A DNA stretch of 60,448 bases from a virus (taxonomy: Duplodnaviria > Caudoviricetes). The stretch lies in IMG/VR virus record IMGVR_UViG_3300021479_000021, positions 1-60,448 of that record, one strand, 5' to 3'. The notes below the pieces were generated by a model. The model saw only the letters and a program-made list of their open reading frames with translations. It had not been told where the DNA came from and searched no databases. The position numbers and the translations under genes were made by a program. Below are positions 1 through 60,448 of the stretch, in pieces; positions within the stretch are counted from its first letter, which is position 1; each line of letters starts with the position of its first letter.

Positions 1-410
1 ATAACATTTTCTGAACAATATTCTATAAAATAATCAGTAGCAATTAGTTTATCTACAGCCTTAAATATCAATTCTTTTGTTAATATATTTGTATCTATAA
101 TAGGCTCTTCTACAACTGTAGTATCCTCTACAAATTTAGTCAAACTATCTTCAATTTGTTCTTTAATAAGAGTATCAGTAATTTCTTTATAAGCTGATAA
201 TTTATCATGTATTTCATTAAAATCTTCTAATGTTATTAGAGAACCAAACGCTTGTCGATCAATAGTAACAACAACAGAATTATCACTATATTTTTGTATA
301 TTCAATTTTATTTTGTAAATAAAAATAAGTTCATCCGTTAAATCGTTTATAACAACACCCTTTTCGATAACTTTATCAATGGTTTTAAATAATAGTTCTT
401 TTGTTAGCAT
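1..410 (-). CDS. hypothetical protein, runs off window edge
   Basis: ATG at 410, frame open to position 1 (MLTKELLFKTIDKVI...); internal repeat LTKELIFKAVDKLI; promoter motif at 427-452. Confidence 0.6.
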   Translation of the reverse strand, partial: MLTKELLFKTIDKVIEKGVVINDLTDELIFIYKIKLNIQKYSDNSVVVTIDRQAFGSLITLEDFNEIHDKLSAYKEITDTLIKEQIEDSLTKFVEDTTVVEEPIIDTNILTKELIFKAVDKLIATDYFIEYCSENV

Positions 411-453
411 AAAATTCCGTTTCTTTTTATATAGGTTTATCAGGAAAAGTTTT

Positions 454-1149
454 TTACATCTTACTATTATAACCTTCCAAGATGCTATTATGTTTTTCGA
501 TATATTCTCGCTCCTTAGATATAACTAACTCTTCAATTTGTTGTCTATCATTCATATCTTTGGAAATACTAATTACTTCTACTACTTCAAACAACCAGTC
601 TGATATAGAAGAGTTCTTTATTTCCTCATGGAATTTAGAAGTTGTTGGATGATAAAAATGCTGGTACCATCTTAACGTAAATATTTGAGTTGTTTTACCA
701 ATATAACATTTAGCTGTCTTCTTATTAGTTATTTTATAAATTACCGGTTGGTCCCCATAATAATTAGTTCCATCCATTTTACGCATGTATTCTATATTAC
801 CAAAGTCCTCTTTACATCCATTTGAGCAAAATGTTTGACCACCTCCAGGATTACCGTGCTGATATTTCTCTATGACTTTAAATTGTTTCTTACAATGTTT
901 ACATTCAACTGGCTCAAATAATCTTTTAGTATGATAATCATTTTCTTTGATTTCTTCAAGTTTTAACAGAAAATCATTTAAATAAAATTTCTCCTTAATA
1001 ACTCTCTGAGGAAGATCTCTACCTAATTCTTCTTCTAATTTCTTCCGGGCTTCCTTCTTATTTTCGGCTTCAATTTTACCAGTAAACAATGGTGGCCAGA
1101 GCCAGCTCTCTCCAGCCTTACCTTTAATTTGATAATAGAATTCTAACAT
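454..1149 (-). CDS. Zn-finger + C-terminal GIY-YIG nuclease domain protein (probable start 1149 rather than 1230)
   Basis: CKHC..FCSNGC, then VIYKITNKKTAKCYIGKT...RWYQH...EREYI...GYN; promoter-like motif at about 1170-1196 supports the later start. Confidence 0.75.
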   Translation of the reverse strand: MLEFYYQIKGKAGESWLWPPLFTGKIEAENKKEARKKLEEELGRDLPQRVIKEKFYLNDFLLKLEEIKENDYHTKRLFEPVECKHCKKQFKVIEKYQHGNPGGGQTFCSNGCKEDFGNIEYMRKMDGTNYYGDQPVIYKITNKKTAKCYIGKTTQIFTLRWYQHFYHPTTSKFHEEIKNSSISDWLFEVVEVISISKDMNDRQQIEELVISKEREYIEKHNSILEGYNSKM

Positions 1150-1224
1150 AAAGATTATTTTGTATACTTTTATACATGAGTTTATTGGTAAAGTTGTATC
1201 TTTGTAGCTGATATAAATTACCGT

Positions 1225-1575
1225 ATGCATGATTATTCAGAATTTTTAAGAAAAGAATTATATCCTCTTAGTCAGAGTTATATTGAAATACTTTTTGAAG
1301 CTGAAAGGACTATATTTAATAAAAAGCATTGGAAATTCTATAAAGAATTTACTTTCTTTAGAAATAAATCACGTTATTATAATGACTTTGATTATAAAAT
1401 ATCATATTGTGAACCCATCACAAATAATGACTACAGCATAATCAAATTTAAAGATTCAAAAATTATAATAACAAACAGTGTTAGTTATATTGATACTCAA
1501 AAGGTCTATTTTATATTTCAATCAATTCATCAAGAAATTCAAAAATATAAAATAAAAAAGAACAAATCAAAATAA
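1225..1575 (+). CDS. hypothetical protein, paralog family SQSYI-x-LL-EAERTIF
   Basis: ORF; N-terminal motif shared with 2009..2410 and 1692..2015. Confidence 0.65.
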   Translation: MHDYSEFLRKELYPLSQSYIEILFEAERTIFNKKHWKFYKEFTFFRNKSRYYNDFDYKISYCEPITNNDYSIIKFKDSKIIITNSVSYIDTQKVYFIFQSIHQEIQKYKIKKNKSK

Positions 1576-1691
1576 TGAATAGTAAAACATCACTATTGAT
1601 AACCTTGGTGCAAATGCTACACAATAGCTATCTGTTTATATGAAATTAAATACCTAATAATCATTTTATTATATATAATCTGCACCAACTT

Positions 1692-2015
1692 ATGAAGTAG
1701 AGCCAGAGTTATAAAGAACTATTAAAGAAGGCTAAAGATACTATCTTCAATGGAAGAATGGTAAGAAACTATAAAGAATTTTCATATAAAAGAAAAGCTG
1801 ATCAAAATATCGAATACGTTATTACTTATAGGGATATAGTAAAAAGAATTGATGTTAACTTATGTATTTATAATGGTGAAATATACCTTTATAGTAACAC
1901 ATTTAGGAAAATTTCTAAACCTGTTATAATACACAATCTTATGATTATGATCTATGAGAAGATAGAAAGATTTAAACACATCAAGAGACGTAAAAACAGA
2001 AAGCTTCCATGGTAG
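1692..2015 (+). pseudogene. paralog of 1225..1575 with in-frame TAG at codon 3 (or truncated gene starting at 1758)
   Basis: ATG AAG TAG then SQSYKELLKKAKDTIFNGR in frame with the 1758 ORF, matching LSQSYIEILFEAERTIFN of the neighbour. Confidence 0.45.
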
Positions 2016-2410
2016 AATTAAACTGGGATGAAACTCTCTTTGATAAAGAGAATACGCCTCTTTATGATCAGTATATAAGTGTTCTCTTAGAAGCAGAAAG
2101 AACAATTTTTAAAAATAGGAAAACTCTTGATATAAACAAAACCTGTAACATTGGATCTGGCTTATTTTATGAATCAAATACTGGTAAAGATTTTAATTAT
2201 CGCTTAAACTATCTTTATTGTATTTCTTGGTGGGATAATCGTACACACTATTATATGCGTATATTAAGACTTAGAGATGGTCGATATGCCATAGGTTGTA
2301 AGAATAGATTTTTAGATAAAACAATTCTTTATAAAAGCATTCTAGATATCTACAAAGCTATCAAAAATAGAAATAGTAACAAAAGAATAAGTATGCTTAA
2401 AATATCCTAA
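2009..2410 (+). CDS. hypothetical protein, same paralog family
   Basis: YDQYISVLLEAERTIFKN. Confidence 0.65.
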   Translation: MVELNWDETLFDKENTPLYDQYISVLLEAERTIFKNRKTLDINKTCNIGSGLFYESNTGKDFNYRLNYLYCISWWDNRTHYYMRILRLRDGRYAIGCKNRFLDKTILYKSILDIYKAIKNRNSNKRISMLKIS

Positions 2411-2461
2411 CTATAAAATTAGGCAATTATTTACTTGAGTCCGGCAAATGTTATTTTACAA

Positions 2462-2827
2462 TTAATTCATATTTCGATAAACTACAAGAAAATCAGGTGT
2501 TAAAGCTTTTATCATTTGACCTGCTTCTAACATTATTTCCATACTAATTTGATCTGAAGTAAATTTTGAATCGATTGCATTTTCCGAAAAGTTTAAATCA
2601 ATTCGAATATATATGTCTTCTGCAACATTAAGACTTACAACTAATCTTTCCGGAGTATCTTCATTTTGTCTAATTTGTAAATCAAAAAGTGGGTTATTGA
2701 AATTTTCAAGATTATTTTCTCTTGCATATCTTCTAATAAGATTACGAATAACTTCTTCCATAGTAATCATTTTAAATCTAAGTTTAAGTAATAAAAATAG
2801 GAATTTAATTTTATAAAAGAATCGCAT
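2462..2827 (-). CDS. hypothetical protein
   Basis: ORF track, 121 aa. Confidence 0.6.
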   Translation of the reverse strand: MRFFYKIKFLFLLLKLRFKMITMEEVIRNLIRRYARENNLENFNNPLFDLQIRQNEDTPERLVVSLNVAEDIYIRIDLNFSENAIDSKFTSDQISMEIMLEAGQMIKALTPDFLVVYRNMN

Positions 2828-2933
2828 AATGTACTAATTTTTAGAGTATATAGTATAGTTTGCTGTGACTGTAGATTCCATTATAAAATTATCAACAAAT
2901 TTGATATATACTATCAAATAATACTATCATTCA

Positions 2934-3131
2934 ATGAGTGATTTTGATACCTCTACATTAATCGGAAAACCGTTAGGGGAAGCTAAACAGATACTCAAAG
3001 ATACTGGCTTAATGATACGTATACTAAAAAGAAATGGTAAAGCCTTCCCACCTACATCTAATATCAAAGAAAATCGTTTAAATGTCAACCTAGAAGATAA
3101 TATTATAATAGAAATATTCGGTGTATACTAA
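2934..3131 (+). CDS. small protein, peptidase-inhibitor I78-like fold possible
   Basis: LIGKPLGEAK...TSNIKENRLNVNLEDNII pattern. Confidence 0.45.
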   Translation: MSDFDTSTLIGKPLGEAKQILKDTGLMIRILKRNGKAFPPTSNIKENRLNVNLEDNIIIEIFGVY

Positions 3132-3330
3132 TATGATAACTAAAGATAAACAAATAGAACAATTCAAAATTATAAGACAGACTCACGCAGCTGAAGGATT
3201 ACCTGTAGTGATTGGTAAAAATAATAGAATACTTTATTTGTATATTGATGATATAATCTTTGATATAACAGATCTCTCATCAGAAGAGAAGGAAAGAATA
3301 ATGGAAGAGAATAGATTTCGTAAACTTTAA
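3130..3330 (+). CDS. hypothetical protein
   Basis: ORF coupled to the upstream gene; start uncertain. Confidence 0.5.
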   Translation, partial: NMITKDKQIEQFKIIRQTHAAEGLPVVIGKNNRILYLYIDDIIFDITDLSSEEKERIMEENRFRKL

Positions 3331-3361
3331 TATATTTACTGATATAAAAAGGAAACTATTT

Positions 3362-3922
3362 ATGGATAATAAACTATTAAACAAATGGGTACCTATTCTT
3401 AAATGTTTAGATATTGATCCCCTGAACTATACTAAGCTATCACAATTTTGTGAAACATATACTATAAAAAGAAGTGAAGAAATTGTTCCTACCGGCGATA
3501 GCTTACATCTAAATTCTGTAGGTGTACCCACTAATGTAGAAGGTGCTAATCTTAATCTTTTAGCTATGTGTATTAAAACTCTATCTAAATTAGATAATCT
3601 TGATCATATAATCTTCACTAATTTCATAAGTGATTTCGAAACATTAGAAACAAAAATAGTATGGTCGGTAGGTGAAATTTATATGATGACTGGTATAGAT
3701 ATGATAGAAAGTCAAGCTATGGAAGAAATATCTAAATTTCTATCAAAAGAAAACTTCAAAGATAATGAAAAAATATTAATAACATCCCCTATTGATGCTT
3801 GCACAATAGTAAAAAGTGATTCTAATCAACCCTTAGGATTTAAGTATTTGACTCGTTTCAAGAAAATAAATATTGATTATTCTACATCACAAACAGTGAT
3901 TGATACAAAAGAACAGGCTTAA
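3362..3922 (+). CDS. hypothetical protein
   Basis: 186-aa ORF with promoter motif at 3322-3347 and terminator at its end. Confidence 0.7.
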   Translation: MDNKLLNKWVPILKCLDIDPLNYTKLSQFCETYTIKRSEEIVPTGDSLHLNSVGVPTNVEGANLNLLAMCIKTLSKLDNLDHIIFTNFISDFETLETKIVWSVGEIYMMTGIDMIESQAMEEISKFLSKENFKDNEKILITSPIDACTIVKSDSNQPLGFKYLTRFKKINIDYSTSQTVIDTKEQA

Positions 3923-3937
3923 GCCTGTTCTTTTGTA
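3904..3937. terminator. bidirectional terminator (perfect 34-bp palindrome)
   Basis: TACAAAAGAACAGGCTT/AAGCCTGTTCTTTTGTA between convergent genes. Confidence 0.8.
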
Positions 3938-3944
3938 CTTAGTA

Positions 3945-4514
3945 TTACACAACAATATCTATCTTATTTTGTTTCTTTTCATATTTACTCATAACTTTCT
4001 CAATCTTTTTAATGATCTTTTTATGGGTACTAGTAAGATCCCGGCCTTCTTTTAGACCTTTAATAATATGTCTGGTCTCAACTATTTTATCCAGACGAAA
4101 TTTTTCATTCATACTATCCATGTCTTTGATATTATCATACCGGTCAACGAGTTTTATACATAGAGAATAACTGGACATCTCCAACATCTTTTCAAGCAGA
4201 TAAGGAGCTTTACCCTTCTTTTTTATCTCTTCTTTATCCGAAGTAAGATCTTGAACAATAGCTGCTACATGATGACCAAATTCCTCAGCTATTTCAGCTA
4301 AAGTTACACCATCTACATCTTCATAACTGTCGTGAGCCAAAGAAGCTATACTGAGAAGATAAATATTTTTACTCGCTTTGACTTCCATAAGAGTAATCAT
4401 AACTCTTATAGGATGTAGAATATAAGGTAGTTTATTCCCTTTACGTACTTGCCCAGTATGTTTTTCAGTAAAATAAATTATTGCTCTTTCTAAATCTTTA
4501 GATGTTAATTTCAT
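3945..4514 (-). CDS. RelA/SpoT-type HD domain small alarmone hydrolase (Mesh1/SAH-like)
   Basis: HTGQVRKGNKLPYILHP, AHDSYED, VQDLT, IKLVDRYDN motifs. Confidence 0.88.
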   Translation of the reverse strand: MKLTSKDLERAIIYFTEKHTGQVRKGNKLPYILHPIRVMITLMEVKASKNIYLLSIASLAHDSYEDVDGVTLAEIAEEFGHHVAAIVQDLTSDKEEIKKKGKAPYLLEKMLEMSSYSLCIKLVDRYDNIKDMDSMNEKFRLDKIVETRHIIKGLKEGRDLTSTHKKIIKKIEKVMSKYEKKQNKIDIVV

Positions 4515-4522
4515 ATTTGTAT

Positions 4523-4891
4523 TTAATCGTTTTCGTCTTCTCCATTATAAGCCCAGATCATATCGTCGCAATCACCATAAACGAGATCATAAGCCGGCAT
4601 AAAATCTTTTGGTATTGCTTTACCATGTATTATTTGCATTGTAAGAAATCCAGCACACTCTTTTGATTTATCAGTAGCAAGCATATTACCAGAATCGCTA
4701 CTTTCATCTGGCACAGTTGTTTTATGACAAGGAAAACTGTTATACTTATTGGTTGTAGCATATGCTAATTCTTCACCTCTTCTGGGACGAAGAAATGGTT
4801 TAACATCACTTCTAAAAGGACATCTGTCACACGGTTCTTTCATGAAATTAGACATATTATAACATTGTTTTAACAGAAGTGAAAAGTTCAA
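4523..4891 (-). CDS. Cys-rich phage protein (CxxCPF / CH / CxG; DUF6283-like)
   Basis: PCDRCPFR, FPCHKT, ECAG; related to 40590..40928. Confidence 0.6.
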   Translation of the reverse strand: MNFSLLLKQCYNMSNFMKEPCDRCPFRSDVKPFLRPRRGEELAYATTNKYNSFPCHKTTVPDESSDSGNMLATDKSKECAGFLTMQIIHGKAIPKDFMPAYDLVYGDCDDMIWAYNGEDEND

Positions 4892-5162
4892 TTTGATTGT
4901 TAATATACTCTTTTATTATCTTCTCAAGCGTTTTTTGTTCAATATCAGTAAATTTACGTTCACCAGTTATTTTGTGAAAAAATAAAGCTGTCGCTCTTGT
5001 AGTTTTTATTTTAGCAAGATCTGGATACATTCTTATAGCAAGATCCGTTTTATTTATGAAAGGTTTTTCCAAAATAGAATCAAGTTTAGGATTTATTGTT
5101 TTTAAACAATTCCTAAGTCTTCTTTCTTTAACTAAAACACTTTGTTTTGTATCATCAAACAT
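4857..5162 (-). CDS. hypothetical protein, possible HTH
   Basis: INKTDLAIRMYP...KITGERKFT. Confidence 0.55.
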   Translation of the reverse strand: MFDDTKQSVLVKERRLRNCLKTINPKLDSILEKPFINKTDLAIRMYPDLAKIKTTRATALFFHKITGERKFTDIEQKTLEKIIKEYINNQIELFTSVKTML

Positions 5163-5168
5163 AATATC

Positions 5169-5684
5169 CTATTTTAACAGTTCATTTAAATCTACATCTT
5201 CTCTACGAAAAGGATTCTCATGAACTCCTTTAAGATCAATCCTAAGCCGGTAAGCTTTATCATCATCAAAAGAGATAATGTAATTGGTCTCAATAGCATT
5301 GAGTATGGAATAAAGACCTTTGAATTCATGATAATAGTTAGATATCTCACGCTCAAGTGTATTTTCTATTTTCCCACTACCATCTATGTAAACAATACCT
5401 CTTATATCGTTTCTACCGGCAGCAATTAAAAAACTATATAATTGACCCAAAGAGTTATAATGGTTATGAGTATACATGCTCCAGGTACAGATACAATTGT
5501 TTGTATCAAACAGAAGCTTCAATGCATCATCCTTAGGAATAAAACTAAACTGAGAAATCAGATCCATTGTATCCACATAACTTTCTGGAAGCTTACCTCT
5601 GTACTCAAGATTATTTTTTACATAATCAGAATCCTCTTTAGCGGATTCAATCAAATCGTTGTCTATAAATATTAGCTTTTTCAT
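5169..5684 (-). CDS. hypothetical protein
   Basis: 171-aa ORF in minus-strand operon. Confidence 0.65.
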   Translation of the reverse strand: MKKLIFIDNDLIESAKEDSDYVKNNLEYRGKLPESYVDTMDLISQFSFIPKDDALKLLFDTNNCICTWSMYTHNHYNSLGQLYSFLIAAGRNDIRGIVYIDGSGKIENTLEREISNYYHEFKGLYSILNAIETNYIISFDDDKAYRLRIDLKGVHENPFRREDVDLNELLK

Positions 5685-5705
5685 TTATTATTACATCTTT
5701 TTAAA

Positions 5706-6056
5706 TTATGCTATAATCATCTTAGGTGTTTCTAACCTCCAATTGAGATGCTTCATCATCAGTACAGTGTATGGCCCACCTCTACCTATTGGTTTTGATA
5801 TTCTCCATTTTAAATGTTTCAATATCAGCATAGTTATAAAACTTTCGATCTCATAAGGCTGTAATCTATATTTCTTTTCAAAAACTGACCATATTGAATT
5901 ATAATCAACGGCTAAATATCCATTTTCTTTGTTATTATACATCACTACAAAATCATCCAAATCCTTAACCACAATATTACCTGGATTTTTAGAATCCAAA
6001 GATATAGATCCTAATTTAGATAAGAAAAACTCCTCCAATGATATTATTTTTTTCAT
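5706..6056 (-). CDS. small array-associated protein, copy 1 (reads through repeat-spacer-repeat)
   Basis: paralog of 15937..16284 and 26333..26617 (EEFFL.KL, VVMYN.KN.YL.VDY..IWSVFEK.Y, LKHL.WR..P twice). Confidence 0.8.
   Translation of the reverse strand: MKKIISLEEFFLSKLGSISLDSKNPGNIVVKDLDDFVVMYNNKENGYLAVDYNSIWSVFEKKYRLQPYEIESFITMLILKHLKWRISKPIGRGGPYTVLMMKHLNWRLETPKMIIA
5725..5826 (-). CRISPR. mini CRISPR-like array: 2 repeats, one 30-nt spacer
   Basis: repeat 5725-5760 is 32/36 and repeat 5791-5826 is 24/36 identical to the 16152 repeat; spacer 5761-5790. Confidence 0.7.
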
Positions 6057-6073
6057 TTTTAATTAGTAAATTA

Positions 6074-6616
6074 CTATTTCAATCTTACTATGAACAGTGT
6101 AAAGTTACTAAGATTTTTATTATTCACACTCATTTTACCATAACCCTGACTATCTGGATGTGAAGATAACAAAACATAACCGTTTTCATCTGTATCATAT
6201 AAAACGCCACAATGACCATTAATAAAACCGTCAGTGCTCCAGTATTGAACGATATCTCCTCTTTTAGCATTTTCTGGTTTTATCCAGGTAGCTTTACCAG
6301 TTTCAACCAGAGCCCAACACACGCCAGATACAACTGTAGAATCACCTCTTGATAGAAGCTTTTGTATTGTCAACATATCTTGTTTAATGTAAATTCTTTC
6401 TGAAGTCTTCTCGTCAATAAAAGCATACTCATGTAATAATATATCCATAAATTGAACACAGTTCGCTTTCTGATATGTAGGAGCAATTCTTTTACCGTTC
6501 TTTTGAAGATAAGTCAAGAACTCAATATTTCTATCAGGAATACCTTTAGACAAATCATATACTGTCGTGAAAGATACTAAGAGTACTGATAATAAAATTA
6601 AGATAAACTGTTTCAT
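6074..6616 (-). CDS. secreted NlpC/P60-like (papain-fold) hydrolase
   Basis: signal peptide; NCVQF, AKRGDIVQYW, GHCG; similar to 8071..8877. Confidence 0.55.
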   Translation of the reverse strand: MKQFILILLSVLLVSFTTVYDLSKGIPDRNIEFLTYLQKNGKRIAPTYQKANCVQFMDILLHEYAFIDEKTSERIYIKQDMLTIQKLLSRGDSTVVSGVCWALVETGKATWIKPENAKRGDIVQYWSTDGFINGHCGVLYDTDENGYVLLSSHPDSQGYGKMSVNNKNLSNFTLFIVRLK

Positions 6617-6832
6617 ATTAGTTGTGTTTAATGAATTTCTATGGTTTTTACATTGGTAGCTTTTTCATAAGTTAAAATATCTTTCAATATTCCGCCGATT
6701 TTAGAAATTTACGATCAGCTCTACCAATGTCATCAAATCTACTTATAAGCTCTTGGCTCCTAATTTAAAGTCCCTTAAAGGTATACTGACTTATAAGTTT
6801 CCAGCCTTTGAACTGGATAGAACTTGAAATTT

Positions 6833-7117
6833 TTAATGTATATTATCTTCTGGATAAGCATTACGAATAGAATCTCTGTCTATGTAAGCAATTTTTTCGT
6901 AAAGCTCGCCTCTGGCGTTACCCAAACTTCCAGTGTAAGACTCTTCGATTTTTACATCAGCATTATTAGCTGCTGTTTCTAATGATCTTTCAACGTGTAG
7001 TTTTGTAAATGCTATACCGATTTCATGTGCAGGTCTTACATTACCTTGCTCATCTTTACAGTTATCTTGGAAGAACTCCTCTGCTGATGGAATTTCGATA
7101 TATGTTTTGAAGCTCAT
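6833..7117 (-). CDS. hypothetical phage protein
   Basis: ORF track. Confidence 0.65.
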   Translation of the reverse strand: MSFKTYIEIPSAEEFFQDNCKDEQGNVRPAHEIGIAFTKLHVERSLETAANNADVKIEESYTGSLGNARGELYEKIAYIDRDSIRNAYPEDNIH

Positions 7118-7129
7118 AATGGTTATTGT

Positions 7130-7393
7130 TTAAAATTGAAACTCTGAATGTGACACCATAATAGTATCTTTTTTTACCAAGAAAATACCATCTTCGTTTT
7201 TTCTGTAAAAACTTCTTTCAGATTCGTGAGAGGTATTAAAAATACTTTTCACTTCAAAATCTTTTTTCAGAAGAATTGTACTATCATTTAAATCATACAA
7301 ATCTTCATATGTCAGTGTTTTTGATGATGTAGAGTTTACAACGAAATTAGATATACTAAATATTACGAGAACACAGATGATTAAGTTTTTCAT
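7130..7393 (-). CDS. hypothetical secreted/membrane protein
   Basis: hydrophobic N-terminus. Confidence 0.6.
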   Translation of the reverse strand: MKNLIICVLVIFSISNFVVNSTSSKTLTYEDLYDLNDSTILLKKDFEVKSIFNTSHESERSFYRKNEDGIFLVKKDTIMVSHSEFQF

Positions 7394-7436
7394 ATTTTTA
7401 GTGGTTAGTTGAACAATATATGAGTTTATACGGATT

Positions 7437-7462
7437 TTATATCTAAATGTTTCAAAAAGTTT
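7437..7462 (-). promoter_or_regulatory. phage promoter motif AAACTTT-N12-GATATAA (near-identical copies at 8061-8086 and 11121-11146)
   Basis: conserved bipartite motif upstream of minus-strand genes. Confidence 0.65.
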
Positions 7463-7476
7463 TAGTTTTTTTACTA

Positions 7477-8013
7477 CTAAATTGTTAATTTCTCAAGCTT
7501 GTTAAGATAATCTTCTGTAACTCTTTTTTTCTCCTCCATTTGTAATAGATATTCCTTTATTTCCTTTATCAATGATGTTTCGTATTTTAGGAATCCCTTA
7601 TACTTGTTTATGGCATCAGCTACAGCTTCTTCTCTGGTTGGGAAAATATCACCTAAATAGTTTCCGTTTCTTTCAACATTTGGCATTTCAGGATCTACTT
7701 CAGCTTGTATAAGAACACCATCGGTTACACTAAACACAGTAATAGGATTTTCTATAACATCATCACCGTTAATAATGTCATGAATAACATCAGTTTTTAC
7801 GAGTTCTTTTAATTTAGCAAAAACTTGTGATTTTTCGCAGAAATCCACTTGATATGTAGCTTCTAGTGTTTTCTTATTTACAGAAAAAACAGCAGGCCAG
7901 TGTTTCTCTCCTACAGCAATATAATCAATCTCATCTTTGGTATAATTTCGTACTATATAATTTTCAGATCCTTTTTTTATGTCAAGAAGCTTTCTAAGTG
8001 TTAATGCTTTCAT
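7477..8013 (-). CDS. hypothetical protein
   Basis: 178-aa ORF. Confidence 0.7.
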   Translation of the reverse strand: MKALTLRKLLDIKKGSENYIVRNYTKDEIDYIAVGEKHWPAVFSVNKKTLEATYQVDFCEKSQVFAKLKELVKTDVIHDIINGDDVIENPITVFSVTDGVLIQAEVDPEMPNVERNGNYLGDIFPTREEAVADAINKYKGFLKYETSLIKEIKEYLLQMEEKKRVTEDYLNKLEKLTI

Positions 8014-8070
8014 ATCCTTTAAGTAGTTTAGTTAAACAAATATATACATTTAAACGGAATTTATATCCAA

Positions 8071-8877
8071 ATGTTTCAAAAAGTTTTAAGTTTTTCTGAA
8101 TTCATAAAAGAAAATGCAAATATAGCTAGTTCTATTTCAGCTAAAGGTCTGGAATTCACCAACAAAATTAAATCTTTAGATACTGGTAAACCGCAGTACA
8201 AACATATGCCTTGCTATGAATTTGTATACAAATTTATGAAAATGTATAAACCTGACCTTCCATCAGCTATATTAACAGATCTTAAAATGGCATACAAAAA
8301 GGATATTGGAACCCTTCCAGCTAAAGAATATCTTGAATTAACAAAGAAGAGCTTGCAGGTACCAAGTCAACCAGAAACAATGAGAGGCCTTGAATATGTG
8401 AATCAAAAATATGGTATTGGTAGAATAGTAACTGTTGACCAGGCCAAAATAGGTGATGCAATATCTTTTTGGGTTTATCAATTTATAGAGTTCTCAAGAA
8501 AAGAGAAAAACTACTCCTTCCCTACTACAGAAGCAAGTTTTAAACAGTATTTATTAAAGAACAAATTAGTTGAATCTACATTACCAGAATGGTTAATTGA
8601 AGGTGCACGAATAGAATATGGTCACTATGGTATTATCTCAGATATTGATTCAGAATATTTATACCTAACATCTTCCGGAGAAAAGAATGGTTGTAATGGT
8701 ATATGGAATGGTGTACCTAAATCAGAGTGCTCGGAAAATTTTACTAAAATAAGAAAAGCTGATTTAAAGAAATTTCAAAACAAATCATTTGATGATATGC
8801 TTTTCAGATCTACTGACGAACTTACAAATAAAAGGATTCAAATAATAATGAGAAGTTATATACTGAATTTTATATAA
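8071..8877 (+). CDS. NlpC/P60-like protein with capsid-targeting-like N-terminus
   Basis: KVLSFSEFIKE; PCYEF, AKIGDAISFW, GHYG. Confidence 0.55.
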   Translation: MFQKVLSFSEFIKENANIASSISAKGLEFTNKIKSLDTGKPQYKHMPCYEFVYKFMKMYKPDLPSAILTDLKMAYKKDIGTLPAKEYLELTKKSLQVPSQPETMRGLEYVNQKYGIGRIVTVDQAKIGDAISFWVYQFIEFSRKEKNYSFPTTEASFKQYLLKNKLVESTLPEWLIEGARIEYGHYGIISDIDSEYLYLTSSGEKNGCNGIWNGVPKSECSENFTKIRKADLKKFQNKSFDDMLFRSTDELTNKRIQIIMRSYILNFI

Positions 8878-9051
8878 GTATAGATGAAGATATAAAAGAA
8901 ATTCTTAATTCGTATAAATGGGTTAAAGTTAAAAAATACACATTGGATGAATCTTTATCATGGGAAGAAAGATATAGAAAATTAGAGGAACATCACATTG
9001 AGGAAACAACATTTCTAATTAACAAGATTAGATCCATACTATCAAAATAAA

Positions 9052-9300
9052 CTACATCAATCTTTCAATTTCTTTTTTAAGTTCTTTGATAGTATCTCTT
9101 TGTTCATCAACAATCTCCTCTAGGTTTAATTTTTCATCAAGGACTCTTTTGTAGTTACCATTAATGTATTTTTTCTCATCCATTAAACCATTGATAACAT
9201 CAACCATAAGATTAATAAGTTGTTGTTCACCTTCCTGAATCTCGTAGTCTTTCGGTTTATCTTCTAAAAATTTCTTTACTATTTCCTTCTCGTAACTCAT
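9052..9300 (-). CDS. hypothetical coiled-coil protein
   Basis: ORF track. Confidence 0.6.
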   Translation of the reverse strand: MSYEKEIVKKFLEDKPKDYEIQEGEQQLINLMVDVINGLMDEKKYINGNYKRVLDEKLNLEEIVDEQRDTIKELKKEIERLM

Positions 9301-9301
9301 G

Positions 9302-9826
9302 TTACAAATATAATAATTGTTTGATTAACGGTTCAGAATTTTTTAACAAATCTTCCAGACCGAAATGTAAATCAAGTATTTCTATTTCCTCCAGAGTATA
9401 CCATTTGGCTTGTTCATTCTCCCAATCTAATATAGGTTTAAATTCTTCATCAACAATTCCGATATAGTTGAAATAAGTAAATTTATCATTAGCTGTTTTA
9501 AAAATATACGCAGGCACTAATTGTAGTGGTCCCAAATATCCAGTTTCTTCCTGAAGTTCTCTTAAAGCAACTACTTCAGGATCAAAATCAGTATAATCGT
9601 CTTCATCAAATTTACCACCAAAAACTCCCCAGGTGTGAGGTTCATTTACTTCAGCACTACGAAACCCAAGAAGTATCCTTTTAGTCTTTGTACATATAGG
9701 TAATACACCAGTACCATGATCACCGTAGAAAGCCTCCCCAGAACTATTATCATGAACCTCATACGATTCTTGTTCATTTCTTTTACCTAATTCAAAAGAT
9801 TCATACGTTTGAAAGTATTTCATCAT
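9302..9826 (-). CDS. Nudix hydrolase
   Basis: WGVFGG...ALRELQEETG Nudix box; N-terminus MKYFQTYESF. Confidence 0.88.
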   Translation of the reverse strand: MMKYFQTYESFELGKRNEQESYEVHDNSSGEAFYGDHGTGVLPICTKTKRILLGFRSAEVNEPHTWGVFGGKFDEDDYTDFDPEVVALRELQEETGYLGPLQLVPAYIFKTANDKFTYFNYIGIVDEEFKPILDWENEQAKWYTLEEIEILDLHFGLEDLLKNSEPLIKQLLYL

Positions 9827-9898
9827 TTATATATAAATCAAATGATATGAAGTTTAATTCTTAATAGTGATATATACTAAAAATAAAATAAGAACTTA

Positions 9899-10828
9899 AT
9901 GAAGAATTACGTTAAAACATTTGAACAGTTTGTAGCCGGTAAACTTGAAAAAATATACGAAGCAGATCTACCTATTAAACCAACTGGTGACAGTATTAAA
10001 ACTTCCGATGATGCTCTTAAAGCTCTTATTAAAGATCCAGAAATTAAAACATTTAAATTCATAAAGGATACACCTTATGAAAAAGTTATCGAGACTAAAA
10101 AAGCAATTGCTCCAGCGGTAACTTTTCCAGAAAGAGGTGGCGACCTTAATTATGCAGGAACTAATATTAATATAGACGATACAAATTTTGTAAAAGATTC
10201 CCAAGAGATTGAAAAGAAATTTCAATGGATCAAAAACAGACTTGAAAAAATTACACCAAACGAATTTGAAAGTAAATTTAAGGCTGTTCAGGAAGAATAT
10301 ACTAAAAGATTCAAAGATTCTGAACTTACTATAACAGACGATAATATCGAGTACAGCCACAAATTTGTTCAAAATGATAATATCGCTCAAAGGGATTATA
10401 CAACAGCTGATGGTAAGACAATCAAAAAAGGTGATAAAATACCACAAAATGCTAAAGTTCTTCACTTCTTAGTTGGTAAAGTTTCAAAACCTACCGAAGA
10501 GCCTGCTCAACAAGAAACATTTATTCAATTAGCAAGTAAAACAATAACAATAAAAGTACCTACTCTTAAGGAACCTATGCAGGCAACACTCGCTAAAATA
10601 AAAGAACTTCAAGAGGCAGGATTCCCTGTTTCTGGATCGGGAAATTTGAGAATTATCAATAAAACTCCTATGTGGATTAAGAAACAAGATTATATGAATG
10701 CTATAAATCTCATTAACAATGATATTCATGATACATTTGTACTAAACGATGGTAAAAGAATTGATGGGTTTATGGCTCCAGCCGACCCAGAACTTTCTAA
10801 ACAATATTTTGCAAATAAAGGACAATAA
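9899..10828 (+). CDS. hypothetical protein, putative head-internal protein
   Basis: MKNYVKTFEQFV...IYEA N-terminus. Confidence 0.7.
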   Translation: MKNYVKTFEQFVAGKLEKIYEADLPIKPTGDSIKTSDDALKALIKDPEIKTFKFIKDTPYEKVIETKKAIAPAVTFPERGGDLNYAGTNINIDDTNFVKDSQEIEKKFQWIKNRLEKITPNEFESKFKAVQEEYTKRFKDSELTITDDNIEYSHKFVQNDNIAQRDYTTADGKTIKKGDKIPQNAKVLHFLVGKVSKPTEEPAQQETFIQLASKTITIKVPTLKEPMQATLAKIKELQEAGFPVSGSGNLRIINKTPMWIKKQDYMNAINLINNDIHDTFVLNDGKRIDGFMAPADPELSKQYFANKGQ

Positions 10829-10831
10829 AAC

Positions 10832-10859
10832 AAAAGGTGAGATTTAAATCTCACCTTTT
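10832..10859. terminator. bidirectional terminator
   Basis: AAAAGGTGAGATTT/AAATCTCACCTTTT palindrome between convergent genes. Confidence 0.8.
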
Positions 10860-11084
10860 TTATTTTAACTTATCGAATTCATCTAAAACTTCCTGATACT
10901 CCACCTCGGTTAGACCATATCTAACTTTATAATTGTTTTCTGGATCTCTAAAACTTTTCTCATTTAAAGACCAAAATTCCTTACGTCCAGAATCTTTATC
11001 ATGATCTAAGTTCTTCAAACCAATCATATTACTTTCATGTGATTTTGAAAAATGTGGCCTTTCGTTTATTATAATTCTGCTCAT
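10860..11084 (-). CDS. hypothetical protein
   Basis: ORF with promoter motif upstream. Confidence 0.6.
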   Translation of the reverse strand: MSRIIINERPHFSKSHESNMIGLKNLDHDKDSGRKEFWSLNEKSFRDPENNYKVRYGLTEVEYQEVLDEFDKLK

Positions 11085-11150
11085 TTTATTTGATAGTTTA
11101 TTTAAACAACTATACGTATTTTATATACAAATGTTTCAAAAAGTTTTAAT

Positions 11151-11996
11151 TTAATAAAATTTATAGTCTGTTACCTTCTGACCCTTCATAATTGAAATCA
11201 TATAGTTTTGATATTTCTTCTGTGTCACGGTATAGTATATAGCATCCCTTCTATAAGTATCAAATTCTGGCTTATACTCATTATCTCTATCTTTACCGAG
11301 AACTATTATTATGTTATAGGCACCACCAAAATTCTTAACATAGAAACCAATATTATTCAAATCATATTTTAACAAACATGAGTGATGTCCAGGAGAAATA
11401 ATAAACTTAGCAGCCCAGTTGTACTTCTTATAATATTCAAGGGCCTCAGGACTATATTTGTTTCTCAACTTATCTGTACTAAATTCTCCGGTTACAATCT
11501 CTGTTACAATTTTAACATCTTTTTCAAAAGTTATATTCTTTTCAATTGTTTCACTTCTTTCTGATACACAATAAAACAGTTTAGAATTGATATAATGATT
11601 GATAGCAGAATTTGAATTAGATAGTTCTATACCATACATTTGATTATAATACTGACTTAGTTCGGCCTCAAGTGAAAGCTTCCTAGAATATTTAAGCTCT
11701 GTCATACCTTTACTTTGTCTATAATTATTTACAAATTCCATGATATTTTTATATTCATTCTGATATTGGATATTATTAGAATCAACATCTTTTATACGTT
11801 CATTCCAGAAATTAGTACTATCCTTCATTTGTTTCAAATAGTAATAATCCCATTCTTTATAGTTTTTAGGCTTTACAAGGACATTAAAATTAGCTTTATC
11901 AAATACCTTAGGATATTTAAGCCATTTCTTTACGGGACCCGTGAATGATATCAGGAGGCTGGTTATAAACAGAATGATTAGGATATACTTTTTCAT
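11151..11996 (-). CDS. secreted CAP/SCP-domain protein
   Basis: signal peptide; VNNYRQSKGMTELKYSRKLSLEA and SPGHHSCLL...IGF. Confidence 0.7.
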   Translation of the reverse strand: MKKYILIILFITSLLISFTGPVKKWLKYPKVFDKANFNVLVKPKNYKEWDYYYLKQMKDSTNFWNERIKDVDSNNIQYQNEYKNIMEFVNNYRQSKGMTELKYSRKLSLEAELSQYYNQMYGIELSNSNSAINHYINSKLFYCVSERSETIEKNITFEKDVKIVTEIVTGEFSTDKLRNKYSPEALEYYKKYNWAAKFIISPGHHSCLLKYDLNNIGFYVKNFGGAYNIIIVLGKDRDNEYKPEFDTYRRDAIYYTVTQKKYQNYMISIMKGQKVTDYKFY

Positions 11997-12118
11997 AAGC
12001 TAAAACTAATAAATTTATTCAGATATAATAACAGTTTACGAAAAATTATGATAAAGGTTACAGTACACAATAAACTAAGCTGGTTTATTGTGCATAAAAA
12101 TGTTTATTATATTGATTA

Positions 12119-12334
12119 TTAAGTATTTATAATTACTTTATTTAAAATATTGAAACTTTCTAATCTTCTATCAATAAGTTTTTCTACATCCCTTAAATAT
12201 GGAGCAAAATTAATAGGATATTTTGTTGTTGTTGAAAAACTAGCTTGGTAATATATACCACCAAAGAAATCAGTTTTTGTATGAATTTCTATACCTTTTT
12301 ATACTTTAAACAATACATTATCTTTATTCATCAT
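12119..12334 (-). pseudogene. small ORF interrupted by in-frame TAA
   Basis: MMNKDNVLFKV*KGIEIHTKTDFFGG...; starts right after the lysozyme stop. Confidence 0.35.
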
Positions 12335-12336
12335 AT

Positions 12337-12954
12337 CTACTTATTTTGAATGAGTTTTTTAGCCATATTAAGATCATCATTTAACCTTTTCTTCCAACCA
12401 TATTTATTATGCTCCCAATTACTTAAACGTTGTAGCCAGGTCAATCTTGTAAAATACAAAATTTCTACTGTAATATTCTTATCCTGATTTAAATGATTAA
12501 TGTTTTTATAACCAAGACTTCTTAAACCAGTAGCAGGACCGGAAATCCAGCAAGCCTCAGCTACCATCAATCTAATCGAAGGATCTTCAATTTTATTAAG
12601 TTCATAAGTTAACCAAAAAGACTTAGCTATAAATTTAGCTTCTCCCCATGTTAAAGACATTAATCCTTCTCTGGTTGGTTTTTTACCAACTATTTTATGA
12701 GCAGCGGTTTTCCAGTAATAATAAGTGATACCATGATTAGTCAATCCAGACGGATCTTCTACTTTTGCTCTTTCACCTATACCACCTTCCCATTTTGAAA
12801 CTAATTTAAACCATACAACAAAAGCTGTATCCTCTACTACTTTCTCTTTAACAATTACTTCAGATTCCGGGAATGAATAAATATCATTATCATATTCGAC
12901 AAAAGTAAAAGCTGTTGATATTAGTATAACAATTAATAATACAATGTGTTTCAT
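12337..12954 (-). CDS. GH108-family lysozyme (signal-peptide endolysin-like)
   Basis: WEGG...DPSGLTNHGIT...GWKKRL; hydrophobic N-terminus. Confidence 0.8.
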   Translation of the reverse strand: MKHIVLLIVILISTAFTFVEYDNDIYSFPESEVIVKEKVVEDTAFVVWFKLVSKWEGGIGERAKVEDPSGLTNHGITYYYWKTAAHKIVGKKPTREGLMSLTWGEAKFIAKSFWLTYELNKIEDPSIRLMVAEACWISGPATGLRSLGYKNINHLNQDKNITVEILYFTRLTWLQRLSNWEHNKYGWKKRLNDDLNMAKKLIQNK

Positions 12955-12996
12955 ATTAAAATTTTATTTTTATTTTACGTTAAAAATCACAGTTAC

Positions 12997-14250
12997 TTAA
13001 AGTATTATCAAATCCACAGTGGATTTGAAAGAATTTAAGCTTGAAGAACTACGAGATGAGTCGTAGAGAACTCTATAACTGTATAAGAGTTTCTTTTGTT
13101 TAAATGTATAATATAATTCTTTAAATGTGCTGAAAACCTCAGGTACCATTTCCTTCCAACGGGTAGGTACAAGATTCACACATTCTCTGTTTATACTATC
13201 ATATTCATTCAAACCTTTACTTAGAAGAAAACTTCTGTAAGTAATTTCTTTTGATGCAGCTACTGAATCGTAATCATTAATATTTTCTAACTGCCCAATA
13301 AAGGAGCTATATTCGGGCCTTACTTCTTTAAATTTAATATCATTCAAAGTAAGTCTTTTCTTTAAATTATTTACAAAATTATTACGGTTCCATGAGTTGA
13401 GTAATTTATTCAGTTTCTTACCTTTCTTATGATTCTTAGATTTCATATTTAAGTTTTCTAATCCAACACAAGATACCCTGTAGTGCTTACATAAGCTTAT
13501 TACATGTTTAGATATAGTAACGGTTTCATACAACTTTTTATTCGTTGAAGCTTCATTCAACTTTCTTAAATCAATGATCTCTTTATAAACTTCTTTCTTG
13601 TTATTATAATTAATATCCATAATAGAAAGACCTATGTAATTAGGATTTAAATCTAAACCTAAATATCTATTTCTCTTTGGTTCATATACTGATTTAGTGA
13701 GTAAAGAAGGATCATAACTGATCCATACATTACTATCTGAAATCATAAAGTTGAAATAAGCCTTCTTTTCTTTACAAAGTAATTGAATTTTATAAAGATT
13801 TGCTCTTTCACCTTTTGATAATTTTAATGGTATCAAATATTTAACACCACATTTAGGCTTGAATATCATCATATTATTTAAAATATCTAATTCAGCTTTC
13901 CTATTACCACAATGATCTAATCTACTCCCTCTAATTGAAATAGGAATATTTTTATTATAAGTATTTTTTCGCCCATATTTTTTATTAAAGAACTCTTTCT
14001 TACCACCAAAGTATATCTTTTCTTCTCTATTTAATTCAGATGCTATTTTAACAGCTTCTTTAATGAAGGAAGCATCAAGTAATTCAATATTTTTCATATT
14101 ATCTTTTACTAGCCATTCTAATTTCGAAACATTAGTTACTTTATCCTTCATGATTCTATTATAAGCAAACCTTACCACGGAACTATACTGCTCTATAAAC
14201 CTAATATCTTTAAATACACTTTGTGATTTCTTTATCGTTACTATTTGCAC
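12997..14250 (-). CDS. tnpB: TnpB-like RNA-guided RuvC nuclease (IS200/IS605/IS607 accessory protein), no tnpA nearby
   Basis: YSSVVRFAYNR; RuvC-I LGLDLNP, RuvC-II GLENLN, PEYSSFIG...DSVAASKEI; no zinc finger. Confidence 0.8.
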   Translation of the reverse strand: MQIVTIKKSQSVFKDIRFIEQYSSVVRFAYNRIMKDKVTNVSKLEWLVKDNMKNIELLDASFIKEAVKIASELNREEKIYFGGKKEFFNKKYGRKNTYNKNIPISIRGSRLDHCGNRKAELDILNNMMIFKPKCGVKYLIPLKLSKGERANLYKIQLLCKEKKAYFNFMISDSNVWISYDPSLLTKSVYEPKRNRYLGLDLNPNYIGLSIMDINYNNKKEVYKEIIDLRKLNEASTNKKLYETVTISKHVISLCKHYRVSCVGLENLNMKSKNHKKGKKLNKLLNSWNRNNFVNNLKKRLTLNDIKFKEVRPEYSSFIGQLENINDYDSVAASKEITYRSFLLSKGLNEYDSINRECVNLVPTRWKEMVPEVFSTFKELYYTFKQKKLLYSYRVLYDSSRSSSSLNSFKSTVDLIIL

Positions 14251-14296
14251 TAAATACTTTATTCATTTCGATAAAGTATATATCTGAAATAATGTG

Positions 14297-14327
14297 TTTG
14301 ACTTATTAAATATTTTCGCTACTTTTG
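14297..14327 (+). promoter_or_regulatory. Bacteroidota-type primary sigma promoter
   Basis: TTTG-N19-TACTTTTG. Confidence 0.55.
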
Positions 14328-14598
14328 TATATAAAATATAACACCTGATAAAATTTATATTCAACTGTTGTAACACTAAATGAAAAATAAAAGGTTTTCA
14401 TTTTAATGATTTCAGCTTTCTTAAGTATTAGGGTATATTTTTAAGAGAGCAATTGTAATAAACAACATTTCGTAAATCATATTTAAAACAAATATACAAA
14501 ATTTATATAGATTTTCTATATTTTGTTTTGAATAATTCATTATATTTGCCTCAGATTAGAACAAATATATTTCATTAACATTCAAAATTATATAGTAA

Positions 14599-14880
14599 AT
14601 GCCTTACCTTACAGCCATTATAATTATATGTTTCATTATCTTTTTACTTCAAAAACGCAAAAAAGGAGATAAATTAAGTGATAAAATAAAATTGTTCATG
14701 GAAAATAATCCAGATGATAATGTAACAATCCTTGCAGCTAAAATAGCAAAGAGTGAAGATTTTAACTTTATCCCTTTTAATGTGGCTGAAGAATATTGTT
14801 ATCTTATAAATGACGATAAACCTGTTGATCATTTGGATGAAGAGTATGATATCAGTATTAACCTAAACAGAAATGATTAA
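14599..14880 (+). CDS. membrane-anchored hypothetical protein
   Basis: N-terminal TM helix. Confidence 0.6.
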   Translation: MPYLTAIIIICFIIFLLQKRKKGDKLSDKIKLFMENNPDDNVTILAAKIAKSEDFNFIPFNVAEEYCYLINDDKPVDHLDEEYDISINLNRND

Positions 14881-15658
14881 ACATATAAAAATAATCAATA
14901 ATAGAAAATCTCTACTCTGTACATTATGGGGTCCTAAAGAAATAAAACTTTCAGAAAATGTTAATATAATTTTCTCACCAAATGGTACAGGCAAATCTGT
15001 AATGTTAAAAGGTTTAGCTTATTTTACAAGTTGTCAAAAAGGTGGATGGTCCACAGGATTAGATCCATTAGAAGCTAAGCTAGAGGTATTTTCTCCTATG
15101 GAAATAGATTATGTTAAACTAAAAAACAAGAAATCTAAAATTGGAGCTATGAATATTGATTGGGATGGAACACCAACCTACTATTCTAAAGCCATGTTAG
15201 ATGACTCATCTCAGAATATGCAAAATGCTTTATTTGGAATGAATCAAGAAATGAGCCTTGAAGATGCTATAGTGATGCATAAACAAAACTTATCCCAAGG
15301 CCAAACTACAATAACACATTTAAATAACATATTCCAAAGTACCCTTCCTGATATAACATTAGAAAAACATACAGAATCTAATAATATCTGGCAGAAGGCC
15401 GGAAGAATTTTAAGTGATTATGTAAAAACATTACCAAGAGATGGTAAACCAACCATACTCTTAGATGAACCTGACAGAAGTTTTGACTTTATAAATCAAA
15501 GATTCTTCTGGGAAAATGTAAACAAGCTGGCCGAGAAGTTTCAACTGATCATAACTACACATAGTATGTTTGTGTTAACAGATATTGCTAAGGATTTCAA
15601 TATAATAGAAATCACTCCAGGGTATTATAAAAAAGCAAAAGAAATAATAAAAGTATAA
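14873..15658 (+). CDS. ABC/AAA-type ATPase
   Basis: Walker A SPNGTGKS, signature LSQGQ, Walker B ILLDEPD, H-loop TTH. Confidence 0.85.
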   Translation: MIKHIKIINNRKSLLCTLWGPKEIKLSENVNIIFSPNGTGKSVMLKGLAYFTSCQKGGWSTGLDPLEAKLEVFSPMEIDYVKLKNKKSKIGAMNIDWDGTPTYYSKAMLDDSSQNMQNALFGMNQEMSLEDAIVMHKQNLSQGQTTITHLNNIFQSTLPDITLEKHTESNNIWQKAGRILSDYVKTLPRDGKPTILLDEPDRSFDFINQRFFWENVNKLAEKFQLIITTHSMFVLTDIAKDFNIIEITPGYYKKAKEIIKV

Positions 15659-15742
15659 TATAGAAGAATTTCTGAATAAGAACTATAATATGGTTCAATT
15701 AGGAGCACCAGAATGGATAACAGGTAAAAGACCAGAACAATT

Positions 15743-15940
15743 ATGACAGATATATTTAAAAAAGATACCTTTTTGAAATTCAATTCAGAAGATAATAGAA
15801 TCGAACAAATCATTGATGTTGATAATGAAACACTCTTTACAAAAAAAAGTAATGATAAAGTCGTCAAATACAAAGAAAAAGATATTCGAGTAAAGATCTA
15901 CAATGGCCTTTGTACATTACATAAAAATTATCCAGTATGA
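15743..15940 (+). CDS. hypothetical protein
   Basis: ORF overlapping (ATGA) the next gene. Confidence 0.55.
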   Translation: MTDIFKKDTFLKFNSEDNRIEQIIDVDNETLFTKKSNDKVVKYKEKDIRVKIYNGLCTLHKNYPV

Positions 15941-16284
15941 CAGCGGAGGATTTTTTGATATTGAAGTTAGGGAGTGTTTCTTTAGACAAAGAATATCCAG
16001 GTAATATCATTATTAAAGATTCGGAAGGATATACTGTGATGTACAATAGAAAAAATCGCTATTTAGAGGTTGATTATATAAATATATGGTCAGTTTTTGA
16101 GAAGCAATATAACATGAATTATACTGATATACAATTATTTATAACTAACATGATGTTGAAGCACCTCAATTGGAGGCCAGAAACACCTTGTTACCAGTGG
16201 GTATGGGAAAACTTTCCGATGTTGAAGCACCTCAATTGGAGGCCAGAAACACCTTTATCAATTGTAGATACACCAGGACCATAG
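15937..16284 (+). CDS. small array-associated protein, copy 2 (C-terminus encoded by array)
   Basis: paralog of copies 1 and 3; MLKHLNWRPETP encoded by repeats 1 and 2. Confidence 0.8.
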   Translation: MTAEDFLILKLGSVSLDKEYPGNIIIKDSEGYTVMYNRKNRYLEVDYINIWSVFEKQYNMNYTDIQLFITNMMLKHLNWRPETPCYQWVWENFPMLKHLNWRPETPLSIVDTPGP

Positions 16285-16450
16285 ATGTTGAAGCACCTCA
16301 ATTGGAGGCCAGAAACACCTTTATTGGCAAGTTTAATACCTTCTTCAATGATGTTGAAGCACCTCAATTGGAGGCCAGAAACACCACCATGTTCTCAGGC
16401 TTTAAAAGAAATGAGATGTTGAAACACCTCAAATGGAAAACACAAACAAG
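16152..16450 (+). CRISPR. CRISPR-like array, 36-nt repeat GATGTTGAAGCACCTCAATTGGAGGCCAGAAACACC (type VI-B-like), 4 spacers
   Basis: identical repeats at 16152, 16218, 16284, 16350 and a degenerate one at 16415; unique spacers of 30, 30, 30 and 29 nt; CCTC/GAGG and TGTT/AACA stems. Confidence 0.92.
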
Positions 16451-16474
16451 AATATTATAATATCAATATATTCG

Positions 16475-16975
16475 TTAAATGTAATCCACCTCAGCTTCTT
16501 TCCCAAGAAGTTTAAATGCATCTGACTTAATACTTGGCCAATAAAATACAAGTTTATCGTTAACATTACTCATCTCATAACCCGGTAGAAACTTAGGAAA
16601 ATATCTCATATAAGTTTTTGTTCTTTTAGAAACTTCTCCAGTATCACTAGTATCTTTTCTTACACCATTGATAAAAATTATAGAGGTATAATACTCTTTG
16701 TTTAGTTTAATACATTTAAGAATTGCTTTACCTATTGTATTCAAAACTTTAGACATATTCCCTTTATTAGATACTTGAGAAGATGAACCGTTAATAAAGA
16801 AATAAAGCTCCAAATAATAAATATTACTACCTTCTACAACAATATTTTTAGGTACCAATTTAACCGTATACACATCACCAAATTCTGTTTTGAAAATCAT
16901 AGAAAAATTACTCTTCCTTAACGGATAAGTTTCGGATGATTCATTAAACTGCTCAAATGTTTTAAAATAATTCAT
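16475..16975 (-). CDS. hypothetical protein, putative head-internal protein
   Basis: probable start MNYFKTFEQFNES. Confidence 0.7.
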   Translation of the reverse strand: MNYFKTFEQFNESSETYPLRKSNFSMIFKTEFGDVYTVKLVPKNIVVEGSNIYYLELYFFINGSSSQVSNKGNMSKVLNTIGKAILKCIKLNKEYYTSIIFINGVRKDTSDTGEVSKRTKTYMRYFPKFLPGYEMSNVNDKLVFYWPSIKSDAFKLLGKEAEVDYI

Positions 16976-17020
16976 TGATCTATATATTAGATACATTTAT
17001 AAACATATGCTATATACAGT

Positions 17021-17446
17021 ATGGTTTTAGACAAGATAGCCTTGGGTGAGAAATATATCAACTACTTAAAAAAAGTAGAAGAATTAATAATTCGAGACCT
17101 GGAGAATACATCAAAGGATTATATTCAAGATCATGAATTTTTCTTTAACAGAAAGGATGAACGAGATAATATACTGAACATGGGTCTGGAACAGCATTCT
17201 GTTTTATCAATGGGTGAGACTTATAGTATACTTACAAACATAGAAAATATGTTAGTGATTGTTATTATTTACAAATCAATTCTAAATAACTCAGCATATA
17301 CAGTCTGTTTAGGTAAAACCAGCAGATCTGGTAAAATAGAATATATCAGTGATACAAAAAAGCACGCCGGAATTATTTTCAAATTCTTTATAAAACTAAA
17401 TATGATTATGAAGAAGAGATATAAAATAGATATTAAGACTCTTTAA
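17021..17446 (+). CDS. hypothetical protein
   Basis: weak N-terminal similarity to the 1225/2009 family. Confidence 0.6.
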   Translation: MVLDKIALGEKYINYLKKVEELIIRDLENTSKDYIQDHEFFFNRKDERDNILNMGLEQHSVLSMGETYSILTNIENMLVIVIIYKSILNNSAYTVCLGKTSRSGKIEYISDTKKHAGIIFKFFIKLNMIMKKRYKIDIKTL

Positions 17447-18201
17447 TCTTTAAAAGCGTCTCTACTACCTATTGCTGCATGATACACACTTGCGAAGAAT
17501 AATTCTTTCTTAAGTTCTATTAACTTCTCTGTATGGACACCAAGCTCATTTAATTTATCAGCAAGTTCTGGCTTAAGGTAATAGGCATCTTGATATGAAA
17601 TAGTAGCTTCATGTTTAGAATTAAGTTTTACTTCAGCTAATATTAATCTTGACTTATTTGGAATACTGTATAATTTTTTACCAGCTGCTTCTTGTTTAGT
17701 ATATACTTCCCTTTGAACATTTATAGCATATTTACCACCAGAACCAGGAATAGGCCTAGCTCTCACTACAGCACTCTTATTATCAATCGAATCGTTTTCA
17801 ACATCTTCCAACAGCTTAGAAAACTTCGTAATATTTGTATTAATTGATTCCACAATCTCTGTTAAAGCTTCTGGAGAATACTCTACAATACCATCACCAA
17901 GAACTTTGGCTACATGTATAGGATCTTCACCAGCTTCATCATCGTGATCAACATCTCTATGTAAAACTTCCTCTATAGTCTCCAAATCATGATCCAGATA
18001 GGTATAACAACCATCTTTAGTTAATGGAACAACTTCACCCTCTGGAATACCATTTGTTGTATCACAAAAAACTATACCTTGTGATATAAGCTCTTCTAAT
18101 TCAGCATCAGAAACCAATATACTTGTACCAGATGGATTACCTATTATTTTCTTGTCATACCTGGTAATAAACGATTCAAAGGATTTTACGTACTGCTTCA
18201 T
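17443..18201 (-). CDS. hypothetical protein, putative head-internal protein
   Basis: MKQYVKSFESFI N-terminus. Confidence 0.7.
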   Translation of the reverse strand: MKQYVKSFESFITRYDKKIIGNPSGTSILVSDAELEELISQGIVFCDTTNGIPEGEVVPLTKDGCYTYLDHDLETIEEVLHRDVDHDDEAGEDPIHVAKVLGDGIVEYSPEALTEIVESINTNITKFSKLLEDVENDSIDNKSAVVRARPIPGSGGKYAINVQREVYTKQEAAGKKLYSIPNKSRLILAEVKLNSKHEATISYQDAYYLKPELADKLNELGVHTEKLIELKKELFFASVYHAAIGSRDAFKD

Positions 18202-18252
18202 TAACTTATTTCATTTTTGTTATATATTCGATAGTAAATATATCAAAATATT

Positions 18253-18285
18253 TTTGTAAATATCAAATATAAAATACTATCTTTG
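18253..18285 (+). promoter_or_regulatory. Bacteroidota-type promoter driving the tRNA
   Basis: TTTG-N21-TATCTTTG. Confidence 0.65.
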
Positions 18286-18310
18286 TATCAACAAATTCTG
18301 AAAGGAATTT

Positions 18311-18384
18311 GGGCTTTTAGCTCAGGTGGTTAGAGCAACTGACTCATAATCAGTAGGTCCTTGGTTCGAGTCCAAGAAGGCCCA
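18311..18384 (+). tRNA. tRNA with CAT anticodon (probably Ile2, otherwise Met); CCA not encoded
   Basis: GGGCTTT/AAGGCCC acceptor stem, ACTGA-CTCATAA-TCAGT anticodon arm, CTTGG-TTCGAGT-CCAAG T arm. Confidence 0.93.
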
Positions 18385-18394
18385 CATAATTATT

Positions 18395-19762
18395 TTATCC
18401 AAAACCTAATTCAACATATTCGTGAAAATCTTCTTCAGTTAGAGATTCATCATCATTATCTAAACATGTTATGGAGAATTGTGGTTCTTCAGATAATTTT
18501 GAAATGAATGTATCAACAAAATGTGCAGCAATTTCTAAATCCTGTGCTAAGAAGTCCAAATCATATGTTATATCTAAAATATATTCTTGATCTACTGTGC
18601 CACTTTCATATCTAGTTTCAAAATCAGAAACATTCAATTCCAAATTTACAACTAAATCAGACTTTTCAACTTTCTTTAAAACACTAGGAAACTCATAAAA
18701 AGCTTCAATCAATCTTGGATATAATTCTCTTTTTTTATAATCATCTTCTAAAGCCTCTTCAACATCTTCTTTACTAAATCCAGACTCCTCAAATTCTTCC
18801 ATTGTCAAAAATGTATATTTGACACCAGATAAACGATAAGTTTTCATATTACTTAAATCAGCAGTTGATATAAAATATTTTCTCCATTTTTCTACATAAC
18901 TAACATCTACTTCTGAATCATTTCTAGCATGACAGGCTGAGATGTAACCGTTAGGAATCATCGTCACACCAATCATAGAAAGAATATCTTCTCTTTGTTT
19001 ACTTGTATCCCAAATAAAGAACTGTTTATTTACTTGTTTAACGTATTGTGTAAACAGTTCATCATCTTGTGCTATACACCAAGAAGTATCTTTACCGAGT
19101 TCTTTAGAAGCCTCAAAATTACTAATTAAAGCAATAACAATTGTATCATCTGAATGAATTAATTCGGCTCCTGGAGTATCTTTTACTTTACTAATGATAG
19201 TTTCTACATTAAACTCACCATCAACTCCTTCAATGAATCCCTTGATATGATTATATAATTCACCCACAGTCTTGTTACGAGAAATTTTACTAAAAAGAAC
19301 ATCTTTCAAATAATTTTCTGACAAATCTTTATTATCGGTAACCATTTTATGTAATAATAGAAACAAATTATAAAACTTATCTTCCTGTCCAGTCATAAGA
19401 TTACGAACTTGTTTAGGTACCATATTGATTAATTTCTTAACAGCACTATCGGATTCAATTTTTTCAAAGAAATCAAGTAGTTGCTCATACGTATCAAATT
19501 TAGTAATATCTATTCCAGACGATTGAATATTAAGCCTGTATTTAACAAGTAGATTAAATACCTTATCAAACCACATTTGAATAGACTTATCCTTAGAAGC
19601 TATTTTTATAAACATTGGTAGATATTTTGAATACATTCCACTTAATTTAGCAGCAATAAAACTTAATGAATAAATGTCTTTCGGATCAATATTTAAACCT
19701 CTAGCTATATCTTCGGCCTGTTTCATAGATTCAAACAAGGCGTATGTTTTAAAATATTTCAT
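18395..19762 (-). CDS. large paralog-family protein A (SWCI domain)
   Basis: shares N-terminal ~300 aa with 44230..47874 and 49675..51543. Confidence 0.75.
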   Translation of the reverse strand: MKYFKTYALFESMKQAEDIARGLNIDPKDIYSLSFIAAKLSGMYSKYLPMFIKIASKDKSIQMWFDKVFNLLVKYRLNIQSSGIDITKFDTYEQLLDFFEKIESDSAVKKLINMVPKQVRNLMTGQEDKFYNLFLLLHKMVTDNKDLSENYLKDVLFSKISRNKTVGELYNHIKGFIEGVDGEFNVETIISKVKDTPGAELIHSDDTIVIALISNFEASKELGKDTSWCIAQDDELFTQYVKQVNKQFFIWDTSKQREDILSMIGVTMIPNGYISACHARNDSEVDVSYVEKWRKYFISTADLSNMKTYRLSGVKYTFLTMEEFEESGFSKEDVEEALEDDYKKRELYPRLIEAFYEFPSVLKKVEKSDLVVNLELNVSDFETRYESGTVDQEYILDITYDLDFLAQDLEIAAHFVDTFISKLSEEPQFSITCLDNDDESLTEEDFHEYVELGFG

Positions 19763-19802
19763 TAATCAATATTGTTAATTTCTAGCCTTATATATTGACT
19801 AA

Positions 19803-20246
19803 CTACAATAACATTCTATTAATCTCTATATCATTATATTCAGTATGTTGTTCGATCCATTTATCAATTGTAGATACACCAGGACCATACCGGCCAATTT
19901 GTAAAGGAATATAATCAATCCGGTAGTCTTCAAAAAACAAAGCTTCATTGTTTAATAATACAAATAAATCATTTTCACCTATATTACCAGTATATTCAAT
20001 TAAAATATCAATATCAGAATTAGATCTGTAGTTACCAATAACTCTACTACCAACAAGAGCTACCTCAAGCACTTTTATACCAGAAGATAACTCCATATCC
20101 AAGACATGTTCTAAATGTACAATTATCTCATCAAAAATTATATCACAATTTTCCAGTGTATCTAAATCCGGATCCGAAATAATTTTATTAGGTTGCGACT
20201 CCTTACGATCAAAATCTTCATCAAATGAATCATTAAAAATCTCCAT
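19803..20246 (-). CDS. minimal nucleotidyltransferase (Pol-beta superfamily)
   Basis: LVGSRVIG...SDIDILIEY...IDYIP. Confidence 0.85.
   Translation of the reverse strand: MEIFNDSFDEDFDRKESQPNKIISDPDLDTLENCDIIFDEIIVHLEHVLDMELSSGIKVLEVALVGSRVIGNYRSNSDIDILIEYTGNIGENDLFVLLNNEALFFEDYRIDYIPLQIGRYGPGVSTIDKWIEQHTEYNDIEINRMLL
19860..19889 (+). other. protospacer identical to array spacer 2 (16254-16283)
   Basis: TTTATCAATTGTAGATACACCAGGACCATA, 30/30. Confidence 0.95.
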
Positions 20247-20327
20247 AATTTTTATATGATAAAAGTACTTAAAGTTTAAAAATTATTGTTTACTTTTGTA
20301 TAAGTTAATAACATACAAAATTTAAGC

Positions 20328-20795
20328 ATGGCAACATTAAGACAAAGAATGTATATACTAGTACCCTATAATTTAAGTAGTATTCAGAAATCAATTCAAG
20401 CCCTTCATGCTGTAGTTAGGTATCAACTTAAATATGGTCGTTCAAAAGAATATAAACAGTGGGCCACAAAAGACGAAACGGTAATAATTCTTGATGGTGG
20501 GACAAGTAATAAAAAAACTGGTTCTTTAGATAATCTACTAAAAGATCTTAAAAATAGAGATTATAATGTAGAAGCTTTCTACGAACCTGATGCAAATGAT
20601 ATGCTTACCGGTGTAGCAATATTAGCTGATGAAAGAATATGGGATCAAGATAATTATCCAAATTTTGTAAACGAAAATAAAGAAGTATATAATTATAAAA
20701 CAACCAAAGAATATCTTTCATGGGTTAAAGATATAGGTGGTGAAAAAATTGTATATCTACGTGATGTATTAAATTATAAAAAATTAGCCAACTAA
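20328..20795 (+). CDS. peptidyl-tRNA hydrolase Pth2-like protein
   Basis: MYILV...IQALHAV...VIIL...FYEPD...LTGVA. Confidence 0.7.
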   Translation: MATLRQRMYILVPYNLSSIQKSIQALHAVVRYQLKYGRSKEYKQWATKDETVIILDGGTSNKKTGSLDNLLKDLKNRDYNVEAFYEPDANDMLTGVAILADERIWDQDNYPNFVNENKEVYNYKTTKEYLSWVKDIGGEKIVYLRDVLNYKKLAN

Positions 20796-20798
20796 ACT

Positions 20799-21035
20799 AT
20801 GTGTCAGATAAAACTAAAATATCATACGTATGAACCAGAAAATGGTGATGAACATAATGATTCTAAACTAATAAAATCTCTTCTAGCTGATATTGATATC
20901 GAAGTTGATATTAAAACAGCAGCATCATTATGGAAGAAAAATTCTGATAATAATGATAGTGGATGGTTATTTCTACCCAGCGATGACGAGAGTATTAGAA
21001 ATGTTATGAAATCTGTTATAAGGGATTTAATATAA
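20799..21035 (+). CDS. hypothetical protein
   Basis: ORF track. Confidence 0.6.
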   Translation: MCQIKLKYHTYEPENGDEHNDSKLIKSLLADIDIEVDIKTAASLWKKNSDNNDSGWLFLPSDDESIRNVMKSVIRDLI

Positions 21036-21036
21036 A

Positions 21037-21063
21037 AAAAAGACCGGTATAATCCGGTCTTTT
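21037..21063. terminator. bidirectional terminator
   Basis: AAAAGACCGG-tataat-CCGGTCTTTT. Confidence 0.75.
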
Positions 21064-21105
21064 CGATTACTACTATGGGAGCCTAGTATCAATCATGAAT
21101 GAATA

Positions 21106-21705
21106 TTATAGGTTACCAACTTCTCCTTGTGGTACTTCGCTGGTAGGTATTTCACCAACATTATCTAATACTATTTCAGGGATAGGAACATTTGTTACAA
21201 GAAAAGTCTCTCGAATATTTTCCTTATCATAAACGGCAGGACTCTGGAATATGATTATAATTGTTTGCTTCAAATAATCAAACGCTTCCTGAGCTGAACT
21301 TCTACTATAACCTTTTATTTTCAATTCTGGTAATTCAGCTAAGAAGAAATCATAGTCTTTGTACATTTTTATAGGAAACACATATGTCTTATCACCATCT
21401 TTCCCATCAAATTTACCATCACCAATAAATTCACGATTTGGTGCGTAGTATGGTTTTTTATCCCCTACTATAAAATAATCAACCTCATTCAATCGACCCT
21501 GTGACTCAAGGAAATTCATAAGGCCATACACAGGACCATCTATTCTTTCAAGAGCATCATCAAAGGATACATTACTCTTAGAGATCAATTGTAATTCTTT
21601 GATTGTAACAGAAAAAATTTCAGGACTCTCCTGAGGCAGATCTTCTACAGGAAACTTGTATGTGTTACCACGAAAATCCCATGCTAAATATTTATTCTCA
21701 CTCAT
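21106..21705 (-). CDS. hypothetical protein, possibly two HicB-like repeats
   Basis: TYKFPV.../TYVFPI...AELPELKIKGYSRSSAQEAF. Confidence 0.5.
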   Translation of the reverse strand: MSENKYLAWDFRGNTYKFPVEDLPQESPEIFSVTIKELQLISKSNVSFDDALERIDGPVYGLMNFLESQGRLNEVDYFIVGDKKPYYAPNREFIGDGKFDGKDGDKTYVFPIKMYKDYDFFLAELPELKIKGYSRSSAQEAFDYLKQTIIIIFQSPAVYDKENIRETFLVTNVPIPEIVLDNVGEIPTSEVPQGEVGNL

Positions 21706-21793
21706 ATTAAAACTATTTTTTATTTGTGATAGTCTGTTTTTATCAAAAAGTTTTTATAAACTAAACTTTTTTTGAAAAATGTATATAATTATC

Positions 21794-22318
21794 ATGGTAA
21801 CTAAACAATTAAGTAAAAGAGTTCTTCGACTTTTAATAGAGTTCTGTAAGCAAGTACATGAAAAAAGAAAAGATAGAGATAATAATAACAATGATTCCGG
21901 ACCACATAGATTAGATAGAGAACTTGTAGGTAAGATTGGTGAACTTTGTTATGCCTATAAACTAGACCTTATGCATTTATGTGATATGACAATTTATGAG
22001 AGAGGTCAAGTAAAATTAGGAGGAGACTTAGGCAAACATATACATGTTAAAACTTGTCACATAAAATATAAGGGTACAGATTTTGATTCCTGGTTAGTTG
22101 ATATAAATGATGCTATCTATCTTAAACCTTCAGAGGAAGATTTAATTTATCTTGCTTATGCGAATGAAGAAGGTTATTGTGAAATGATTGGTCATGTCAA
22201 AGCCACAGATGTATATAATCGCTGGGAAAAAAGTAAAAAATTAGCTCATAAAAGAGCTATTTACTTAGATGATATTAAAGATCTCATACATGAATTTAAT
22301 TTAAAAACAAATGCTTAA
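21794..22318 (+). CDS. PD-(D/E)xK-like nuclease-fold phage protein
   Basis: GKIGE...GGD...IHVKT. Confidence 0.5.
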   Translation: MVTKQLSKRVLRLLIEFCKQVHEKRKDRDNNNNDSGPHRLDRELVGKIGELCYAYKLDLMHLCDMTIYERGQVKLGGDLGKHIHVKTCHIKYKGTDFDSWLVDINDAIYLKPSEEDLIYLAYANEEGYCEMIGHVKATDVYNRWEKSKKLAHKRAIYLDDIKDLIHEFNLKTNA

Positions 22319-22334
22319 AGAAGACTTAAATAAA

Positions 22335-22853
22335 CTAAACAAATAAATCTTTTGTAATTTTTACCAGACCACTTTCAATACCATCCTTGAATTGGCAGCG
22401 TCTAGTCATTTGATATACGCTATGATATTCTATAACATCATATAAACGGCTATTCATTTCTTCTTTGAATTTTTTATTTGAAGAATCGCTTTCATCACCA
22501 AGATCCTTTGGACTAAAATCACATTCGTACTTATCAATGTAATCCTTTAAAATCTCAGGAAGTATTGGGTTGTAAATGTACAAACTTATTGGTTTGTTTA
22601 CCTTCTTAAATTTATACAAAAGATTTATCAAAAGTTCCATTTGTTGGTAATCAACAAAGGTATGTTCACAGATTATATTAGAACCTTCTTTTAGATCCAT
22701 GAATTTTTTTATTGTTACTGATTCATTTTCCGGCCAAAAAGCTTCATTGAACCAGTACCAAATCTCACGTTCCTCTTTGAAATTATGTTCGAGTATTTTA
22801 GTAAGGGTCTCAGGAAAATCTTGAGGCCCATCATTATCAATGACTAAATTCAT
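22335..22853 (-). CDS. hypothetical protein
   Basis: ORF track. Confidence 0.65.
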   Translation of the reverse strand: MNLVIDNDGPQDFPETLTKILEHNFKEEREIWYWFNEAFWPENESVTIKKFMDLKEGSNIICEHTFVDYQQMELLINLLYKFKKVNKPISLYIYNPILPEILKDYIDKYECDFSPKDLGDESDSSNKKFKEEMNSRLYDVIEYHSVYQMTRRCQFKDGIESGLVKITKDLFV

Positions 22854-22861
22854 TATAGTGA

Positions 22862-23188
22862 TTATGATTTAATTACTTTTATATTATTCTGTAAATGTTT
22901 CTCAAATCCCTGTAGTAAGGTTCTATGAAACTTCTCTTCATCTATTAATGATACTAAATTTGTATCTTCCATTTTAGTAAGTTGAGGATAAACTTTAATC
23001 TTATCTACGAAGAAATTAGTTTTACCAAAACAATTTTTATCAAATGTGAGTGTATAATTATCTTTTAACCGTATAATAGAAATGGGCTCTTTAAATAACT
23101 TCTCATTTATATTAACTACTATAAACACCCAATACCATTTTCTACGGTACCTCTTCTTATAGAATTTATATTCAAATAACTTCTCCAT
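22862..23188 (-). CDS. hypothetical protein
   Basis: ORF track. Confidence 0.55.
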   Translation of the reverse strand: MEKLFEYKFYKKRYRRKWYWVFIVVNINEKLFKEPISIIRLKDNYTLTFDKNCFGKTNFFVDKIKVYPQLTKMEDTNLVSLIDEEKFHRTLLQGFEKHLQNNIKVIKS

Positions 23189-23209
23189 AAGTCTTTTATT
23201 CGTAGTAGT

Positions 23210-23443
23210 TTATATTAACGATTTAATTTGTTTCTCTGAAAAACCCTCCATACATAAACTATAAATATTGTTATATAAAGATCTACTTCCTAATGAACCG
23301 GTAGTCAACTTAACGAAAATCTTCATCGTTTTTTGTTCTACTCTCTTTTCAATTAAAGAAATAAAAGCGTTAGCTGTAGAATAGAAAGATAGATCTTTCT
23401 CGGATTCTTTGATGAAGTCTATTTGTTGTTTTGGTGTTTTCAT
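23210..23443 (-). CDS. hypothetical protein
   Basis: ORF track. Confidence 0.55.
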   Translation of the reverse strand: MKTPKQQIDFIKESEKDLSFYSTANAFISLIEKRVEQKTMKIFVKLTTGSLGSRSLYNNIYSLCMEGFSEKQIKSLI

Positions 23444-23447
23444 ATCT

Positions 23448-24962
23448 CTATAGTATAACTAATTTCTTAACGGCTCTTCTACCGTTTTGTTTGATAACTT
23501 GAACAAAGTATATCCCGGTAGATAAATCAAAATGTTGATCCTCAGATGTATTCTGTGAAGAAATTGCTGTACCCTTTTCGTTAAAGACACTTATAGATTG
23601 TACATTCGTTGTTGATACATTGAATGAACCACTTGACGGATTTGGATATATTACAAAGTCTTCTTGCGTTGATAATCCATCATTGATCCCAGTAGTAACA
23701 GATTCAGCTGTTTGTGTAATTGTATACTGAGCCGTAACACTACCAGATGTAAGCGTAATTGTCGCCGTTCTATCATATGCTGTATTGTTTAGACTTCCAG
23801 GAACAATAGATAACAATTGATTACCATTAAGGGTAAAACTAGACAGTGATGAGAAATCTAACCAAGAAATATTTATACCAGTAATTGTCCAATTATCATT
23901 TGAAGTAACTTGAACACTTTGTGTGTTAGCCACAATTGATGTCTGATTATATGTAAATGCAACACTATTTGTTGAGACAACCAATGTAGCTACTATAGGC
24001 TGAGCCTTCTGTGTAATGTTAATAGTGATATTTGTTAATCCTGGCGAAGATAGAGTTATAGTTGTAGTTCTATCAGTATTTGTAGTGTTGTCATTTAGTG
24101 TACGAATCCAAAGGATAGTATCGTTAGAGAAAGCTGTACCGGCTAAGATAGTACCAGAACCGTTTTCTATATTTAACCAAGAAGCATCTGTTATAGCCAT
24201 GGACCAATTTGTATTAGAGCTTACCTGAATTTTATTAATATAGGTTGAGCCGTTTATTGTATCACGAGCATTTGAAGCAAAAGTAAGAGCTGTTACAGTT
24301 GTAGTTAAATAAGGTGTTACAGCAACATCTTGCTGGGTAACAGTAAGTGTTATCGTGGTTACACCTGCACTTATTGATATGGTACCAGTTCTTGGTGCTC
24401 CTGTTGTATTATTATCTACATAGAAAGTTATAGAAGTTGTACCAGATAGACCAGAGAGAGTATATGTACCACCAGCTATACCGAATCTCAACCACCCACC
24501 TGTAGAGGTAGCTGTAGCATTCCAATCAGCATCTGAAGTAACAGCTTCTGTATATGTATTCTGTATTGATGATATACTTTTAGTATATTCAACCAAACTC
24601 ATAGTTGCCGGAGAAGCAGTTTGAGTAACAGTTATATCCGTTGAGCTTGCCCCACCGTTAAAGGAAACTGTTATAACACCACTTCTGGAACTTGTTAGAG
24701 AGGGATTAACGGTAACAGCTGACACCGTTACACTTCCTGAACCTGTCCCAGATGGTACACCTGATAATGTTACCCAAGACGGCTTTACGGTAATCGTCCA
24801 TGGCATACCAACAGGTACTGTTATACTGATAATCTGACCCGCCACTCCAGGCGATGCATATGATAAACTACTAGGCAAAACGCCTATCGATACTGCGAAA
24901 CTCGATAATGCTGTCATAAGCATCAGAGACATAACTAATAATATTCTTTTCATGTTTTTCAT
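23448..24962 (-). CDS. secreted protein with four BACON-like domains and a T9SS (Por) C-terminal sorting domain
   Basis: signal peptide; repeated W...WL...N....R.G.IT...TVTQ; IYPNPSSG...GIYFV...KKLVIL. Confidence 0.85.
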   Translation of the reverse strand: MKNMKRILLVMSLMLMTALSSFAVSIGVLPSSLSYASPGVAGQIISITVPVGMPWTITVKPSWVTLSGVPSGTGSGSVTVSAVTVNPSLTSSRSGVITVSFNGGASSTDITVTQTASPATMSLVEYTKSISSIQNTYTEAVTSDADWNATATSTGGWLRFGIAGGTYTLSGLSGTTSITFYVDNNTTGAPRTGTISISAGVTTITLTVTQQDVAVTPYLTTTVTALTFASNARDTINGSTYINKIQVSSNTNWSMAITDASWLNIENGSGTILAGTAFSNDTILWIRTLNDNTTNTDRTTTITLSSPGLTNITINITQKAQPIVATLVVSTNSVAFTYNQTSIVANTQSVQVTSNDNWTITGINISWLDFSSLSSFTLNGNQLLSIVPGSLNNTAYDRTATITLTSGSVTAQYTITQTAESVTTGINDGLSTQEDFVIYPNPSSGSFNVSTTNVQSISVFNEKGTAISSQNTSEDQHFDLSTGIYFVQVIKQNGRRAVKKLVIL

Positions 24963-25083
24963 AGACTTTTTTGTTTGTTTATATTGTATTTAACGTTAAA
25001 ACTAATAAAAGGTTTTCGGATATAATAACTTTTTTGATATTTTTTCACAAAAATTATATATAATAGTAAATTTCATAGCTTCT

Positions 25084-25443
25084 ATGACTACCGAAAGTGA
25101 AGACAAATATAAGAAAAATCCTGAAACAAACAAAATAATAAAAAATAGAAACTCCTTATATTCAGATAAAATACGTATTTATAATGCCTTAAAACAATTT
25201 GTAATATCACCATTATTCTATTTTTGGTCAGAATTCGATAATTTTAAGGTGAAAGATAGTAAAGGTGAAATATGTGGTTACTATAATGTATACACAGATA
25301 ACAAAAAGACAAAATACTTAGTTATATCAAATGATAAAGTACTGGCTTATATAAGCCTGGAGATTCTCGATTTTGATAAAGCTATTAATATCTCTGAAAT
25401 AGATCCAGAGAAATATAACGAATGGAAAAATGTAATTGAATAA
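25084..25443 (+). CDS. hypothetical protein
   Basis: ORF track. Confidence 0.6.
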   Translation: MTTESEDKYKKNPETNKIIKNRNSLYSDKIRIYNALKQFVISPLFYFWSEFDNFKVKDSKGEICGYYNVYTDNKKTKYLVISNDKVLAYISLEILDFDKAINISEIDPEKYNEWKNVIE

Positions 25444-25446
25444 ATA

Positions 25447-25920
25447 TCACTTTTTATAATTTGATAACAGTGCTATTAAAGTAATTAATGAAGTTCCACC
25501 CAAGAACCAAGCAAGAGTATCATCAGTATAAGGTTCTATAGTTTTAAATTCTTGTATATAGTTCTTTATCTCATTAACCGACGTTTCATGATTTTTTCTA
25601 TCAAACCGTATAACATTTTTTAGTTTTCCTTTTATTGTTACTGTTTTCTCTATCAATAATAAACTTGGAATTTTCACACTTCTTGCATATTTATAGTCTT
25701 TTATAACTTCTTCACGATTACTACCTTGTTTAGATATAAGACCAATAAAAAGATGTGAACTATTAATTTCATTAGTATAATAATAATTATCTAATATAGA
25801 CTTTTTAGAGCTTTTAAAAGTACAACTCAATATACATTCTATTTCAATCAATTGCATCGATAGAATCGAAATTATATATTTTTCAGTTTCACTTAATGAA
25901 CAAGAAACAAAAGTTCTCAT
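25447..25920 (-). CDS. TIR/DUF4062-like domain with C-terminal TM helix
   Basis: TFVSCS...EINSSHLFIGLIS...VIKDYKYA...IPSLLLIE; hydrophobic C-terminus. Confidence 0.5.
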   Translation of the reverse strand: MRTFVSCSLSETEKYIISILSMQLIEIECILSCTFKSSKKSILDNYYYTNEINSSHLFIGLISKQGSNREEVIKDYKYARSVKIPSLLLIEKTVTIKGKLKNVIRFDRKNHETSVNEIKNYIQEFKTIEPYTDDTLAWFLGGTSLITLIALLSNYKK

Positions 25921-25954
25921 ATCTTATATAGTAAATGCACTGATTACACAAAAA

Positions 25955-26242
25955 TTACATAATTGATGATAAAGAAGAACTACCAGGAGTGATTGCTGTA
26001 ATACATTCAGAAGTCAAACACTCAGGACAAACATTAGCATTAATATCCATGGGTCCCTGATAGTTACAATTTGTACAAACTATATCAACAGTATCATCTT
26101 CATTAGAATCACACCATAAACACATACCTGGATACGTTGAACTTTCTTCATTAGCATTCATGATCTTGTCTCCACAATGTTCACAATCTTTTGGAAATTC
26201 CATATCTTGTATAAAGCTTTCAAAATTCTTAACATAAGTCAT
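25955..26242 (-). CDS. Zn-ribbon protein with capsid-targeting-like N-terminus
   Basis: MTYVKNFESFI; four CxxC pairs. Confidence 0.65.
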   Translation of the reverse strand: MTYVKNFESFIQDMEFPKDCEHCGDKIMNANEESSTYPGMCLWCDSNEDDTVDIVCTNCNYQGPMDINANVCPECLTSECITAITPGSSSLSSIM

Positions 26243-26300
26243 AAATAACTAATTTATTTTTAGTATATATGAAATTAGAGCTTATTAAATTATAAGCTTG

Positions 26301-26384
26301 TTGAGGTGCTTCAAGAACTACCTTTTTTGCCGTTATACACTCCACGTAGGTTTTTCAGGCCTACAATTGAGGTGCTTCAAGAAC
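26301..26384 (-). CRISPR. mini CRISPR-like array: full repeat, 30-nt spacer, half repeat
   Basis: repeat 26349-26384 is 31/36 identical to the 16152 repeat; spacer 26319-26348; 18-nt partial repeat 26301-26318. Confidence 0.7.
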
Positions 26385-26617
26385 ATATCTATTATAAACG
26401 TTTGAATGTCTTTATAATTCATACGATATTCCTTTTCAAAAATTGACCATACATGTTCATAATCAACATATAAGTAGCTATTTTTTCTATTGTACATCAC
26501 AACATATCCTTCACTATCTTTAATAATAATAATATTATCACAGTATCTTTCTTTTTTTATAGAAATAGTAAACTCACTTATTTTATTAATAAAAAATTCC
26601 TCAGCAGATTCTTTCAT
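26333..26617 (-). CDS. small array-associated protein, copy 3
   Basis: IIIKDSEGYVVMYNRKNSYLYVDY..VWSIFEK...FLKHLNCRPEKP. Confidence 0.8.
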   Translation of the reverse strand: MKESAEEFFINKISEFTISIKKERYCDNIIIIKDSEGYVVMYNRKNSYLYVDYEHVWSIFEKEYRMNYKDIQTFIIDMFLKHLNCRPEKPTWSV

Positions 26618-26621
26618 GATA

Positions 26622-26894
26622 TTATCTTATAAGTCCTGAACTCATAGCATATTCTGGATCAATATCCTTATTATCAAACCAAACATTTAATTGCTGGATA
26701 GCATGGTCTTCTTCAAGGAAATAATATTTATTACCTTCTTTATCTCTAACGAATCTTTTTTCGTGATAATCATACTCATCAAAACTTTGCATTGTAACAA
26801 CAGTAATTAGTTTATCTTCTCTTCGGTAGAGTCTGAAATAAACTTCATTTGAATTTTCAATATTACCGAGTAATGTTGTTGGTAGTGTCTTCAT
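26622..26894 (-). CDS. hypothetical protein
   Basis: ORF track. Confidence 0.6.
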   Translation of the reverse strand: MKTLPTTLLGNIENSNEVYFRLYRREDKLITVVTMQSFDEYDYHEKRFVRDKEGNKYYFLEEDHAIQQLNVWFDNKDIDPEYAMSSGLIR

Positions 26895-26959
26895 ATTAAA
26901 TATTTTTTCTAAAATGCTAATATAAAAAGAAAGTCTGTAATTTACTACAGACTTTTTAA

Positions 26960-27652
26960 TTATTTGGACTCAGTATTTTCATCTGGTTTATTCTTACCAG
27001 ATTTCTTTGCTTCTTTTTCATCAGCAATAGATTTAGCCTTTTCTTCTAAAAATTTATTAAGATCCTTCATAGAACCGCTAAAACCACCAGTTTTACTACC
27101 ATCTTTATCAAGTTTTTTATTCTCACGACCAAATTTAGGCATATCCTCAAAACCTAAATCAAATCTTAGTTTTCTATAAAAACTTTCCATAAGAGACAAG
27201 CTGTTACTAGCAGACTTATTTATTTTTTCTAACTCACCCATACCCTTGTATATGATTTCAAAATGTCTTGGTGATTGATCACCTTGCTCCATAAGATTAA
27301 GTTGCTTTAAAAGAACCTGCTGAGCTACAGAAGATAAAAAATCTAGAGAACCCTGATTTTTCGCATCTCTTTCTATACGACTTTTTATATACGATTGTTG
27401 AAGAACATTCTCATCACCATCAAGCCATAGAGAAGCAAGATTGTCTATTATTTCTTTACTATTTACTAAACAAATTGCTAATTCATCCTTATATTTAGAA
27501 ATCTCAGGTGTATCCAAATTATTAAGATCAGGAAAATCTGTTGCTGTAACCAACATACCTTTAGGATTATCACCAAGATCCTGTTCTTTAGCAGTTTCCT
27601 GTATATCATTCATTCTATCTTTAAAATTCTTTTTGTCCTCTTTATCAGGCAT
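26960..27652 (-). CDS. hypothetical helical protein, possible terminase small subunit
   Basis: adjacent to terminase; SPRHFEII...GSMKDLNKFL resembles T4 gp16-type motifs. Confidence 0.45.
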   Translation of the reverse strand: MPDKEDKKNFKDRMNDIQETAKEQDLGDNPKGMLVTATDFPDLNNLDTPEISKYKDELAICLVNSKEIIDNLASLWLDGDENVLQQSYIKSRIERDAKNQGSLDFLSSVAQQVLLKQLNLMEQGDQSPRHFEIIYKGMGELEKINKSASNSLSLMESFYRKLRFDLGFEDMPKFGRENKKLDKDGSKTGGFSGSMKDLNKFLEEKAKSIADEKEAKKSGKNKPDENTESK

Positions 27653-27699
27653 ATTTTTATTTTTATTTTTATCTATATTTCTTTAGTGTGTCTGTCAAT

Positions 27700-29928
27700 T
27701 TAATAACCGTTAAACTGATTACTGGAAGGGTTATTAAATGGATTATTTAATGCTTTAGCATAAGAAGCTAAATCATTAAAAGGTCCTAGTTTAATATTAT
27801 ATTTAGATGATTTGTTTACTCTGTTTACAGAATTATTACCTCTTAAAGCAGAGAATAATGATGAGTAGTCAGCCGTACTTATATTAGGATTATTACTTAA
27901 TCTCTCTTCTATTTCATTCAAAATATATGGTGTTTCTGAAAGTAAACTATCACATAAATTATGGAAGGTACTATTCTCAAAAGCTGTTGATAAATTAACA
28001 ATGGACATAACTATATCATCATGTCCTGATTCAGCAGCAAACTGAACACTACCAGCTTTACTTTCCTTTTTAATAAATGTAGACACTTCATGTAGAGTGT
28101 TTTCTTCATGTACAACAATATCAGAAAGTTTCATCCTTTTCTGGTAACTCTTAACAAGGGATTCTTTATTAAGATTGACTTTTAAACCAATACTTTTTTC
28201 TACAGCATCAGCTCTATGTTTGTATCTAAAAAAGACATGACTACTGTATTGATTTCTTCCAAGGAATAAATCTTTAATCTTAGTAGTCATTTCCGAACCA
28301 CCACTATTAAGCTCTAAAACAGCACCTACTTTATCAGGATTAAAAATTTCAAAAGCTATAAGATAAAATAATTCAGTTATTTCAGGCACAGAAATCATAT
28401 TACTTCTATAAAGTCCTATTTGTTCCATATAAAAGAAATCATAAAAATTATCTGGTCTTGTAGGCCATAAATCTTTAGGTTTTATCATTAATCTAAATAT
28501 ATTAAGTACAGAAAAATCTTGTCCTATACCAGTACCAAGATCTATTGAAAAAACAATATGATAATTTTTTATATTAGCTAAAGAAAATAAATTAGGTCTA
28601 TCCTTTATAAATGTTAATCCTGAATAATCTATCATTGTTCTTTGATCAAGTGTAGGTATTTTTAAATGTTCAAAATCAATTTTTCCATTAATGATTTTAT
28701 CCATGAACTGAGCATCAAATATCATTTTATTTCCAGCAAGGAATTGTAACCCGTACTCTTGATTAAATGAGTCTTCTGAACCAATATCAGCTATAGCATC
28801 TTCTTTCCAAGAAGATATATCAGCAATTTCTAACAATCTATATTTTTCTTCACCTCTTTCAAATGTACATTCTCTGAAATAATCTGAAACAGTATTATCA
28901 CCATCTTTTGATACATACGTTTCATTAAACCAGAAAGGTAAATCTTCATACCTATTCAGTATGTGAACAACACTATTACCTTTTAAATAATCATATTTTA
29001 AATTGGCTTTGAAACCTAAATTATTAACCCAATTTAAAATCTCTTCTGCTTTAATATTATATTTAGCACATATATTTTCATCTAATTTTAAATAAGTAAC
29101 AAATCTTCCAGGAACCTGATACCAATAAACTCTTTTAGCATTAAAGTTATTTTTTTTCTTGTCACCAACAGGGCGTTCAGCGTCTTGTAACAATTGGTGG
29201 AATAGATTTAGACCTCGGGGAGTACTTGTAATTATTATTTTAGAATTCTCAAATGAACTTACTGTTGGGTATGTTGTACGATAAAAATCCTCTTGAATAC
29301 TATTATCTACCAAACCAAACTCGTCCATATACAGAATATTTACACTACTTGAGGCCGAACTTGTCGCTGACGCTGAAAGTGTTTTTAGTCTGTTATTATT
29401 GTCGCTAAAAGTTATACTACCCTTTGCCCAGTTATTAACACCAGGTTTTAAAAACATAGGCAATCCAGTATAAATCTCTTTAAATTTAAAAACTATTTCA
29501 GCGATAGTTGTATGTAAGTTAGCGACAATTAAAATATTTCTATTGTTCTCAAAAATACAAGCATGTAATAAAAATATACAAGCTGTTACAGTTTTTGAAG
29601 ATTGCCTGGAAGCCATTATGATGTTGAACCTATTATCAACAAACATATCCAAAATTTCTGCTTGAAAATCCCGTAAAATAATATTTCCGATTGAGCTGTC
29701 TTCTTTTCTTAATAAACAATATGTCTCAGCAAAATATTTAACATCAAATTTACATTTGGTATATTCCATTAATTCCTCTTCTGTGAAATCAAACACCAAA
29801 CCCTCCTTTTTAACAAAAGGCATATTTTTATACCAATATTTTTCATGTCTTGGTATAACAAAACCTCTATCTAACCTATCAGCTATTTCTTTTATTTTTT
29901 CTGTACTAAAAGTTATTTGTTTAGACAT
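27700..29928 (-). CDS. terL: terminase large subunit (T4 gp17-like)
   Basis: LRDFQ, SRQSSKT, YMDEFG, ITSTPRG, FNQEY, IDLGTGIGQDFS, GHDDIVMS. Confidence 0.93.
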   Translation of the reverse strand: MSKQITFSTEKIKEIADRLDRGFVIPRHEKYWYKNMPFVKKEGLVFDFTEEELMEYTKCKFDVKYFAETYCLLRKEDSSIGNIILRDFQAEILDMFVDNRFNIIMASRQSSKTVTACIFLLHACIFENNRNILIVANLHTTIAEIVFKFKEIYTGLPMFLKPGVNNWAKGSITFSDNNNRLKTLSASATSSASSSVNILYMDEFGLVDNSIQEDFYRTTYPTVSSFENSKIIITSTPRGLNLFHQLLQDAERPVGDKKKNNFNAKRVYWYQVPGRFVTYLKLDENICAKYNIKAEEILNWVNNLGFKANLKYDYLKGNSVVHILNRYEDLPFWFNETYVSKDGDNTVSDYFRECTFERGEEKYRLLEIADISSWKEDAIADIGSEDSFNQEYGLQFLAGNKMIFDAQFMDKIINGKIDFEHLKIPTLDQRTMIDYSGLTFIKDRPNLFSLANIKNYHIVFSIDLGTGIGQDFSVLNIFRLMIKPKDLWPTRPDNFYDFFYMEQIGLYRSNMISVPEITELFYLIAFEIFNPDKVGAVLELNSGGSEMTTKIKDLFLGRNQYSSHVFFRYKHRADAVEKSIGLKVNLNKESLVKSYQKRMKLSDIVVHEENTLHEVSTFIKKESKAGSVQFAAESGHDDIVMSIVNLSTAFENSTFHNLCDSLLSETPYILNEIEERLSNNPNISTADYSSLFSALRGNNSVNRVNKSSKYNIKLGPFNDLASYAKALNNPFNNPSSNQFNGY

Positions 29929-31414
29929 TAATAGAAATTATATTTTTAAAATATTCGAATATTTTATCCTCTATATTTTCATTATATTTTATCCTCAACA
30001 AACCAATACCCTTATTTTTACAATATTCATTCTTTATAAAATCACGATGTTGATTATTTTTAAAAGCCTTTTGACCACCAAATATCTCAACTGATTTATA
30101 GTGTTGTTGACCATCATATTCTATAGCTACATTTAAAGAAGGTATATAAAAATCAAATATTAAAGGTCTTTTATTTCTACAATCAGAGAATTTATGTTGT
30201 TTAATAAACTCTACACCTAATTTCTTCAAAACTTTTTCAGATATTTTTTCACCCTTTGAATTTTTGCAATTAGGACAACCACTTCCTCTTAGGTGTCCAA
30301 TAGGCGTTTGTTTAAATTCCCCATGTTTGGGACAAACAATTATAACATTTTTTTTATTACCAACATATTCTACTTTATCATAAGAAAATAAATCACCATG
30401 AACTTTTCTAGCACCAGCAATAAATTCTTCTATTGGTTTAGGTTTTGGTTTCGGTGTACAGTTACTACAACCATATTTTCTACTTGTGTGTTTATTTGGA
30501 CTCTGTAAAAATTTCCCATGTATAGGACATATAATAATCACTTTTTTTATAGAACTAACATATTCTACTTTACTATAATCATATTTATTCTTATGTATAA
30601 TATTTGCTTCTTCTATAAATAATTCTGTTGGTTTCTTAAAATTAGTATTACAATATGTACAACCACAACCTCTCAAATGACTATTTGGAATTTGTTGAAA
30701 AATATTATTACAAGTATTACATTTTATGGATACTTTCTTTCTACTTTTTTTATAATCAACTAAACTATAATCATATTTTAATCCATGTTTATCAATAGCC
30801 TTTTTAATAAAAGTTTCGGTGTTTGATGTTTTTGTTTCATTTCTTCTCTCACAACCACATTTATTACAACCATATCCTTTTATAAGAGCACTTGGTTTAA
30901 TTAAAAAATTACCGTGCTTTTCACATTTCAATACAATCTTAGTTTTAAGATCAACAAAATTGATATTAGAGTAATCATATTTACTATTTACTATTTTTAC
31001 CTTTTCAAGAAAAGTATCTTTTGTATACTTTACATTTTTTGCACATTTTGGACAATTATATTTTAAATGTCCCTCAATTGTTTGTTTAAAATACCCGTGA
31101 ATTTCACAACCAATTTCAACTTTAGTTTTACTGTTTATAATGTAAACCCTACTATAATCATATAAATCACCATGAACTTTATAAGCCCTTCTCAAAAATT
31201 CTTCTTTATCAATTTTTTTGTTACCAGAACAAGCAGGACATCCTTGACCTCTCAAAAAATTGGATGGTTTAGACATAAAAGAACCATGCTCTTTACATAT
31301 AATTTCAACCTTAGTTCTATTATTTACATATATAACTTTACTATAGTCAAATTTATCACCAAATTTTTCTTTAGCCTTTTTTATAAAGACTTCTTTTATG
31401 TTACTAATTTCCAT
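29921..31414 (-). CDS. homing endonuclease-like protein: tandem Zn-binding (DUF723-like) repeats + Vsr/PD-(D/E)xK domain
   Basis: six YDYSKV...C..HG.F...GC..C repeats; FDFYIP...IEYDGQQH...D..KN.YC. Confidence 0.85.
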   Translation of the reverse strand: MEISNIKEVFIKKAKEKFGDKFDYSKVIYVNNRTKVEIICKEHGSFMSKPSNFLRGQGCPACSGNKKIDKEEFLRRAYKVHGDLYDYSRVYIINSKTKVEIGCEIHGYFKQTIEGHLKYNCPKCAKNVKYTKDTFLEKVKIVNSKYDYSNINFVDLKTKIVLKCEKHGNFLIKPSALIKGYGCNKCGCERRNETKTSNTETFIKKAIDKHGLKYDYSLVDYKKSRKKVSIKCNTCNNIFQQIPNSHLRGCGCTYCNTNFKKPTELFIEEANIIHKNKYDYSKVEYVSSIKKVIIICPIHGKFLQSPNKHTSRKYGCSNCTPKPKPKPIEEFIAGARKVHGDLFSYDKVEYVGNKKNVIIVCPKHGEFKQTPIGHLRGSGCPNCKNSKGEKISEKVLKKLGVEFIKQHKFSDCRNKRPLIFDFYIPSLNVAIEYDGQQHYKSVEIFGGQKAFKNNQHRDFIKNEYCKNKGIGLLRIKYNENIEDKIFEYFKNIISINV

Positions 31415-31473
31415 AATCTTTTATATATTATATATCAGAATCAACTTTTTCTCAAAGTCCGATATAACTTTAT

Positions 31474-32688
31474 ATGAGTATAAAAAAAGAACATAAATGG
31501 GTTGTAGGTGATAATCGATTTCATCATCCGGACTGGCAAATCGATAGATTGGACTGTTTGAGATTTTATTTAGATGAGAACAAAACCTTCCCCAACAGTT
31601 CCGAGTGGAACGGTGAAAAGGCTATAAGTTTAGATCTTATGTTAGAATTTCTAAACAAAGAAGATTTTGCTATTGTACAACAAAGAAATTTTTCAGCTGG
31701 TATAAGACAAATAATTCTTTGTAAGAAAGGATTAGTGATCAACATATTTTCTTATGCTAAGGATATTGATTATTTCTCAGATGTTCCCGAGTTTATCTCT
31801 ATTAAGAAAAACAGAAAAATAATCGTATCAACACGATTTGAAGTTTTACATGAGGAATTAAACAAACCAAAATTCATTGATAAACTGGTTAAATATTCAA
31901 CATTAAAAGAAAATTCTTCCAGACCAACAGTCAATATAATATCAAAAGATGCTCAAGGTTTCAAACTCGTAGAAGTAATTATTGATACAACCTACAATGG
32001 TGACTTTGATATTCATTATGGAAAAGGTTTCACTAAATTCCATAATACTTTAATAACAAAAATGAATAATACCCACAAAGGTATAGTCATATTTCATGGT
32101 GATCCCGGTACAGGTAAAACTTGTTATATTAGAAATCTTCTTTGCGAATTATCCAAATCCGGTAAGAAGAGAATAATTATATTACCAAACAGTACTATAA
32201 ACTATTTACTAGATCCAGACTTTACTGATTTTATTTTAGAACTTGTAGAAGAAATGAATTACGATGATGAATGGGGTGATGATATAATCAGTTATGGTGA
32301 GCAAAGTATTTTACTTGTTATTGAAGATGCTGAACCAATCTTAATGAAAAGAGATGATATGGTAGGTGGTAATCAAGGAACATCAAATATACTTAATATG
32401 ACCGATGGTATTATGAATGATATATTTGGTTTTCAAGTAATTGCTACCTTTAATACAGATCTTAAAAATATCGATCCTGCTGTACTAAGAAGTAAAAGAC
32501 TCATAGCTAGAAAGACATTCAATAAATTGTCTGTTGAGGAATCTCAAGCTCTTATAGATCATTTGAAAATAGAACATACAGCAACACAAACCTTAAGTGT
32601 AGCTGACATTTATGCTCTTAAAGAAAGTTCAGACAACACAATACTTATTGAGACTATTGAACCAAAACATAATAAGATAGGTCTTTAA
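31474..32688 (+). CDS. AAA+ ATPase
   Basis: HGDPGTGKT, VIEDAE, ILNMTDG, IDPAVLR. Confidence 0.88.
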   Translation: MSIKKEHKWVVGDNRFHHPDWQIDRLDCLRFYLDENKTFPNSSEWNGEKAISLDLMLEFLNKEDFAIVQQRNFSAGIRQIILCKKGLVINIFSYAKDIDYFSDVPEFISIKKNRKIIVSTRFEVLHEELNKPKFIDKLVKYSTLKENSSRPTVNIISKDAQGFKLVEVIIDTTYNGDFDIHYGKGFTKFHNTLITKMNNTHKGIVIFHGDPGTGKTCYIRNLLCELSKSGKKRIIILPNSTINYLLDPDFTDFILELVEEMNYDDEWGDDIISYGEQSILLVIEDAEPILMKRDDMVGGNQGTSNILNMTDGIMNDIFGFQVIATFNTDLKNIDPAVLRSKRLIARKTFNKLSVEESQALIDHLKIEHTATQTLSVADIYALKESSDNTILIETIEPKHNKIGL

Positions 32689-32699
32689 TCTAATATACA

Positions 32700-32734
32700 A
32701 TGCTCACGACATTAATGTCGTGAGCATCTTTTTT
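32700..32734 (+). terminator. intrinsic terminator
   Basis: ATGCTCACGACAT-TA-ATGTCGTGAGCAT followed by a T-run. Confidence 0.8.
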
Positions 32735-32804
32735 ATTTTTAAAAGTATCATTTCTAAAATAACAGTAAACTTTTGATATATAATTCAAAGCTAAAATATT
32801 TATT

Positions 32805-33782
32805 ATGTTACCAAAATATAAACCATTTATTCCACATAAAATGAAAGTAGAAGAAAATATTGAAACTTTAGTCCCACCTTTGACTCCAGGTAGTCCAATT
32901 TTAGGAGAATTACCACAAGGCGAAGTAATACAAACACCAGAAGAAGTTCCCGTTCAGGAACCTTCTTATAAAGTTCTGTTTATTCATGGTGCTTCAGAAA
33001 ATGAAGAGGAAACTTTGGAAGTAGCAGAAGCTCTAAAAGAAAAATTCTCTAACTGTGAAATAAAAGATATTCATCTTTACGAACTTAACATCCAACCTGA
33101 AGAAGCTATTAAAGATGGTATGAGTCAAATATATCAGGCTCTTGAACAAAGTGATGTGATTGTATTAACTATGGATGCTGACAAATCAGATAGTCTTCAA
33201 GCCGTTTTAAAACGTATTATTAATAAGTATGTTGAGAACAAAGGTTTACAATATAAAAGTTTTTGCTCTATTGTAATGGGTGGTGATATAGACACTAAAG
33301 ATGAATTACTTAGTCTGGCCTATTGTCTTGGTATGATTGTTATGCCACAATCGATAATAATAGATTCAAATAGTTTGCCTGATGATATGACTTTACCATC
33401 CACTATATTATCTAATTTAAAAAACAACATAGTAACTACTGATAACGATACAGAAGAAGATATTATTGATTCAAATACTGGAGAACAAGTAGTTGATACA
33501 ACTACTGACGAGTCTGATCCTAATGAAACTTTGGAAGAAGGTGAGGATGAAAACACTGATGATTCTAATAAAGATGATGATACAGATGAATCAGATACTG
33601 ACGATGATAGTAATGATACTGAAGAAGAAAATGAAGAGACTGTCTTCAGTTATGAGGAATGGAAAAAAAGACAACCTTCTGAATCTATTATAGAAGCTAA
33701 AAAAATATTAGATATAAATGATTTTATAGCTCTTTATGAGAAAAAATATACACAACCATTTAATGATGCTGAAATACTTTAA
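32805..33782 (+). CDS. flavodoxin-like (FMN reductase) fold protein with acidic tail
   Basis: KVLFIHGA...IHLYELNIQP...DGMSQIYQALEQSDVIVL; D/E-rich C-terminus. Confidence 0.55.
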   Translation: MLPKYKPFIPHKMKVEENIETLVPPLTPGSPILGELPQGEVIQTPEEVPVQEPSYKVLFIHGASENEEETLEVAEALKEKFSNCEIKDIHLYELNIQPEEAIKDGMSQIYQALEQSDVIVLTMDADKSDSLQAVLKRIINKYVENKGLQYKSFCSIVMGGDIDTKDELLSLAYCLGMIVMPQSIIIDSNSLPDDMTLPSTILSNLKNNIVTTDNDTEEDIIDSNTGEQVVDTTTDESDPNETLEEGEDENTDDSNKDDDTDESDTDDDSNDTEEENEETVFSYEEWKKRQPSESIIEAKKILDINDFIALYEKKYTQPFNDAEIL

Positions 33783-34185
33783 AAGACTAACCGAAATGGT
33801 AGTTGTTGGTTTAGATGAGAAAGTTGATTTTCCTGAATTTAATCTTACCGGCGTAGTAGCAAAAATAGATACTGGGGCCGATGGAACATCTTTACATTGT
33901 GACTATATTCAACAAAAAGATAACTTGATTGAATTTACGCCTTTGGATCCAAGTTATCCACAATACAAAAATCAAAAGATTGAGAAACCTATTCTTGGTA
34001 CTCAAGAAGTGATGAGTTCAAATGGTGAATCTGAAGACAGATTTTTTATTGAAACCACTATCATAATTAAGAATAAAGAATACATCACAAATGTTAGTTT
34101 AACAAATAGAGCTAAGATGAAAACACCGGTTTTAATTGGTAAGAATGTACTTAAAGGTGCATTCCTTGTTAATCCAGCATTATAA
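33763..34185 (+). CDS. retropepsin-like protease of the RimK-associated (PF05618) type
   Basis: AKIDTGADGTSLH, SSNG...R, VSLTNR..MK.PVLIG. Confidence 0.85.
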   Translation: MMLKYFKRLTEMVVVGLDEKVDFPEFNLTGVVAKIDTGADGTSLHCDYIQQKDNLIEFTPLDPSYPQYKNQKIEKPILGTQEVMSSNGESEDRFFIETTIIIKNKEYITNVSLTNRAKMKTPVLIGKNVLKGAFLVNPAL

Positions 34186-34267
34186 AACTTTTTACAATTT
34201 CTGTATATAAATCTATACAGAGTCTCTGTATAAGAATAAATACTTCTTAAAATAGAATAAAATTTAG

Positions 34268-37200
34268 ATGGCAGGAAAATCAGTAATGGGTGGTGTTGTT
34301 ATGCCTTTACCAATAGTTCACTTAGAACTGGTTAACCCTGGGCCTACCATGAAGTTTGTATTCAAGATGTTTAAAGAGAATGGCCAGAATACACCATTAC
34401 TTATTCCATATATTGATAACCCATCAAGTATTCCGGTTCCTGGTATAGTTCAACTCCTTAAAGGGGATCTTGGTATTGCTGAAAAAATATTATCACCACT
34501 ATTACAAACAACATTACCTTTTTTTGCTAACCCTTCTGTTCCAGTATCTGGAACAAATAAACCAGGTTCTTATTCTTTTGGAACAAACAAGAATCTGAAT
34601 GCTAGTCAAAAAAATTATATAGACAGTACTGCCGGAACCAGAGTAGGCTTTAAAAGTTTTGAAATGACAGCTATTCAAGGTATGATGGAATCATTAAAAC
34701 CTTTGATGGAGATTGCATTAATTTTAATGGAACTTCTCGCTGTTATCGAAGATGTTATTTGTAGGAATAAAGCAACATCGATTAAAATTCCTGTAGTTGG
34801 TTGGATAGGTTTCCCATCTAGGAAACCAAAATATACTTATGGTTCATTAAATTATAATTTACAACATTTTAGAAAAGCTTTACAGAATGGTGTTAAAGCC
34901 TTTAATGCTGGTGACACATATCCAGCAATAGCAACAAGTACACCTGGTGGTAGTGCCCAACCACCAGATGACCAAGATCCAACTGGTGCGGATCCAAGAG
35001 ATTCTATTTATCTTGCTTATTTTGATGAAGACGGTAATGTTATAACACCTCCAGCCTGGGTGTTAAATTCTGGTAAATGGGGATTTTCTCCAGCACAGGC
35101 TGATATTGTTACAACAACTGGGGATAATCCAGAGAAAACTGGATTTCCACTTTTATCTGATACAATCATGACTGGTGTTAATCAACTTTACAAATACCAT
35201 TTAACTGTTATTAATCAGACACCTGCTTTAATTGTACAAAGTGATGCTTATGCAGCTAATCTTGATAGTAATACACCACCTACATATGTAAACCAATCTG
35301 ATATATTACAAGCACTCGGTACAGATTTTGATCCGAACAAACATATAAATGAAATAAATGGACAAGTTAATGAGTTACAAAATAATATAAGTGATACGGT
35401 TCGTCAGACTATACTTGGTGAGTATATAAACAAACATTTAAATTCACAATTAAAAAATAGATATATCGAGAAAGTATCTACTGGTCAGATTTTTCAAGCT
35501 AAAGATCTAAATTCTAATACAAACCCAGAAGATAGTAATAGCATTAATATAGTTTATCCAATATTTTCCTCAGTTGTTACTTTAACAGGGGATACAACAT
35601 CATCTACTTTAAGTGCAGAGGTATATGCTGTCCCTAAAGGTGGCACAGCTCAACAACTTACACCATATCCAAATGATTTCCGAATAAAAAATGATAATGG
35701 TAGTTATGTTGAATTAAGACAAAAAAATGATTCTAAAATATATTATGAAAAAATTACTTTAGTAGCAAATTTTCAAACAGTAGATACTATTGATGCTTAT
35801 TTTAATACAAATGCGAATCCAGCTTCTGTACCAGCAGATAAAATTATCGTACCCGAAAATACAACTAAATATAAAAACAATAAAATTCCAGGAATAGTAT
35901 TATCTTATTATTTACCTTTAGTATGGGAGGAAGTTCTTGTATATCAAATACAAAAAAATATTTTAACAACAGATTCTGCTGGTAACGCATCAAAACAAAC
36001 TGTTGTTATAGGAAATGAAACGGATACTATACAACATATAATAGAACCCGAATTAGATTATGAAATAAGACTTATTCAAGTAATAAATTTACCGATAATA
36101 TCAGATGGTTCAATAAATAATTTAGTTGCAGCTTTTCCGAAACCAAATTATTTAGTTGTCTTCAGAGAGGAATTTACCCAATCCAGTGTAATACCTATAC
36201 CGGTAACAAGTGCTGGTAGAATTGATAGACAGCCCTCTACTACAGTAAAACCACCACAAACAAAATATTTACAAATCTCAGAACTTACTTCAGATATACC
36301 AACGATAGCATATGTTGCTATAACTGTTAACGCTGATACCACAACAGATTTAAAAATGTATGACCCAATAGATCATACAATGCTTTTAAGATATATTAAT
36401 GATAACAATTTAGTTGTTGGTAATTATTACTACTTACGATATACTAATACAGAATTTGGTACAGAATCAGCTAATAACAATAATGATAACGGTGAATTTT
36501 ATCAGATAAGATCATTAAAGCAAAATTGGATTAAGGAAACTTTCACATCAAACTTTGATTCAAGAATGAATAATATAACAGGAGTTTTTCCTTCACCTCC
36601 TGTTATGATTGAAACAACAACCAATGATACAGAAACTATATTGTTCGATGCTCCGACACAGTCTATAAGAATACACAAAAGTAAAAACGTTATACCTTCC
36701 TACATAACCGATTCTACACAACCACAATTACAATTTTTGAGTGGTACTATTAATATAGGCATATTTTTCGTTTATAAAATTCAAACCTCTGGAGATTATA
36801 TAATTTACAATATAAATTCTACTTTGAGTTCTACTCTTATAAAATCAGAAAAAATTGCTGCTAATTATTATTTTACAAATGTTAATAGTGGTGTTATGCT
36901 TAATTGGACACCTGCTGTTGTAGCATTTCAGTATCTTGATTCAAATCAAATAGACTTACAAGGTAACTTGAGTGCTTATACGGGTAATATAGAACTTTAC
37001 GGTGTTAAACAATTAAGTGTTATAGATGATATCTTTACAAAGAAAGGTAATACAATATTCTTAGATGGTGTAAACACCGATCAAGATTATAGTAACCAGA
37101 CTAATCCTTTACAAGCTATACAAAAAGCAACTTCTTATTTAGCAAATCTTGATAAAATGATAGATGGTTTTTATACTGTAAATGGTATTAAAACAATAAC

Positions 37201-39100
37201 TACCGAAAAAGGTCTTAGTATTAATGTAATAGATCTTGACCCAAACGATTTATCTATTATCAATAATAGAACCGCTTACATATCAAATCCTGCTATATCA
37301 TGGTATAGACCTTTTAATATTACTGAAGCACCAAGTATTACAGATATAGAAGGTAATAATAATTTTCCTAATTATAATTCTCAAACAGGAACAGCCTTTT
37401 ATGAACCTACTTCTGTTGCTCCTACTTTTAGAATACCAGCGAAATATAAAGGTCAAAATTATGAGCATATAGTTCCTGCTATAAACATGGGTAATGACCA
37501 AGGTGAAGGTATTGTATTTCAAGGGTTAGATCCAAGATATGTTAGTAGAACAAAATGGAAAGTTTTCTGGCTTGTTGAAGCAATAAAAAAAGATACAGCA
37601 CCTATCATATTTGGTGAGGCTTCCATTGGTGCACCATCACCTTTACCTACAGATGTACCTACCTGGCAACTTCCGGATCCAGGACCAACACCAGATACTA
37701 GTCCAAGTGGACAAGAGTGGTATAGTTTAATTCATAAATTAACAGCTTTACCTTATCTTATATCAAAATTAGGTGTTCTTTTATTTGGTAAATTAATACC
37801 AGCTATTAAAAAATTAATACAATTAGCTTCAAACCCAACTAAAATTACGGATCTTCTTCTTCAGATAATAAAAACAAAGATTTCTAAAAATATGGAATTC
37901 TTTGACAATTCATTTACTCAAAATGATTTCAATCAATCTGTAAAGAGTTCTCAAGGTAGTTCAAAATATTTTTATACAGGAAAAACAACAAATCCTAGTA
38001 TGCCATCTACAGCTTCCTTTATTTTAGATGGTGCCGGTGTAGCAAAGTTTGGTGCCAGCTTAGGTCTTAATTTTCCATTTGGTGTAAAAGTATCCACTCT
38101 TAATCAGGGTAATAGTAATACAAAACCAACATATAATAGTAATTGGTTTAGTGCTGTTACCACTGACAATAGAACAGCAGCCGAAAAAGATCCAACAAAA
38201 TTTCAAACAAAAAGAGATCAACCAATAATTAAGATGATTCTTAACATCATTAAAATTCCTTTTGAAGTAATATTTTTGATTGCTAAATGGTTAATATGTT
38301 GGGTTAAGAAACTTACAAACCCAGCATTACTTTTATCAGCTGTAGAAGAATTATTATCGTTTAAATGGCTTCTTTGTATTATAAGTCCTATGACACTTTT
38401 AAAGATGGTGGGAGCTTCAACCAAACCAGCCGGTTGTGGATGTACTTCTGATGATAGTAGCTTAGGCCCTGATTTAGTAGCTCTTCTTGCTGCCTTTGAT
38501 ACGGATGCCGATAATATAGGTAAAAATGCTGCTCCTCAAGGTGCTCAAGCACTTATAGATGATTTAATCAAAGATATTGCTGGTATTGGTAATAATGATT
38601 TAGTTGAAGTTCTCGTTTACAATATCTACAAAAATGGTATATACGTATCCAGTGAACAAGATATAATACCATATAACCCCTTGAGTGATAGTGGTACACT
38701 CAATCCTAGTGTTCCTCCTTTAGATGCTAATGGTAATACGAATACACCAGCAGGGAATGCTGCTTCGGCTGCTGCTAATAGTCCTGTTCCACCTTCTGGT
38801 TGTGGACCTAACACATTTGATTTAAGTGGTCTTATCGCTATGCCTTTTGTTTCGAGTATGCCTTTATTAAATAAATGTCAAGTTATACAAGTATTTTTAA
38901 AACCACTTCAGATGATACTTGGTTTATTGACAACAATCCAGGAATTTCTCAATGCTTTTATAGGAATGCCTACAGCAATTTTTGGTTTAGAACCAACTTT
39001 ATCTGTACCAAAAATTGATGTTATAAGTAGTATCCAAGCCAAAATTACTAAATTGACAGCTACCTTAACACAAACCACACCAATGACTCCGGTTAAATAG
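34268..39100 (+). CDS. very large (1610 aa) probable virion structural protein
   Basis: T/N/P-rich core with amphipathic helical termini; no catalytic motif recognised. Confidence 0.6.
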   Translation: MAGKSVMGGVVMPLPIVHLELVNPGPTMKFVFKMFKENGQNTPLLIPYIDNPSSIPVPGIVQLLKGDLGIAEKILSPLLQTTLPFFANPSVPVSGTNKPGSYSFGTNKNLNASQKNYIDSTAGTRVGFKSFEMTAIQGMMESLKPLMEIALILMELLAVIEDVICRNKATSIKIPVVGWIGFPSRKPKYTYGSLNYNLQHFRKALQNGVKAFNAGDTYPAIATSTPGGSAQPPDDQDPTGADPRDSIYLAYFDEDGNVITPPAWVLNSGKWGFSPAQADIVTTTGDNPEKTGFPLLSDTIMTGVNQLYKYHLTVINQTPALIVQSDAYAANLDSNTPPTYVNQSDILQALGTDFDPNKHINEINGQVNELQNNISDTVRQTILGEYINKHLNSQLKNRYIEKVSTGQIFQAKDLNSNTNPEDSNSINIVYPIFSSVVTLTGDTTSSTLSAEVYAVPKGGTAQQLTPYPNDFRIKNDNGSYVELRQKNDSKIYYEKITLVANFQTVDTIDAYFNTNANPASVPADKIIVPENTTKYKNNKIPGIVLSYYLPLVWEEVLVYQIQKNILTTDSAGNASKQTVVIGNETDTIQHIIEPELDYEIRLIQVINLPIISDGSINNLVAAFPKPNYLVVFREEFTQSSVIPIPVTSAGRIDRQPSTTVKPPQTKYLQISELTSDIPTIAYVAITVNADTTTDLKMYDPIDHTMLLRYINDNNLVVGNYYYLRYTNTEFGTESANNNNDNGEFYQIRSLKQNWIKETFTSNFDSRMNNITGVFPSPPVMIETTTNDTETILFDAPTQSIRIHKSKNVIPSYITDSTQPQLQFLSGTINIGIFFVYKIQTSGDYIIYNINSTLSSTLIKSEKIAANYYFTNVNSGVMLNWTPAVVAFQYLDSNQIDLQGNLSAYTGNIELYGVKQLSVIDDIFTKKGNTIFLDGVNTDQDYSNQTNPLQAIQKATSYLANLDKMIDGFYTVNGIKTITTEKGLSINVIDLDPNDLSIINNRTAYISNPAISWYRPFNITEAPSITDIEGNNNFPNYNSQTGTAFYEPTSVAPTFRIPAKYKGQNYEHIVPAINMGNDQGEGIVFQGLDPRYVSRTKWKVFWLVEAIKKDTAPIIFGEASIGAPSPLPTDVPTWQLPDPGPTPDTSPSGQEWYSLIHKLTALPYLISKLGVLLFGKLIPAIKKLIQLASNPTKITDLLLQIIKTKISKNMEFFDNSFTQNDFNQSVKSSQGSSKYFYTGKTTNPSMPSTASFILDGAGVAKFGASLGLNFPFGVKVSTLNQGNSNTKPTYNSNWFSAVTTDNRTAAEKDPTKFQTKRDQPIIKMILNIIKIPFEVIFLIAKWLICWVKKLTNPALLLSAVEELLSFKWLLCIISPMTLLKMVGASTKPAGCGCTSDDSSLGPDLVALLAAFDTDADNIGKNAAPQGAQALIDDLIKDIAGIGNNDLVEVLVYNIYKNGIYVSSEQDIIPYNPLSDSGTLNPSVPPLDANGNTNTPAGNAASAAANSPVPPSGCGPNTFDLSGLIAMPFVSSMPLLNKCQVIQVFLKPLQMILGLLTTIQEFLNAFIGMPTAIFGLEPTLSVPKIDVISSIQAKITKLTATLTQTTPMTPVK

Positions 39101-39437
39101 AAACTTTCCTTTTTTCAATCATATTAAGAATTACTTGGTCAGGTGTTAGAATTTCTGTTTCACCTGAAGCTTTCTTTCCCCAGAACCAATTAGGTGTGCG
39201 ATTCCTCGGCCAATCTCTATCACCACTATTTTGTAAATTTTCTATAAAAAGAACCCAGGTATCTAAGGCCAATGATTTATTAGTATTTCTATGATTAAAA
39301 GATTCCGCATGTTCGGGTAGTTTTCTTCCGAGTTGTTTATTAACAAAAAAGAAGAAAGACTCTTTTTCTTTAACCGTTACGTTTTCGTAGGCCTTTCTAT
39401 TAGAAAAAATTACATTTACAAATTCTGTTAAATTCAT
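39093..39437 (-). CDS. hypothetical protein (weakly like clamp-loader small subunit)
   Basis: FFFVNKQLG...AESFN pattern; weak. Confidence 0.45.
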   Translation of the reverse strand: MNLTEFVNVIFSNRKAYENVTVKEKESFFFFVNKQLGRKLPEHAESFNHRNTNKSLALDTWVLFIENLQNSGDRDWPRNRTPNWFWGKKASGETEILTPDQVILNMIEKRKVSI

Positions 39438-39763
39438 ATTTTAACTTCAGTAATATTAGTAATTGAAAAATCAGAATCATATTCACAGGATTCACCATCA
39501 AAACTGGATGTGTATAAAAAACTTATATCACATAGGTAGATACCACAAGCTAAATTTAAACTCTGGCTTTTCTGATATCCAAAATTATAATCAAAATCCA
39601 GAGCCTCTTCGATAGGTTGTTTATCTGGTTCGGATTCATTAGCATCTATCTGTTTTATAAAAATTATATCACGATCATAAAGAACAGCTATTATACATTT
39701 ATTGTATACAACATTATTTATTTTTTCTTTAAATTTATTTAATGAGTTATCCATATTAATCAT
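39434..39763 (-). CDS. hypothetical protein
   Basis: ORF track. Confidence 0.55.
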   Translation of the reverse strand: MINMDNSLNKFKEKINNVVYNKCIIAVLYDRDIIFIKQIDANESEPDKQPIEEALDFDYNFGYQKSQSLNLACGIYLCDISFLYTSSFDGESCEYDSDFSITNITEVKI

Positions 39764-40010
39764 TATCTAATTTGAGTCTTAGAATATTAAATTTTGAATT
39801 TTCAATAATTTCTACATCTAAATTAAGAAATTTATTCTCTCTATATTCTTCTGGTATATCTTCTTGATAAATATCCCAAAGATTCCTACTTATTAAAATT
39901 CGTCTTAGCCGGCCACCGTTCCTGCATTGGCACATTATGGATTCCGTTGACAATTCCTTTAATCGTTCGGTAATATCTCTGAGTGTAATTTTTGTTTCAT
40001 CATTAACCAT
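39756..40010 (-). CDS. hypothetical protein
   Basis: ORF track. Confidence 0.55.
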   Translation of the reverse strand: MVNDETKITLRDITERLKELSTESIMCQCRNGGRLRRILISRNLWDIYQEDIPEEYRENKFLNLDVEIIENSKFNILRLKLDND

Positions 40011-40211
40011 CTACATATCATTTATAGTAAGACCATTTGTTTTCATTAAATCATTAATAGTCTCTGTGAAAATAGGATTATTATGTAATTCAAGAATAAT
40101 TGAGGTAAGTTTAGAATTAACATCTTTTAATAATTTAGCCTTCTCCAAAGCTTTATTAGCATTATTTAATGCTGTTACTAAATCATTTGTTATTTTTTCT
40201 TCTTCTGACAT
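40011..40211 (-). CDS. hypothetical protein
   Basis: ORF track. Confidence 0.55.
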   Translation of the reverse strand: MSEEEKITNDLVTALNNANKALEKAKLLKDVNSKLTSIILELHNNPIFTETINDLMKTNGLTINDM

Positions 40212-40213
40212 AT

Positions 40214-40597
40214 TTATTTCCAGTCCCTTTTAAATTTCCATATCATTGCTGCCCAATCCAAAAATGTTTTATCATCAATACAGTAAACATAATTCTTTTC
40301 ATTTACAGCTTTCTTTTTTATTAAACCTTTTACAAAAAGTTGGTTTAAGGTAACCGAAATATTTTTACTTTCTACTTTAACCTTCCTTGCTAAATCACCA
40401 GATGACATTTCAGTAGCTCTTTCAGCCAGGATATAAATTATTTTTTGACTTCTTGTTGATAAGTTATCCAAGACACCTTTATAGAAAGGTGTTATTCTAT
40501 CCAACATATGTTGTTTATCTATTATTTCAGAATAATATTTTTTATAATGTTCTAAAGCTTCTTCTGTTATATGAATCATTGTATTCGTATTATTCAA
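40214..40597 (-). CDS. winged-helix (MarR-like) DNA-binding protein
   Basis: LSTRSQKIIYIL...SSGDLARKV...ISVTLNQL..KGLI. Confidence 0.75.
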   Translation of the reverse strand: MNNTNTMIHITEEALEHYKKYYSEIIDKQHMLDRITPFYKGVLDNLSTRSQKIIYILAERATEMSSGDLARKVKVESKNISVTLNQLFVKGLIKKKAVNEKNYVYCIDDKTFLDWAAMIWKFKRDWK

Positions 40598-40891
40598 ATC
40601 TCGTTGCTAAATCTTCTTCTTTCCAAGAAACCCAGGGAGCATTTACCGTAGGTTCTACAATTCTTTTACCTGAACTCATATCTAAACCTAATTGTCTTTC
40701 TATATTTGTATCAATTAATCCTTGACATACTCTTTTATTATTGGAATGACAGGCCCAATTATTACCAGTTTCTCTTTTCATTTTTATAATATCAAACTGA
40801 CTTGGTAGACAACCATAGTATTGAGCATCATGAGATTCTTTTGTTACATTTTCATTAAAGGGGCAAGTTATACAAGCTTTTTTACTCATTG
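40590..40891 (-). CDS. Cys-rich protein (CxxCPF / WACH / CxG)
   Basis: similar motif set to 4523..4891; start uncertain. Confidence 0.55.
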
Positions 40892-41763
40892 GAAAGTTCT
40901 TGTTTAAAACTTTGATACAACTCTTCACTCACACCAAGTCTTGAGAACCAATTCTTAAAATACTTCTGAAGTTCATTGGTTCTTGGATTTGTGTCAATAT
41001 GATACATTTCGAAGTCTTTTCTATTTTGTATTTTATCAGATATAAGCATTTGATTAACTTCCGGAAGTATACTTAATTCAATATCATTGATATTAGATAT
41101 ATTTCTCTGAGAAAGATAGTTATTAGCTACTCTTCTATATTCCATAGCAAGTATAAATGCGGAGGGATGGATTTCAAAATCATTGAAAGGATTAACTAAT
41201 AATTTGTCTGACAAATAATTCTCAGATAAACTTTCATCACTTTGTAATATAGGATGAAGACAATAAGCATCTTTGGTAATAACACTCACACCGATTTTAT
41301 TAAGAATGTAAAGACCTTCATCGATATGGTTCATAAGATAAATACCAGATCTTTTGGTTCTTATATCTTTATAGATGTTACTTATTAATCTATAAGCGTA
41401 TCTTTCAGAAGGACTTTCAATTTCCTCATAAACTATTTTATTTTTATTTAAATACCCGCTAATTCCACAATCTTCGATTACTAGTACAGTTTTACCTGAG
41501 GCTATAATATAAGGTTTATATAGACCTTTGTTACGATAGCTTTTATACACATAAACTGAAATAAAAGGTTTTACATAATCAATATATTCAATATCAACTT
41601 TCAAACCAAAGCCTATATCTTCATAATTTTTAAATGTAATACCGAATCTTTTGAGTTGTATCGCTCTATTTTTGAAATAATGTAAGGCTTGCTCATAAGT
41701 ATCAGCATCCATTTGAAATCTTTCTTGTAGTACCATATCACTACAAATATAAAAACTTTCCAT
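40882..41763 (-). CDS. hypothetical protein with divergent HD-hydrolase-like C-terminal half
   Basis: KRSGIYLMNHIDEG, AYCLHP, DKIQN echo RelA/SpoT HD motifs; start uncertain. Confidence 0.5.
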   Translation of the reverse strand: MESFYICSDMVLQERFQMDADTYEQALHYFKNRAIQLKRFGITFKNYEDIGFGLKVDIEYIDYVKPFISVYVYKSYRNKGLYKPYIIASGKTVLVIEDCGISGYLNKNKIVYEEIESPSERYAYRLISNIYKDIRTKRSGIYLMNHIDEGLYILNKIGVSVITKDAYCLHPILQSDESLSENYLSDKLLVNPFNDFEIHPSAFILAMEYRRVANNYLSQRNISNINDIELSILPEVNQMLISDKIQNRKDFEMYHIDTNPRTNELQKYFKNWFSRLGVSEELYQSFKQELSNE

Positions 41764-41830
41764 GAATAAACCATATAATTGATAGAAAACATTACAAAAT
41801 ATATACTGTATGAAAAACGATAAATAGAAC

Positions 41831-42421
41831 ATGAACGAACTTAAAGCTTACTCCAGTCAAAATTTTAAAAACAAAATAAGTTATTTACTTTCAAAACTAG
41901 ATTCATGTAGTCTATTAGATTTGAATTATTGCTTATATTTCTTAGACGAAGAGTCTATAAAAACTTCTGGAGTACCTTTCACCTGGCAAAGTTATAGAGT
42001 GTGTGAAATTGGTCCTATATGCAATAATTTACATATGGAGTTTATAGAAGGTATTCGATTTAAAAATAGAGGAGAAGCTCTTGGTCTCTCAGGATTTATA
42101 ACTTGTTCCGGATCTCGTTGGAAAAGTAAGGTATCCTTATCTGAAATGTATGAAGAAGATCCGTCAGAAATAGAAATATCATATTCAGACATGGAATTAA
42201 TTGATATTCTTTCAATTACTTTTAATGATAATATCAGAGATAATAGTTGGTTGTTTTCTCTTGTTGGAACTTTGTACCACAAATATTCCCAGGAACAACA
42301 TATATTAAATCAATGGGAAGCTATGATAGGTAGATCATATTCTATGATAAATTGGATTGAATATATTGATACACCAGCTAAAAAAATAGCTTATAAAGAT
42401 TCATTCATGGATATGTTATAG
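41831..42421 (+). CDS. Panacea/SocA (DUF4065)-like antitoxin-domain protein
   Basis: LNYCLYFLDEESIKTSGVPFTWQSY....GPI. Confidence 0.6.
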   Translation: MNELKAYSSQNFKNKISYLLSKLDSCSLLDLNYCLYFLDEESIKTSGVPFTWQSYRVCEIGPICNNLHMEFIEGIRFKNRGEALGLSGFITCSGSRWKSKVSLSEMYEEDPSEIEISYSDMELIDILSITFNDNIRDNSWLFSLVGTLYHKYSQEQHILNQWEAMIGRSYSMINWIEYIDTPAKKIAYKDSFMDML

Positions 42422-42538
42422 TTCTGGATTCAAAATTTTATTAACAACTGATTTTCCATGAACATATTTTATTCTTCTGAGATACTTTAATTGTTCTTCT
42501 AATTTCTGTAGTTGTGTTTTCGGTTTTAATTTCATCAT

Positions 42539-42988
42539 TTAATCTTCTATAAATTGTTCGTTTCCGCTATTGATGTTATTATAATATTGTTCCCAAATAT
42601 ACAAATCTTCATCTGAAATATTATTTAAAATATTTGAAGATATTATTTGATTGAAAACACTAACTAAGACAAAACTACCAAACATTTTAGTTTCAAACAT
42701 AGTAACTCTTAGATAATCTAAAAAACTTACACAGAACTGATCATAAGTGACTTTTTTAAATAAAACATCTTCAAGGTCAAGTCTGTTTACAATAGTCAAC
42801 ATTTTATTAACAATTGATGCATAAGGTGTATTAATATGTTTATCAACTAAATCTCTCCAGAATTCATAATTCTCAATAAATGTCTTTTCATAATTATCCA
42901 ATATTTTATCTATTTGATCATCACTGGTAATAGGGGTGAATTCGTCATCATAGTATATGTTGAAAAAAGGAACCATATCTGTGTCCAT
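42539..42988 (-). CDS. hypothetical protein
   Basis: ORF track. Confidence 0.6.
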   Translation of the reverse strand: MDTDMVPFFNIYYDDEFTPITSDDQIDKILDNYEKTFIENYEFWRDLVDKHINTPYASIVNKMLTIVNRLDLEDVLFKKVTYDQFCVSFLDYLRVTMFETKMFGSFVLVSVFNQIISSNILNNISDEDLYIWEQYYNNINSGNEQFIED

Positions 42989-43114
42989 AGTTTTAAATTA
43001 TATATGTATTATATATTTTTTTACTAAAGTTTTAAATATTCAAATATTTTAAAATATTATTCAACTTTTATTAGGTATTAATCTATAACTATTACAAACC
43101 AAAGTTTTTGTATA

Positions 43115-44215
43115 ATGGGAAAAAAAGAAGCAAGTGAAATTAAATACAACCAATATGTTGTAGAAAAGGATAAATACTTTTACCCATCGGGTGAAATTGA
43201 AACAACAAGAATTTTACCACCTGGTTATTATGAGTTAAAATATGCTCAAAATACTGGTATCTATGCTATGCGTAGAGATGTTGTAACAGACGAATTAATA
43301 AAATTACCTTTAAAAGTATTTAACCAGGTTCTTACTGATATAGAAACTTTTTGGACCAAGCAAGAAAATTTTGATCGTTACGGGTTTGTCTTCAAAAGAG
43401 GTATTCTTTTACATGGCCCTCCAGGTGCCGGTAAAACTTGTTTAATTAAATTACTCGCTGATGATTTGATAAACAATCAAAAAGGTGTAGTTATAAGACT
43501 TTTTGATGGTCGTGACTTAAATCTATATGGTGATTTCATGGAAGAAATTTTCAGATCAATTGAGCCTGACAGACCAGTAATGACTATAATCGAAGATATC
43601 GATGGTTTATGTGATAGAGACGATCAAGAGACAGCCTTAATTAATATTTTAGATGGTATTACACAATCTAGGAAAGTTGTTTATGTTGCTACAACCAATT
43701 ACGTTGAAAAACTAAAAGCACGTATCACAAACAGACCAAGCCGTTTTGATAGAATTTATTCTGTAGATCTTCCAGATGATAAAATAAGAAGATATTATCT
43801 TGAGAACAGAATAAAACCTGAAGATATGCATAAAGTTGATATGGATCTTTGGGTAAAAGAAACAGATACTTTTACATATGCTCACTTAAGAGATTTAATT
43901 GTTTCTGTTCTTATGCTTGAAAACACATTCGAAGAAGCCATTACACATCTTAAAGCAATGAATAGTAGTAAACCTAAAACATCAGGTAAAAGAAAGGTTG
44001 GTATTGATGGTGATGAAACAAATTCTAAATATGCCGAATACGATAATAGCTTTGATGAAGACCATGATGATACAGAAGATGAATGTTTAGACTGTGAAGA
44101 TGAATCAGTAGACTATGAAGAAGAGTCTGATTATAGAGATACACCTGATGATGAACGATTCGATGAAAGATATGATGATGAACTTCCAGGTGGATGGAAG
44201 CCTCCACAAAACTAA
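43115..44215 (+). CDS. AAA+ ATPase with acidic tail
   Basis: GILLHGPPGAGKT, IIEDID, ATTN, RPSRFD. Confidence 0.9.
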   Translation: MGKKEASEIKYNQYVVEKDKYFYPSGEIETTRILPPGYYELKYAQNTGIYAMRRDVVTDELIKLPLKVFNQVLTDIETFWTKQENFDRYGFVFKRGILLHGPPGAGKTCLIKLLADDLINNQKGVVIRLFDGRDLNLYGDFMEEIFRSIEPDRPVMTIIEDIDGLCDRDDQETALINILDGITQSRKVVYVATTNYVEKLKARITNRPSRFDRIYSVDLPDDKIRRYYLENRIKPEDMHKVDMDLWVKETDTFTYAHLRDLIVSVLMLENTFEEAITHLKAMNSSKPKTSGKRKVGIDGDETNSKYAEYDNSFDEDHDDTEDECLDCEDESVDYEEESDYRDTPDDERFDERYDDELPGGWKPPQN

Positions 44216-44217
44216 AT

Positions 44218-44247
44218 AAAAAAGGAGCTCTATTGGGCTCCTTTTTT
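44218..44247. terminator. bidirectional terminator
   Basis: AAAAAAGGAGCTC-tatt-GGGCTCCTTTTTT. Confidence 0.75.
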
Positions 44248-47200
44248 ATTTAGTCGTTCTTTCTGTTTAAGATCAACTTTAGCTTTTTTAATAGCTTCCT
44301 TCAAATATTCTCTTACATCATCTTCAAGATTTTTACCAGTCTTTAACTCATTGTAAATATATTGTGGATCAGCACCTTGTTGTTCAATTAAATATTTTGT
44401 TTTTTCTAGTGATGCAACCTGGTCACCACTCCAAGATTTTCTAGCTGCGTTAATACCAAGATCATTAATATTGATTATCTTACCTTTGTATTTATTAAAC
44501 AAAAATTCTAATCCTTCATCAGATTCACCATTATAAGCATATGATTCAACCAACTTATTTATTTCTTCATCTGTTAATTGTGGACCATTTTCTATCAGGT
44601 ATTTCATTATTTCATATGAGTATGTTGAGTATAACATTTGTTTAAATGTGTATTTAAACTTAAGATCCTCTACAAAATATTTAATGATTCCCATCATGTC
44701 ATTAATATTTTCATTGGATTGTTTTTTGACAGCCTCAGCAAAAGATGATATAATTATTTCAGATTTTTCTGATTTATTAAAATGATAACTTTTTGTTTCA
44801 ATGACTTTTCGATCCTTATAGTAGGCACCTTTACTTATAAGATATTTGACAAGTTCCAAATTACCACCTTTAATAGCACTTATTAAAGCAGTTCCGTTAT
44901 TAGATTCAAAACTTCTTGAACCAGAATTATATTTATTTAAGTCAACACCTAAACTTTCTAAAAATTTAACTATATCTGTATGACCATTGACTGAGGCCTT
45001 CAATAAATATAAGTTCAGATCTTTTTTATCTAATATATTATATTTCTGTCCTAACTTAAGAATATCTAAATGACCATTTGATGCAGCATATTCAAATATA
45101 GAATTACTTAAAATATTATCCTTAAATTTTTTGTACCCATTCTCAAGTGCAAAATTTAATATGTCAGTATAACCATTGTAACCAATCGTAAAATAATCTA
45201 AATCTTTTAAGGATGCACCATTATTAAATAATAATTTAACCATTTCTAAATCATCATTTTTACAAGCCTCATATATAGGAGCATGAGAATGTTTATCAGG
45301 TTCATTTACAGGACAACCATTTTTAATTAAATAAGCAACAAGTTTTGTATTATCAACAATTTTCTCTTCGTTTTCTTTACTATATTGGTCCTTTATTGCT
45401 TGAGTTATAGGAGCACTTCCAAGTTTCTTCAAATCAAGATTTTCTTTATCAATAAGTTTCTTTAATTGATCATATTTTTTATTTCTAATTGTATAACTTA
45501 CCCATTTATTTAAGGTATCCTTACATATTTCAGATAAATCATTATTTCTTTCATAAAAGAAATCCATGATCTCATGAACATCCTTATCACTTGCGTATTG
45601 TATTATTGAATAATTATTATCAGGAGAAACCTTTTCACCGTAGTTAGTTTTTTTTAAACCTGATGGTTCAGCACCAGCTTCAAGAAACATTAAAAGTATT
45701 TTATTATTTAGATCTGTTTCTTCATCATAACGACCTGGGATAGTTGATAGAAATATTGAATTAGAAGAATTTGGTAAATTTGGATTTGCACCTTTATCAA
45801 GTAAAAACTTAATTTTATCTATATCTTTTTCATGTACAGACATACCCAATAATTCACCACCATCAACATTTATATCACCACCTCTTTTTAAGTATTCATA
45901 AAATCTTTTTTCATCATTTAAATGGTAGAAGAATTTTAATTCGTCTATTTCCTTCTTGTCAGAATTTTCTTCATCAAAGCAAGGCTCCGCACCTAAATCA
46001 AACAATTTTTTAGCTAATTCTACATTGAAAGAAAAATCTGGATTATTGATTAATTTTACCGGAATAGCTTGTATAGTAATAAACATTGGTGTTTCTCTAA
46101 AACGATTATAACTTATATTCATATTCAAGACACTTTTATCAAAAGCTAAAAATTTATCAATAAGTTCTTCATTTTTAAGATTAATAACATCAGGAAAAAA
46201 GGCCTTTATAGTTTCTTTATCGAATTTATAATTTTCAATATAAAAATTAATAAGTGGTATTTGAATATCTTGGGTTATATTTTTATTTCTATTTTCAATA
46301 GATAATTGTGAAGCTATATTATTCTTATCTTCATCAGAGAGCTCTTTAATTAGATTAGGAAACTGTTTGGATAAAAACATGAACAGTTTTATAGCTTGTA
46401 CCTTAGAAGCATAAACAATTTGATTTTGTGTGCTTATGGCTTTATTTGGTCTGATATTTTTAATATCTGTTAATGCGTATACCTCATCACTTGATCTGTA
46501 ACCTTTAGTGAGCAAATATTTATAAAAATCAACATCATCCATAGCTATAGATAAAGTTAAAGGAAATTTATAGTTTGTATGAATATGACAACCTTTATCA
46601 TACAAAAAAATAATAAAATCTTTGTTTTTCTGTGTCTGCATGGCTACATAATCAATATATTCATAATTAACAGAATTAACTTCAATAAATCCGTCTATTT
46701 TATAACCATAATCATTTATTAATTTGTTAAATAGTTCTTCATCACAATTAACGAGGGCTAAATTCATTACAGCATTATCATCAGTAAATGGATTCAAACC
46801 GTTATCGAATAAATAAAATATTTTTTCATTATCACTTGTTCTTATAGCTGCCTTAAACTCATATAATAATTCAATCTCTTTTTGTTTATCTTCTTTCTCT
46901 GAGATACTCATTGGTTTTAAAACATTCAGTGGAATATTATACTGTTTAGCATATTGATCAAAATCTCTGATTTGAGTATCATCTTTAAAATGTGCAGCAT
47001 TATTATTGTTACTTGGTTTGTATACATTACCATCTTGATCAATTGTAACACCAACTCTTGTGTGAATGTCAGAGAAAGGTACAGCAAAATCCCATATAGA
47101 ATATTGGGCATTAAATTTATATTCAGCTCCTACATAAGTATCCCAGTGTGTTTTAGAATCTTTTATACACCAGGATGTATCACTTAGTAAAGCTTTAGAA

Positions 47201-47844
47201 GCTGTAAAAGTATAAATTCTTGCTATAAGTAATTCTCTTTCAGGATTAGCATAAACTAATTCTGCTCCTTGTGTATTAAGAATTTTGTTTTTTATAAGAT
47301 CATAATCCCATTCCTGATTAACAAAACCTTCAAGGCTTTCTATTAATTCTGTTAGTGTTTTATAACGTGCCAGCTTTTTAATAAAAGCTTGTTGAGTTTC
47401 CTTGGGTAGTTTATTTAATTCTAATGCTAAGTTATCTACTTTACTTTTAGTATTTGTGTCAGCATCTCTATACCAATTTTTTTGTGCTGGTAATAAAGCA
47501 TTAAAAAATAGTTTAGCTTTTCTGTAGCTTTGAAGATCCCTTAGATCATCTTCAAGTTCTTCAAAATTTTGATATTGTATAACCGGCTTAGGTAACTGTC
47601 CAAGTAAATCTTTTAATTCAAACAAATTATCACTGAGTCTTTCAAGATCAATCATAGGGATCTTATCATCAAATCTGAATTTGGTAAACAGACCTAAAAA
47701 TCCAGGTCTTTTTTTAAGCCAGACCTGTATTTGTAAAAAATCAGGATCCTTGGGATCAATATTATTTTTTGTAATAACCGACTTAGCTTTTTGCATATCT
47801 TCATTCATGAGGTTGAATGAATCAAAATTCAGTACAAATGACAT
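44230..47844 (-). CDS. large paralog-family protein B with C-terminal ankyrin repeats
   Basis: SWCI domain, then ACKNDDLEMVKLLFNNGA, AASNGHLDILK, ASVNGHTDIVKFL, AIKGGNLELVKYLISKGA; probable start MSFVLNFDSF. Confidence 0.85.
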   Translation of the reverse strand: MSFVLNFDSFNLMNEDMQKAKSVITKNNIDPKDPDFLQIQVWLKKRPGFLGLFTKFRFDDKIPMIDLERLSDNLFELKDLLGQLPKPVIQYQNFEELEDDLRDLQSYRKAKLFFNALLPAQKNWYRDADTNTKSKVDNLALELNKLPKETQQAFIKKLARYKTLTELIESLEGFVNQEWDYDLIKNKILNTQGAELVYANPERELLIARIYTFTASKALLSDTSWCIKDSKTHWDTYVGAEYKFNAQYSIWDFAVPFSDIHTRVGVTIDQDGNVYKPSNNNNAAHFKDDTQIRDFDQYAKQYNIPLNVLKPMSISEKEDKQKEIELLYEFKAAIRTSDNEKIFYLFDNGLNPFTDDNAVMNLALVNCDEELFNKLINDYGYKIDGFIEVNSVNYEYIDYVAMQTQKNKDFIIFLYDKGCHIHTNYKFPLTLSIAMDDVDFYKYLLTKGYRSSDEVYALTDIKNIRPNKAISTQNQIVYASKVQAIKLFMFLSKQFPNLIKELSDEDKNNIASQLSIENRNKNITQDIQIPLINFYIENYKFDKETIKAFFPDVINLKNEELIDKFLAFDKSVLNMNISYNRFRETPMFITIQAIPVKLINNPDFSFNVELAKKLFDLGAEPCFDEENSDKKEIDELKFFYHLNDEKRFYEYLKRGGDINVDGGELLGMSVHEKDIDKIKFLLDKGANPNLPNSSNSIFLSTIPGRYDEETDLNNKILLMFLEAGAEPSGLKKTNYGEKVSPDNNYSIIQYASDKDVHEIMDFFYERNNDLSEICKDTLNKWVSYTIRNKKYDQLKKLIDKENLDLKKLGSAPITQAIKDQYSKENEEKIVDNTKLVAYLIKNGCPVNEPDKHSHAPIYEACKNDDLEMVKLLFNNGASLKDLDYFTIGYNGYTDILNFALENGYKKFKDNILSNSIFEYAASNGHLDILKLGQKYNILDKKDLNLYLLKASVNGHTDIVKFLESLGVDLNKYNSGSRSFESNNGTALISAIKGGNLELVKYLISKGAYYKDRKVIETKSYHFNKSEKSEIIISSFAEAVKKQSNENINDMMGIIKYFVEDLKFKYTFKQMLYSTYSYEIMKYLIENGPQLTDEEINKLVESYAYNGESDEGLEFLFNKYKGKIININDLGINAARKSWSGDQVASLEKTKYLIEQQGADPQYIYNELKTGKNLEDDVREYLKEAIKKAKVDLKQKERLNKKGAQ

Positions 47845-47897
47845 TAATTTTATTGAGTTTGAATTATATATCAAATTTTACTAATATACAATACAAG

Positions 47898-48545
47898 TTA
47901 TTTCTGAATATACAATTCACTCATGCTAACAATAAAAGTTTCATCAGGCGAATATTGTGGGTATACTAATATGTTTCTACCTCTTTTAGAAATAACAATT
48001 ACTTGAGTAAGTCGGCAATACCCAAAATTAGGACCTTGTTTATAATAAAGATGGGCACCTTCAAATACATTTTCGTCCATAACTTGTTTATGTGTATTAA
48101 GAATACCGTTTATGATAAGTGGTTTACGACCGGCGTTAATTCTTGAGAATATAATAAATTCAGATTTGTTTTCTGGATGTAGGTTCATACATACTCTTAA
48201 AGCAAACATATCAGCTTCGAGTTCTTCCTCTTTTTGTGTTAATCTTCTTTTTGGATTCCAATGAAATAATACATGTCCTACCTCATGAAAAAATACATAT
48301 AAATTATGAATTGTATCCATGGAACGAACATGGATTATCTTACCATCTGTTTGGCCCATTAAATCAATACCAGTTTCAACAGACCATAATTTCTCAGGAA
48401 GAACTTCTAATTTACAATTCAACATATCAGAAATTTTCTTAGCTAAATTCCAGTTAGTAAGATTTTTATCTTCTTCTAAATAAGAGTTCCAGGTTCTACT
48501 TACATTTGAAGCAGCCTTCTTTATCAAATGATTTATATTACTCAC
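47898..48545 (-). CDS. ImmA/IrrE-family metallopeptidase
   Basis: FHEVGH and EELEADMFA. Confidence 0.8.
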   Translation of the reverse strand: MSNINHLIKKAASNVSRTWNSYLEEDKNLTNWNLAKKISDMLNCKLEVLPEKLWSVETGIDLMGQTDGKIIHVRSMDTIHNLYVFFHEVGHVLFHWNPKRRLTQKEEELEADMFALRVCMNLHPENKSEFIIFSRINAGRKPLIINGILNTHKQVMDENVFEGAHLYYKQGPNFGYCRLTQVIVISKRGRNILVYPQYSPDETFIVSMSELYIQK

Positions 48546-49600
48546 AAAACAAGTTTCACTAATACCTTCTCAACAAATTCTTTCATATCATCATAGTTAG
48601 CCAAACCTATAGTATCCATTTTACCATGACAATAATTGATAAGTCCATAATTATTTTTACCATCTACTTTAGGTAATGTTGTAATAACACATGATTGTAT
48701 ACCTTTTTCATGAAGAATAGAAGCATCACTTCTAGCCATGGTATCATCAAATGGTTCACATTCAAAAGTCTCTCTGATGTAGTTAAAAAGACTATTTCTT
48801 TTTCTTCCAACTATAAAATTTGTACCACCAACAGCAGTCAGTTCTAAATTCACTACCCAGCGAATAGATCCATATTCACCGGCTTTAATCATTGTAGCTA
48901 ATCTGTCGGCTCCAATACCACCAAGTTCTTCACCATCAGTAAATACAATTGTAGTATCCGGCATTAAAAGCTTTAAAGCAATAAGATTTATTATACTGGC
49001 ACTGTTATCATTACAGTTATCAATATCAGGATTTTTAATATCATGGTGAGCAATAAGCATTGTACTGCTTTTACCTGGAAGAACTATGTTGTATAGTTTA
49101 TTTTCTTCCATTCTAAGCATTTTTTTCTTGAACCTCAAAACATCTTCATGGAAATTTAAATTCATTTCCAGTGTAAAAAATCTTTCTCTTAAGTCTTCAG
49201 GTATTTGATCACTAAAGAAAAATTCAACAGGTAAATGTATGCTTCTGGATGAAGTTTCTTGAAAAGACGTTTTTATAAGATTTCTAAGTTCTATAAACTC
49301 AGCTTTTACTTTCTCTGTTATATTTTCAATTTCGACTAAAGGTAGATTAAATAAAACAGATTCTTCTTTTGAGAAACCGAAAGAAATAGGATCTGTTGTT
49401 GAAGCCTGTGTGAAAGAATCTATTGTATACTCTATATTCAGAGACTTAAGCATATCCGTAATAAAATTCATTCTTGGTGTAGGCATATTACCATTCATAG
49501 TAGCATCACCAATATTTCTCACCTTACAGAATTCTTTTAATACAGTATAGTCAAAATTTCCCATTATATCGCTCTTTATAAAACTTATTACGTTTTTCAA
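48542..49600 (-). CDS. M28-family metallopeptidase
   Basis: AHHD, NDNSAS, GEE, NLE, SD, H...DT. Confidence 0.8.
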   Translation of the reverse strand: MKNVISFIKSDIMGNFDYTVLKEFCKVRNIGDATMNGNMPTPRMNFITDMLKSLNIEYTIDSFTQASTTDPISFGFSKEESVLFNLPLVEIENITEKVKAEFIELRNLIKTSFQETSSRSIHLPVEFFFSDQIPEDLRERFFTLEMNLNFHEDVLRFKKKMLRMEENKLYNIVLPGKSSTMLIAHHDIKNPDIDNCNDNSASIINLIALKLLMPDTTIVFTDGEELGGIGADRLATMIKAGEYGSIRWVVNLELTAVGGTNFIVGRKRNSLFNYIRETFECEPFDDTMARSDASILHEKGIQSCVITTLPKVDGKNNYGLINYCHGKMDTIGLANYDDMKEFVEKVLVKLVL

Positions 49601-49674
49601 ATATAAAAGGTTTTAATGACAATAACAAAAACTTTTGATTAAAAATAAAAAAGCCCGTTTCCGGGCTAATTTAC

Positions 49675-51543
49675 TTAATTTGTTCTGTAAATATAATAGG
49701 TTTCACCTTCGAAATTTATTTCATGTTCTTTACCATCATAACGAGATAAACCGTGACCTCTACCATATTCATTAACACAATATTGAATGTAATCATCTTC
49801 ATTAATATATTTCATTAAAAATTTACCTGTTTTCTCATCAGGTCTTTCTTCTCCGTTTCTTTTAATAAAACGGATAAGATCTCTGTCTTCAAGAGCTTGT
49901 AAAGGATCATCTCTTAATTCAGAGTTATAATCATCAGCTTTATCCTCAATTTTCTCAGCTGTATATTCCCAATACATATCGTTATCAGTATCTTCCATAC
50001 CAGAAATTTTTGTATCTAAAATATCAATTTGATCCAGAAGTTTTTTATATTTAATTGTATTAGGTTTTAAACCACTCAATTGTTCTTCAAGATTTTGTTT
50101 TTCTATTTCCAGATTATCTTTTAACTCTTCAACACCAGGTTTCATTTCTTTTTCTACATCATAAGATTCTGGGTTTTCTGATACTTTACTATAATCCACA
50201 CCAAAATCACGTACAACAGCATCAGTATCAATATAATCAGATATCATCCATTTACTCCCACAAACACCTATTTCATCTAAAACTTGCTTTAAATACTCCT
50301 TTGCTGCTTTATCAGCTTCTTCATCGGTACCAATTGCATATTCAGCATTACCATAAGCAAATAATCTCAAACCGTAGTAATCATGATTTTCCTCTTCCAA
50401 AGCATACACATCATCAGATTCATCCATAACACCAGCATCTACTAAATATTCTCTTAAGGCATGTGCCATAGGATCATTTTCCCATTCATTATCTTCTCTT
50501 CTTTCAGCTAATCTCTCAGCACGTCTTTTCACCTTTTCAGCTTCCATTTTAGCTTGAAATTCAACTATCTTTGCTTGTCTTACTTTTGCATCCTTTTTCT
50601 TATCAGCAAGCTCTTTTTTAGTAAGACCGACAAATACATTAGTTTTTATACCATAAACTTTAACAAATTCTTTAAAGTCTGTAGCATTATTTTGTGCATC
50701 CTGACAGTTTCTTATTATACCATCTTGTTTAACAGTAACACCTACCTGATGTAAAGGATCAGATTTTTCACGCTTGAGATCCCAAGCAAAATACTGAACA
50801 TTTCCTTCTGTTTCAACGTATTGTTTCCAAGAGTCAATACCACCATCTTTACTGATACACCAGTTGTAACTACCCAAATAATAAGAATCTATAAATTCAC
50901 CAATTCTGGCCACAATTATACTATTTTCTAAATCTTCATAGACTACTTTACTAAATTCAGTACTTTGTATTTTATGTTTTACTTTAGTTAGTGTTTCATC
51001 TTGAGACATTTTCTGTATGAATAATTCCATATCCATTATAAGATCTTCGAGGTCTTTGGCCCTACTTAAAGATTTAGTAAATATTTTTACTTCCTTTTCA
51101 TCAAACTCTGATATTGTTGCTGCCAGGTCTATATAAGGTTGTAATTTATCAGGTTCTAGCTCAAATAATTCTCTTCTTAAATCACCTATTACAGAGTTTA
51201 ATATTCTTCGAGCATTTCTTTCTTTATCCAGTTTCTGAAGATCATCGTATAATTCATGGAAGTCTGTATATTCTAAAACCGGCTTAGGTAATTTAGATAT
51301 AGTACCTTTGTTGGCTGTAATAAAATGAATGATTTGACGAATTTGTTCTAAAGTTACATCTTGTTCAAACATAAACTTTGTAAATTGACCCAAGTAGCTA
51401 GGAGATTTTTTAAGTAAGTTATCTCTTAATTCAATGTAATCTGGATTGTTTGGATCAATATCATTTTCCTGTAATACTTTCTTAGCAATCATAGCGTTTT
51501 CATTAACACCGTAAATATCATCATATTTCTTAAAAAACTTCAT
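49675..51543 (-). CDS. large paralog-family protein C with acidic C-terminal domain
   Basis: IDPNNPDY...YLGQFTKF...NWCI...QYFAWD...VGVTV. Confidence 0.8.
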   Translation of the reverse strand: MKFFKKYDDIYGVNENAMIAKKVLQENDIDPNNPDYIELRDNLLKKSPSYLGQFTKFMFEQDVTLEQIRQIIHFITANKGTISKLPKPVLEYTDFHELYDDLQKLDKERNARRILNSVIGDLRRELFELEPDKLQPYIDLAATISEFDEKEVKIFTKSLSRAKDLEDLIMDMELFIQKMSQDETLTKVKHKIQSTEFSKVVYEDLENSIIVARIGEFIDSYYLGSYNWCISKDGGIDSWKQYVETEGNVQYFAWDLKREKSDPLHQVGVTVKQDGIIRNCQDAQNNATDFKEFVKVYGIKTNVFVGLTKKELADKKKDAKVRQAKIVEFQAKMEAEKVKRRAERLAERREDNEWENDPMAHALREYLVDAGVMDESDDVYALEEENHDYYGLRLFAYGNAEYAIGTDEEADKAAKEYLKQVLDEIGVCGSKWMISDYIDTDAVVRDFGVDYSKVSENPESYDVEKEMKPGVEELKDNLEIEKQNLEEQLSGLKPNTIKYKKLLDQIDILDTKISGMEDTDNDMYWEYTAEKIEDKADDYNSELRDDPLQALEDRDLIRFIKRNGEERPDEKTGKFLMKYINEDDYIQYCVNEYGRGHGLSRYDGKEHEINFEGETYYIYRTN

Positions 51544-51622
51544 TTAAATACTTTGCTTTTTTGTATATATGATTAAACTAAGTTGGATTAAGAGGTATAA
51601 TAATTAATACAATAAATATATC

Positions 51623-52384
51623 ATGGAACATATTACAAAACCAACAATAACCGGTGGCCACACATTAGAATTAGATTATACAAATAATCATATAAGATTT
51701 GATTTCAATGATTTATATGTTGCAATGTCTGGTAAAAATATTGATTATATTGAAAATTTATGGGGAAATATTATACCATATGCTGATAAAATACCTTATA
51801 ATACAATATCTTATAGTAATGGATTTTACAATTTTCGAACAGAAAATTTAGAAAATGATTATTATAATTTTTTAGACTTAACGATTACAGTAAACTTACA
51901 AAAGTCGGAACTTGAATATTTACAAGAAATATATAATAATCAAAATATATTCACATTCACTTGGACAAGATTCATAAATATTGAATCAGTTAATACATAC
52001 AATTCACATCAAGCAAGAATCGCTAAATTTGAAATTGTATTCGAAGGAGAGGAAACAACTAAGGTAAAATTACGAATTATAATGCCTTGTTTCAATTTGT
52101 ATTTACATGATTTAACACCAGAAAAAGTTTGCTACTATAAAGCAGAATGGAAAACAATATTTAATAATAGATTCGATTTTGTACTTAAAACATATTTAAT
52201 CTATATTCTTCTACATCAAGCAAAAAATATTACAGATAGAGAATTACTTTCTGTTGGAGAATATTATACGAACTTGGGACTATTCGATAAAGTAAGCCAT
52301 ATTAATAATCCAACAGAAATAAAAATAATATTAACAGAGGGTGATCGAGATTTTAAATTTACCTATACCAAACCAAATATATAA
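51623..52384 (+). CDS. hypothetical protein
   Basis: 253-aa ORF. Confidence 0.65.
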   Translation: MEHITKPTITGGHTLELDYTNNHIRFDFNDLYVAMSGKNIDYIENLWGNIIPYADKIPYNTISYSNGFYNFRTENLENDYYNFLDLTITVNLQKSELEYLQEIYNNQNIFTFTWTRFINIESVNTYNSHQARIAKFEIVFEGEETTKVKLRIIMPCFNLYLHDLTPEKVCYYKAEWKTIFNNRFDFVLKTYLIYILLHQAKNITDRELLSVGEYYTNLGLFDKVSHINNPTEIKIILTEGDRDFKFTYTKPNI

Positions 52385-52387
52385 TAC

Positions 52388-52747
52388 ATGAAGTATTTAG
52401 ATTCTTATGATCCCGATAATGATAATAGCGTAGACTCATTTGATGAGTTTATGATGAATGCTATAAATAAACGTCAAGCAGAAAATCCTACTCATCAAAT
52501 ATCCAAGAAAACAGTTCCAATTAAGAAAGAAATAAAACCTAAACAGGAAGTTAAACCATTAAAAGAAATAGCTAAGATTATTGTTTTTGATATATCAACC
52601 GGTATAATTGATATCTCATTATATGGTAAAAGAAGAAGATATGAAGGTGCCAGCCTTTATATAAAAGAAGAGTTAGAGAAATATATTAAGAATAACAGAA
52701 AAACTAAATTTTTTAATATACTCAAAGATCTTAAAACTATTTCCTAG
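52388..52747 (+). CDS. hypothetical protein
   Basis: ORF track. Confidence 0.6.
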   Translation: MKYLDSYDPDNDNSVDSFDEFMMNAINKRQAENPTHQISKKTVPIKKEIKPKQEVKPLKEIAKIIVFDISTGIIDISLYGKRRRYEGASLYIKEELEKYIKNNRKTKFFNILKDLKTIS

Positions 52748-53511
52748 TGAAGGAACCAAATACCATTTTCAACTTTTTGCTCTAAACTGTTTTCTAATGG
52801 ATCCGGGATATTTTTAAGAAAATCAATATTAGTCTTTAATTCAATAGCATCTATTGAAACAATATAGTCATTTAAATTGTAAACATTTATATCCTGATTC
52901 GGTATCAAAAAAGCAACAGTTTCGTAAATATTCAGATTCGCATCATAATGAACAATTATCTTATAGAATTCTTCCGGAACGGCTACAGAATCTTTTGATA
53001 TTGTCTTTAAGCCTGGTTTGAGAATACCGCCAGCGAATATAAATAGGTCACCTTTAGTATCAGACCATGTTCTACATTGGGTTTCTAATTTTTTCCATAT
53101 ACCTTTATTAAATCCAGAGACTTGTGGAGATATATTACTTAGAAAAAAACATTCTTCCATGGCCGTTTTATTAAAACACATATCAGCCTGACAAGCAAGA
53201 TGTCCTCTATCATAACCGTTATTCGTATAATCGGTTGTTTTGACATGTACACCTACAATTAAAGAATCTGGTACAAAATGATCTACTCTAGCTAAAGTAC
53301 ACTGAGACATGTCTTTTGTAAGATGATAATAAGAACAGAAGGCCTGTCTATATTGTTGAGAATAAAGAACCGAATAATATTTATGTTTAAGTGTTTGTGT
53401 CTTCTGTGCTGTATAAGGTTGAAGATATTCAACATCAACAACTGTTGGTGTTTGATAACCAAAATTAATTGATATTAGTAGAAATGATATTATAATTGAT
53501 AATTTTTTCAT
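52744..53511 (-). CDS. secreted DNA/RNA non-specific endonuclease (NucA/EndoG family)
   Basis: signal peptide; DRGH, SNISPQ..GFN.GIW..LE, VPEEFYK. Confidence 0.92.
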   Translation of the reverse strand: MKKLSIIISFLLISINFGYQTPTVVDVEYLQPYTAQKTQTLKHKYYSVLYSQQYRQAFCSYYHLTKDMSQCTLARVDHFVPDSLIVGVHVKTTDYTNNGYDRGHLACQADMCFNKTAMEECFFLSNISPQVSGFNKGIWKKLETQCRTWSDTKGDLFIFAGGILKPGLKTISKDSVAVPEEFYKIIVHYDANLNIYETVAFLIPNQDINVYNLNDYIVSIDAIELKTNIDFLKNIPDPLENSLEQKVENGIWFLH

Positions 53512-53521
53512 TGTATATTTT

Positions 53522-53971
53522 TTAATTTTTAAAGGTACTTATATAATCACTACAGATACCATAAGCATTTATAATATCATAATCGAATCTTTCTGGAAGT
53601 ACACATATAGACATATCAGTAAGTTTTTTTCCTGGATATGTCCAAATGTATCCTTTAGACGTTAATGTAAAATCATCGTCTTGGTGCCAAAAATAATGAA
53701 TATTTTTATCATATAAAAATAATTCGTATAAAGATTCAATATTTTTTGCATGACACCATAACTTATCATTCATTAGAAAGGTTATATCTATTTCGTAATT
53801 AGGTTCGTCATGACCAAGGTACCATTTCTTATCTACATACCACACATCAATTTCTACTTCAAAACCAGCTTCTAATGCTGCCTGAATATATTCAGGACTG
53901 TTTTCGAGATCCTTTTTCTTTCCTTCTAAGTTTCCTCTATGAGATATTAATATCATTGATGTATTTGTCAT
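53522..53971 (-). CDS. PLC/GDPD-like phosphodiesterase-fold protein
   Basis: ISHRGN, ENSP, VEIDVW, LGHD, ICSD. Confidence 0.8.
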   Translation of the reverse strand: MTNTSMILISHRGNLEGKKKDLENSPEYIQAALEAGFEVEIDVWYVDKKWYLGHDEPNYEIDITFLMNDKLWCHAKNIESLYELFLYDKNIHYFWHQDDDFTLTSKGYIWTYPGKKLTDMSICVLPERFDYDIINAYGICSDYISTFKN

Positions 53972-54272
53972 TTTCTACACAAGGTGTTTTTACAACTACT
54001 GTTACAGCATCTGTTATAGATGCAAAGTCTGTTGATTCGCCAGGCTCTATTGTTATTATTGAATCAGGCCCATAAAGAACATTATTCATTTTAACTGTTC
54101 CAGAAACTATTACAGTGATCTCTGTTGCTATTTTATGATGATGTCTTTCTTCTTTATCACCAGCTGTATACCTTTTTATAGCAGTTTCGAAGTCATTAGT
54201 TTTAAGCACTGATGGATTAAAGTTGCCAACGAACCATCCTCGGGTCATTTCGGAAAGATTATCTATTTTCAT
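53937..54272 (-). CDS. cupin-fold protein
   Basis: HHHKIATEITVIVSG. Confidence 0.75.
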   Translation of the reverse strand: MKIDNLSEMTRGWFVGNFNPSVLKTNDFETAIKRYTAGDKEERHHHKIATEITVIVSGTVKMNNVLYGPDSIITIEPGESTDFASITDAVTVVVKTPCVENDKYINDINIS

Positions 54273-54305
54273 GAGGATATATATGTGAAATAATAGGATA
54301 TTATT

Positions 54306-55667
54306 ATGTCAAATATAAAACTTGTGATTTTTGATTTAGATGGAACATTAATTGAGTCAACTAAAGAATTACATTACGAAGCTCTAAATAAAGCTTTATA
54401 TGAAATATCACCAAATTTTATAATTAATAAAAAAGAACATGAAGATATTTATGATGCTCTTTCAACTAAACAAAAACTACATTTGTTAACATTAAACAAA
54501 GGCCTTAATATAGATCATCATGATAAAATAAATAAAAGAAAACAAGAAATTACTTTTGAACTTCTAAAAAATCACATTTTCAATATAGACAGAACAGAAT
54601 TTCTAAAAGATTTAAAAAATGAAGGCTTTAAAATAGCCATTTGTACTAACTCAATTAAAAAAACTACTGGTATTATTTTAGAAAAATTAGGTATAACAGA
54701 ATTAGTTGATATTGTTTTTACTAATGAAGACGTTACTAAACCTAAACCAGATCAGGAAATATTCAATAAAGCAATTAATTATTTTAATATTGAACCTAAT
54801 GAATGTATAATATATGAAGATTCTAAATATGGTATTGAAGCAGCAGAAAAAACAGGAGCTTTTCTAAGAGTTGTTAAAGATGTTGATAAATTAAATACAC
54901 AGACCGTTAAAAAAGATATTAATGATTATAACATTAAAAATATGGAAATAAATATACTTATACCTATGAGTGGAAAAGGAAGTCGTTTCTTAGCAACACA
55001 TAAAGAACCAAAACCTCTTATAAAGATTAAAGAAAATTTGACCATGATAGAATTGGTCGTGAAAAATTTAAACATCAAAGGTAATTATATTTTTATAGTT
55101 CTTAAAGAACATTATGAAAAGTATGATTTACATAATGTGTTAACTAAAACTTCATCTAATGTAAAAATTGTAATCGTTGATTCAGTAACAGAAGGAGCTT
55201 GTTGCACATCCCTCTTGGCTAAAGACATAATAAATAATGATACACCTATATTCATAGCTAATTCAGATCAATATGTTGAAGATTGGAATCCAGAAGAATT
55301 TTTTTATAAAATACATTCAAATAATTTAGATGGTGGTATAGTTACCTTTAGAGACACTGATCCTAAATGGTCATTTGCAAAGATAGATGAAAATGGTATA
55401 GTAACAGAAGTTGCGGAAAAACGTCAAATTAGTGATATATCAACCGTGGGATTTTACTACTGGGTGAAGGGTTCTGATTATGTTAAGTATGCTGAACAAA
55501 TGATAAATAAAAATATAAGAGTAAACGGAGAATTTTTCATCGCACCTGTTTACAATGAAGCTATTATCGATAATAAAAAATTTACAACATTTGATATTAA
55601 AAAAATGTTCGGACTTGGCATACCAAACGATTTACAGATCTTTCTAAATTCTGGATTGATATACTAA
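54306..55667 (+). CDS. HAD phosphatase fused to sugar-phosphate nucleotidyltransferase
   Basis: IFDLDGTL, KPKPD, YEDS..G; IPMSGKGSRF...PKPLI, NSDQ, EK, NGEF, GLG.P.DL. Confidence 0.88.
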   Translation: MSNIKLVIFDLDGTLIESTKELHYEALNKALYEISPNFIINKKEHEDIYDALSTKQKLHLLTLNKGLNIDHHDKINKRKQEITFELLKNHIFNIDRTEFLKDLKNEGFKIAICTNSIKKTTGIILEKLGITELVDIVFTNEDVTKPKPDQEIFNKAINYFNIEPNECIIYEDSKYGIEAAEKTGAFLRVVKDVDKLNTQTVKKDINDYNIKNMEINILIPMSGKGSRFLATHKEPKPLIKIKENLTMIELVVKNLNIKGNYIFIVLKEHYEKYDLHNVLTKTSSNVKIVIVDSVTEGACCTSLLAKDIINNDTPIFIANSDQYVEDWNPEEFFYKIHSNNLDGGIVTFRDTDPKWSFAKIDENGIVTEVAEKRQISDISTVGFYYWVKGSDYVKYAEQMINKNIRVNGEFFIAPVYNEAIIDNKKFTTFDIKKMFGLGIPNDLQIFLNSGLIY

Positions 55668-55747
55668 TCTTTAAACTTTCTTATCAAGGTTATTAGTTTT
55701 AAAAAATGTTTCTTTACCGTACTTATCAATCTTATAAACATCATTAC

Positions 55748-56395
55748 CTATATGTGTAGATGTAAATACAAATTATCATCATTTTCATATTTAACACAGC
55801 ACCATACAGGACTAAACTCTTCTTTAGCTTCGTTGAGAGTTTTCTCATCTGTTTTATATTTATTAACATCATCGATTAAAGGGTATTGTTCTTTATCGAG
55901 AAATTCTCCTTCACATTTTTTATTTAAATCATTGAAGTAATGCCACCGTTCACCTTTCTTTTTTACTGTAGACCACGAATTGTTATCATAATATGTATCT
56001 TCTATTCTTTGTGATAAAACTTTAGCACTATCTGGTACATTATTTTTAATAAGAAATTCCTTTAATTGACCTACATTTAAATTATGTTTATAACTTAAAT
56101 TTTCTTGATGTAATTGTTCAATTATCAAATCTTTAGCTGGTTTTGTCTTCTCAATCATTATCTCACAGATAACACCTAACGCTTCAGCTTTATTAAACAG
56201 AATATACATATCATCTTTACTCAAACAATTAATGACTACTTGAATATCATCTACTAAACAATCAACATTCTTTTTAGCTTGAGTTAGTGATAAACTACTA
56301 TGCTTACGAAGCAATTCCACAAGTGACACTTTTTGAAGACCTTCTTTCCATCCGGTAAAAACTACTCTGTATAATGTTTCAATTGCTAATTCCAT
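55748..56395 (-). CDS. hypothetical protein with N-terminal L7/L12-CTD-like domain
   Basis: KVSLVELLRKHSSLSLTQAKKNVD. Confidence 0.5.
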   Translation of the reverse strand: MELAIETLYRVVFTGWKEGLQKVSLVELLRKHSSLSLTQAKKNVDCLVDDIQVVINCLSKDDMYILFNKAEALGVICEIMIEKTKPAKDLIIEQLHQENLSYKHNLNVGQLKEFLIKNNVPDSAKVLSQRIEDTYYDNNSWSTVKKKGERWHYFNDLNKKCEGEFLDKEQYPLIDDVNKYKTDEKTLNEAKEEFSPVWCCVKYENDDNLYLHLHI

Positions 56396-56399
56396 TTGT

Positions 56400-56663
56400 T
56401 TATCTTCCTAATTTATCAATTTTATCTTTTTGATTTTTCTTATCGTTTTTATCAATATCATCGTAATAATAATCTTGTAATTCATATAAATAAAATATTA
56501 ATAATCCTACAAATCCACTAGCTGAAGATATTGTAATAATATGTATAAGTCTCATTTGATTTAAGAAAGGATCATTGAATGCTAATATAACTAGAAACAG
56601 CAATAAGCAAGTTAATGAAAAATATCGAACAAATATTATTAATATTTCAAGAACTTTTTTCAT
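56400..56663 (-). CDS. two-TM membrane protein
   Basis: two hydrophobic segments, charged C-terminus; start uncertain. Confidence 0.55.
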   Translation of the reverse strand: MKKVLEILIIFVRYFSLTCLLLFLVILAFNDPFLNQMRLIHIITISSASGFVGLLIFYLYELQDYYYDDIDKNDKKNQKDKIDKLGR

Positions 56664-56743
56664 GGTATATACATCATATAAAATTTTAAAAACATTTTGA
56701 CAAAATAACATATAAAAATTAAATTACCAAATTTTATTTAAAA

Positions 56744-57604
56744 TTATTTTCCCTTTCCACAGTCACCAGAGAACCTTCCTTCAAACTTTTCATAATTGAC
56801 ATCATGTAGAGATTTGTAAATACCATCGGTGTCTTTTATTTTATACTGCCCGGCTGAAGTATGCATATAAACAACACCATTCAAATTAAATTCAATATTG
56901 TTTATATTGTTCCTTTGTAATATCTTTTGTGAAAATATATGAGGACAAAATATTTTATCACAACTCAAGAATAAATCATACATGTATGTAAAAGCTTCAG
57001 TAAACTTTAAAATATTTTCGGCTGAAGAAATATGTAAATTATCACCGATACCACCAGAATACCCATTAATATGTCCGATATGATTTCTATGATACAAACT
57101 ATAGTAATTATTAAAATTACCAAATACGGGTAATTTATCATTAAATAAACAGAGATCTGGTCTAACCCTAACTATCACATCATATTCTTTACCACTGTTT
57201 TTTATGAGTTCACCACCACTATGTATTTTATAAAACATGGATAAGGTATTCTTCTTACGCACTAAACAATTAGAGTGGTTTATAGCTGGAATAAAAAACT
57301 CTTCGTATTGATCACTGAGTTGATCCAACCATGGCTCCTTTTCTATAAAATTTTCTAATAAGATATGTTCAGTTTTATATAACTCTTGAAGTTCATTTAA
57401 TTCAACCTTACCAGTCATTTCTATACCATGAGAAGAATCTTGAGATTTTATATCACCGGCCTGCCAATATCCAATTTGATCCCAGGTAGAAATAAAAATA
57501 TCTTCGTTTTTAATACCATAGGGATCCATGATATTTGTTTTGATTGATTCGAAAGCTGTTTTGTATTCACGAAGCATTCCTGTTAATAATAAAGCTACTC
57601 TCAT
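56744..57604 (-). CDS. putative glycosyltransferase
   Basis: ALLLTGMLR, FISTWD, SMFYKI, YDVIVRVRPD. Confidence 0.7.
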   Translation of the reverse strand: MRVALLLTGMLREYKTAFESIKTNIMDPYGIKNEDIFISTWDQIGYWQAGDIKSQDSSHGIEMTGKVELNELQELYKTEHILLENFIEKEPWLDQLSDQYEEFFIPAINHSNCLVRKKNTLSMFYKIHSGGELIKNSGKEYDVIVRVRPDLCLFNDKLPVFGNFNNYYSLYHRNHIGHINGYSGGIGDNLHISSAENILKFTEAFTYMYDLFLSCDKIFCPHIFSQKILQRNNINNIEFNLNGVVYMHTSAGQYKIKDTDGIYKSLHDVNYEKFEGRFSGDCGKGK

Positions 57605-58233
57605 TCTATAAATCCTCTATATTTTTTTAAATGCTTCACTGTTGAAAATTGGTTCATTACATATCTATATTTTCTACGAGCGTTTAGCGAAAAAAGTATA
57701 TCCTCTTCTTCACCCCACACTCTGCTGATGTCTAAAGGTATATCAACCATTACATATTTCTTAGCCACCCAAAAACAGCCTGGTATATAGCTATAAGCTG
57801 CCAGGCTCGGATCATTATAATCAAATAGTTCATATCTTGGTATTGTTGGGTGATCCCAGGATATCCAGTCGTTGAACCTACGATTTTTAATATCTACCAC
57901 CTTATTCATGGCCACGTCCCAATCATTACCAAACTTTAAAAATCCTTCATACCAATCATCACAAAAAGAATAGTAATCATGAAAATAAACTACATTTTCA
58001 TACTTAGCTTTTTCTGTTATTAAATTCTTCTTTTTTGTAATCCAAGCATTTTTTATAGTTTCATCAAAGGGTATATGAACAACATCAGTATATTCTTCAT
58101 AAGTCTTCGTACCACCAACAATTATAAATTCATAGTTAGGAATATTTTGTTTCCTTATAGAATCAAGAATTTGTAGAATACGTTCTACTGGTGTATCATC
58201 TGTTGTTATTGTACCAAAAGTAAAATCCATATG
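57601..58233 (-). CDS. GT-A fold glycosyltransferase
   Basis: ILDSIRKQ..NYEFIIV, AKYENVVYFHDY, WGEEED. Confidence 0.7.
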   Translation of the reverse strand, partial: HMDFTFGTITTDDTPVERILQILDSIRKQNIPNYEFIIVGGTKTYEEYTDVVHIPFDETIKNAWITKKKNLITEKAKYENVVYFHDYYSFCDDWYEGFLKFGNDWDVAMNKVVDIKNRRFNDWISWDHPTIPRYELFDYNDPSLAAYSYIPGCFWVAKKYVMVDIPLDISRVWGEEEDILFSLNARRKYRYVMNQFSTVKHLKKYRGFIE

Positions 58234-58246
58234 TTGTATATATTTT

Positions 58247-59053
58247 TTAAAATGCTTGCCTATAAGTTTCTCTATTATAACCATTAGGAATTACCCAATC
58301 TACCGGATATTCAAAGAAGAAAGGACTAACCGTATCTATAATTTTGAAATTATTTATAACAGTTAAATGATAACCCATTAAAGATTCCGGATGAAATATA
58401 CAACTTTGACAATATTCATCTAACCTAAGATAAATCTCTGAATACTTATTGATTATATTAGAATTTGAAATAGCAAACATATCTGTTAGAGCAAAAGAAT
58501 TAACATCTTTGAAATGCCAGTAAGTAGGCATTATTATATCACCCACTTTAGTATTGTTTAACTCATATTCAGTGAAGGATCTCTCAAAGAAACAATCCGT
58601 CCTCAATCGAATCACAATATCATATTTAACACCTGTTTTATATTCATGTTCTTTTTTAAGTTCATTACATTTATAAATTTTATAAAATTGATTAACGATA
58701 GAAAAAACACTCACTTCTGGTCTTTTATTATATGAATAAACAGGATTTGGAATAATTACTTGATTATCTATAATATAATTTATTGGATTGTAAAGTTTTA
58801 TTATATCTGTATCATCTTCATCAGGCGTACTACTTGATGAAACATATAAAAACACATCAGCATTTAAAGGTTCGATTACATATCTCCTTAGAAATTCTGC
58901 GGTATGCCTGAAATTTCTTAGTTTACCGGAAACACAAATAGCAACTTTGAAATTGTTTAAAGGCTTTAATACATCACCTTCTCTTAAGTCTTGTACAGTT
59001 TTATCAGTCATAATTGTATTTATTTCAAACAAAAATATATCTTTTATCATCAA
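58247..59053 (-). CDS. putative glycosyltransferase (paralog of 56744..57604)
   Basis: AICVSGKLR, NQFYKI, YDIVIRLRTD. Confidence 0.7.
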   Translation of the reverse strand: MMIKDIFLFEINTIMTDKTVQDLREGDVLKPLNNFKVAICVSGKLRNFRHTAEFLRRYVIEPLNADVFLYVSSSSTPDEDDTDIIKLYNPINYIIDNQVIIPNPVYSYNKRPEVSVFSIVNQFYKIYKCNELKKEHEYKTGVKYDIVIRLRTDCFFERSFTEYELNNTKVGDIIMPTYWHFKDVNSFALTDMFAISNSNIINKYSEIYLRLDEYCQSCIFHPESLMGYHLTVINNFKIIDTVSPFFFEYPVDWVIPNGYNRETYRQAF

Positions 59054-59153
59054 AAGGTCTCATATCAGCATCACCATGTTTCGGATTTTCATAATAAGGC
59101 CATTTATTTGCTTTGATAGGAAAATATATTTTTTTAGACAAAAATTTCAGAAA

Positions 59154-59960
59154 CTAAGTTTGAATAAATCTTAAAAAATTATCATACCAATCTGCCTGGT
59201 AAGCTTCTATCTTATCCTTATTTTCAAGATATACAATAGCGAAAACGGATTGTTCACAATCAATAAGGTTTTTATTTAATGCCCGTTCTAAGACTTCTGT
59301 ACATTTTTCATCAAACCAATTAAAAGCTTCTGAAGTACCAGGTATACAACCGGCACCAAACCGGTTTGTATGAGATTTAAAAAACCATTCCAAATTCAAA
59401 TCTCTTTGCTCAGGAAGACTCCTACACAATAATCTTATCCTATTATCATCCAATATTTTTATCTTCTCATCATTAGGATAATAAGCATTTAAAAGAGTCT
59501 CTGGAAAATGTTGATGACATATACCAGCATCCACCCACATAAAATAGTTACTTTTAAATAAATTTTCTTTAATAACCTCACAAACAATAGGTACTTTAGA
59601 ATGAATTACTACACTATAATAAGGCGAGCAAACTTCAGGAACATCTGGTAGAACCAAACCATTTCTGAAATTAGGATCATACATTATCTCTTTTATTCTT
59701 TCAAAATACTTATATGCTGGTAAGTCAGGTATTTCTATTTGGACAATTTTAGTGTATTTTAATTCTGGATCAATCTTTAATCTTTCTTGCTTTACAAAAT
59801 CAATAGTTTTCTCCTGTACATAAATATACATAGAACATTTTAATGATAACATATTCTTAAAATATCTAAGATATTCTTCCCAGCTTCTTACATAATTACT
59901 CCATAGATGTCTATCAACATCGAATAAGCCGGTTACTATGGTACAGTTAGTATTAAACAT
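59154..59960 (-). CDS. HtrL/WlaTC-like glycosyltransferase
   Basis: TIVTGLFD, YFMWVDAG, DCEQ. Confidence 0.7.
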   Translation of the reverse strand: MFNTNCTIVTGLFDVDRHLWSNYVRSWEEYLRYFKNMLSLKCSMYIYVQEKTIDFVKQERLKIDPELKYTKIVQIEIPDLPAYKYFERIKEIMYDPNFRNGLVLPDVPEVCSPYYSVVIHSKVPIVCEVIKENLFKSNYFMWVDAGICHQHFPETLLNAYYPNDEKIKILDDNRIRLLCRSLPEQRDLNLEWFFKSHTNRFGAGCIPGTSEAFNWFDEKCTEVLERALNKNLIDCEQSVFAIVYLENKDKIEAYQADWYDNFLRFIQT

Positions 59961-59968
59961 TAAAAACT

Positions 59969-60448
59969 TCAATAAATTTTTTCTATTTGATAATAATCAT
60001 CATAAAATTTGAATTTGAAATTTTTTGCACTTTTTTGTTTACCCTTAATAACTGCTGATATGTTACTTGATAAAATGTTTAATTCTTTACACGCTTCTGT
60101 GAACGAATCAAATATTTTTATAAAATTACCATTTTTATCCAATTGTATTATCTTCTTTCGAATACTTGAAGGTCGTTTATTATTAGCACATATAGGACAA
60201 CCACAACCTCTAGTTCTTACAGATACACTAGTTAAATATGGTGGATGATTTAAACCAGCTGGACAATCCCAATAAAACTTTTCTGTGACACCAAAAGTAA
60301 TACTATCTGGTGATACACTACCATTATGTTGACTATTCCATTGTGAAGCAACTTCTGGGTGTGTAAACACAATACTTTTTTCTTTTTTGCTAGTATTAAT
60401 AAAAATATTAGTTTCTTTTCTATCTTTTTCATAATCAAAATTAACAGA
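59969..60448 (-). CDS. homing-endonuclease-associated Zn-ribbon + NUMOD1 protein, 5' end outside window
   Basis: HPEVASQW...WDCP..H...GCPIC; IIQLDKNGNFIKIFDSFTEA; frame open to the edge. Confidence 0.75.
   Translation of the reverse strand, partial: SVNFDYEKDRKETNIFINTSKKEKSIVFTHPEVASQWNSQHNGSVSPDSITFGVTEKFYWDCPAGLNHPPYLTSVSVRTRGCGCPICANNKRPSSIRKKIIQLDKNGNFIKIFDSFTEACKELNILSSNISAVIKGKQKSAKNFKFKFYDDYYQIEKIY

Follow-up and report, generated by a model that had tools for sequence, protein, structure and literature searches.

This locus raises the question of what a CRISPR-like repeat-spacer array means when it begins inside a small phage gene and no cas gene is recognisable around it. The window, by which we mean the whole stretch of 60,448 nucleotides that was analysed, represents a 60-kb part of the genome of a soil phage, which is probably a Bacteroidota jumbo phage, and CheckV estimates the record of the window to be 31% complete; the records of the two relatives with which it was compared (G001 and G002) stand at 29% and 14%. 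An earlier note on this DNA had described three paralogous small genes, each running into a 36-nt repeat and a 30-nt spacer, and that description is borne out by a six-frame profile search, which finds exactly three paralogs (A, B, and C) in the window, and by a repeat-model search, which finds eight repeats, all within these three loci. The phage arrays are, in our judgment, viral CRISPR mini-arrays of a new variant and, as far as our searches show, gene-embedded CRISPR-like arrays have not yet been described.

Locus B comprises five repeats and four spacers, with start-to-start spacings of 66, 66, 66, and 65 nt (Table 1). Counted with up to three mismatches, the 36-mer occurs four times in the window, a number that 0 of 100 dinucleotide shuffles reach. 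The locus has what is generically asked of a CRISPR array, namely three or more near-identical direct repeats of 23–50 nt with unique, similarly long spacers between them. An AT-rich noncoding leader is absent, as the first repeat and the sequence 5′ of it both encode the small protein: repeat 1 supplies the codons for the C-terminal residues MLKHLNWRPETP of the open reading frame (ORF) that starts at 15937, and this start overlaps the stop codon of an upstream 65-aa ORF (15743–15940) in the tetranucleotide ATGA. Arrays A and C hold one spacer each. The terminal repeat of array C matches its repeat over the first 18 nt and continues into unrelated sequence.

Table 1. Positions of the genes, arrays, and protospacer in the window
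Feature	Position	Strand	Description
Paralog A core	5790..6056	-	ends ...ILKHLKWRISKP; profile search
Array A	5725..5826	-	in-gene repeat 5791-5826, 30-nt spacer 5761-5790, well-kept repeat 5725-5760
Paralog B core	15937..16188	+	84 codons, ending ...MLKHLNWRPETP; profile search and AlphaFold2 model
Array B	16152..16450	+	4 identical 36-nt repeats and a degenerate terminal repeat
Array B, identical repeats	16152-16187, 16218-16253, 16284-16319, 16350-16385		
Array B, fifth repeat	16415-16450		degenerate, 8/36 positions differ
Array B, spacers	16188-16217, 16254-16283, 16320-16349, 16386-16414		30 nt each, the last 29 nt
Protospacer of B spacer 2	19860..19889	+	inside ORF 19803-20246 (-), NTP_transf_2 nucleotidyltransferase
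Paralog C core	26345..26617	-	ends ...FLKHLNCRPEKPT; profile search
Array C	26301..26384	-	repeat 26349-26384, 30-nt spacer 26319-26348, partial terminal repeat 26301-26318

Some details of the earlier description need adjustment. The conserved protein is indeed about 84–90 aa long, but the 115- and 116-aa ORFs called at B and A reflect translation running through spacers: the called ORF of paralog B extends to 16284 via two spacers, and that of paralog A (5706–6056) continues across its spacer and second repeat, while the stop codon of the paralog C ORF, at 26333, falls within the spacer. A spacer length of exactly 30 nt holds at A, at C, and for three spacers of B, but not for the fourth, which has 29 nt. 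The three loci do not carry the same repeat. Measured against B, the second repeat of A differs at 4/36 positions and the repeat of C at 5/36, and the in-gene copy of A is much more diverged and kept at the protein level only; the two repeats of array A score 18.8 and 24.5 bits against the repeat model.

The repeat is dual-coded, being at once the last 12 codons of the small protein and the 36-nt repeat of the array. Repeats vary among clades, yet they always encode the C-terminus of the protein, which ends in ..TP. Because the repeat includes the Pro codon up to its second base, this ending is independent of the spacer that follows, and the small protein tolerates any spacer-encoded C-terminal tail. 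Codon choice within the repeat is constrained beyond the protein sequence: the final Thr codon is ACA in 20/21 cases (background 0.466), the Phe codon is TTC in 7/7 (background 0.235), and the Leu codon used in the clade of the window is CTC (background 0.038). A consensus of 23 phage repeats starts with G-N-T-G, ends with ACACC, and has an A-rich middle. RNAalifold finds no consensus pairs among these 23 repeats; for a 4-bp stem formed by the repeat ends, 71.4% of cells are paired, compared with 68.7% for shuffled repeats, and genuine covariation is lacking; the fold of a single repeat is weak (z of −0.31 for the sense and −1.72 for the antisense strand).

Comparison with cellular repeats gave a faint signal. 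A search of Rfam at gathering thresholds returned only a tRNA and no CRISPR-DR match; at E ≤ 10, CRISPR-DR35 appears with E 3.6, out of register and on the other strand, and was rejected. The 29-nt core of the repeat has 0 exact matches, whether in IMG/VR or in 185,579 species genomes, and the repeat model, run against 151 Bacteroidota genomes, gave no periodic pair among the 150 matches listed. The best single bacterial match (L045) was dismissed as intergenic noise. In register, the phage repeats share 15.6/36 positions on average with 36-nt type II-C repeats, as against 9.9 in shuffles (sd 0.93), with a maximum of 24/36; the reverse-complement control is likewise high, at 14.2/36. The alignment is better in the leader-to-array orientation in 59% of pairs and in the reverse orientation in 21%. 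Local alignment gives 7.59 against 6.89; the only non-II-C control repeats are GC-rich and hence a poor control, and the phage repeat model does not detect II-C arrays (best 9.9 bits). Judged by these alignments, the likeness to II-C repeats appears weak but above shuffles.

The coupling of gene and array extends across the family. An array with a period of 60–72 nt starts in the last codons of the gene in 21 of 32 distinct related loci, compared with 17 of 2614 control windows, and the coupling persists down to 30% protein identity. At the protein level, the C-terminal motif recurs at a spacing of 21–23 aa in 41 of the 151 listed family representatives, against 1 of 151 when shuffled. The proposal that gene and array form one unit is thereby upheld, and the count among homologs, which the earlier note had named as a check, shows arrays at most of these 32 loci. 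No conserved neighbor gene stands beside any of 35 loci; the unit has no constant component other than gene and array. In about a third of loci, the gene has its in-gene repeat only and no array, which suggests that the small protein has a function of its own. One pair of near-identical genes (L018 and L021), one with an array and one without, diverges wholly past the repeat; both loci start at contig ends and provide no clean evidence of an insertion or deletion. Among GenBank phages, tblastn found no match to the small protein of the window or to its relative P0041, and blastn found none to the array. In one soil-metagenome DNA run, the contigs were fragmented across gene and array.

The small protein, of about 85 aa, could not be placed in a known family by the earlier note, and the database searches agree: the three paralogs match no Pfam family, PADLOC and PHROGs return no match, and the Atlas holds no named cluster for it. 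The AlphaFold2 model of paralog B has a pLDDT of 95.2. The fold search that the earlier note had recommended found nothing significant in the PDB (best Foldseek match E 0.37), and in BFVD only unnamed “uncultured Caudovirales phage” proteins at TM 0.63–0.73. As modeled, the protein is a confidently predicted new fold. The proposal of the earlier note that it binds or processes the repeat RNA, or modulates an effector, gains no support from any of these tests. Longer family members show no consistent additional Pfam domain; one with BTB/BACK domains (P0025) was set aside as a eukaryote-like false positive.

The spacers behave like those of CRISPR arrays. Over the window and its relatives, 32 of 44 are exactly 30 nt long (range 26–32), and all are unique except in duplicated units. 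Repeats within an array are identical, except that the last copy is degenerate in 18 of 21; arrays often consist of one spacer closed by a truncated repeat, and some have 4–5 spacers. The second spacer of array B, whose origin the earlier note overlooked, is an exact 30/30 copy of a segment elsewhere in the window, inside a nucleotidyltransferase gene (Table 1). As written in the array, it is antisense to that gene, and the flanks of the two copies have no shared identity; the gene itself is absent from G001 and G002. This is the one protospacer found for 43 unique spacers and, as it lies in the same phage, it would be self-targeting. No spacer matches a related virus among the related loci and records searched, which form a small data set, and spacers 1 and 3 of array B have no exact match in IMG/VR. 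Spacer GC content is 37.4%, about 10 points richer than the 27.5% of the resident loci, and 0 of 2000 resamplings reach it, so random self DNA does not account for most spacers; from base composition, the excess points to outside sources. By a classifier with an accuracy of 76%, 26 spacers are sense-like and 17 antisense-like, with no bias.

That the module lacks Cas proteins, as the earlier note had it, stands for the sequence read and for that sequence only. The recommended scan for cas genes covered about 300 kb, that is, three phage records of 14–31% completeness (window, G001, and G002), and detected no Cas1, Cas2, or Cas9 RuvC_III domain; PADLOC recognized no Cas protein among 28 ORFs (9 of the window and 19 large ones of the relatives). 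Large ORFs without a recognized function gave no family match. Neither was a tracrRNA-like anti-repeat found, as the window contains no repeat-like match outside the three loci.

Set beside known systems, the arrays resemble the viral CRISPR mini-arrays outlined in the review PMC11656645; those have 1–5 spacers, lie on a virus genome away from any cas genes, and presumably draw on Cas proteins provided in trans. By contrast, the phage arrays open with a repeat that belongs to the coding region of a conserved protein family and have no noncoding leader; they occur in two to three or more copies per genome (three in the window), with tandem units in the family; no host repeat found is identical to theirs, and the only spacer match is to the phage itself. 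A second parallel is with Racr and single repeat units, described in the same review as repeat-like sequences on phages, expressed within a phage transcript (PMC11656645), and the third of family loci that hold the in-gene repeat alone fit this pattern. Most phage loci differ from Racr in carrying true spacers; their repeat is protein-coding, and no cognate host repeat was found.

The dimensions of the arrays are those of Bacteroidota systems. Type II-C arrays of this phylum are characterized by 30-nt spacers with repeats of 36 or 46–47 nt. Among Bacteroidota arrays beside II-C-type Cas1 homologs, all 20 that have clear boundaries show 30-nt spacers, and 5 of these 20 have 36-nt repeats; both Flavobacterium columnare arrays have 36-nt repeats. 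The phage arrays share the 30-nt spacers, the 36-nt repeats of a II-C subset, and weakly similar repeat ends in the leader-to-array orientation, but they start inside a gene, on a phage, and the window has neither a tracrRNA-like anti-repeat nor adjacent cas9-cas1-cas2, components that a host could supply. The II-C array of G003 itself ends with an intact repeat and is uninformative on truncated terminal repeats. For the VI-B array of F. columnare, PMC8092290 reports that spacers are gained in trans via the II-C Cas1, that they come from host as well as phage DNA, and that many do not target mRNA; here, too, there is an array without a cas1 of its own, with self and phage DNA as spacers and no mRNA bias. 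Type VI-B (Cas13b) in general is summarized in 10.1101/092577 as having repeats of 36 nt, spacers of 30 nt, and crRNAs of 66 nt, no cas1 or cas2 at the locus, and Bacteroidota hosts, all of which agrees with the phage arrays. By that same published description, the phage repeat departs from VI-B in lacking the 5′-GUUG...CAAC-3′ ends and the poly-U loop. Our literature search, with supplementary repeat lists outside its scope, brought up no description of a CRISPR-like array beginning within a conserved phage gene.

To account for these findings we favor, at about an even chance, the explanation that the phage gene family carries CRISPR-type mini-arrays with a dual-coded first repeat and relies on Cas proteins supplied in trans by the Bacteroidota host. 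The leader-proximal repeat would act both as the last 12 residues of the phage protein and as an array repeat, with the small gene occupying the place of the leader. Adaptation machinery of the Cas1–Cas2 type, acting in trans, would insert 30-nt spacers and duplicate the 36-nt repeat; its most likely source would be a type II-C module of the host, because II-C makes 30-nt spacers and serves the cas1-less VI-B array in trans. Repeat-spacer RNAs, from whichever strand is transcribed, would then load a host class-2 effector (Cas9 of II-C or Cas13b of VI-B), and the effector so guided may benefit the phage against competitors or the host. Several results count against a host-Cas reading: no cas genes were found in the three records and no host array with this repeat among the genomes searched; there is no Rfam CRISPR-DR match and no conserved RNA structure; the II-C likeness is weak, the VI-B end motif is absent, and the sole protospacer is self; the repeats differ among paralogs of one genome, spacers 1 and 3 are unmatched, and there is no strand bias. 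We offer more tentatively a bolder form, in which these are gene-embedded guide arrays whose coding sequence is a mutation-proof leader and first repeat, such that Cas-less huge phages of Bacteroidota capture 30-nt spacers via host adaptation machinery and re-aim a host class-2 effector at the host chromosome or rival elements or, more radically, such that the small protein is the RNA partner of a Cas-free guide system.

Other explanations start from the same observations. The period of 66 nt is a multiple of three, and many called ORFs read through 2–4 units, so that the array might be a 22-residue C-terminal tandem repeat (12 conserved plus 10 hypervariable residues) selected as peptide. This is very improbable and already contradicted: in-frame stops occur in spacers at 0.050 per codon, as against 0.036–0.090 in the other frames, and 21 of 31 spacers are open in frame, compared with 14–25 of 31 in other frames, and this absence of depletion implies that spacers are not selected as peptide; moreover, the arrays extend beyond the stop codon, the frame is lost where the spacing is 65 or 67 nt, and one spacer copies another gene verbatim in antisense. 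It is rather unlikely, in our estimate, that the rest of the genome contains a phage-encoded effector, and perhaps an adaptation module as well, with the gene-array units as its dispersed arrays. Only 14–31% of a jumbo or huge phage is in hand (CheckV), the repeats are unlike those of every bacterial array examined, and a repeat-then-spacer layout would suit arrays with a truncated last repeat. Such a layout is used by the crRNAs of the compact type V effectors of phages covered in PMC12141684, and the review PMC11656645 mentions huge phages with CRISPR systems, some without adaptation or nuclease modules. Neither Cas1, Cas2, and RuvC_III nor a PADLOC Cas appears in the roughly 300 kb of the three records, however, and none of the 35 loci has a conserved neighbor gene.

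Two further possibilities dispense with guided targeting by a Cas effector. We consider it quite unlikely that the small protein, together with the RNA or DNA of its repeat, makes up a self-contained, non-Cas phage system, a new module in which the protein might bind the repeats of its mRNA or aid an unknown phage integrase that copies 30-nt pieces beside the repeat. The unit has only gene and array as constant parts, the repeats co-vary with the protein C-terminus, and a confident fold without a PDB match or a Pfam, PHROG, or PADLOC family goes together with the lack of cas genes in the three records; yet an 85-aa protein is an unlikely integrase, known CRISPR adaptation in Bacteroidota measures out precisely these 36 and 30 nt, and the loci that keep the gene without an array argue for a function of the protein itself. 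Equally improbable, or a shade more so, is that the in-gene repeat is an RNA decoy, a Racr-like RNA anti-CRISPR in which plentiful phage mRNA with a host-like repeat sequesters host Cas proteins, and that the spacers are by-products without a guide role, left when the host adaptation complex integrates into this pseudo-repeat. A self-derived spacer and the missing strand bias would suit accidental capture, as would the frequent single-spacer arrays with a truncated last repeat, and Nivala et al. in 2018 reportedly saw ectopic spacer integration create new arrays. Viral single repeat units are, moreover, dominant-negative inhibitors according to PMC11656645. By-products should, however, be rare and short-lived, whereas 21 of 32 loci have arrays, some with 4–5 spacers and intact identical repeats; spacer GC implies that most spacers are not phage-derived; and no host repeat to mimic was found in the 185,579 species genomes or the 151 Bacteroidota genomes.

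CRISPR finders usually discard repeats that overlap ORFs, so a family of at least 417 protein clusters (matches at E ≤ 1e-3 among 1.84 billion representatives) may have escaped notice. If, in line with the preferred explanation, the arrays grow via host machinery, then protein-coding sequence can stand in for a leader, and phages can keep a repeat-spacer memory without any cas gene; this bears on the origin of new arrays and on the conflicts of phages with their hosts and with one another in soil Bacteroidota. As a dual-coded sequence, the repeat also illustrates overlapping constraints neatly. In the species genomes, the family matches at one locus only (L042), in a Cyclobacteriaceae MAG, where a 588-aa ORF consists of five fused copies of the domain without an array.

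Array B begins inside a gene. It comprises five 36-nt repeats, four of them identical and the last degenerate, separated by spacers of 30, 30, 30, and 29 nt, and its repeat 1 encodes the C-terminal 12 residues (MLKHLNWRPETP) of a small ORF. The 36-mer has four matches in the window versus none in 100 shuffles, a recurrence far above chance. The repeats recur every 66 nt, a multiple of three, which lets the called ORF B read through two spacers. The two minus-strand paralogs, A and C, show identities of 55% and 65%. At locus A, the in-gene repeat copy is kept at the protein level only and is followed by a 30-nt spacer and a well-kept repeat, and at locus C the order is repeat, 30-nt spacer, and a truncated 18-nt repeat. 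Searching the six-frame translation with a family profile recovers only these three genes in the window.

Coordinates of features in the window
Feature	Position	Strand	Remark
Paralog A	5706-6056	-	
ORF B	15937-16284	+	as called
Array B	16152-16450		
Paralog C	26333-26617	-	
Nucleotidyltransferase NTP_transf_2, 147 aa	19803-20246	-	weak PADLOC PDC-S09 matches
Three-BACON protein, C-terminal type-IX-secretion sorting domain	23448-24962	-	Bacteroidota-host clue
Large terminase gene	27700-29928		
DUF4379 + DUF723 protein, 497 aa	29921-31414	-	
ORF, 1610 aa	34268-39100	+	
Ankyrin-repeat protein, 1214 aa	44230-47874	-	
ABC/SMC-type ATPase	14873-15658	+	
tRNA-Met (CAT) gene	18311-18385	+	
57-nt motif	7415-7471, 8039-8095, 11099-11155		three copies

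The coupling of gene and array is a family-wide trait. A profile search of 1.84 billion cluster representatives returned 417 at E ≤ 1e-3; close homologs are scarce (three in a 5.8-billion-sequence collection), and no homolog of the small protein was found in GenBank phages. Viral contigs supplied 3 loci and metagenome contigs 33 (29-95% identity); with duplicates removed and the window's three loci included, 32 distinct loci were compared. An array was called where the terminal-codon stretch had its initial 16 nt repeated 60-72 nt downstream with ≤3 mismatches, as is the case at 21 of the 32 loci versus 17 of 2614 control windows further downstream, some of the latter being further true repeats; window locus A and metagenome locus L035 are also positive on looser by-eye criteria. 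The repeats diverge strongly across clades, and in every case they encode the C-terminal motif (V/L)-E/K-x-H-(F/L)-K/N-x-x-x-x-T-P. At the protein level, the C-terminal 6-mer recurs at 21-23 residues in 41/151 listed representatives versus 1/151 shuffled; this count is a minimum, since arrays whose first spacer has an in-frame stop escape it. These family counts cover related sequences and are not independent. Each record carries two to three gene-array units of this conserved kind, and at five metagenome loci (L028, L032, L035, L038, L039) several paralogs stand head to tail, with some spacers common to contigs of different metagenomes. No conserved neighbour gene was found beside the units at any of 35 loci. 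The single family member found among 185,579 species genomes is a 588-aa ORF of a Cyclobacteriaceae MAG (L042:2576-4342), which fuses five copies of the family domain, lacks an array, and holds internal remnants of the repeated C-terminal motif.

The spacers behave as CRISPR spacers, unlike peptide linkers. Across 21 arrays, 32 of 44 spacers are exactly 30 nt long (range 26-32) and repeats within one array are identical or nearly so, a CRISPR-like duplication of the repeat with a 30-nt ruler. The arrays are polar, with intact repeats on the gene side and a degenerate repeat on the far side: in 18/21 arrays the terminal copy departs from the first at 2-19 positions, and by eye the changes sit gene-distally, often with an abrupt break after 18-21 nt. 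Spacer GC is 37.4% versus 27.5% in the resident loci, a value reached by 0/2000 resamplings of local 30-mers, so most spacers are not random pieces of the resident genome. A k-mer classifier (76% accurate on coding 30-mers) scores 26 spacers as sense-like and 17 as antisense-like and shows no clear strand bias. At least one spacer is copied from elsewhere: the single protospacer found for the 43 spacers analysed is window 19860-19889, a 30/30 match to spacer 2 of array B, which lies near the 3' end of the opposite-strand nucleotidyltransferase gene and has flanks without further identity. This gene was not found in the related phage records G001 or G002. The self-matching spacer may lack a needed flanking motif or may be an acquisition accident. 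Spacers 1 and 3 of array B have no exact match in IMG/VR. At metagenome locus L021 (258-353), spacers 1 and 2 are identical, the mark of a duplicated repeat-spacer unit.

Constraint on the repeat acts at the nucleotide level in addition to the protein level. In the set of 23 repeats, ACA encodes the final Thr in 20/21 (background share 0.466) and TTC encodes Phe in 7/7 (background 0.235), and in the window's clade Leu is encoded by the rare CTC (background 0.038); because the repeat rows are related, these shares are not exact probabilities. The repeat ends after the second base of a Pro codon, so Pro is completed whichever spacer follows. The 23 phage repeats gave no sign of a conserved RNA structure.

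Profiles for Cas1, Cas2, and Cas9 RuvC_III have no match in the window, G001 (166.9 kb), or G002 (75.6 kb); for RuvC_III, the control genomes likewise yielded no positive. The 29-nt repeat core has no exact match in the 185,579 species genomes or in IMG/VR, and R1, a sequence model built from the 23 phage repeats, gave isolated weak matches only, among those listed, in 151 sampled Bacteroidota genomes. The Cyclobacteriaceae MAG with the L042 family member (G003) carries a Cas9 (RuvC_III + HNH)-Cas1-Cas2 locus in which repeats are 47 nt and spacers 30 nt long, and homologs of its Cas1 occur in 69/401 sampled Bacteroidota genomes. Cas9 is confirmed at the G003 locus, and the remaining loci are termed II-C-type by Cas1 homology alone. 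An array is present at 26 of the best 30 Cas1 loci (L098-L127) and cleanly delimited at 20; all 20 delimited arrays have 30-nt spacers, 15 of them have repeats of 46-47 nt and 5 have repeats of 36 nt, and both length classes have the common spacer-proximal end ...AAAGCAAATCACAAC. Read from cas1 to array, the II-C-type repeats end ...GAAAGCAAATCACAAC beside the spacer; read from gene to array, the phage repeats end ...GTAACACC. Aligned in register, 22 phage repeats and four 36-nt bacterial repeats agree on average at 15.6/36 positions (best pair, 24/36) versus 9.9 (sd 0.93) for shuffles and 14.2 for the reverse complement, and local alignment is better in the leader-to-array orientation for 59% of pairs and in the reverse for 21%. 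This resemblance to II-C repeats is a lead, not membership, because R1 detected none of the II-C-type Bacteroidota arrays and the non-II-C control repeats were all GC-rich.

We propose that the 3' end of the gene would serve as both leader and initial repeat for a Cas1-Cas2 integrase acting in trans, whose likeliest source would be a Bacteroidota host's II-C module with its 30-nt ruler. Every insertion would duplicate 36 nt and alter the protein in its dispensable tail only. There is published precedent for such supply: in Flavobacterium columnare, a VI-B array reportedly gains spacers in trans via the II-C Cas1, drawn from host and phage DNA, many without an mRNA target (PMC8092290). VI-B arrays are described as having a 36-nt repeat, 30-nt spacer, and 66-nt crRNA without cas1/cas2, and their repeats as characterized by a poly-U loop and by the ends 5'-GUUG/CAAC-3' (10.1101/092577). 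This geometry equals that of the phage arrays; the phage repeats lack both the ends and the loop. If transcription runs along the gene strand, type V-like RNAs (repeat, then spacer) would leave all spacers usable despite the truncated last repeat, and in VI-B-type RNAs (spacer, then repeat) the last spacer would go to waste. In II-C arrays the opposite strand is reported to be transcribed (PMC8092290); if this applies here, a full repeat would follow each spacer, and the kept half of the terminal repeat would be the part adjoining the last spacer. The benefit may be targeting of rivals or host, which fits the high spacer GC, or decoy loading of an effector.

Other readings were weighed against supply in trans. 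A cas module in the unsampled part of the phage genome is rather unlikely; PADLOC finds no Cas among 9 window ORFs and 19 G001/G002 ORFs of ≥584 aa, and all three phage records are fragments. A non-Cas module with the small protein as partner we regard as improbable, and slightly more so a repeat acting as a decoy like Racr, the single-repeat RNA anti-CRISPR of phages, with spacers as by-products. That the array is a peptide repeat is very hard to credit: in-frame stops in spacers (0.050 per codon) are as common as in the other five frames (0.036-0.090), spacers are open in frame in 21/31 versus 14-25/31 in other frames, spacings of 65 or 67 nt in some arrays break the frame, array B runs beyond the ORF end, and its spacer 2 is an exact copy of an opposite-strand gene piece. 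Viral mini-arrays and single repeat units (PMC11656645) and the CRISPR arrays of huge phages (PMC11656645, PMC7162821) are described kinds; a literature search, supplements being outside its scope, found no array starting within a conserved phage gene, and the apparent novelty is this start, viral mini-arrays themselves being known.

The AlphaFold2 model of the small protein (78 sequences; pLDDT 95.2, pTM 0.83) predicts a helix, four strands, and two helices; the repeat-encoded residues make up the tail and the end of the final helix. Foldseek gave no match in the PDB (best E 0.37), and matches in BFVD are solely unnamed 'uncultured Caudovirales phage' proteins (TM 0.63-0.73) that probably belong to the family themselves. 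No named family for the protein came from Pfam, PADLOC, PHROGs, or Atlas, and no consistent added domain was found in longer members.

The window (60,448 bp, the entire IMG/VR virus record; GC ∼29%; CheckV completeness 31%) encodes a T4-type large terminase, an ankyrin-repeat protein, and a three-BACON protein with a type-IX-secretion sorting domain, which point to a large phage of Bacteroidota. A soil metagenome is the single public run holding the window region. The 497-aa protein with DUF4379 and DUF723 zinc-ribbon domains adjoins the large terminase gene and looks like a homing-endonuclease-type insertion, and the 1610-aa ORF has no match in Pfam, PADLOC, or PHROGs. Two genes 5' of paralog B, on the same strand, lies an ABC/SMC-type ATPase that resembles the AriA, PtuA, and GajA defence models. 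The window also holds a tRNA-Met gene and three copies of a 57-nt motif (75-86% identity versus a reference copy) that may be a phage promoter or regulatory element.

Follow-up and report, generated by a model that had tools for sequence, protein, structure and literature searches.

A phage mini-array spacer that matches the nucleotidyltransferase gene of its own carrier: a probable accidental self-capture

The stretch of phage DNA analyzed here (the window, 60,448 nt) carries a short repeat-spacer array whose second spacer exactly reproduces a segment of the phage's own nucleotidyltransferase (NTase) gene. Accidental self-capture is the likeliest origin of this spacer, and the reading in which it is a silencer built for the NTase is weak. 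The fuller account, in which the spacer was acquired incidentally into decoy-like, VI-B-type phage mini-arrays and is no dedicated regulator, is given about an even chance of being right. The features on which the analysis turned are as follows, in window coordinates.

14873-15940, + strand: upstream genes, an SMC/ABC-type ATPase (14873-15658) and a 65-aa ORF (15743-15940)
15937-16187, + strand: conserved part of small cassette gene A (the caller's ORF extends to 16284)
16152-16450, + strand: mini-array A, five 36-nt repeats, the last degenerate
16152-16187, 16218-16253, 16284-16319 and 16350-16385, + strand: array A repeats, with the degenerate terminal repeat at 16415-16450
16188-16217, + strand: spacer 1, 30 nt, no match found
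16254-16283, + strand: spacer 2, 30 nt, exact self-match
16320-16349, + strand: spacer 3, 30 nt, no match found
16386-16414, + strand: spacer 4, 29 nt, no match among the phage contigs compared
19803-20246, - strand: target gene, a minimal (MNT-type) nucleotidyltransferase of 147 aa (PF01909)
19860-19889, - strand: protospacer, NTase codons YGPGVSTIDK, mRNA flanks 5' G and 3' UGG
26283-26617, - strand: cassette B, with gene paralogue 26333-26617, repeat 26349-26384 and 30-nt spacer 26319-26348
5706-6056, - strand: cassette C, with degenerate repeat 5791-5826, 30-nt spacer 5761-5790 and repeat 5725-5760

In the window the 30-mer of spacer 2 has two exact copies and no more, one at 16254-16283 and one at 19860-19889, each read on the + strand without a mismatch; a pair of matches arose in none of 100 dinucleotide-preserving shuffles. 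The second copy is the reverse complement of the NTase codons. Identity ended precisely at the spacer borders, where repeats bound the array copy: the genomic copy is flanked by ...GATCCA and CCGGCC..., the array copy by ...AACACC and GATGTT.... The first-pass annotation had reported this 30/30 match inside the minus-strand gene, read it as a true protospacer and a sign of captured sequence, and given the mRNA flanks; each of these points held. Independently, a Logan contig (8017 nt) spanned 16356-20300 with zero differences, which places the array tail and the protospacer on contiguous DNA; the Logan run is possibly the sample from which the window was itself assembled. The target gene matched Pfam NTP_transf_2 at E 1.3e-7 (32.3 bits, above the gathering cut-off of 21).

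In cassette A, the final 12 codons of the small gene (MLKHLNWRPETP) are also repeat 1 of the array. Four identical 36-nt repeats and one degenerate repeat followed each other at spacings of 66, 66, 66 and 65 nt, which is the pattern of near-identical repeats of ~23–47 nt at regular spacing seen in CRISPR arrays generally. The stop of the 65-aa ORF overlaps the start of gene A, which is translationally coupled to the upstream + strand genes; these place the array in a + strand transcription context. Orientation on the + strand, as previously proposed, was further supported by the degeneration of the 3'-terminal repeat and by sense-strand scores against Cas13b repeats; transcribed in this direction, the guide would be antisense to NTase mRNA. 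Ahead of the first repeat lies an ORF, open in 8/8 copies, where a non-coding AT-rich leader would otherwise be expected, and dN/dS of the cassette gene was 0.18–0.81 (28 pairs among the 8 copies). The predicted fold left repeat 1 of array A free, with no blocking hairpin. The small protein had no structural or PDB relative, and its fold model was poor (pLDDT 62.5).

The window contains three such cassettes; in each, a mini-array opens with a 36-nt repeat that is also the final 12 codons of a small ORF. The second repeat of cassette B is truncated, running from 26318 downwards, and in cassette C the frame of the gene paralogue runs through both repeats and the spacer. Related contigs held at least eight further arrays or solitary repeats. 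Across the window and these contigs there were 11 cassettes, invariably ordered small ORF and then repeat, with eight distinct arrays of 1–4 spacers, degenerate 3'-terminal repeats and some single-repeat cassettes (such as L009). The source was a large soil phage, and the contigs were rated 14–31% complete. The small ORFs are members of an unnamed family that comprises at least 500 cluster representatives (50% identity clusters), across which the repeat sequence varies together with each gene copy. The tail motif was repeated in 45 of the 146 members examined, with a period of exactly 22 aa (66 nt) in 43.

All 21 spacers were different, and most were 30 nt long (15/21), with three of 29 nt and three of 31 nt. 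They were unique and of uniform length, and two were exact copies of other loci, as is expected of captured CRISPR spacers. The second self-match was found in a 167-kb relative (G002), where spacer 1 of the second cassette equals G002:160706-160735 (30/30), a segment of an ORF to which it is sense. Using a classifier that was 84% accurate and called both known cases correctly, 10 spacers were antisense-like and 11 sense-like; this split has P = 1.3e-4 if all 21 were antisense, and no antisense bias was seen. Only two of the 21 matched anything within ~345 kb, both on their own contig, so many spacers may originate elsewhere; matches to other related contigs, by which interviral mini-arrays would be recognized, numbered 0/21. 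The G+C content of the spacers also exceeded that of the phage (0.363 vs. 0.294, P = 1e-4). Two self-matches among 11 spacers, on contigs rated 31% and 29% complete, fit a large self-derived share.

The affiliation of the repeat with type VI-B was investigated using the geometry defined from preprint 10.1101/092577 and 13 real arrays, and using a position matrix and covariance model derived from real repeats adjacent to Cas13b. The 36 + 30 = 66-nt unit matched VI-B geometry. The window repeat itself ends GAUG...CACC with an AAUUG loop, where VI-B repeats have GUUG...CAAC and a poly-U loop; it scored 7.6 bits on the matrix, a value that 80% of shuffled windows reach, and gave no covariance-model match at E <= 10. 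Its mean identity to the 13 real VI-B repeats was 19.8/36, compared with 22–34 between real repeats. The sister repeat G002b, 28/36 identical to the window repeat, was the only one to score as VI-B. Specifically, it ends GUUG...CACC, was 28/36 identical to a real Cas13b repeat in the sense orientation, and scored 20.7 bits in sense vs. 7.0 in antisense. It ranked first of ~334,000 positions in the 167 kb, the next unrelated match scoring 12.9; shuffle maxima averaged 12.3, with a largest of 20.8 in 100. The covariance model, searched over 20 kb, returned the two G002b cassette repeats, in register, as its top matches (14.6 bits, E 0.21). Sense scores exceeded antisense scores in seven of nine cassette repeat variants.

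Searches for an effector, an integrase and a host array were also carried out. The three phage records, 303 kb in all, yielded neither Cas13a/b/d nor Cas1, no Cas domain was found among the 18 largest ORFs scanned, and no ORF of >=450 aa in two relatives held two RxxxxH motifs; within the 14–31% of each genome sampled, no cas genes were found near the cassettes. Copies of the repeat found by BLAST were confined to cassettes, with no anti-repeat seen, and every occurrence sits behind a small gene. With the patterns used, no host-type array bearing the cassette repeat was found in 185,579 species genomes or in the metagenome collection. The BACON and T9SS sorting domains encoded by the phage point to a probable Bacteroidota host. 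Cas13b matches were present in 2/401, 18/401 and 4/381 sampled genomes (Bacteroidota or its orders), and the cassette repeat was found in none of the Cas13b-matching genomes. The host Cas13b suggested at first pass is supported only indirectly; the window repeat failed both VI-B models, and neither a Cas13b gene nor a host array was found.

A phage that turns host Cas13b and spacer 2 on its own NTase mRNA, for silencing or tuning, would account for a perfectly matching + strand guide complementary to that mRNA and for the position of the spacer, second from the leader end. The 5' G flank would also suit it, being permitted for BzCas13b (10.1101/092577). However, the same preprint gives a 3' PFS of NAN or NNA, neither of which UGG fits, as had been remarked at the outset, and reports that Cas13b, once activated, cuts RNA non-specifically, which would make it a poor tuner of a single gene. 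The sense orientation of the G002 self-match and the 10:11 orientation split also fail to support purposeful silencing, and the NTase was found neither in the 167-kb relative nor, as close relatives, in IMG/VR. We consider this explanation distinctly unlikely. Exclusion of kin or competitors, in which the arrays would be directed, by an effector of either host or phage, at relatives that co-infect and carry the same NTase, is somewhat less improbable but still unlikely. Virus-borne mini-arrays are known to act in this way (PMC6858448), several related cassette-bearing contigs came from one sample, and the diversity and elevated G+C of the spacers hint at foreign sources. Yet the sole two matches lie on the carrier's own contig, and the two known NTase relatives (81% and 66% identical) both differ in the protospacer codons, reading YGPGISTIDK and YGPGNSSLDI; the spacer fits self better than kin, which also leaves the earlier idea of a competing phage as its source unsupported. 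An effector other than Cas13b, either phage-encoded in the unsampled 70% or a host type II/V system with 36/30 geometry, would spare self for want of a PAM. We give it a minority chance, a little above that of exclusion. The low completeness of the contigs leaves room for it; the failure of the window repeat in the VI-B tests, the covariation of repeat and gene copy throughout a large family and the lack of a host array in the collections searched are in its favor, and DNA targeting predicts random spacer orientation, as seen. Against it stand the ORF scans and Cas1 search described above, the lack of an anti-repeat in the BLAST search, and the VI-B-like sister repeat in sense orientation.

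Two further explanations would remove either the array or the self-match. The cassettes could encode, with no CRISPR function, a protein of 22-residue tandem repeats in which a conserved motif alternates with a variable 10-residue insert, comparable to multi-core peptide precursors. The motif is conserved at the protein level, 43 of 45 internally repeated members share the 22-residue period, and some ORFs traverse entire arrays (L008, 160 aa; P0013, 760 aa in five modules). Nonetheless, two inserts each reproduce 30 nt of another gene exactly, one of them in antisense, six of 21 inserts break the frame at 29 or 31 nt, stop codons terminate the ORF within arrays A and B, and the repeats are identical as DNA while the inserts are unrelated. 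This makes the protein explanation very improbable. An assembly artefact, in which a chimeric join made spacer 2, is scarcely credible: the window is a metagenome contig and repeats do break assemblies (one relative's contig ends within repeat 1), but intact repeats enclose a clean insert of 30 nt, the Logan contig runs from the array tail into the NTase gene without a difference, and a self-match arises independently in the 167-kb contig.

Under incidental self-acquisition, spacer 2 would have been excised from the phage's own NTase gene and integrated, Cas1-Cas2-style, into a phage-borne orphan mini-array. Each array starts within a small gene of the phage, and the final 36 nt of that gene, besides encoding the end of the protein, would act as a repeat of the VI-B kind. 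Cassette transcripts with repeat hairpins may load a matching host Cas13b with useless guides and so act as a decoy, comparable to the 'extraneous crRNA' (ecrRNA) of native VI-B arrays or to an RNA anti-CRISPR, possibly with help from the small protein. As DNA, the repeat may serve as an integration site for host spacer-acquisition machinery during infection. Such machinery would sample whatever DNA is available, the phage's own included, and in either orientation; the antisense NTase match would then be an incidental and recent by-product. It could be tolerated because Cas13b leaves DNA uncut and because the effector is absent, saturated, inhibited or disfavored by the 3' UGG. That the tail of a widespread gene family is at once a protein C-terminus and a Cas13b-type repeat, working as an RNA decoy and as a DNA landing pad for a host spacer integrase, is a tentative proposal that we hold to be possible but not probable; perhaps the small protein adds an anti-CRISPR role of its own. 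If it is true, these phages write CRISPR-style records of themselves and their neighbors into their own genes, the cassettes are the first viral examples of type VI repeat mimics or mini-arrays, and one sequence is selected both as protein and as crRNA scaffold.

Several known systems resemble the cassettes in part. The archaeal virus-borne mini-CRISPR arrays described in PMC6858448 are likewise short orphan viral arrays of 1–4 spacers with no cas genes nearby. The cassettes differ in starting inside a coding gene, in being multi-copy (three in 60 kb), and in that the only spacer matches found lie in the carrier and not in related viruses. RNA anti-CRISPRs (Racrs) and solitary repeat units (PMC10651486) mimic the host's own CRISPR repeat to inhibit the Cas effector. 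The cassette repeats likewise sit on a virus in which no cas genes were found, and cassettes such as L009 have a single repeat; Racrs, however, are described as non-coding and adjoining a promoter, whereas the cassette repeats lie in coding sequence and usually come with spacers. That survey reported solitary repeat units on viruses and plasmids for all CRISPR types except VI. Cracr arrays (bioRxiv 10.1101/2024.10.29.618823) are phage multiplexed repeat-spacer units, often beside an anti-CRISPR gene. Cracr spacers have their matches in promoters of host cas genes or in toxin genes, for types I and V-A; no such target is known for the cassettes, and their type is another one. VIPR (bioRxiv 10.64898/2026.10.15.759431) shares guide-encoding repeat arrays on phages but uses tandem 5-bp GGYNN units and a non-contiguous code, which sets it apart from the 36 + 30 nt unit and contiguous match found here.

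Native VI-B loci offer further parallels. With their spacer-then-repeat layout, whatever precedes the first repeat becomes the guide of an ecrRNA, and leader plus first-repeat RNA is reported to sequester Cas13b and reduce defense (PMC13187072). According to that source, a leader-repeat hairpin blocks the ecrRNA in native arrays, whereas the 'leader' of cassette A is mRNA with no hairpin predicted. The VI-B array of Flavobacterium columnare (PMC8092290) has the same 36-nt repeats and ~30-nt spacers; it is chromosomal and adjoins cas13b, while the cassette arrays are phage-borne, and its upstream protospacer motif TTTANNNNN is missing from both protospacers found here. New VI-B spacers in F. 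columnare were reported to come from the host genome about as often as from phage, with no evident harm, and many of these new spacers were unable to pair with mRNA (PMC8092290).

The window contains two copies, and no more, of TTTATCAATTGTAGATACACCAGGACCATA, the 30-nt sequence of the second spacer of array A; they lie at 16254-16283 and 19860-19889, both on the plus strand and with 0 mismatches. This exact search bore out the 30/30 self-match reported in the first-pass annotation, and two copies were found in 0/100 dinucleotide-preserving shuffles. Identity between the copies ends precisely at the spacer boundaries. The features involved were:

16254-16283, plus strand: spacer 2, the first 30-mer copy and second spacer of a five-repeat array
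19860-19889: protospacer, the second 30-mer copy, reverse complement of the codons for YGPGVSTIDK in a minus-strand ORF
19803-20246, minus strand: nucleotidyltransferase (NTase) target gene, 147 residues, PF01909 (NTP_transf_2) at 32.3 bits vs. a cut-off of 21

The mRNA flanks of the protospacer (G on the 5' side, UGG on the 3' side) are those given in that annotation. An 8017-nt Logan contig, from the one public run holding the region and possibly from the sample of origin, spans 16356-20300 without any difference, so that a second assembly likewise has the array end and the protospacer on one piece of DNA. The NTase is of the MNT type and stands alone, with no HEPN partner gene beside it. 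In HEPN-MNT pairs, MNT enzymes neutralise HEPN RNases through AMPylation, and Cas13 is a HEPN RNase; an anti-HEPN role for the NTase is possible. Two relatives of the NTase are known, 81% and 66% identical and located on tiny contigs. Both differ from the spacer in the protospacer codons, so the spacer fits its carrier better than any known relative. Close relatives were found neither in IMG/VR nor in G002, a 167-kb relative of the window. Between the array and the protospacer, a tRNA-Met (anticodon CAT; 18311-18385, plus strand) sits between minus-strand genes; Logan depth over it was 46 vs. 14.4, as expected for a conserved tRNA.

Array A consists of five 36-nt repeats, at 16152, 16218, 16284, 16350 and, in degenerate form, 16415 (spacing 66, 66, 66 and 65 nt). 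There is no non-coding leader upstream of repeat 1; instead, repeat 1 makes up the final 12 codons (MLKHLNWRPETP) of a small ORF starting at 15937, whose start codon overlaps the stop codon of the preceding plus-strand ORF. We call this unit, a small ORF whose end doubles as the first repeat of a mini-array, a cassette. Folds of the repeat were no more stable than those of shuffles, and the predicted fold of cassette A leaves repeat 1 free. Scanning for sigma-70 promoters gave 14 sites vs. 9.1 expected, with a consensus that does not cover Bacteroidota promoters. Rfam returned only the tRNA at gathering level; a single CRISPR-DR35 match was out of register (E 3.8) and was discarded. Spacers 1 and 3 had no exact match in IMG/VR, the whole array gave only chance-level matches in INPHARED (E 4), and the 8-kb array region had no near match there. 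Directly upstream of the cassette, in the same operon-like run, is an SMC/ABC-type ATPase (AAA_21 'AbiEii-type', SMC_N; 14873-15658, plus strand). Together, the degenerate terminal repeat and the end of spacer 4 (16412-16431) make up a hairpin that resembles a terminator, with its T-run on the minus strand and a position suited to ending the convergent gene 16475-16996.

Two other cassettes were located in the window:

26333-26617, minus strand: gene of cassette B, whose array has a single 30-nt spacer and a second repeat cut short
5706-6056, minus strand: gene of cassette C, a single ORF that runs through a degenerate repeat, a 30-nt spacer and another repeat

Every occurrence of the repeat in IMG/VR and the JGI metagenome collection lay behind the small ORF. 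Its carriers were G002 (two cassettes), the related 76-kb / 96-kb contig G001 (two cassettes) and three further contigs of one metagenome; the metagenome scan found it in 5 contigs of a single metagenome, each time behind the small gene. Cassettes on related contigs hold 0 to 3 spacers, all different, and the three large contigs have almost no nucleotide similarity outside the cassette. Two contigs terminate inside a cassette (G001:1-34 and, on another related contig, L012:1-90), and Logan depth over the small gene is ~8x that of its flanks (113-126 vs. 14.4), which indicates a multi-copy repeat that breaks assemblies. The related contigs may derive from a single very large genome. A weaker copy of the small gene, with 73% identity, was observed on a further contig (L011 9797-9945), ~1.2 kb downstream of that contig's cassette. 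No host array with an exact 24-mer of the repeat was found in IMG/VR or in 185,579 species genomes. A degenerate repeat pattern gave two single matches, both inside ordinary coding sequence, and these were rejected as host arrays.

The small ORF is open in 8/8 copies compared, in DNA of 29% G+C, with pairwise dN/dS of 0.18-0.81 (28 pairs), and is therefore a real gene. A word-based search recovered only 8 relatives, and a profile search of 1.84 billion representatives recovered at least 500 proteins at E ≤ 0.001, of which 30 reached ≤ 1e-10 and 5 reached ≤ 1e-30. The tail motif (approximately M-h-x-K/E-H-h-K-x-K-G-h-T-P) is conserved as protein and closes the conserved domain, and its sequence varies between distant members. 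Among the 146 distant members listed, 45 carried a second copy of their own tail motif, exactly 22 residues (66 nt) away in 43/45; this periodicity was read from protein, and nucleotide structure is inferred only for the phage clade in hand. One distant member, P0013, is a 760-residue prediction with five tandem small-gene modules in a single open frame, each followed by one or two 22-residue repeat-insert units; its genome is seemingly less AT-rich. No Pfam family exceeded its cut-off for the small protein or its profile-search relatives, and the small protein had no Atlas neighbour and no sequence relative in the PDB (best E 0.13). Its AlphaFold model (pLDDT 62.5) retrieved nothing from the PDB with Foldseek at E ≤ 0.001. 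With tblastn, two distant family members had no match in INPHARED, nor did the family profile match anything in 401 genomes of a Cas13b-rich order.

Each cassette unit joins a 36-nt repeat to a 30-nt spacer, and in the 66-nt crRNA the spacer would stand 5' of the repeat. Such 36/30 geometry is common to other CRISPR types too. Type VI-B, the Cas13b type, has the same 36/30 units and 66-nt crRNA with the spacer 5' of the repeat, according to a Cas13b preprint (10.1101/092577). As a reference, we collected real repeats beside cas13b (NCBIfam NF038190) in sampled Bacteroidota genomes, oriented by cas13b transcription. NF038190 was above cut-off in 2/401, 18/401 and 4/381 genomes, which yielded 13 repeats with mutual identities of 22-34/36. 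The window's own repeat failed this membership test: its mean identity to the 13 was 19.8/36 (best 22), its position-matrix score of 7.6 bits was equalled in 80% of shuffled windows, and a covariance model of 10 real repeats gave no match at E ≤ 10 at any window repeat. The repeat of the divergent second cassette of G002, GTTGTGGAAGCATCTCAAATGGAAGGTAAAAACACC, is 28/36 identical to one real Cas13b repeat and scored 20.7 bits in sense vs. 7.0 in antisense. This was the best position in 167 kb (next unrelated 12.9; shuffle maxima with a mean of 12.3 and a largest of 20.8 in 100), and its repeats were the top two covariance-model matches in the 20-kb locus, in register, at E 0.21. The window repeat is itself 28/36 identical to this one. 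Of the 13 real repeats, two can be read through in the cassette frame, and their tails (LWKPYICKVKT, LYLLSFWRVFT) resemble cassette tails (LWKHLKWKVKT, MLKHLNWRPET). Together, these comparisons are fair evidence that cassette repeats are relatives of VI-B repeats, read in the sense direction of the small gene, short of proof for the window's variant. No cas genes lie within reach of the arrays: Cas13a/b/d and Cas1 were not found in the 303 kb of three phage records (the window, G001 and G002), and 18 large ORFs scanned contained no Cas-like domain.

The window is an entire IMG/VR virus record (60,448 bases), rated 31% complete, and encodes a T4-type terminase. The gene content points to a Bacteroidota host, for which the best clue is:

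23448-24962, minus strand: protein of 504 aa with three BACON domains and a T9SS C-terminal sorting domain

Large ankyrin-repeat proteins were also observed in the window (44230-47874, minus strand, 1214 aa) and in G002 (55728-57935, minus strand, 735 aa); ankyrin repeats are unusual in phages of bacteria. A 453-aa protein that fuses a HAD phosphatase to a sugar-nucleotidyl transferase domain (54306-55667, plus strand) is possibly involved in nucleotide-sugar or DNA modification.

Self-capture was found a second time. Spacer 1 of the following array copies G002:160706-160735 (L008 5246-5275) over 30/30 positions:

G002:60647-61036 (L023 647-1036), minus strand: second cassette of G002, the sister array

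Its protospacer is 100 kb from the spacer, within a 361-residue ORF (substrate-binding domain plus a channel-like region, TVGFGD) and ~0.7 kb upstream of the contig's other cassette. The spacer is in sense orientation to this ORF, and its crRNA therefore could not pair with the target mRNA. Spacer orientation relative to target genes is thus mixed. We trained a codon-usage classifier on 141 ORFs from these contigs; it called 84% of real 30-mers and both known cases correctly, and scored 10 of the 21 spacers as antisense-like and 11 as sense-like; the probability of ≤ 10 antisense-like calls if all 21 were antisense is 1.3e-4. The classifier presumes source genomes with similar codon usage, an assumption made uncertain by the higher G+C content of the spacers (0.363 vs. 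0.294, P = 1e-4). Two self-matches among 11 spacers of two contigs ~30% complete are close to the 3.3 expected if all were self-derived, as would fit many spacers being so. Spacers had no match in the other related contigs, which implies a small self-derived share if the contigs are one genome. Each of the two known protospacers has a cassette nearby (3.4 kb and 0.7 kb away), and their flanks, read on the spacer-sense strand, share A at -1, C at -3 and the downstream pattern N-C-N-N-C-C (window 19845-19904, L008 5231-5290). With n = 2, these flanks hint at a motif or at local sampling.

The spacers consist of captured DNA, and their insertion duplicated the 36-nt unit at the gene-repeat junction. 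In Flavobacterium columnare, the VI-B array gains spacers via II-C machinery, from its own genome about as often as from phage, and many new spacers are unable to pair with mRNA, with no evident harm (PMC8092290). RNA of the leader and first repeat binds Cas13b and depletes active complexes, and native VI-B arrays block this RNA by a leader-repeat hairpin (PMC13187072). We suggest that the cassette transcript would act as a Cas13b decoy, and that the same repeat in phage DNA would serve as an integration site, whether accidental or exploited. The NTase spacer would then be an incidental product, retained since it is cheap.

Several other explanations were weighed against this decoy model. The first-pass annotation had suggested, among other readings, that the array silences or regulates the phage's own NTase. 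With plus-strand transcription of the array, spacer 2 would indeed be antisense to the NTase mRNA, but the sense orientation of the second self-match and the 10/21 vs. 11/21 split weaken this model, and dedicated antisense regulation of the NTase is improbable. Kin exclusion is unlikely, if somewhat less so; the better fit of spacer 2 to its carrier than to any known NTase relative speaks against it. An effector other than Cas13b, or one encoded by the phage, has the failed membership test of the window's repeat in its favour and the similarity of the G002 repeat to a real Cas13b repeat against it; it is also unlikely, by a little the least so of these, and stays a live rival because effector, integrase and host are all unseen. 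A translated peptide repeat would suit ORFs that read through whole arrays, such as P0013, and is very improbable beside spacers that copy genes in either orientation. Least credible of all is an assembly artefact: contigs do break at cassettes, which speaks for it, but a Logan contig runs from array end to protospacer unchanged.

If the cassette works as proposed, it would provide a natural RNA or protein inhibitor pair for Cas13b and a natural case of spacer integration outside a canonical array, and it would explain the persistence of perfect self-matches in a virus. The 22-residue periodicity in distant homologues makes the phenomenon testable in many genomes. The locus draws its interest more from being a variant of phage-borne CRISPR mimicry than from any self-regulation. 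For most CRISPR types, repeat mimics and mini-arrays carried by phages have been described; one survey found none for type VI (PMC10651486). Our literature searches found no description of phage-borne VI-B arrays, nor of this arrangement among solitary repeats and mini-arrays. Judging by these searches, an array that starts from the coding end of a conserved gene is not known to have been described. Programmable phage repeats (VIPR) were ruled out by unit structure. The closest known systems are virus-borne mini-arrays, solitary repeat units (RNA anti-CRISPRs, Racrs), viral crRNA-like Cracr arrays and VI-B extraneous crRNA. Unlike these, the cassette has a repeat in which the coding sequence of a conserved gene ends, is multi-copy, has only its carrier's own genes as targets found, and shows a 22-residue periodicity that runs through a large unnamed protein family.

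Follow-up and report, generated by a model that had tools for sequence, protein, structure and literature searches.

The locus analyzed here raises the question of whether a short run of identical repeats carried by a phage is a CRISPR array, to which CRISPR type its repeat belongs, and what such an array is doing at the end of a small gene. The window, which is the whole stretch of DNA that was analyzed, is a 60,448-bp IMG/VR virus record with a CheckV completeness of 31% and a G+C content of ~29%, and encodes a T4-type large terminase.

A mini-array that begins inside a coding sequence

The 36-nt repeat and ~30-nt spacers described in the initial annotation of this DNA were confirmed. The unit GATGTTGAAGCACCTCAATTGGAGGCCAGAAACACC at 16152-16187 is followed by exact copies that start at 16218, 16284, and 16350 and by a decayed copy, and the start-to-start spacing of these units (66, 66, 66, and 65) leaves spacers of 30, 30, 30, and 29 nt. 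Tandem Repeats Finder delimited the array as 16150-16385 with a period of 66. The elements of the locus are as follows.

15937-16188 (+): gene X, a small gene (84 codons) that is conserved in phages
16152-16187 (+): repeat 1, in frame within gene X
16188-16217 (+): spacer 1, 30 nt, no match
16218-16253 (+): repeat 2, identical to repeat 1
16254-16283 (+): spacer 2, 30 nt, perfect copy of window 19860-19889
16284-16319 (+): repeat 3, identical to repeat 1
16320-16349 (+): spacer 3, 30 nt, no match
16350-16385 (+): repeat 4, identical to repeat 1
16386-16414 (+): spacer 4, 29 nt, no match
16415-16450 (+): decayed terminal repeat, 8 of 36 positions changed

When translated alone, the decayed unit at 16415-16450 specifies MLKHLKWKTQTRIL followed by a stop codon and resembles the tail of a gene X copy that lacks an array. 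A decayed terminal unit also was found in four of the related loci described below (G002, L018, L020, and G003). Paired repeat ends and an inner CCTC/GAGG stem had been proposed for the repeat, and RNAfold drew both on the + strand (-5.9 kcal/mol), but the fold was no better than those of shuffled sequences (z -0.31; 75 of 200 shuffles at least as stable). The - strand repeat folded at -10.1 kcal/mol (z -1.72), with 8 of 200 shuffles at least as stable. Covariation within the hairpin was weak: 73.2% of cells were paired compared to 67.4% after shuffling, and changes on both sides were confined to 2 pairs. The repeat and its regular spacing are far beyond chance, whereas the hairpin alone is not.

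Repeat 1 is coding rather than intergenic, a point that was missed in the initial annotation. The repeat forms the last 12 codons of gene X, in frame, and encodes MLKHLNWRPETP; the open reading frame as called (15937-16284) continues through spacer 1 and repeat 2 until a TAG codon in spacer 2. This tail is kept in all eight homologues examined (P0001-P0008), some of which read through further units. The unit of a paralogue in the virus record G001 differs from that of the window by two synonymous codon changes only (CAC to CAT and AAT to AAC), and dN/dS values for the gene X body were 0.12-0.73 (45 pairs, where computable). Gene X is a real gene under purifying selection. The AlphaFold model of the protein, built from a 97-sequence alignment, comprises a helix, four strands, and two helices with a pLDDT of 91.9, and the last helix (residues 62-77) is predicted to continue into the residues encoded by the repeat.

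Profile searches among 1.84 billion proteins recovered 437 relatives of gene X (representatives) at E ≤ 1e-3. The tail of the same protein recurred 21-23 residues further on in 28 of the 150 relatives listed compared to none of 150 shuffled sequences, and the first of these counts is a lower bound because a stop codon in the first spacer conceals the array from the ORF caller. No family in Pfam or PHROGs covers gene X, and none is common to the 97 members scanned. Foldseek comparison of the gene X model with the PDB gave no match at E ≤ 0.001, and the best solved-structure rows from VIA-align were homeodomain-like helical proteins at noise level (Z up to 3.8). Matches to the model in BFVD were solely uncharacterized phage proteins (TM up to 0.73, E 0.05 or worse), and those in the protein atlas were solely viral hypothetical clusters with scores of 0.81 or less. 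Searches of GenBank phages by tblastn with three family members as queries returned no matches. One DNA sequencing run and no RNA run were listed as containing the sequence, and the contigs of the DNA run fragment across gene X and the array, give no joints, and are uninformative about expression or array variants.

A rival reading is that the locus is not CRISPR but a tandem repeat at the protein level, in which conserved blocks of 12 residues alternate with variable linkers of 10 residues. The 66-nt period does equal 22 codons, and an open reading frame spans two units in the window and four in P0001. However, the frame is ended by the TAG codon in spacer 2, spacers of 29 and 31 nt break it in the window and in other arrays, the repeats are identical at the DNA level between unrelated spacers, three spacers exactly copy distant genome sites, and the terminal unit has decayed. 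The stops, frame shifts, and spacer origins largely refute this reading, which is considered highly improbable.

No recognizable cas genes accompany the arrays in the records that were searched. Cas1 and Cas2 were not detected in G000-G002, nor Cas1 in G003-G005, which include the complete genome G004 (CheckV 100%), and neither Cas13a (NF038188) nor Cas13d (NF038189) was detected in G000-G002. Of the 86 ORFs of ≥110 aa in G004, 83 were scanned with PADLOC, which reported no Cas family among them; the three left out were ORFs over 1,900 aa. The long ORFs scanned in the window specify the terminase, an ankyrin-repeat protein, a BACON protein, and two proteins that belong to no family. The ankyrin-repeat protein (44230-47844, -) is 1204 aa in length with the repeats at its C-terminus. 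Ankyrin repeats are unusual in phage.

Recurrence of the cassette and origin of its spacers

Gene X and its array form a cassette that is present three times in the window. The main array occupies 16152-16450 (+) and has four spacers; the other two cassettes have one spacer each and comprise the following elements.

5706-6056 (-): second cassette, with gene X paralogue P0009 (116 aa as called)
5791-5826 (-): tail unit of the second cassette
5761-5790 (-): 30-nt spacer of the second cassette
5725-5760 (-): second unit of the second cassette
26283-26617 (-): third cassette, with gene X paralogue P0007 (ORF 26333-26617)
26349-26384 (-): tail unit of the third cassette
26319-26348 (-): 30-nt spacer of the third cassette
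26283-26318 (-): half-decayed unit of the third cassette

The gene-tail-spacer-tail layout also occurs in five virus records (G001, G002, G003, G004, and G005), the last three of which have IMG/VR record numbers other than that of the window, and in five metagenome loci (L015, L016, L018, L019, and L020) with 2-4 units each. The 166.9-kb record G002 possesses two arrays with different repeats, and the repeat of the second, array B (GTTGTGGAAGCATCTCAAATGGAAGGTAAAAACACC), again forms the tail (LWKHLKWKVKTP) of the divergent gene X that accompanies it. G004 is 118 kb and has a repeat unit of 39 nt. G005 is 213 kb, 81% complete, and harbors five arrays and ~10 gene X copies in a region of small ORFs. 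Repeats diverge in step with their gene X, even inside one genome: the repeats designated G005_a and G005_d have 20 of 36 positions in common (hand count, alignment A7). The segment at 26,000-40,000 in G005 (L044 6000-20000) includes ~30 small ORFs of 90-190 aa, nearly all on the same strand, and looks like a small-gene accessory island; of the five arrays in this phage four lie here, as do most of its ~10 copies of gene X. A 760-aa protein, P0010, from a 148.5-kb metagenome contig consists of five gene X domains, each with tail, spacer, and tail in one frame, and is a set of tandem cassettes that was read through by the gene caller.

The genes that flank the arrays differ from locus to locus, and gene X is the sole constant companion of the arrays. 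Three genes upstream of the main array, window 14873-15658 (+) encodes an ATPase of the ABC/SMC type (261 aa; AAA_21, SMC_N) that is not conserved beside other arrays. ATPases of this type are common in defense and anti-defense islands. A phage tRNA-Met gene with anticodon CAT is located at 18311-18385 (+). The ORFs 9899-10828 (+), 17443-18201 (-), and 18395-19762 (-), which are otherwise unrelated, have the common start motif MK.Y/F.K.F/Y E.F; the strict pattern occurs in 3 of the 65 window ORFs of ≥100 aa, and looser forms are evident at 16475-16996 (-) and 49675-51543 (-). The motif may be a shared N-terminal signal or the mark of a paralogue family.

A 417-aa ORF at 12997-14250 (-) has weak TnpB-type RuvC matches to TIGR01766 (E 2.8e-7) and guided_TnpB (E 9.8e-6), both under the curated cut-offs. 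By eye it has no cysteine cluster between the RuvC motifs, and it has no Pfam match, no solved-structure match, and no relative in IMG/VR. It may represent a nuclease guided by RNA that has diverged strongly, or a mobile element in the phage. As this TnpB-related ORF is 1.9 kb left of the array, the latter could supply guides to the RuvC protein and the two could form a miniature type V system. Such a pairing is very improbable: the protein is absent from G001, G002 keeps only a 23-residue N-terminal remnant ~44 kb from the nearer array, no relative was found in IMG/VR, the other arrays are in different neighborhoods, and four unrelated ORFs intervene between the TnpB-like ORF and the array. 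Its absence next to the arrays in both G001 and G002 led to its rejection as the array effector.

Spacers across the arrays are 29-31 nt in length. The metagenome locus L018 has a repeat identical to that of the window and a gene X that is 84.5% identical, with no spacer in common. Three of the 41 spacers reproduce, without a mismatch, a second site in the phage record that carries them, as listed here.

19860-19889 in the window: protospacer of window spacer 2 (30 of 30 positions), in the nucleotidyltransferase-domain gene 19803-20246 (-)
160706-160735 in G002: protospacer of array B spacer 1, in the ligand-gated channel gene that adjoins array A
101375-101403 in G004: protospacer of spacer 1, in a small gene whose product is hydrophobic by eye and has no Pfam family

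The remaining 38 of the 41 spacers had no match in the phage DNA compared, none of the 41 matched a different phage when set against the phage DNA of the window, its relatives, and the loci compared, and window spacers 1, 3, and 4 had no exact match in IMG/VR. None of the 18 spacers in G005 is self-matching in a record that is 81% complete, which indicates that self-derived spacers are a minority. A spacer 2 guide transcribed with gene X would be antisense to the mRNA of 19803-20246; overall, guides in the gene X direction would be antisense to the mRNA that they match in the window and in G004 and sense in G002. The flanks of the three protospacers have no clear motif in common that might serve as a PAM, and the arrangement known from Flavobacterium columnare, TTTA and then 5 nt on the upstream side, is present only at the G002 protospacer. 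The channel gene in G002 (L008 4913-5998) encodes a glutamate-receptor-like ligand-gated ion channel (SBP_bac_3 and Lig_chan) and is directly upstream of one gene X while being the target of a spacer in the other array of that genome.

Spacers in this family are copied from phage DNA and turn over between relatives. Identical repeats, near-constant unique spacers, a decayed end, protospacers, and spacer turnover are the general marks of CRISPR arrays, and all were observed. The locus is a true mini-array of the CRISPR type that lacks recognizable cas genes and is carried by a large phage.

Assignment of the repeat to a CRISPR type

The initial annotation proposed that the repeat is of type VI-B, in keeping with a host in the Bacteroidota. 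The best clue to the host is a 504-aa protein encoded at 23448-24962 (-) that combines BACON domains with a type-IX-secretion C-terminal sorting domain and on which a Bacteroidota host, as suggested, is probable. The VI-B proposal itself fared less evenly. Published VI-B repeats are marked by a length of 36 nt, complementary GUUG/CAAC ends, 30-nt protospacers, and a U-rich open loop (bioRxiv 10.1101/092577; PMC11662929). The geometry of 36-nt repeats and 30-nt spacers is that of the window, but the GUUG and CAAC ends and the U-rich loop are absent: the window repeat has GAUG...CACC ends (GGUG...CAUC on the reverse strand), and the + strand loop is AAUUG with A-rich flanks, only the reverse strand being U-rich. 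The consensus of 17 units (alignment A7), GTTGnnGAAACATCTCAAnTGGAGGnnAnAAACACC, starts with GTTG, as expected, and ends with CACC.

The likeness to known Cas13b repeats noted in the initial annotation proved equivocal. Compared ungapped and in register with the printed PspCas13b repeat (bioRxiv 10.1101/2023.03.10.532141), the window repeat has the same letter at 20 of 36 positions on a hand count, and the first 10 nt of the G002 array B repeat are those of the PspCas13b repeat (PMC11512209; bioRxiv 10.1101/2023.03.10.532141). However, the reverse strand is about as similar: by hand count over the 30 defined positions of the consensus, the forward strand matches the PspCas13b repeat at 16 and the reverse strand at 15. 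Thus, the likeness to PspCas13b stems largely from shared near-palindromic ends. The Rfam CRISPR repeat families gave no match to the repeat itself, and the only CRISPR row returned was CRISPR-DR35 (E 8.6), which spans spacer 4 and its two flanking repeats. Furthermore, type II-C repeats of F. columnare also are 36 bp in length and have a GTTGT end in common with VI-B repeats (PMC8092290), and therefore the geometry does not identify VI-B. By its length, spacing, and consensus start, the repeat falls in a class with 36-nt repeats, 30-nt spacers, and GTTG starts that covers VI-B and some II-C repeats.

It is doubtful that a host Cas13b processes and loads the pre-crRNA of this array as a type VI-B system, for use against competitors or as a decoy. 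The published VI-B geometry, the GTTG opening of the family consensus, the partial matches to PspCas13b, and the likely Bacteroidota host speak for this reading, as does, indirectly, the antisense orientation that guides would have in two of three self-matches; the persistence of phages whose spacers match their own genome would be in line with an effector that targets RNA. Against it are the CACC end in both the window and the 17-unit consensus, the A-rich + strand loop where a U-rich one is expected, the about equal likeness of the reverse strand, the silence of Rfam on the repeat, the features shared with II-C repeats of F. columnare, and the G002 self-match, which is sense to its mRNA.

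A host array with the repeat, a search for which had been advised along with the VI-B proposal, did not come to light. A 32-mer of the repeat had no matches in the genomes of 185,579 species (one genome per species). A relaxed 21-mer gave two single matches in the same genomes, which were read as chance occurrences inside unrelated genes, and in JGI metagenomes matched phage contigs only, plus one single match in the 3.5-kb contig L014. A 23-mer of the G005 repeat had no matches in the species genomes. Thus, no host array with these repeats was found in the 185,579 species genomes or the JGI metagenomes; the host may be unsampled. Within the window, a scan of both strands that allowed ≤12 mismatches recovered gene X units only and no anti-repeat or tracrRNA-like copy.

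A putative landing pad for spacers and its relation to known systems

The explanation that is favored on balance is that a Cas1-Cas2-type integrase, provided in trans, uses the end of gene X as a leader and the repeat-like tail as the first repeat. The integrase, which we infer to be most likely host-supplied, would act during infection and take the junction of the gene X end and tail for a leader-repeat junction. Fragments of 29-31 nt would be inserted there with duplication of the repeat at each insertion, such that the array would grow between gene X and the old tail, the latter being pushed outward to decay into the terminal repeat. Every insertion would alter the gene X residues after ...TP. 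The array is probably transcribed as a 3′ extension of the gene X mRNA, to which the distal location of the decayed repeat and a terminator-like hairpin on the opposite strand (16431-16412) point as weak indications. The hairpin, one site found compared to 0.7 expected, would block antisense read-in from the convergent gene and so fits weakly with + strand expression; promoter sites of the sigma-70 type were not above the level in shuffled sequences in a scan whose scope does not extend to Bacteroidota promoters. The repeat-bearing RNA might then load a host class 2 effector with guides chosen by the phage or serve as a repeat decoy. The benefit to the phage could be guides for a hijacked effector, a decoy akin to RNA anti-CRISPRs (PMC10651486), or a sink for spacer acquisition.

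Several observations weigh against this explanation. No matching host array was found, though known viral mini-arrays copy the host repeat, with repeats identical to those of the host (PMC11656645). The wide divergence of repeats within one phage (20 of 36 positions shared by G005_a and G005_d) is hard to square with a single host effector. Targeting between phages is without support, as none of the 41 spacers matches another phage, and guides that perfectly match their own carrier would do harm were they put to use.

The absence of a host array from the searches and the wide divergence of repeats within one phage keep in play a model in which the cassette is an autonomous phage module. Protein X would act with the repeat of its own gene, for instance by binding the repeat DNA to recruit integration or by binding the repeat RNA, and each paralogue and its repeat would evolve together with no need for a matching host array. 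The model accommodates the constant presence of gene X alone beside arrays whose other neighbors vary, the divergence of repeats with the gene even within one genome, and the outcome of the host searches, and the confidently modeled fold of three helices around a four-stranded sheet has weak homeodomain-like matches (Z up to 3.8). Nevertheless, an 84-residue protein without a known catalytic fold cannot be an integrase or nuclease, the complete genome G004 showed no candidate partner in the Cas1 and PADLOC searches, co-variation of gene and repeat is only to be expected of a repeat that lies within the gene, and the fold matches are at noise level. The autonomous module is accordingly judged improbable, although less remote than the tandem-repeat and type V readings.

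Extension of the favored explanation to the entire family, such that at least 437 phage gene clusters end in coding sequence that doubles as a working CRISPR repeat and landing pad for spacers, is tentative and at present rather unlikely. If correct, phages would divert spacer acquisition by the host and flood its effector with harmless guides, thereby providing both an adaptation sink and an RNA decoy; alternatively, the cassettes would be guide cassettes run by a small protein together with its repeat. In either event CRISPR arrays would be born and kept on protein-coding DNA, with the C-terminus rewritten for each spacer. The locus also raises the questions of whether adaptation machinery can use coding sequence as leader and repeat, whether phages soak up spacer acquisition, and whether an RNA-targeting effector such as Cas13b is fed. 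Array finders that drop arrays overlapping ORFs would miss the gene-fused class.

Among known systems, type VI-B arrays resemble the cassette in the lack of cas1 and cas2 nearby, the Bacteroidota setting, the 36-nt repeats and 30-nt spacers, the GTTG start of the consensus, and the tolerance of self-matching spacers (bioRxiv 10.1101/092577; PMC11662929; PMC8092290). They differ in the CAAC end and U-rich loop, in place of which the present repeat has CACC and no U-rich loop on the gene X strand, and in possessing cas13b with or without csx27 or csx28, none of which is in view here. The type II-C arrays of F. columnare have 36-bp repeats with a GTTGT end that are like this repeat family, and the II-C Cas1-Cas2 serves a second, foreign array in trans (PMC8092290). 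In contrast to II-C systems, no tracrRNA-like repeat copy was seen in the window, and an effector that cuts DNA would make perfect self-matches lethal wherever a PAM was present.

The closest likeness is to viral orphan mini-arrays and solitary repeats, including Racr, which similarly are virus-borne without cas genes, comprise one to few spacers or a single repeat, often in several copies, and are presumed to depend on host Cas proteins (PMC10651486; PMC11656645). Solitary repeats that have been described are intergenic and located just after a promoter, whereas here the repeat is the coding, in-frame end of a conserved gene. Described viral mini-arrays have a host-matching repeat and spacers against related viruses, whereas in the present case the searches turned up no host counterpart of the repeat, and the only matches among the 41 spacers are three to the carrier itself and none to another phage; furthermore, the cassette defines a large gene family, unlike the mini-arrays described. 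Literature searches, which included the available portions of PMC10651486 and PMC11656645, found no account of a gene-fused array layout, which is not proof of absence. Such viral units have been described as non-coding copies of the host repeat that hijack host CRISPR systems or act as decoys for them, but the repeat examined here is translated. Moreover, the cassette recurs in unrelated metagenomes and repeatedly within single phage genomes, with some spacers self-derived. Overall, the array is best placed among the viral orphan mini-arrays and solitary repeats, from which it is set apart by being fused in frame to the genes of a large phage family that has not been described.

What the first reader, a model, noticed from the sequence alone, without database searches (positions are those of the whole stretch)
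16149..16284. Dual-coding repeat: array units are 66 nt (22 codons) and write the protein's C-terminus
The repeat translates as MLKHLNWRPETP and completes the protein in all three copies. Because 36+30 is a multiple of 3, translation continues through spacers until a stop appears: at the spacer 2/repeat 3 junction in copy 2, inside the spacer in copy 3, and after repeat 2 in copy 1. In copy 1 the first repeat has decayed to 24/36 nt yet still encodes ILKHLKWRISKP, which hints at protein-level selection. Spacer gain would therefore change the protein tail, and repeat processing would cut the gene's own mRNA (possible autoregulation). The repeat may also have originated from, or been captured by, the coding sequence.
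Basis: partly seen in the sequence, partly recalled or inferred. Interest (0 to 1): 0.75.

Follow-up and report, generated by a model that had tools for sequence, protein, structure and literature searches.

The report
Phage gene ending in CRISPR array
A small phage gene ends in the first repeat of a CRISPR-type array that has no cas genes nearby, so the same 36 bases encode a folded part of the protein and serve as the array's repeat, and the same arrangement recurs across a large family of phage genes.

Summary
At 16152-16450 there is a CRISPR-type array: four identical 36-nt repeats plus one degenerate repeat, with 29-30-nt unique spacers. Repeat 1 forms the last 12 codons (MLKHLNWRPETP) of the conserved part of ORF 15937-16284. 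Two paralogs in the window (5706-6056, 26333-26617, both minus) end the same way.

- **Coding:** all 11 DNA-level copies in six records read repeat 1 in the same frame, with pN/pS about 0.5. With a 135-sequence alignment AlphaFold2 gives pLDDT 95.7, and the repeat-encoded residues finish helix 3 and the C-terminal strap.
- **Family:** a profile search found 1178 cluster representatives. None of 135 aligned members stops before the motif, and 49 of 157 repeat it in frame 21-22 residues later.
- **True array:** repeats are identical within each array. Periods are 65-67 nt in relatives, so the 22-codon reading is incidental. Eight of 33 spacers match phage DNA exactly edge to edge, seven of them in the same record.
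- **No cas genes:** none were found, including in one complete 51-kb phage.

My reading is a cas-less phage array that depends on a trans-acting (probably host) CRISPR system, with a dual-coding first repeat. Its function (decoy, anti-CRISPR or inter-phage guide) is inferred only.

The parts
15937..16284 (+). ORF B (115 aa). Residues 1-84 are the conserved domain and residues 73-84 (MLKHLNWRPETP) are encoded by repeat 1. Residues 85-115 are read from spacer 1, repeat 2 and spacer 2.
   Evidence: AlphaFold2 model of residues 1-84 with pLDDT 95.7
16152..16187 (+). Repeat 1 (36 nt): the leader-proximal repeat, which is also the last 12 codons of the conserved domain
   Evidence: edges set by protospacer matches
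16188..16217 (+). Spacer 1 (30 nt); no match found
16218..16253 (+). Repeat 2, identical to repeat 1
16254..16283 (+). Spacer 2 (30 nt), identical 30/30 to 19860-19889 in the same window
   Evidence: (family D15)
16284..16319 (+). Repeat 3, identical
16320..16349 (+). Spacer 3 (30 nt); no match found
16350..16385 (+). Repeat 4, identical over the 36 nt
16386..16414 (+). Spacer 4 (29 nt); no match found
16415..16450 (+). Terminal repeat 5, degenerate mainly in its 3' half (76% identity over the 41-nt family copy; 8-9 mismatches)
19860..19889 (.). Protospacer of spacer 2, inside the minus-strand nucleotidyltransferase-domain gene 19803-20246. An array transcript made with ORF B would be antisense to that mRNA.
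5706..6056 (-). Paralog A (116 aa, 50% identical to B). It reads a decayed repeat 1 (about 5791-5826), spacer 5761-5790 and an intact repeat 2 (5725-5760).
26333..26617 (-). Paralog C (94 aa, 63% identical to B). Repeat 1 is at 26349-26384 and the stop lies inside the spacer (26319-26348). A truncated repeat follows at about 26301-26318.

Best explanation
The window comes from a large tailed phage, probably of a Bacteroidota host. It carries three copies of a module made of a small gene plus a CRISPR-type mini-array.

**The gene.** It encodes an 84-residue alpha-beta4-alpha-alpha domain of unknown function that belongs to a large phage protein family.

**The dual-use repeat.** The last 36 nt of the gene's conserved part are also the leader-proximal repeat of the array. 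Those bases therefore serve two roles. As codons they finish helix 3 and the C-terminal strap of the protein. As DNA or RNA they are the unit copied each time a spacer of about 30 nt is inserted behind it, which is the chemistry of a CRISPR integrase.

**The protein tail.** Translation runs on from repeat 1 into whatever spacer lies next, until a chance stop. The tail after ...TP is therefore variable and unstructured. It is a by-product, not a selected feature.

**Source of the machinery.** The phages examined carry no cas genes, so integration and any use of the transcripts must depend on a machinery supplied in trans, most likely by the host. Many spacers are copies of the phage's own genome. 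That is what is expected if prespacers are taken from the most abundant DNA in an infected cell and inserted into a phage-borne array.

**Shown and inferred.**
- Shown here: the anatomy, the coding status, the family-wide recurrence, the spacer origins, and the failure to find cas genes in the records examined.
- Inferred: a trans-acting integrase, co-transcription of array and gene, and the biological role. The likeliest role is interference with, or exploitation of, the host CRISPR system. Options are repeat decoy or anti-CRISPR, spacer sink, or guides against related phages.
For: **It is a true array**
- Four identical repeats with unique spacers, none in shuffles.
- Terminal repeats are degenerate or truncated in 7 of the 10 arrays listed.
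- Periods are 65-67 nt in relatives.
- Eight of 33 spacers match phage DNA at 29-30 of 29-30 positions, and each match ends exactly at the repeat edges. Seven lie in the same record and one in a related record.
- Closely related genes (B against L034, synonymous difference pS 0.16) share no spacer.

**It is a real gene**
- Three paralogs in the window at 50-63% identity.
- Body pN/pS is 0.50, with pairwise omega 0.17-0.74.
- AlphaFold2 with 135 sequences gives pLDDT 95.7 and pTM 0.83. Helix 62-77 covers the repeat-encoded residues M73-L77. Mean pLDDT is 89 over residues 81-84 and 95 over 71-80.

**It recurs across a family**
- 1178 representatives at E<=1e-3 and 239 at E<=1e-10.
- None of 135 members ends before the motif. 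H76 is kept in 107, T83 in 114 and P84 in 115 of 135.
- 49 of 157 proteins repeat the motif in frame, 48 at 22 residues and 1 at 21. A further 11 show the frame-shifted reading of a second repeat.
- Distant loci L041, L042 and L043 have different 36-nt repeats in the same position and frame.

**No cas genes found**
- No Cas1 in G003-G005.
- No TnpB family in G001-G005.
- No Cas family among the largest ORFs of G000, G001, G002 and G005.
- G003 is a complete 51,061-bp phage with terminal repeats. Twelve of its ORFs of 300 aa or more were scanned against Pfam. Nine are ordinary structural, replication or integration genes and three matched no family.

**Host hint.** BACON plus type IX secretion sorting domain, and a T4-type large terminase.
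Against: - No bacterial array with this repeat was found. A 20-nt degenerate core scanned over 185,579 species genomes gave only 3 single, unrelated matches. Known viral mini-arrays carry repeats identical to those of the host (review PMC11656645, passages).
- Rfam has no matching CRISPR repeat family.
- A conserved repeat RNA structure is not supported. RNAalifold predicts no pairs on 13 repeats. For my named structure, 81.7% of cells pair against 77.8% in shuffles, and the covariation score was reached by 61 of 500 shuffles.
- Exact self-matching spacers are hard to reconcile with active interference.
- The records are metagenome assemblies. An independent assembly (Logan contigs) breaks at the repeats and cannot confirm that spacer 2 and its protospacer lie on one molecule.
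- All records except G003 are incomplete (14-73% by CheckV), so an unseen phage effector is not excluded.
- Five ORFs of 305-391 aa in the complete phage G003 were not scanned.
- No expression or processing data exist.
Confidence: 0.6

Rival explanations
1. The arrays are by-products. The selected feature would be a repeat mimic at the 3' end of the mRNA, an RNA anti-CRISPR of the solitary-repeat kind, possibly paired with an anti-CRISPR protein encoded by the same gene. The host integrase occasionally mistakes this mimic for a real leader-repeat junction and inserts spacers, mostly phage-derived. The spacers themselves would have no function.
For: - Arrays are short, with 1-5 spacers.
- Several copies keep only one repeat plus a remnant (G2_a, L039, W_C).
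- Seven of the 8 matched spacers are self-derived.
- Self-matching spacers are tolerated.
- Solitary repeat units and mini-arrays in phages sit beside acr genes (PMC10651486 figure legend; preprint 10.1101/2023.03.03.530964, section 'Mini-arrays in viral genomes').
Against: - In copy A the downstream repeat stays close to the family consensus (4 mismatches) while the translated first repeat has 13. That suggests nucleotide-level selection on a non-first repeat.
- Spacer content turns over completely between close relatives, which implies frequent integration rather than rare accidents.
- No cognate host repeat was found.
Confidence: 0.2
2. The phage supplies its own effector. For this window that would be the TnpB-related 417-aa protein at 12997-14250, transcribed divergently 1.9 kb from array B. 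The module would then be a new miniature type V-like system.
For: - Weak TnpB-related matches: TIGR01766 at E 2.8e-7 and NF040570 at E 9.8e-6.
- The gene is close to array B.
- Phage-encoded miniature Cas12 systems exist (10.1101/2025.01.20.633832, abstract and sections 5 and 7).
Against: - Both matches are below the curated cut-offs.
- Copies A and C in the same window have no such neighbour.
- G001 holds only a 23-residue remnant 44 kb from its array, and G002 holds none.
- The TnpB family model finds nothing in G001-G005, including the complete phage G003.
Confidence: 0.07
3. This is not CRISPR at all. It would be a protein with C-terminal tandem repeats of 22 residues (12 conserved plus 10 variable) produced by duplication, with the variable linkers diversifying the protein tail.
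For: - 48 of the 49 in-frame cases have exactly a 22-residue offset.
- Long ORFs run through several units (P0012, P0013, P0001).
- G003 copy 1 reads through three repeats into a hydrophobic tail.
- Stops are fewer in the ORF frame (5 of 22 spacers) than in frame +1 (13 of 22).
Against: - Repeats are identical at the nucleotide level while the intervening segments share nothing.
- Periods of 65 and 67 nt break the frame.
- Stops occur inside spacers, so downstream repeats go untranslated.
- Intervening segments are exact copies of unrelated genes elsewhere in the genome, on either strand.
- Frame +2 is as poor in stops (4 of 22) as the ORF frame.
- The share of in-frame read-through fits chance by my own estimate.
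Confidence: 0.05
4. The ORF is an over-call on a conserved non-coding CRISPR leader.
For: CRISPR leaders are conserved between arrays of one genome (established knowledge). No Pfam or PHROG family matches the ORF.
Against: - The frame is open in 11 of 11 copies in a genome of 29% G+C.
- pN/pS is about 0.5.
- The AlphaFold2 model is confident.
- 239 representatives match at E<=1e-10.
- BFVD holds structural look-alikes among phage proteins, probability 0.96-0.99.
Confidence: 0.02

Closest known systems
Virus-borne cas-less CRISPR mini-arrays (review PMC11656645, passages read; preprint 10.1101/2023.03.03.530964, section 'Mini-arrays in viral genomes')
   Same: Short arrays on phage genomes without cas genes, presumed to use host machinery. 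Spacers match viral DNA.
   Different: - Here the first repeat is the in-frame 3' end of a conserved protein gene, across a large family.
- No host repeat was found.
- Most matched spacers (7 of 8) hit the carrier's own record rather than a rival virus.
Solitary repeat units acting as RNA anti-CRISPRs, Racr (PMC10651486, abstract and passages)
   Same: CRISPR-repeat copies carried by phages, often next to small anti-defence genes. Copies with a single repeat (G2_a) look like such units.
   Different: - Racrs are described as small non-coding RNAs with their own promoter, whereas this repeat is translated.
- That survey reports units for all CRISPR types except type VI.
Type VI-B (Cas13b) arrays (bioRxiv 10.1101/092577, passages; PMC11662929, passages)
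   Same: - 36-nt repeat, 30-nt spacers and a 66-nt unit.
- Complementary repeat ends.
- Loci without Cas1 and Cas2.
- The host phylum fits.
- Relatives L042 and L043 end in CAAC.
   Different: - The window's repeat starts GAUGUUG and ends AACACC, not GUUG...CAAC.
- The loop is AAUUG, not U-rich.
- No Cas13b gene was seen.
- Only 2 of the 6 protospacers with a clear gene strand would be antisense to the mRNA.
Ectopic ('neo-CRISPR') spacer integration at repeat-like genomic sites (recalled work; only search listings naming the term were seen)
   Same: An integrase can seed an array wherever a repeat-like sequence lies, including inside genes.
   Different: Here the association is ancient and family-wide, and repeat and protein motif co-vary. 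It is not a sporadic accident.

Membership tests
CRISPR array (generic) | Identical direct repeats of 23-47 nt separated by unique spacers of similar length | tested here: met
   Four identical 36-nt repeats with spacers of 30, 30, 30 and 29 nt. The same holds in 9 further arrays.
CRISPR array (generic) | Spacers are copies of mobile-element DNA (protospacers), with match edges at the repeat edges | tested here: met
   Eight of 33 spacers match at 29-30 of 29-30 positions.
CRISPR array (generic) | Degenerate leader-distal repeat | tested here: met
   Window repeat 5 has 8-9 mismatches. The last repeats of W_C, G1_a, G1_b, L034 and L035 are degenerate or truncated in their 3' part.
CRISPR array (generic) | Adjacent cas genes | tested here: not met
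   No Cas1. No Cas family among the large ORFs. The complete phage G003 shows none among the 12 of its 17 ORFs of 300 aa or more that were scanned.
CRISPR array (generic) | Non-coding A+T-rich leader upstream of repeat 1 | tested here: not met
   The sequence upstream of repeat 1 is a conserved coding sequence.
Type VI-B (Cas13b) array | 36-nt repeat and 30-nt spacer | tested here: met
Type VI-B (Cas13b) array | Repeat ends 5'-GUUG and CAAC-3', with a U-rich open loop | tested here: not met
   The window repeat is GAUGUUG...AACACC with loop AAUUG. L042 and L043 have GGUG...CAAC.
Type VI-B (Cas13b) array | Cas13b gene beside the array or in the host | tested here: inconclusive
   None appears among the phage ORFs scanned. 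The host is unknown, and I had no Cas13b model accession to search with.
Type VI-B (Cas13b) array | Spacers complementary to target mRNA | tested here: inconclusive
   Two are antisense, four are sense and two are ambiguous, assuming the array is transcribed with the ORF.
Viral mini-array or solitary repeat unit | Repeat identical to that of the host's CRISPR array | tested here: not met
   The degenerate 20-nt core gave 3 single chance matches in 185,579 species genomes. The host may be unsampled, or its repeat may differ within the core.
Viral mini-array or solitary repeat unit | Located on a virus genome, 1-2 spacers, no cas genes | tested here: met
   Copies A and C have one spacer each. 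Copy B has four and G005 has four and five.
TnpB/Cas12-linked array | RuvC nuclease gene consistently next to the array | tested here: not met
   Present only near array B in the window. Absent from G001-G005.
Protein tandem repeat (false CRISPR) | Period a multiple of 3, repeats diverging at synonymous sites, linkers related to each other | tested here: not met
   Periods are 65-67 nt. Repeats are identical at the nucleotide level. Spacers are unrelated to each other and copied from other genes.

The most novel reading that the evidence does not exclude
A phage protein family of more than a thousand clusters has co-evolved with a CRISPR repeat. One 36-nt element is both an integral piece of the protein fold and the integration and processing unit of an array. 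The phage would use this module as a combined protein and RNA counter-measure. It would draw the host's adaptation machinery onto the phage's own array as a spacer sink, and tie up the effector with repeat-bearing transcripts. That would explain why most matched spacers are copies of the carrier's own genome. Alternatively, this may be a case where a CRISPR repeat family arose from a coding sequence.
Probability: 0.3. Interest if true: 0.9.

Novelty: new variant of a known kind. Interest (0 to 1): 0.8.

Why it matters
- **A constraint not described in the papers I read.** CRISPR leaders and repeats are treated as non-coding. Here one element must satisfy a protein fold, a repeat function and an integration site at once, across a large phage family. 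This links array evolution to protein evolution and gives a natural system for asking which repeat positions are needed at the nucleic-acid level.
- **Self-derived spacers.** Phage-borne arrays filled mainly with the phage's own sequence do not fit the accepted role of viral mini-arrays, which is to target rival viruses. They point to an unexplored interaction with the adaptation step of CRISPR immunity, or to tolerated self-targeting. Tolerated self-targeting is a classic pointer to anti-CRISPR activity.
- **Practical consequences.** The family offers many candidate anti-CRISPR or Cas-interacting small proteins. Array finders that discard repeats inside genes will miss this class.

Tried and rejected
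**Searches that found nothing useful**
- **Host repeat.** One scan of genome contigs with a degenerate 20-nt core gave 3 unrelated single matches. I had no Bacteroidota genome handle to centre genome search on; the control genomes lack the T9SS domain.
- **Rfam.** Nothing useful on the window, L043 or L042.
- **Fold of the protein.** Foldseek against PDB gave no match at E<=1e-3 for either model.
- **Families and cultured phages.** Pfam, NCBIfam and PHROGs name no family for the ORF. ESM Atlas scores were 0.81 or less. INPHARED phages gave no tblastn match for the window ORF or P0054.
- **More loci.** P0010 and P0009 were not found in viral contigs. Alignment A4 was too diverse for the search for related loci, so I used the smaller A5.
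- **Expression.** No RNA holder was listed; one DNA run was found. Its Logan contigs break at the repeats and do not bridge spacer 2 and the protospacer.
- **Promoters and terminators.** No more sites than in shuffles.
- **Protospacer flanks.** No shared motif among the 8 protospacers.

**Readings considered and rejected**
- Cas13b-type RNA targeting as the reading of spacer 2: it is antisense to the nucleotidyltransferase mRNA, but 4 of the 6 protospacers with a clear gene strand are sense.
- The TnpB-like neighbour as effector.

**Literature**
- Searches, and the passages read, showed no description of an array fused in frame to a conserved gene. Subscription journals and supplements were not searchable.
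The genomic context of most of the 1178 clusters could therefore not be seen.
Full report
**What the window is.** The window is an IMG/VR virus record of 60,448 bp, classed as linear with a CheckV completeness of 31%. G+C is about 29%. It encodes a T4-type large terminase. It also encodes a protein with BACON domains and a type IX secretion sorting domain. That combination points to a large tailed phage of a Bacteroidota host. The host assignment is an inference from domain content.

- A 35-nt core occurs four times without mismatch at 16153, 16219, 16285 and 16351, and never in 100 shuffles. A fifth, degenerate copy follows at 16415. Spacings are 66, 66, 66 and 65.
- ORF 15937-16284 (115 aa) runs through repeat 1, spacer 1, repeat 2 and spacer 2. 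It stops at a TAG formed at the spacer 2/repeat 3 junction.
- tblastn finds two paralogs on the minus strand, at 6044-5712 (50% identity) and 26608-26300 (58%).
- As ORFs these are 5706-6056 (116 aa) and 26333-26617 (94 aa). Each ends in the same motif, followed by one spacer and a second repeat that is intact in A and truncated in C.

**It is a CRISPR-type array, not a protein tandem repeat.**
- Repeats are identical at the nucleotide level within each array, while the intervening segments share nothing.
- The last repeat is degenerate or truncated, mainly in its 3' half.
- In related records the periods are 65, 66 and 67 nt.
- The intervening segments are copies of other genes. Spacer 2 is identical over 30 of 30 nt to 19860-19889, inside the minus-strand nucleotidyltransferase-domain gene 19803-20246.
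- Across the 33 spacers I extracted from the related records, 8 have a match of 29-30 of 29-30 nt (22, 11).
- Every match ends exactly at the repeat edges. Seven lie in the same record and one in a related record.
- In G005 alone, 5 of 9 spacers match G005 itself. Three of these carry a single C/T difference, at spacer positions 13, 10 and 10.
- These matches fix the window repeat as the 36 nt GATGTTG...AACACC.

**The ORF is a real gene, and the repeat is part of it.**
- Eleven DNA-level copies from six records all read repeat 1 in the same frame.
- Summed over pairs, pN/pS is 0.50 for the body and 0.46 for repeat 1.
- Among pairs with the same residue, codons differ in 26% of body cells, 24% of the 12 codons upstream of the repeat, and 31% of repeat 1. 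The translated first repeat therefore evolves like ordinary coding sequence.
- Examples: B against L036 has 4 synonymous and 0 non-synonymous changes in repeat 1. B against G2_a has 4 and 2.
- Copy A's first repeat keeps ILKHLKWRISKP with 13 nucleotide differences from the canonical repeat, while its untranslated second repeat has only 4.
- Some third positions never vary. The Leu, Glu and Thr codons of the repeat show 0 differing pairs, and the first G of the repeat is invariant in 13 repeats. This hints at an added nucleotide-level constraint. The sample is small and the sequences are related.
- AlphaFold2 with 12 sequences gave pLDDT 64.8. With 135 family sequences it gave pLDDT 95.7 and pTM 0.83 for residues 1-84.
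- The model is helix, four strands, then two helices. Helix 62-77 includes the repeat-encoded residues M73-L77. Mean pLDDT is 95 over residues 71-80 and 89 over residues 81-84.
- In the 115-residue model the spacer-encoded tail was below pLDDT 50.

**The arrangement is family-wide.**
- The word-based search found only 11 close relatives. All close ones read into the repeat, and several repeat the motif.
- A profile search of 1.84 billion representatives found 1178 proteins at E<=1e-3, 239 at E<=1e-10 and 6 at E<=1e-30.
- Of 135 aligned members of 80-175 aa, none ends before the motif. H76 is kept in 107, T83 in 114 and P84 in 115. The profile contained the motif, which may bias this count.
- Of the 157 proteins in hand, 49 repeat at least 8 of 10 motif residues. 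The offset is 22 residues in 48 and 21 in one. Another 11 carry the frame-shifted reading of a second repeat.
- By my own estimate, an in-frame share near one third is what random 29-31-nt spacers would give. I see no selection for reading through.
- Stops occur in 5 of 22 spacers in the ORF frame, 13 of 22 in frame +1 and 4 of 22 in frame +2. This does not single out the ORF frame.
- Distant members fetched as DNA (L041, L042, L043) have quite different 36-nt repeats in the same place and frame, encoding VEEHFRCTGITP, VEEHFKLEGVTT and VNKHLGCEGFTT.
- A divergent paralog in G001 has its own repeat variant, with 8-9 differences. It is identical in the first two copies, and the third departs only at its 3' end. 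This is what duplication of the local first repeat at each insertion would give.
- Closely related genes (B against L034, pS 0.16) share no spacer, so arrays turn over quickly.

**No cas genes were found.**
- G003 is a complete 51,061-bp phage with terminal repeats and two tandem modules.
- Twelve of its 17 ORFs of 300 aa or more were scanned against Pfam. Nine matched tape measure, tail, collar, portal, capsid, DNA polymerase A, VapE-like primase-helicase, SNF2 helicase or serine recombinase, and three matched no family. Five ORFs of 305-391 aa were not scanned.
- Cas1 is absent from G003-G005, and the TnpB model from G001-G005.
- The largest ORFs of G000, G001, G002 and G005 hit no Cas family.
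- The 417-aa ORF 12997-14250 near array B is weakly TnpB-related, below the curated cut-offs. It is not linked to the other arrays. I read it as an incidental insertion element.

**Which system the arrays work with is open.**
- The unit of a 36-nt repeat plus a 30-nt spacer, complementary repeat ends and the lack of Cas1-Cas2 match the published description of type VI-B arrays (10.1101/092577, passages; PMC11662929, passages). L042 and L043 repeats end in CAAC.
- However, the window repeat has neither the GUUG...CAAC ends nor a U-rich loop. No consensus RNA structure is predicted for 13 repeats, and support for my named structure is weak.
- Only 2 of the 6 protospacers with a clear gene strand would be antisense to the mRNA.
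- A scan of 185,579 species genomes with a degenerate repeat core found no array.
- In the AT-rich group, spacer G+C (39%) exceeds genome G+C (29%). None of 5000 random draws reached the observed mean. G005 shows no such excess: 42.9% against 43.2%.

**Interpretation.**
- The anatomy is that of a CRISPR array whose leader is a gene and whose first repeat is the gene's last 12 conserved codons.
- Each insertion behind repeat 1 changes the residues after ...TP. This follows from the structure, and the tail looks like an untended by-product.
- Because the phages lack cas genes, integration and any processing must come from a machinery in trans, most plausibly the host's. Self-derived spacers fit prespacer capture from the replicating phage.
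- Tolerated self-matches suggest that interference is blocked or irrelevant in these infections. That fits a decoy, anti-CRISPR or spacer-sink role.
- These functional statements are inferences. No RNA data exist for this element. An independent assembly breaks at the repeats and so cannot confirm linkage of spacer 2 and its target.

**Comparison with the literature.** Viral mini-arrays and solitary repeat units are known (PMC11656645, passages; PMC10651486, abstract and passages; 10.1101/2023.03.03.530964, passages). In the texts I read and the six searches I ran, I found no description of an array fused in frame to a conserved protein gene, nor of phage arrays filled mainly with the carrier's own sequence. 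Subscription journals and supplementary files were outside reach.

**Verdict.** The 22-codon periodicity is incidental, and autoregulation is untested. I score interest at 0.8 and class this as a new variant of a known kind (virus-borne cas-less arrays).

Noticed in passing
window 12997-14250 (-): A 417-aa ORF weakly related to TnpB: TIGR01766 at E 2.8e-7 and NF040570 at E 9.8e-6, both below cut-off. By eye it has RuvC-like motifs but no CxxC zinc finger. A 23-residue N-terminal remnant, 83% identical, lies in G001 at 115275-115346.
   Followed up: partly
window 14599-16284 (+): ORF B is the last gene of a same-strand run: a 93-aa ORF, a 261-aa SMC/ABC-type ATPase with AAA_21 and weak PtuA-like matches, a 65-aa ORF, then ORF B. 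The stop of the 65-aa ORF overlaps the ATG of ORF B (ATGA at 15937-15940), which suggests coupled translation.
   Followed up: no
window 7415-7471, 8039-8095, 11099-11155: Three copies of a 57-nt repeat at 75-100% identity, with a conserved ...AAATGTTTCAAAAAGTTTTA... core (family D2). They may be phage promoters or regulatory sites.
   Followed up: no
window 44230-47874 (-): A 1214-aa protein with several ankyrin repeats, which is unusual in a phage.
   Followed up: no
proteins P0012 (760 aa) and P0013 (588 aa): Single ORFs containing five tandem copies of the domain, each followed by repeat-spacer-repeat in frame without stops. They may be fused modules or come from a genome poor in stop codons.
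   Followed up: no
L041 460-1221 (G003 copy 1): The ORF reads through three repeats and continues for about 55 codons into a hydrophobic, membrane-helix-like tail. This may be chance (about 7% by my estimate) or a real extended protein.
   Followed up: partly
G005 protospacers (27607-27636, 3406-3435, 160646-160675): The three imperfect self-matches each differ by one C/T transition, at spacer positions 13, 10 and 10, which is the middle of the spacer. This may be strain variation or escape from self-targeting.
   Followed up: no
window 15834-16167 in run X1: Summed contig depth is 93-140 over the ORF body, against about 14 on the flanks. The sample therefore holds many related copies or strains of this gene.
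   Followed up: no
L038 3010-3393: A distant paralog lies directly upstream of a canonical copy. It keeps MISKHLKW at the protein level with very different codons, and has a long C-terminal extension containing a decayed repeat-like stretch about 72 nt downstream.
   Followed up: partly
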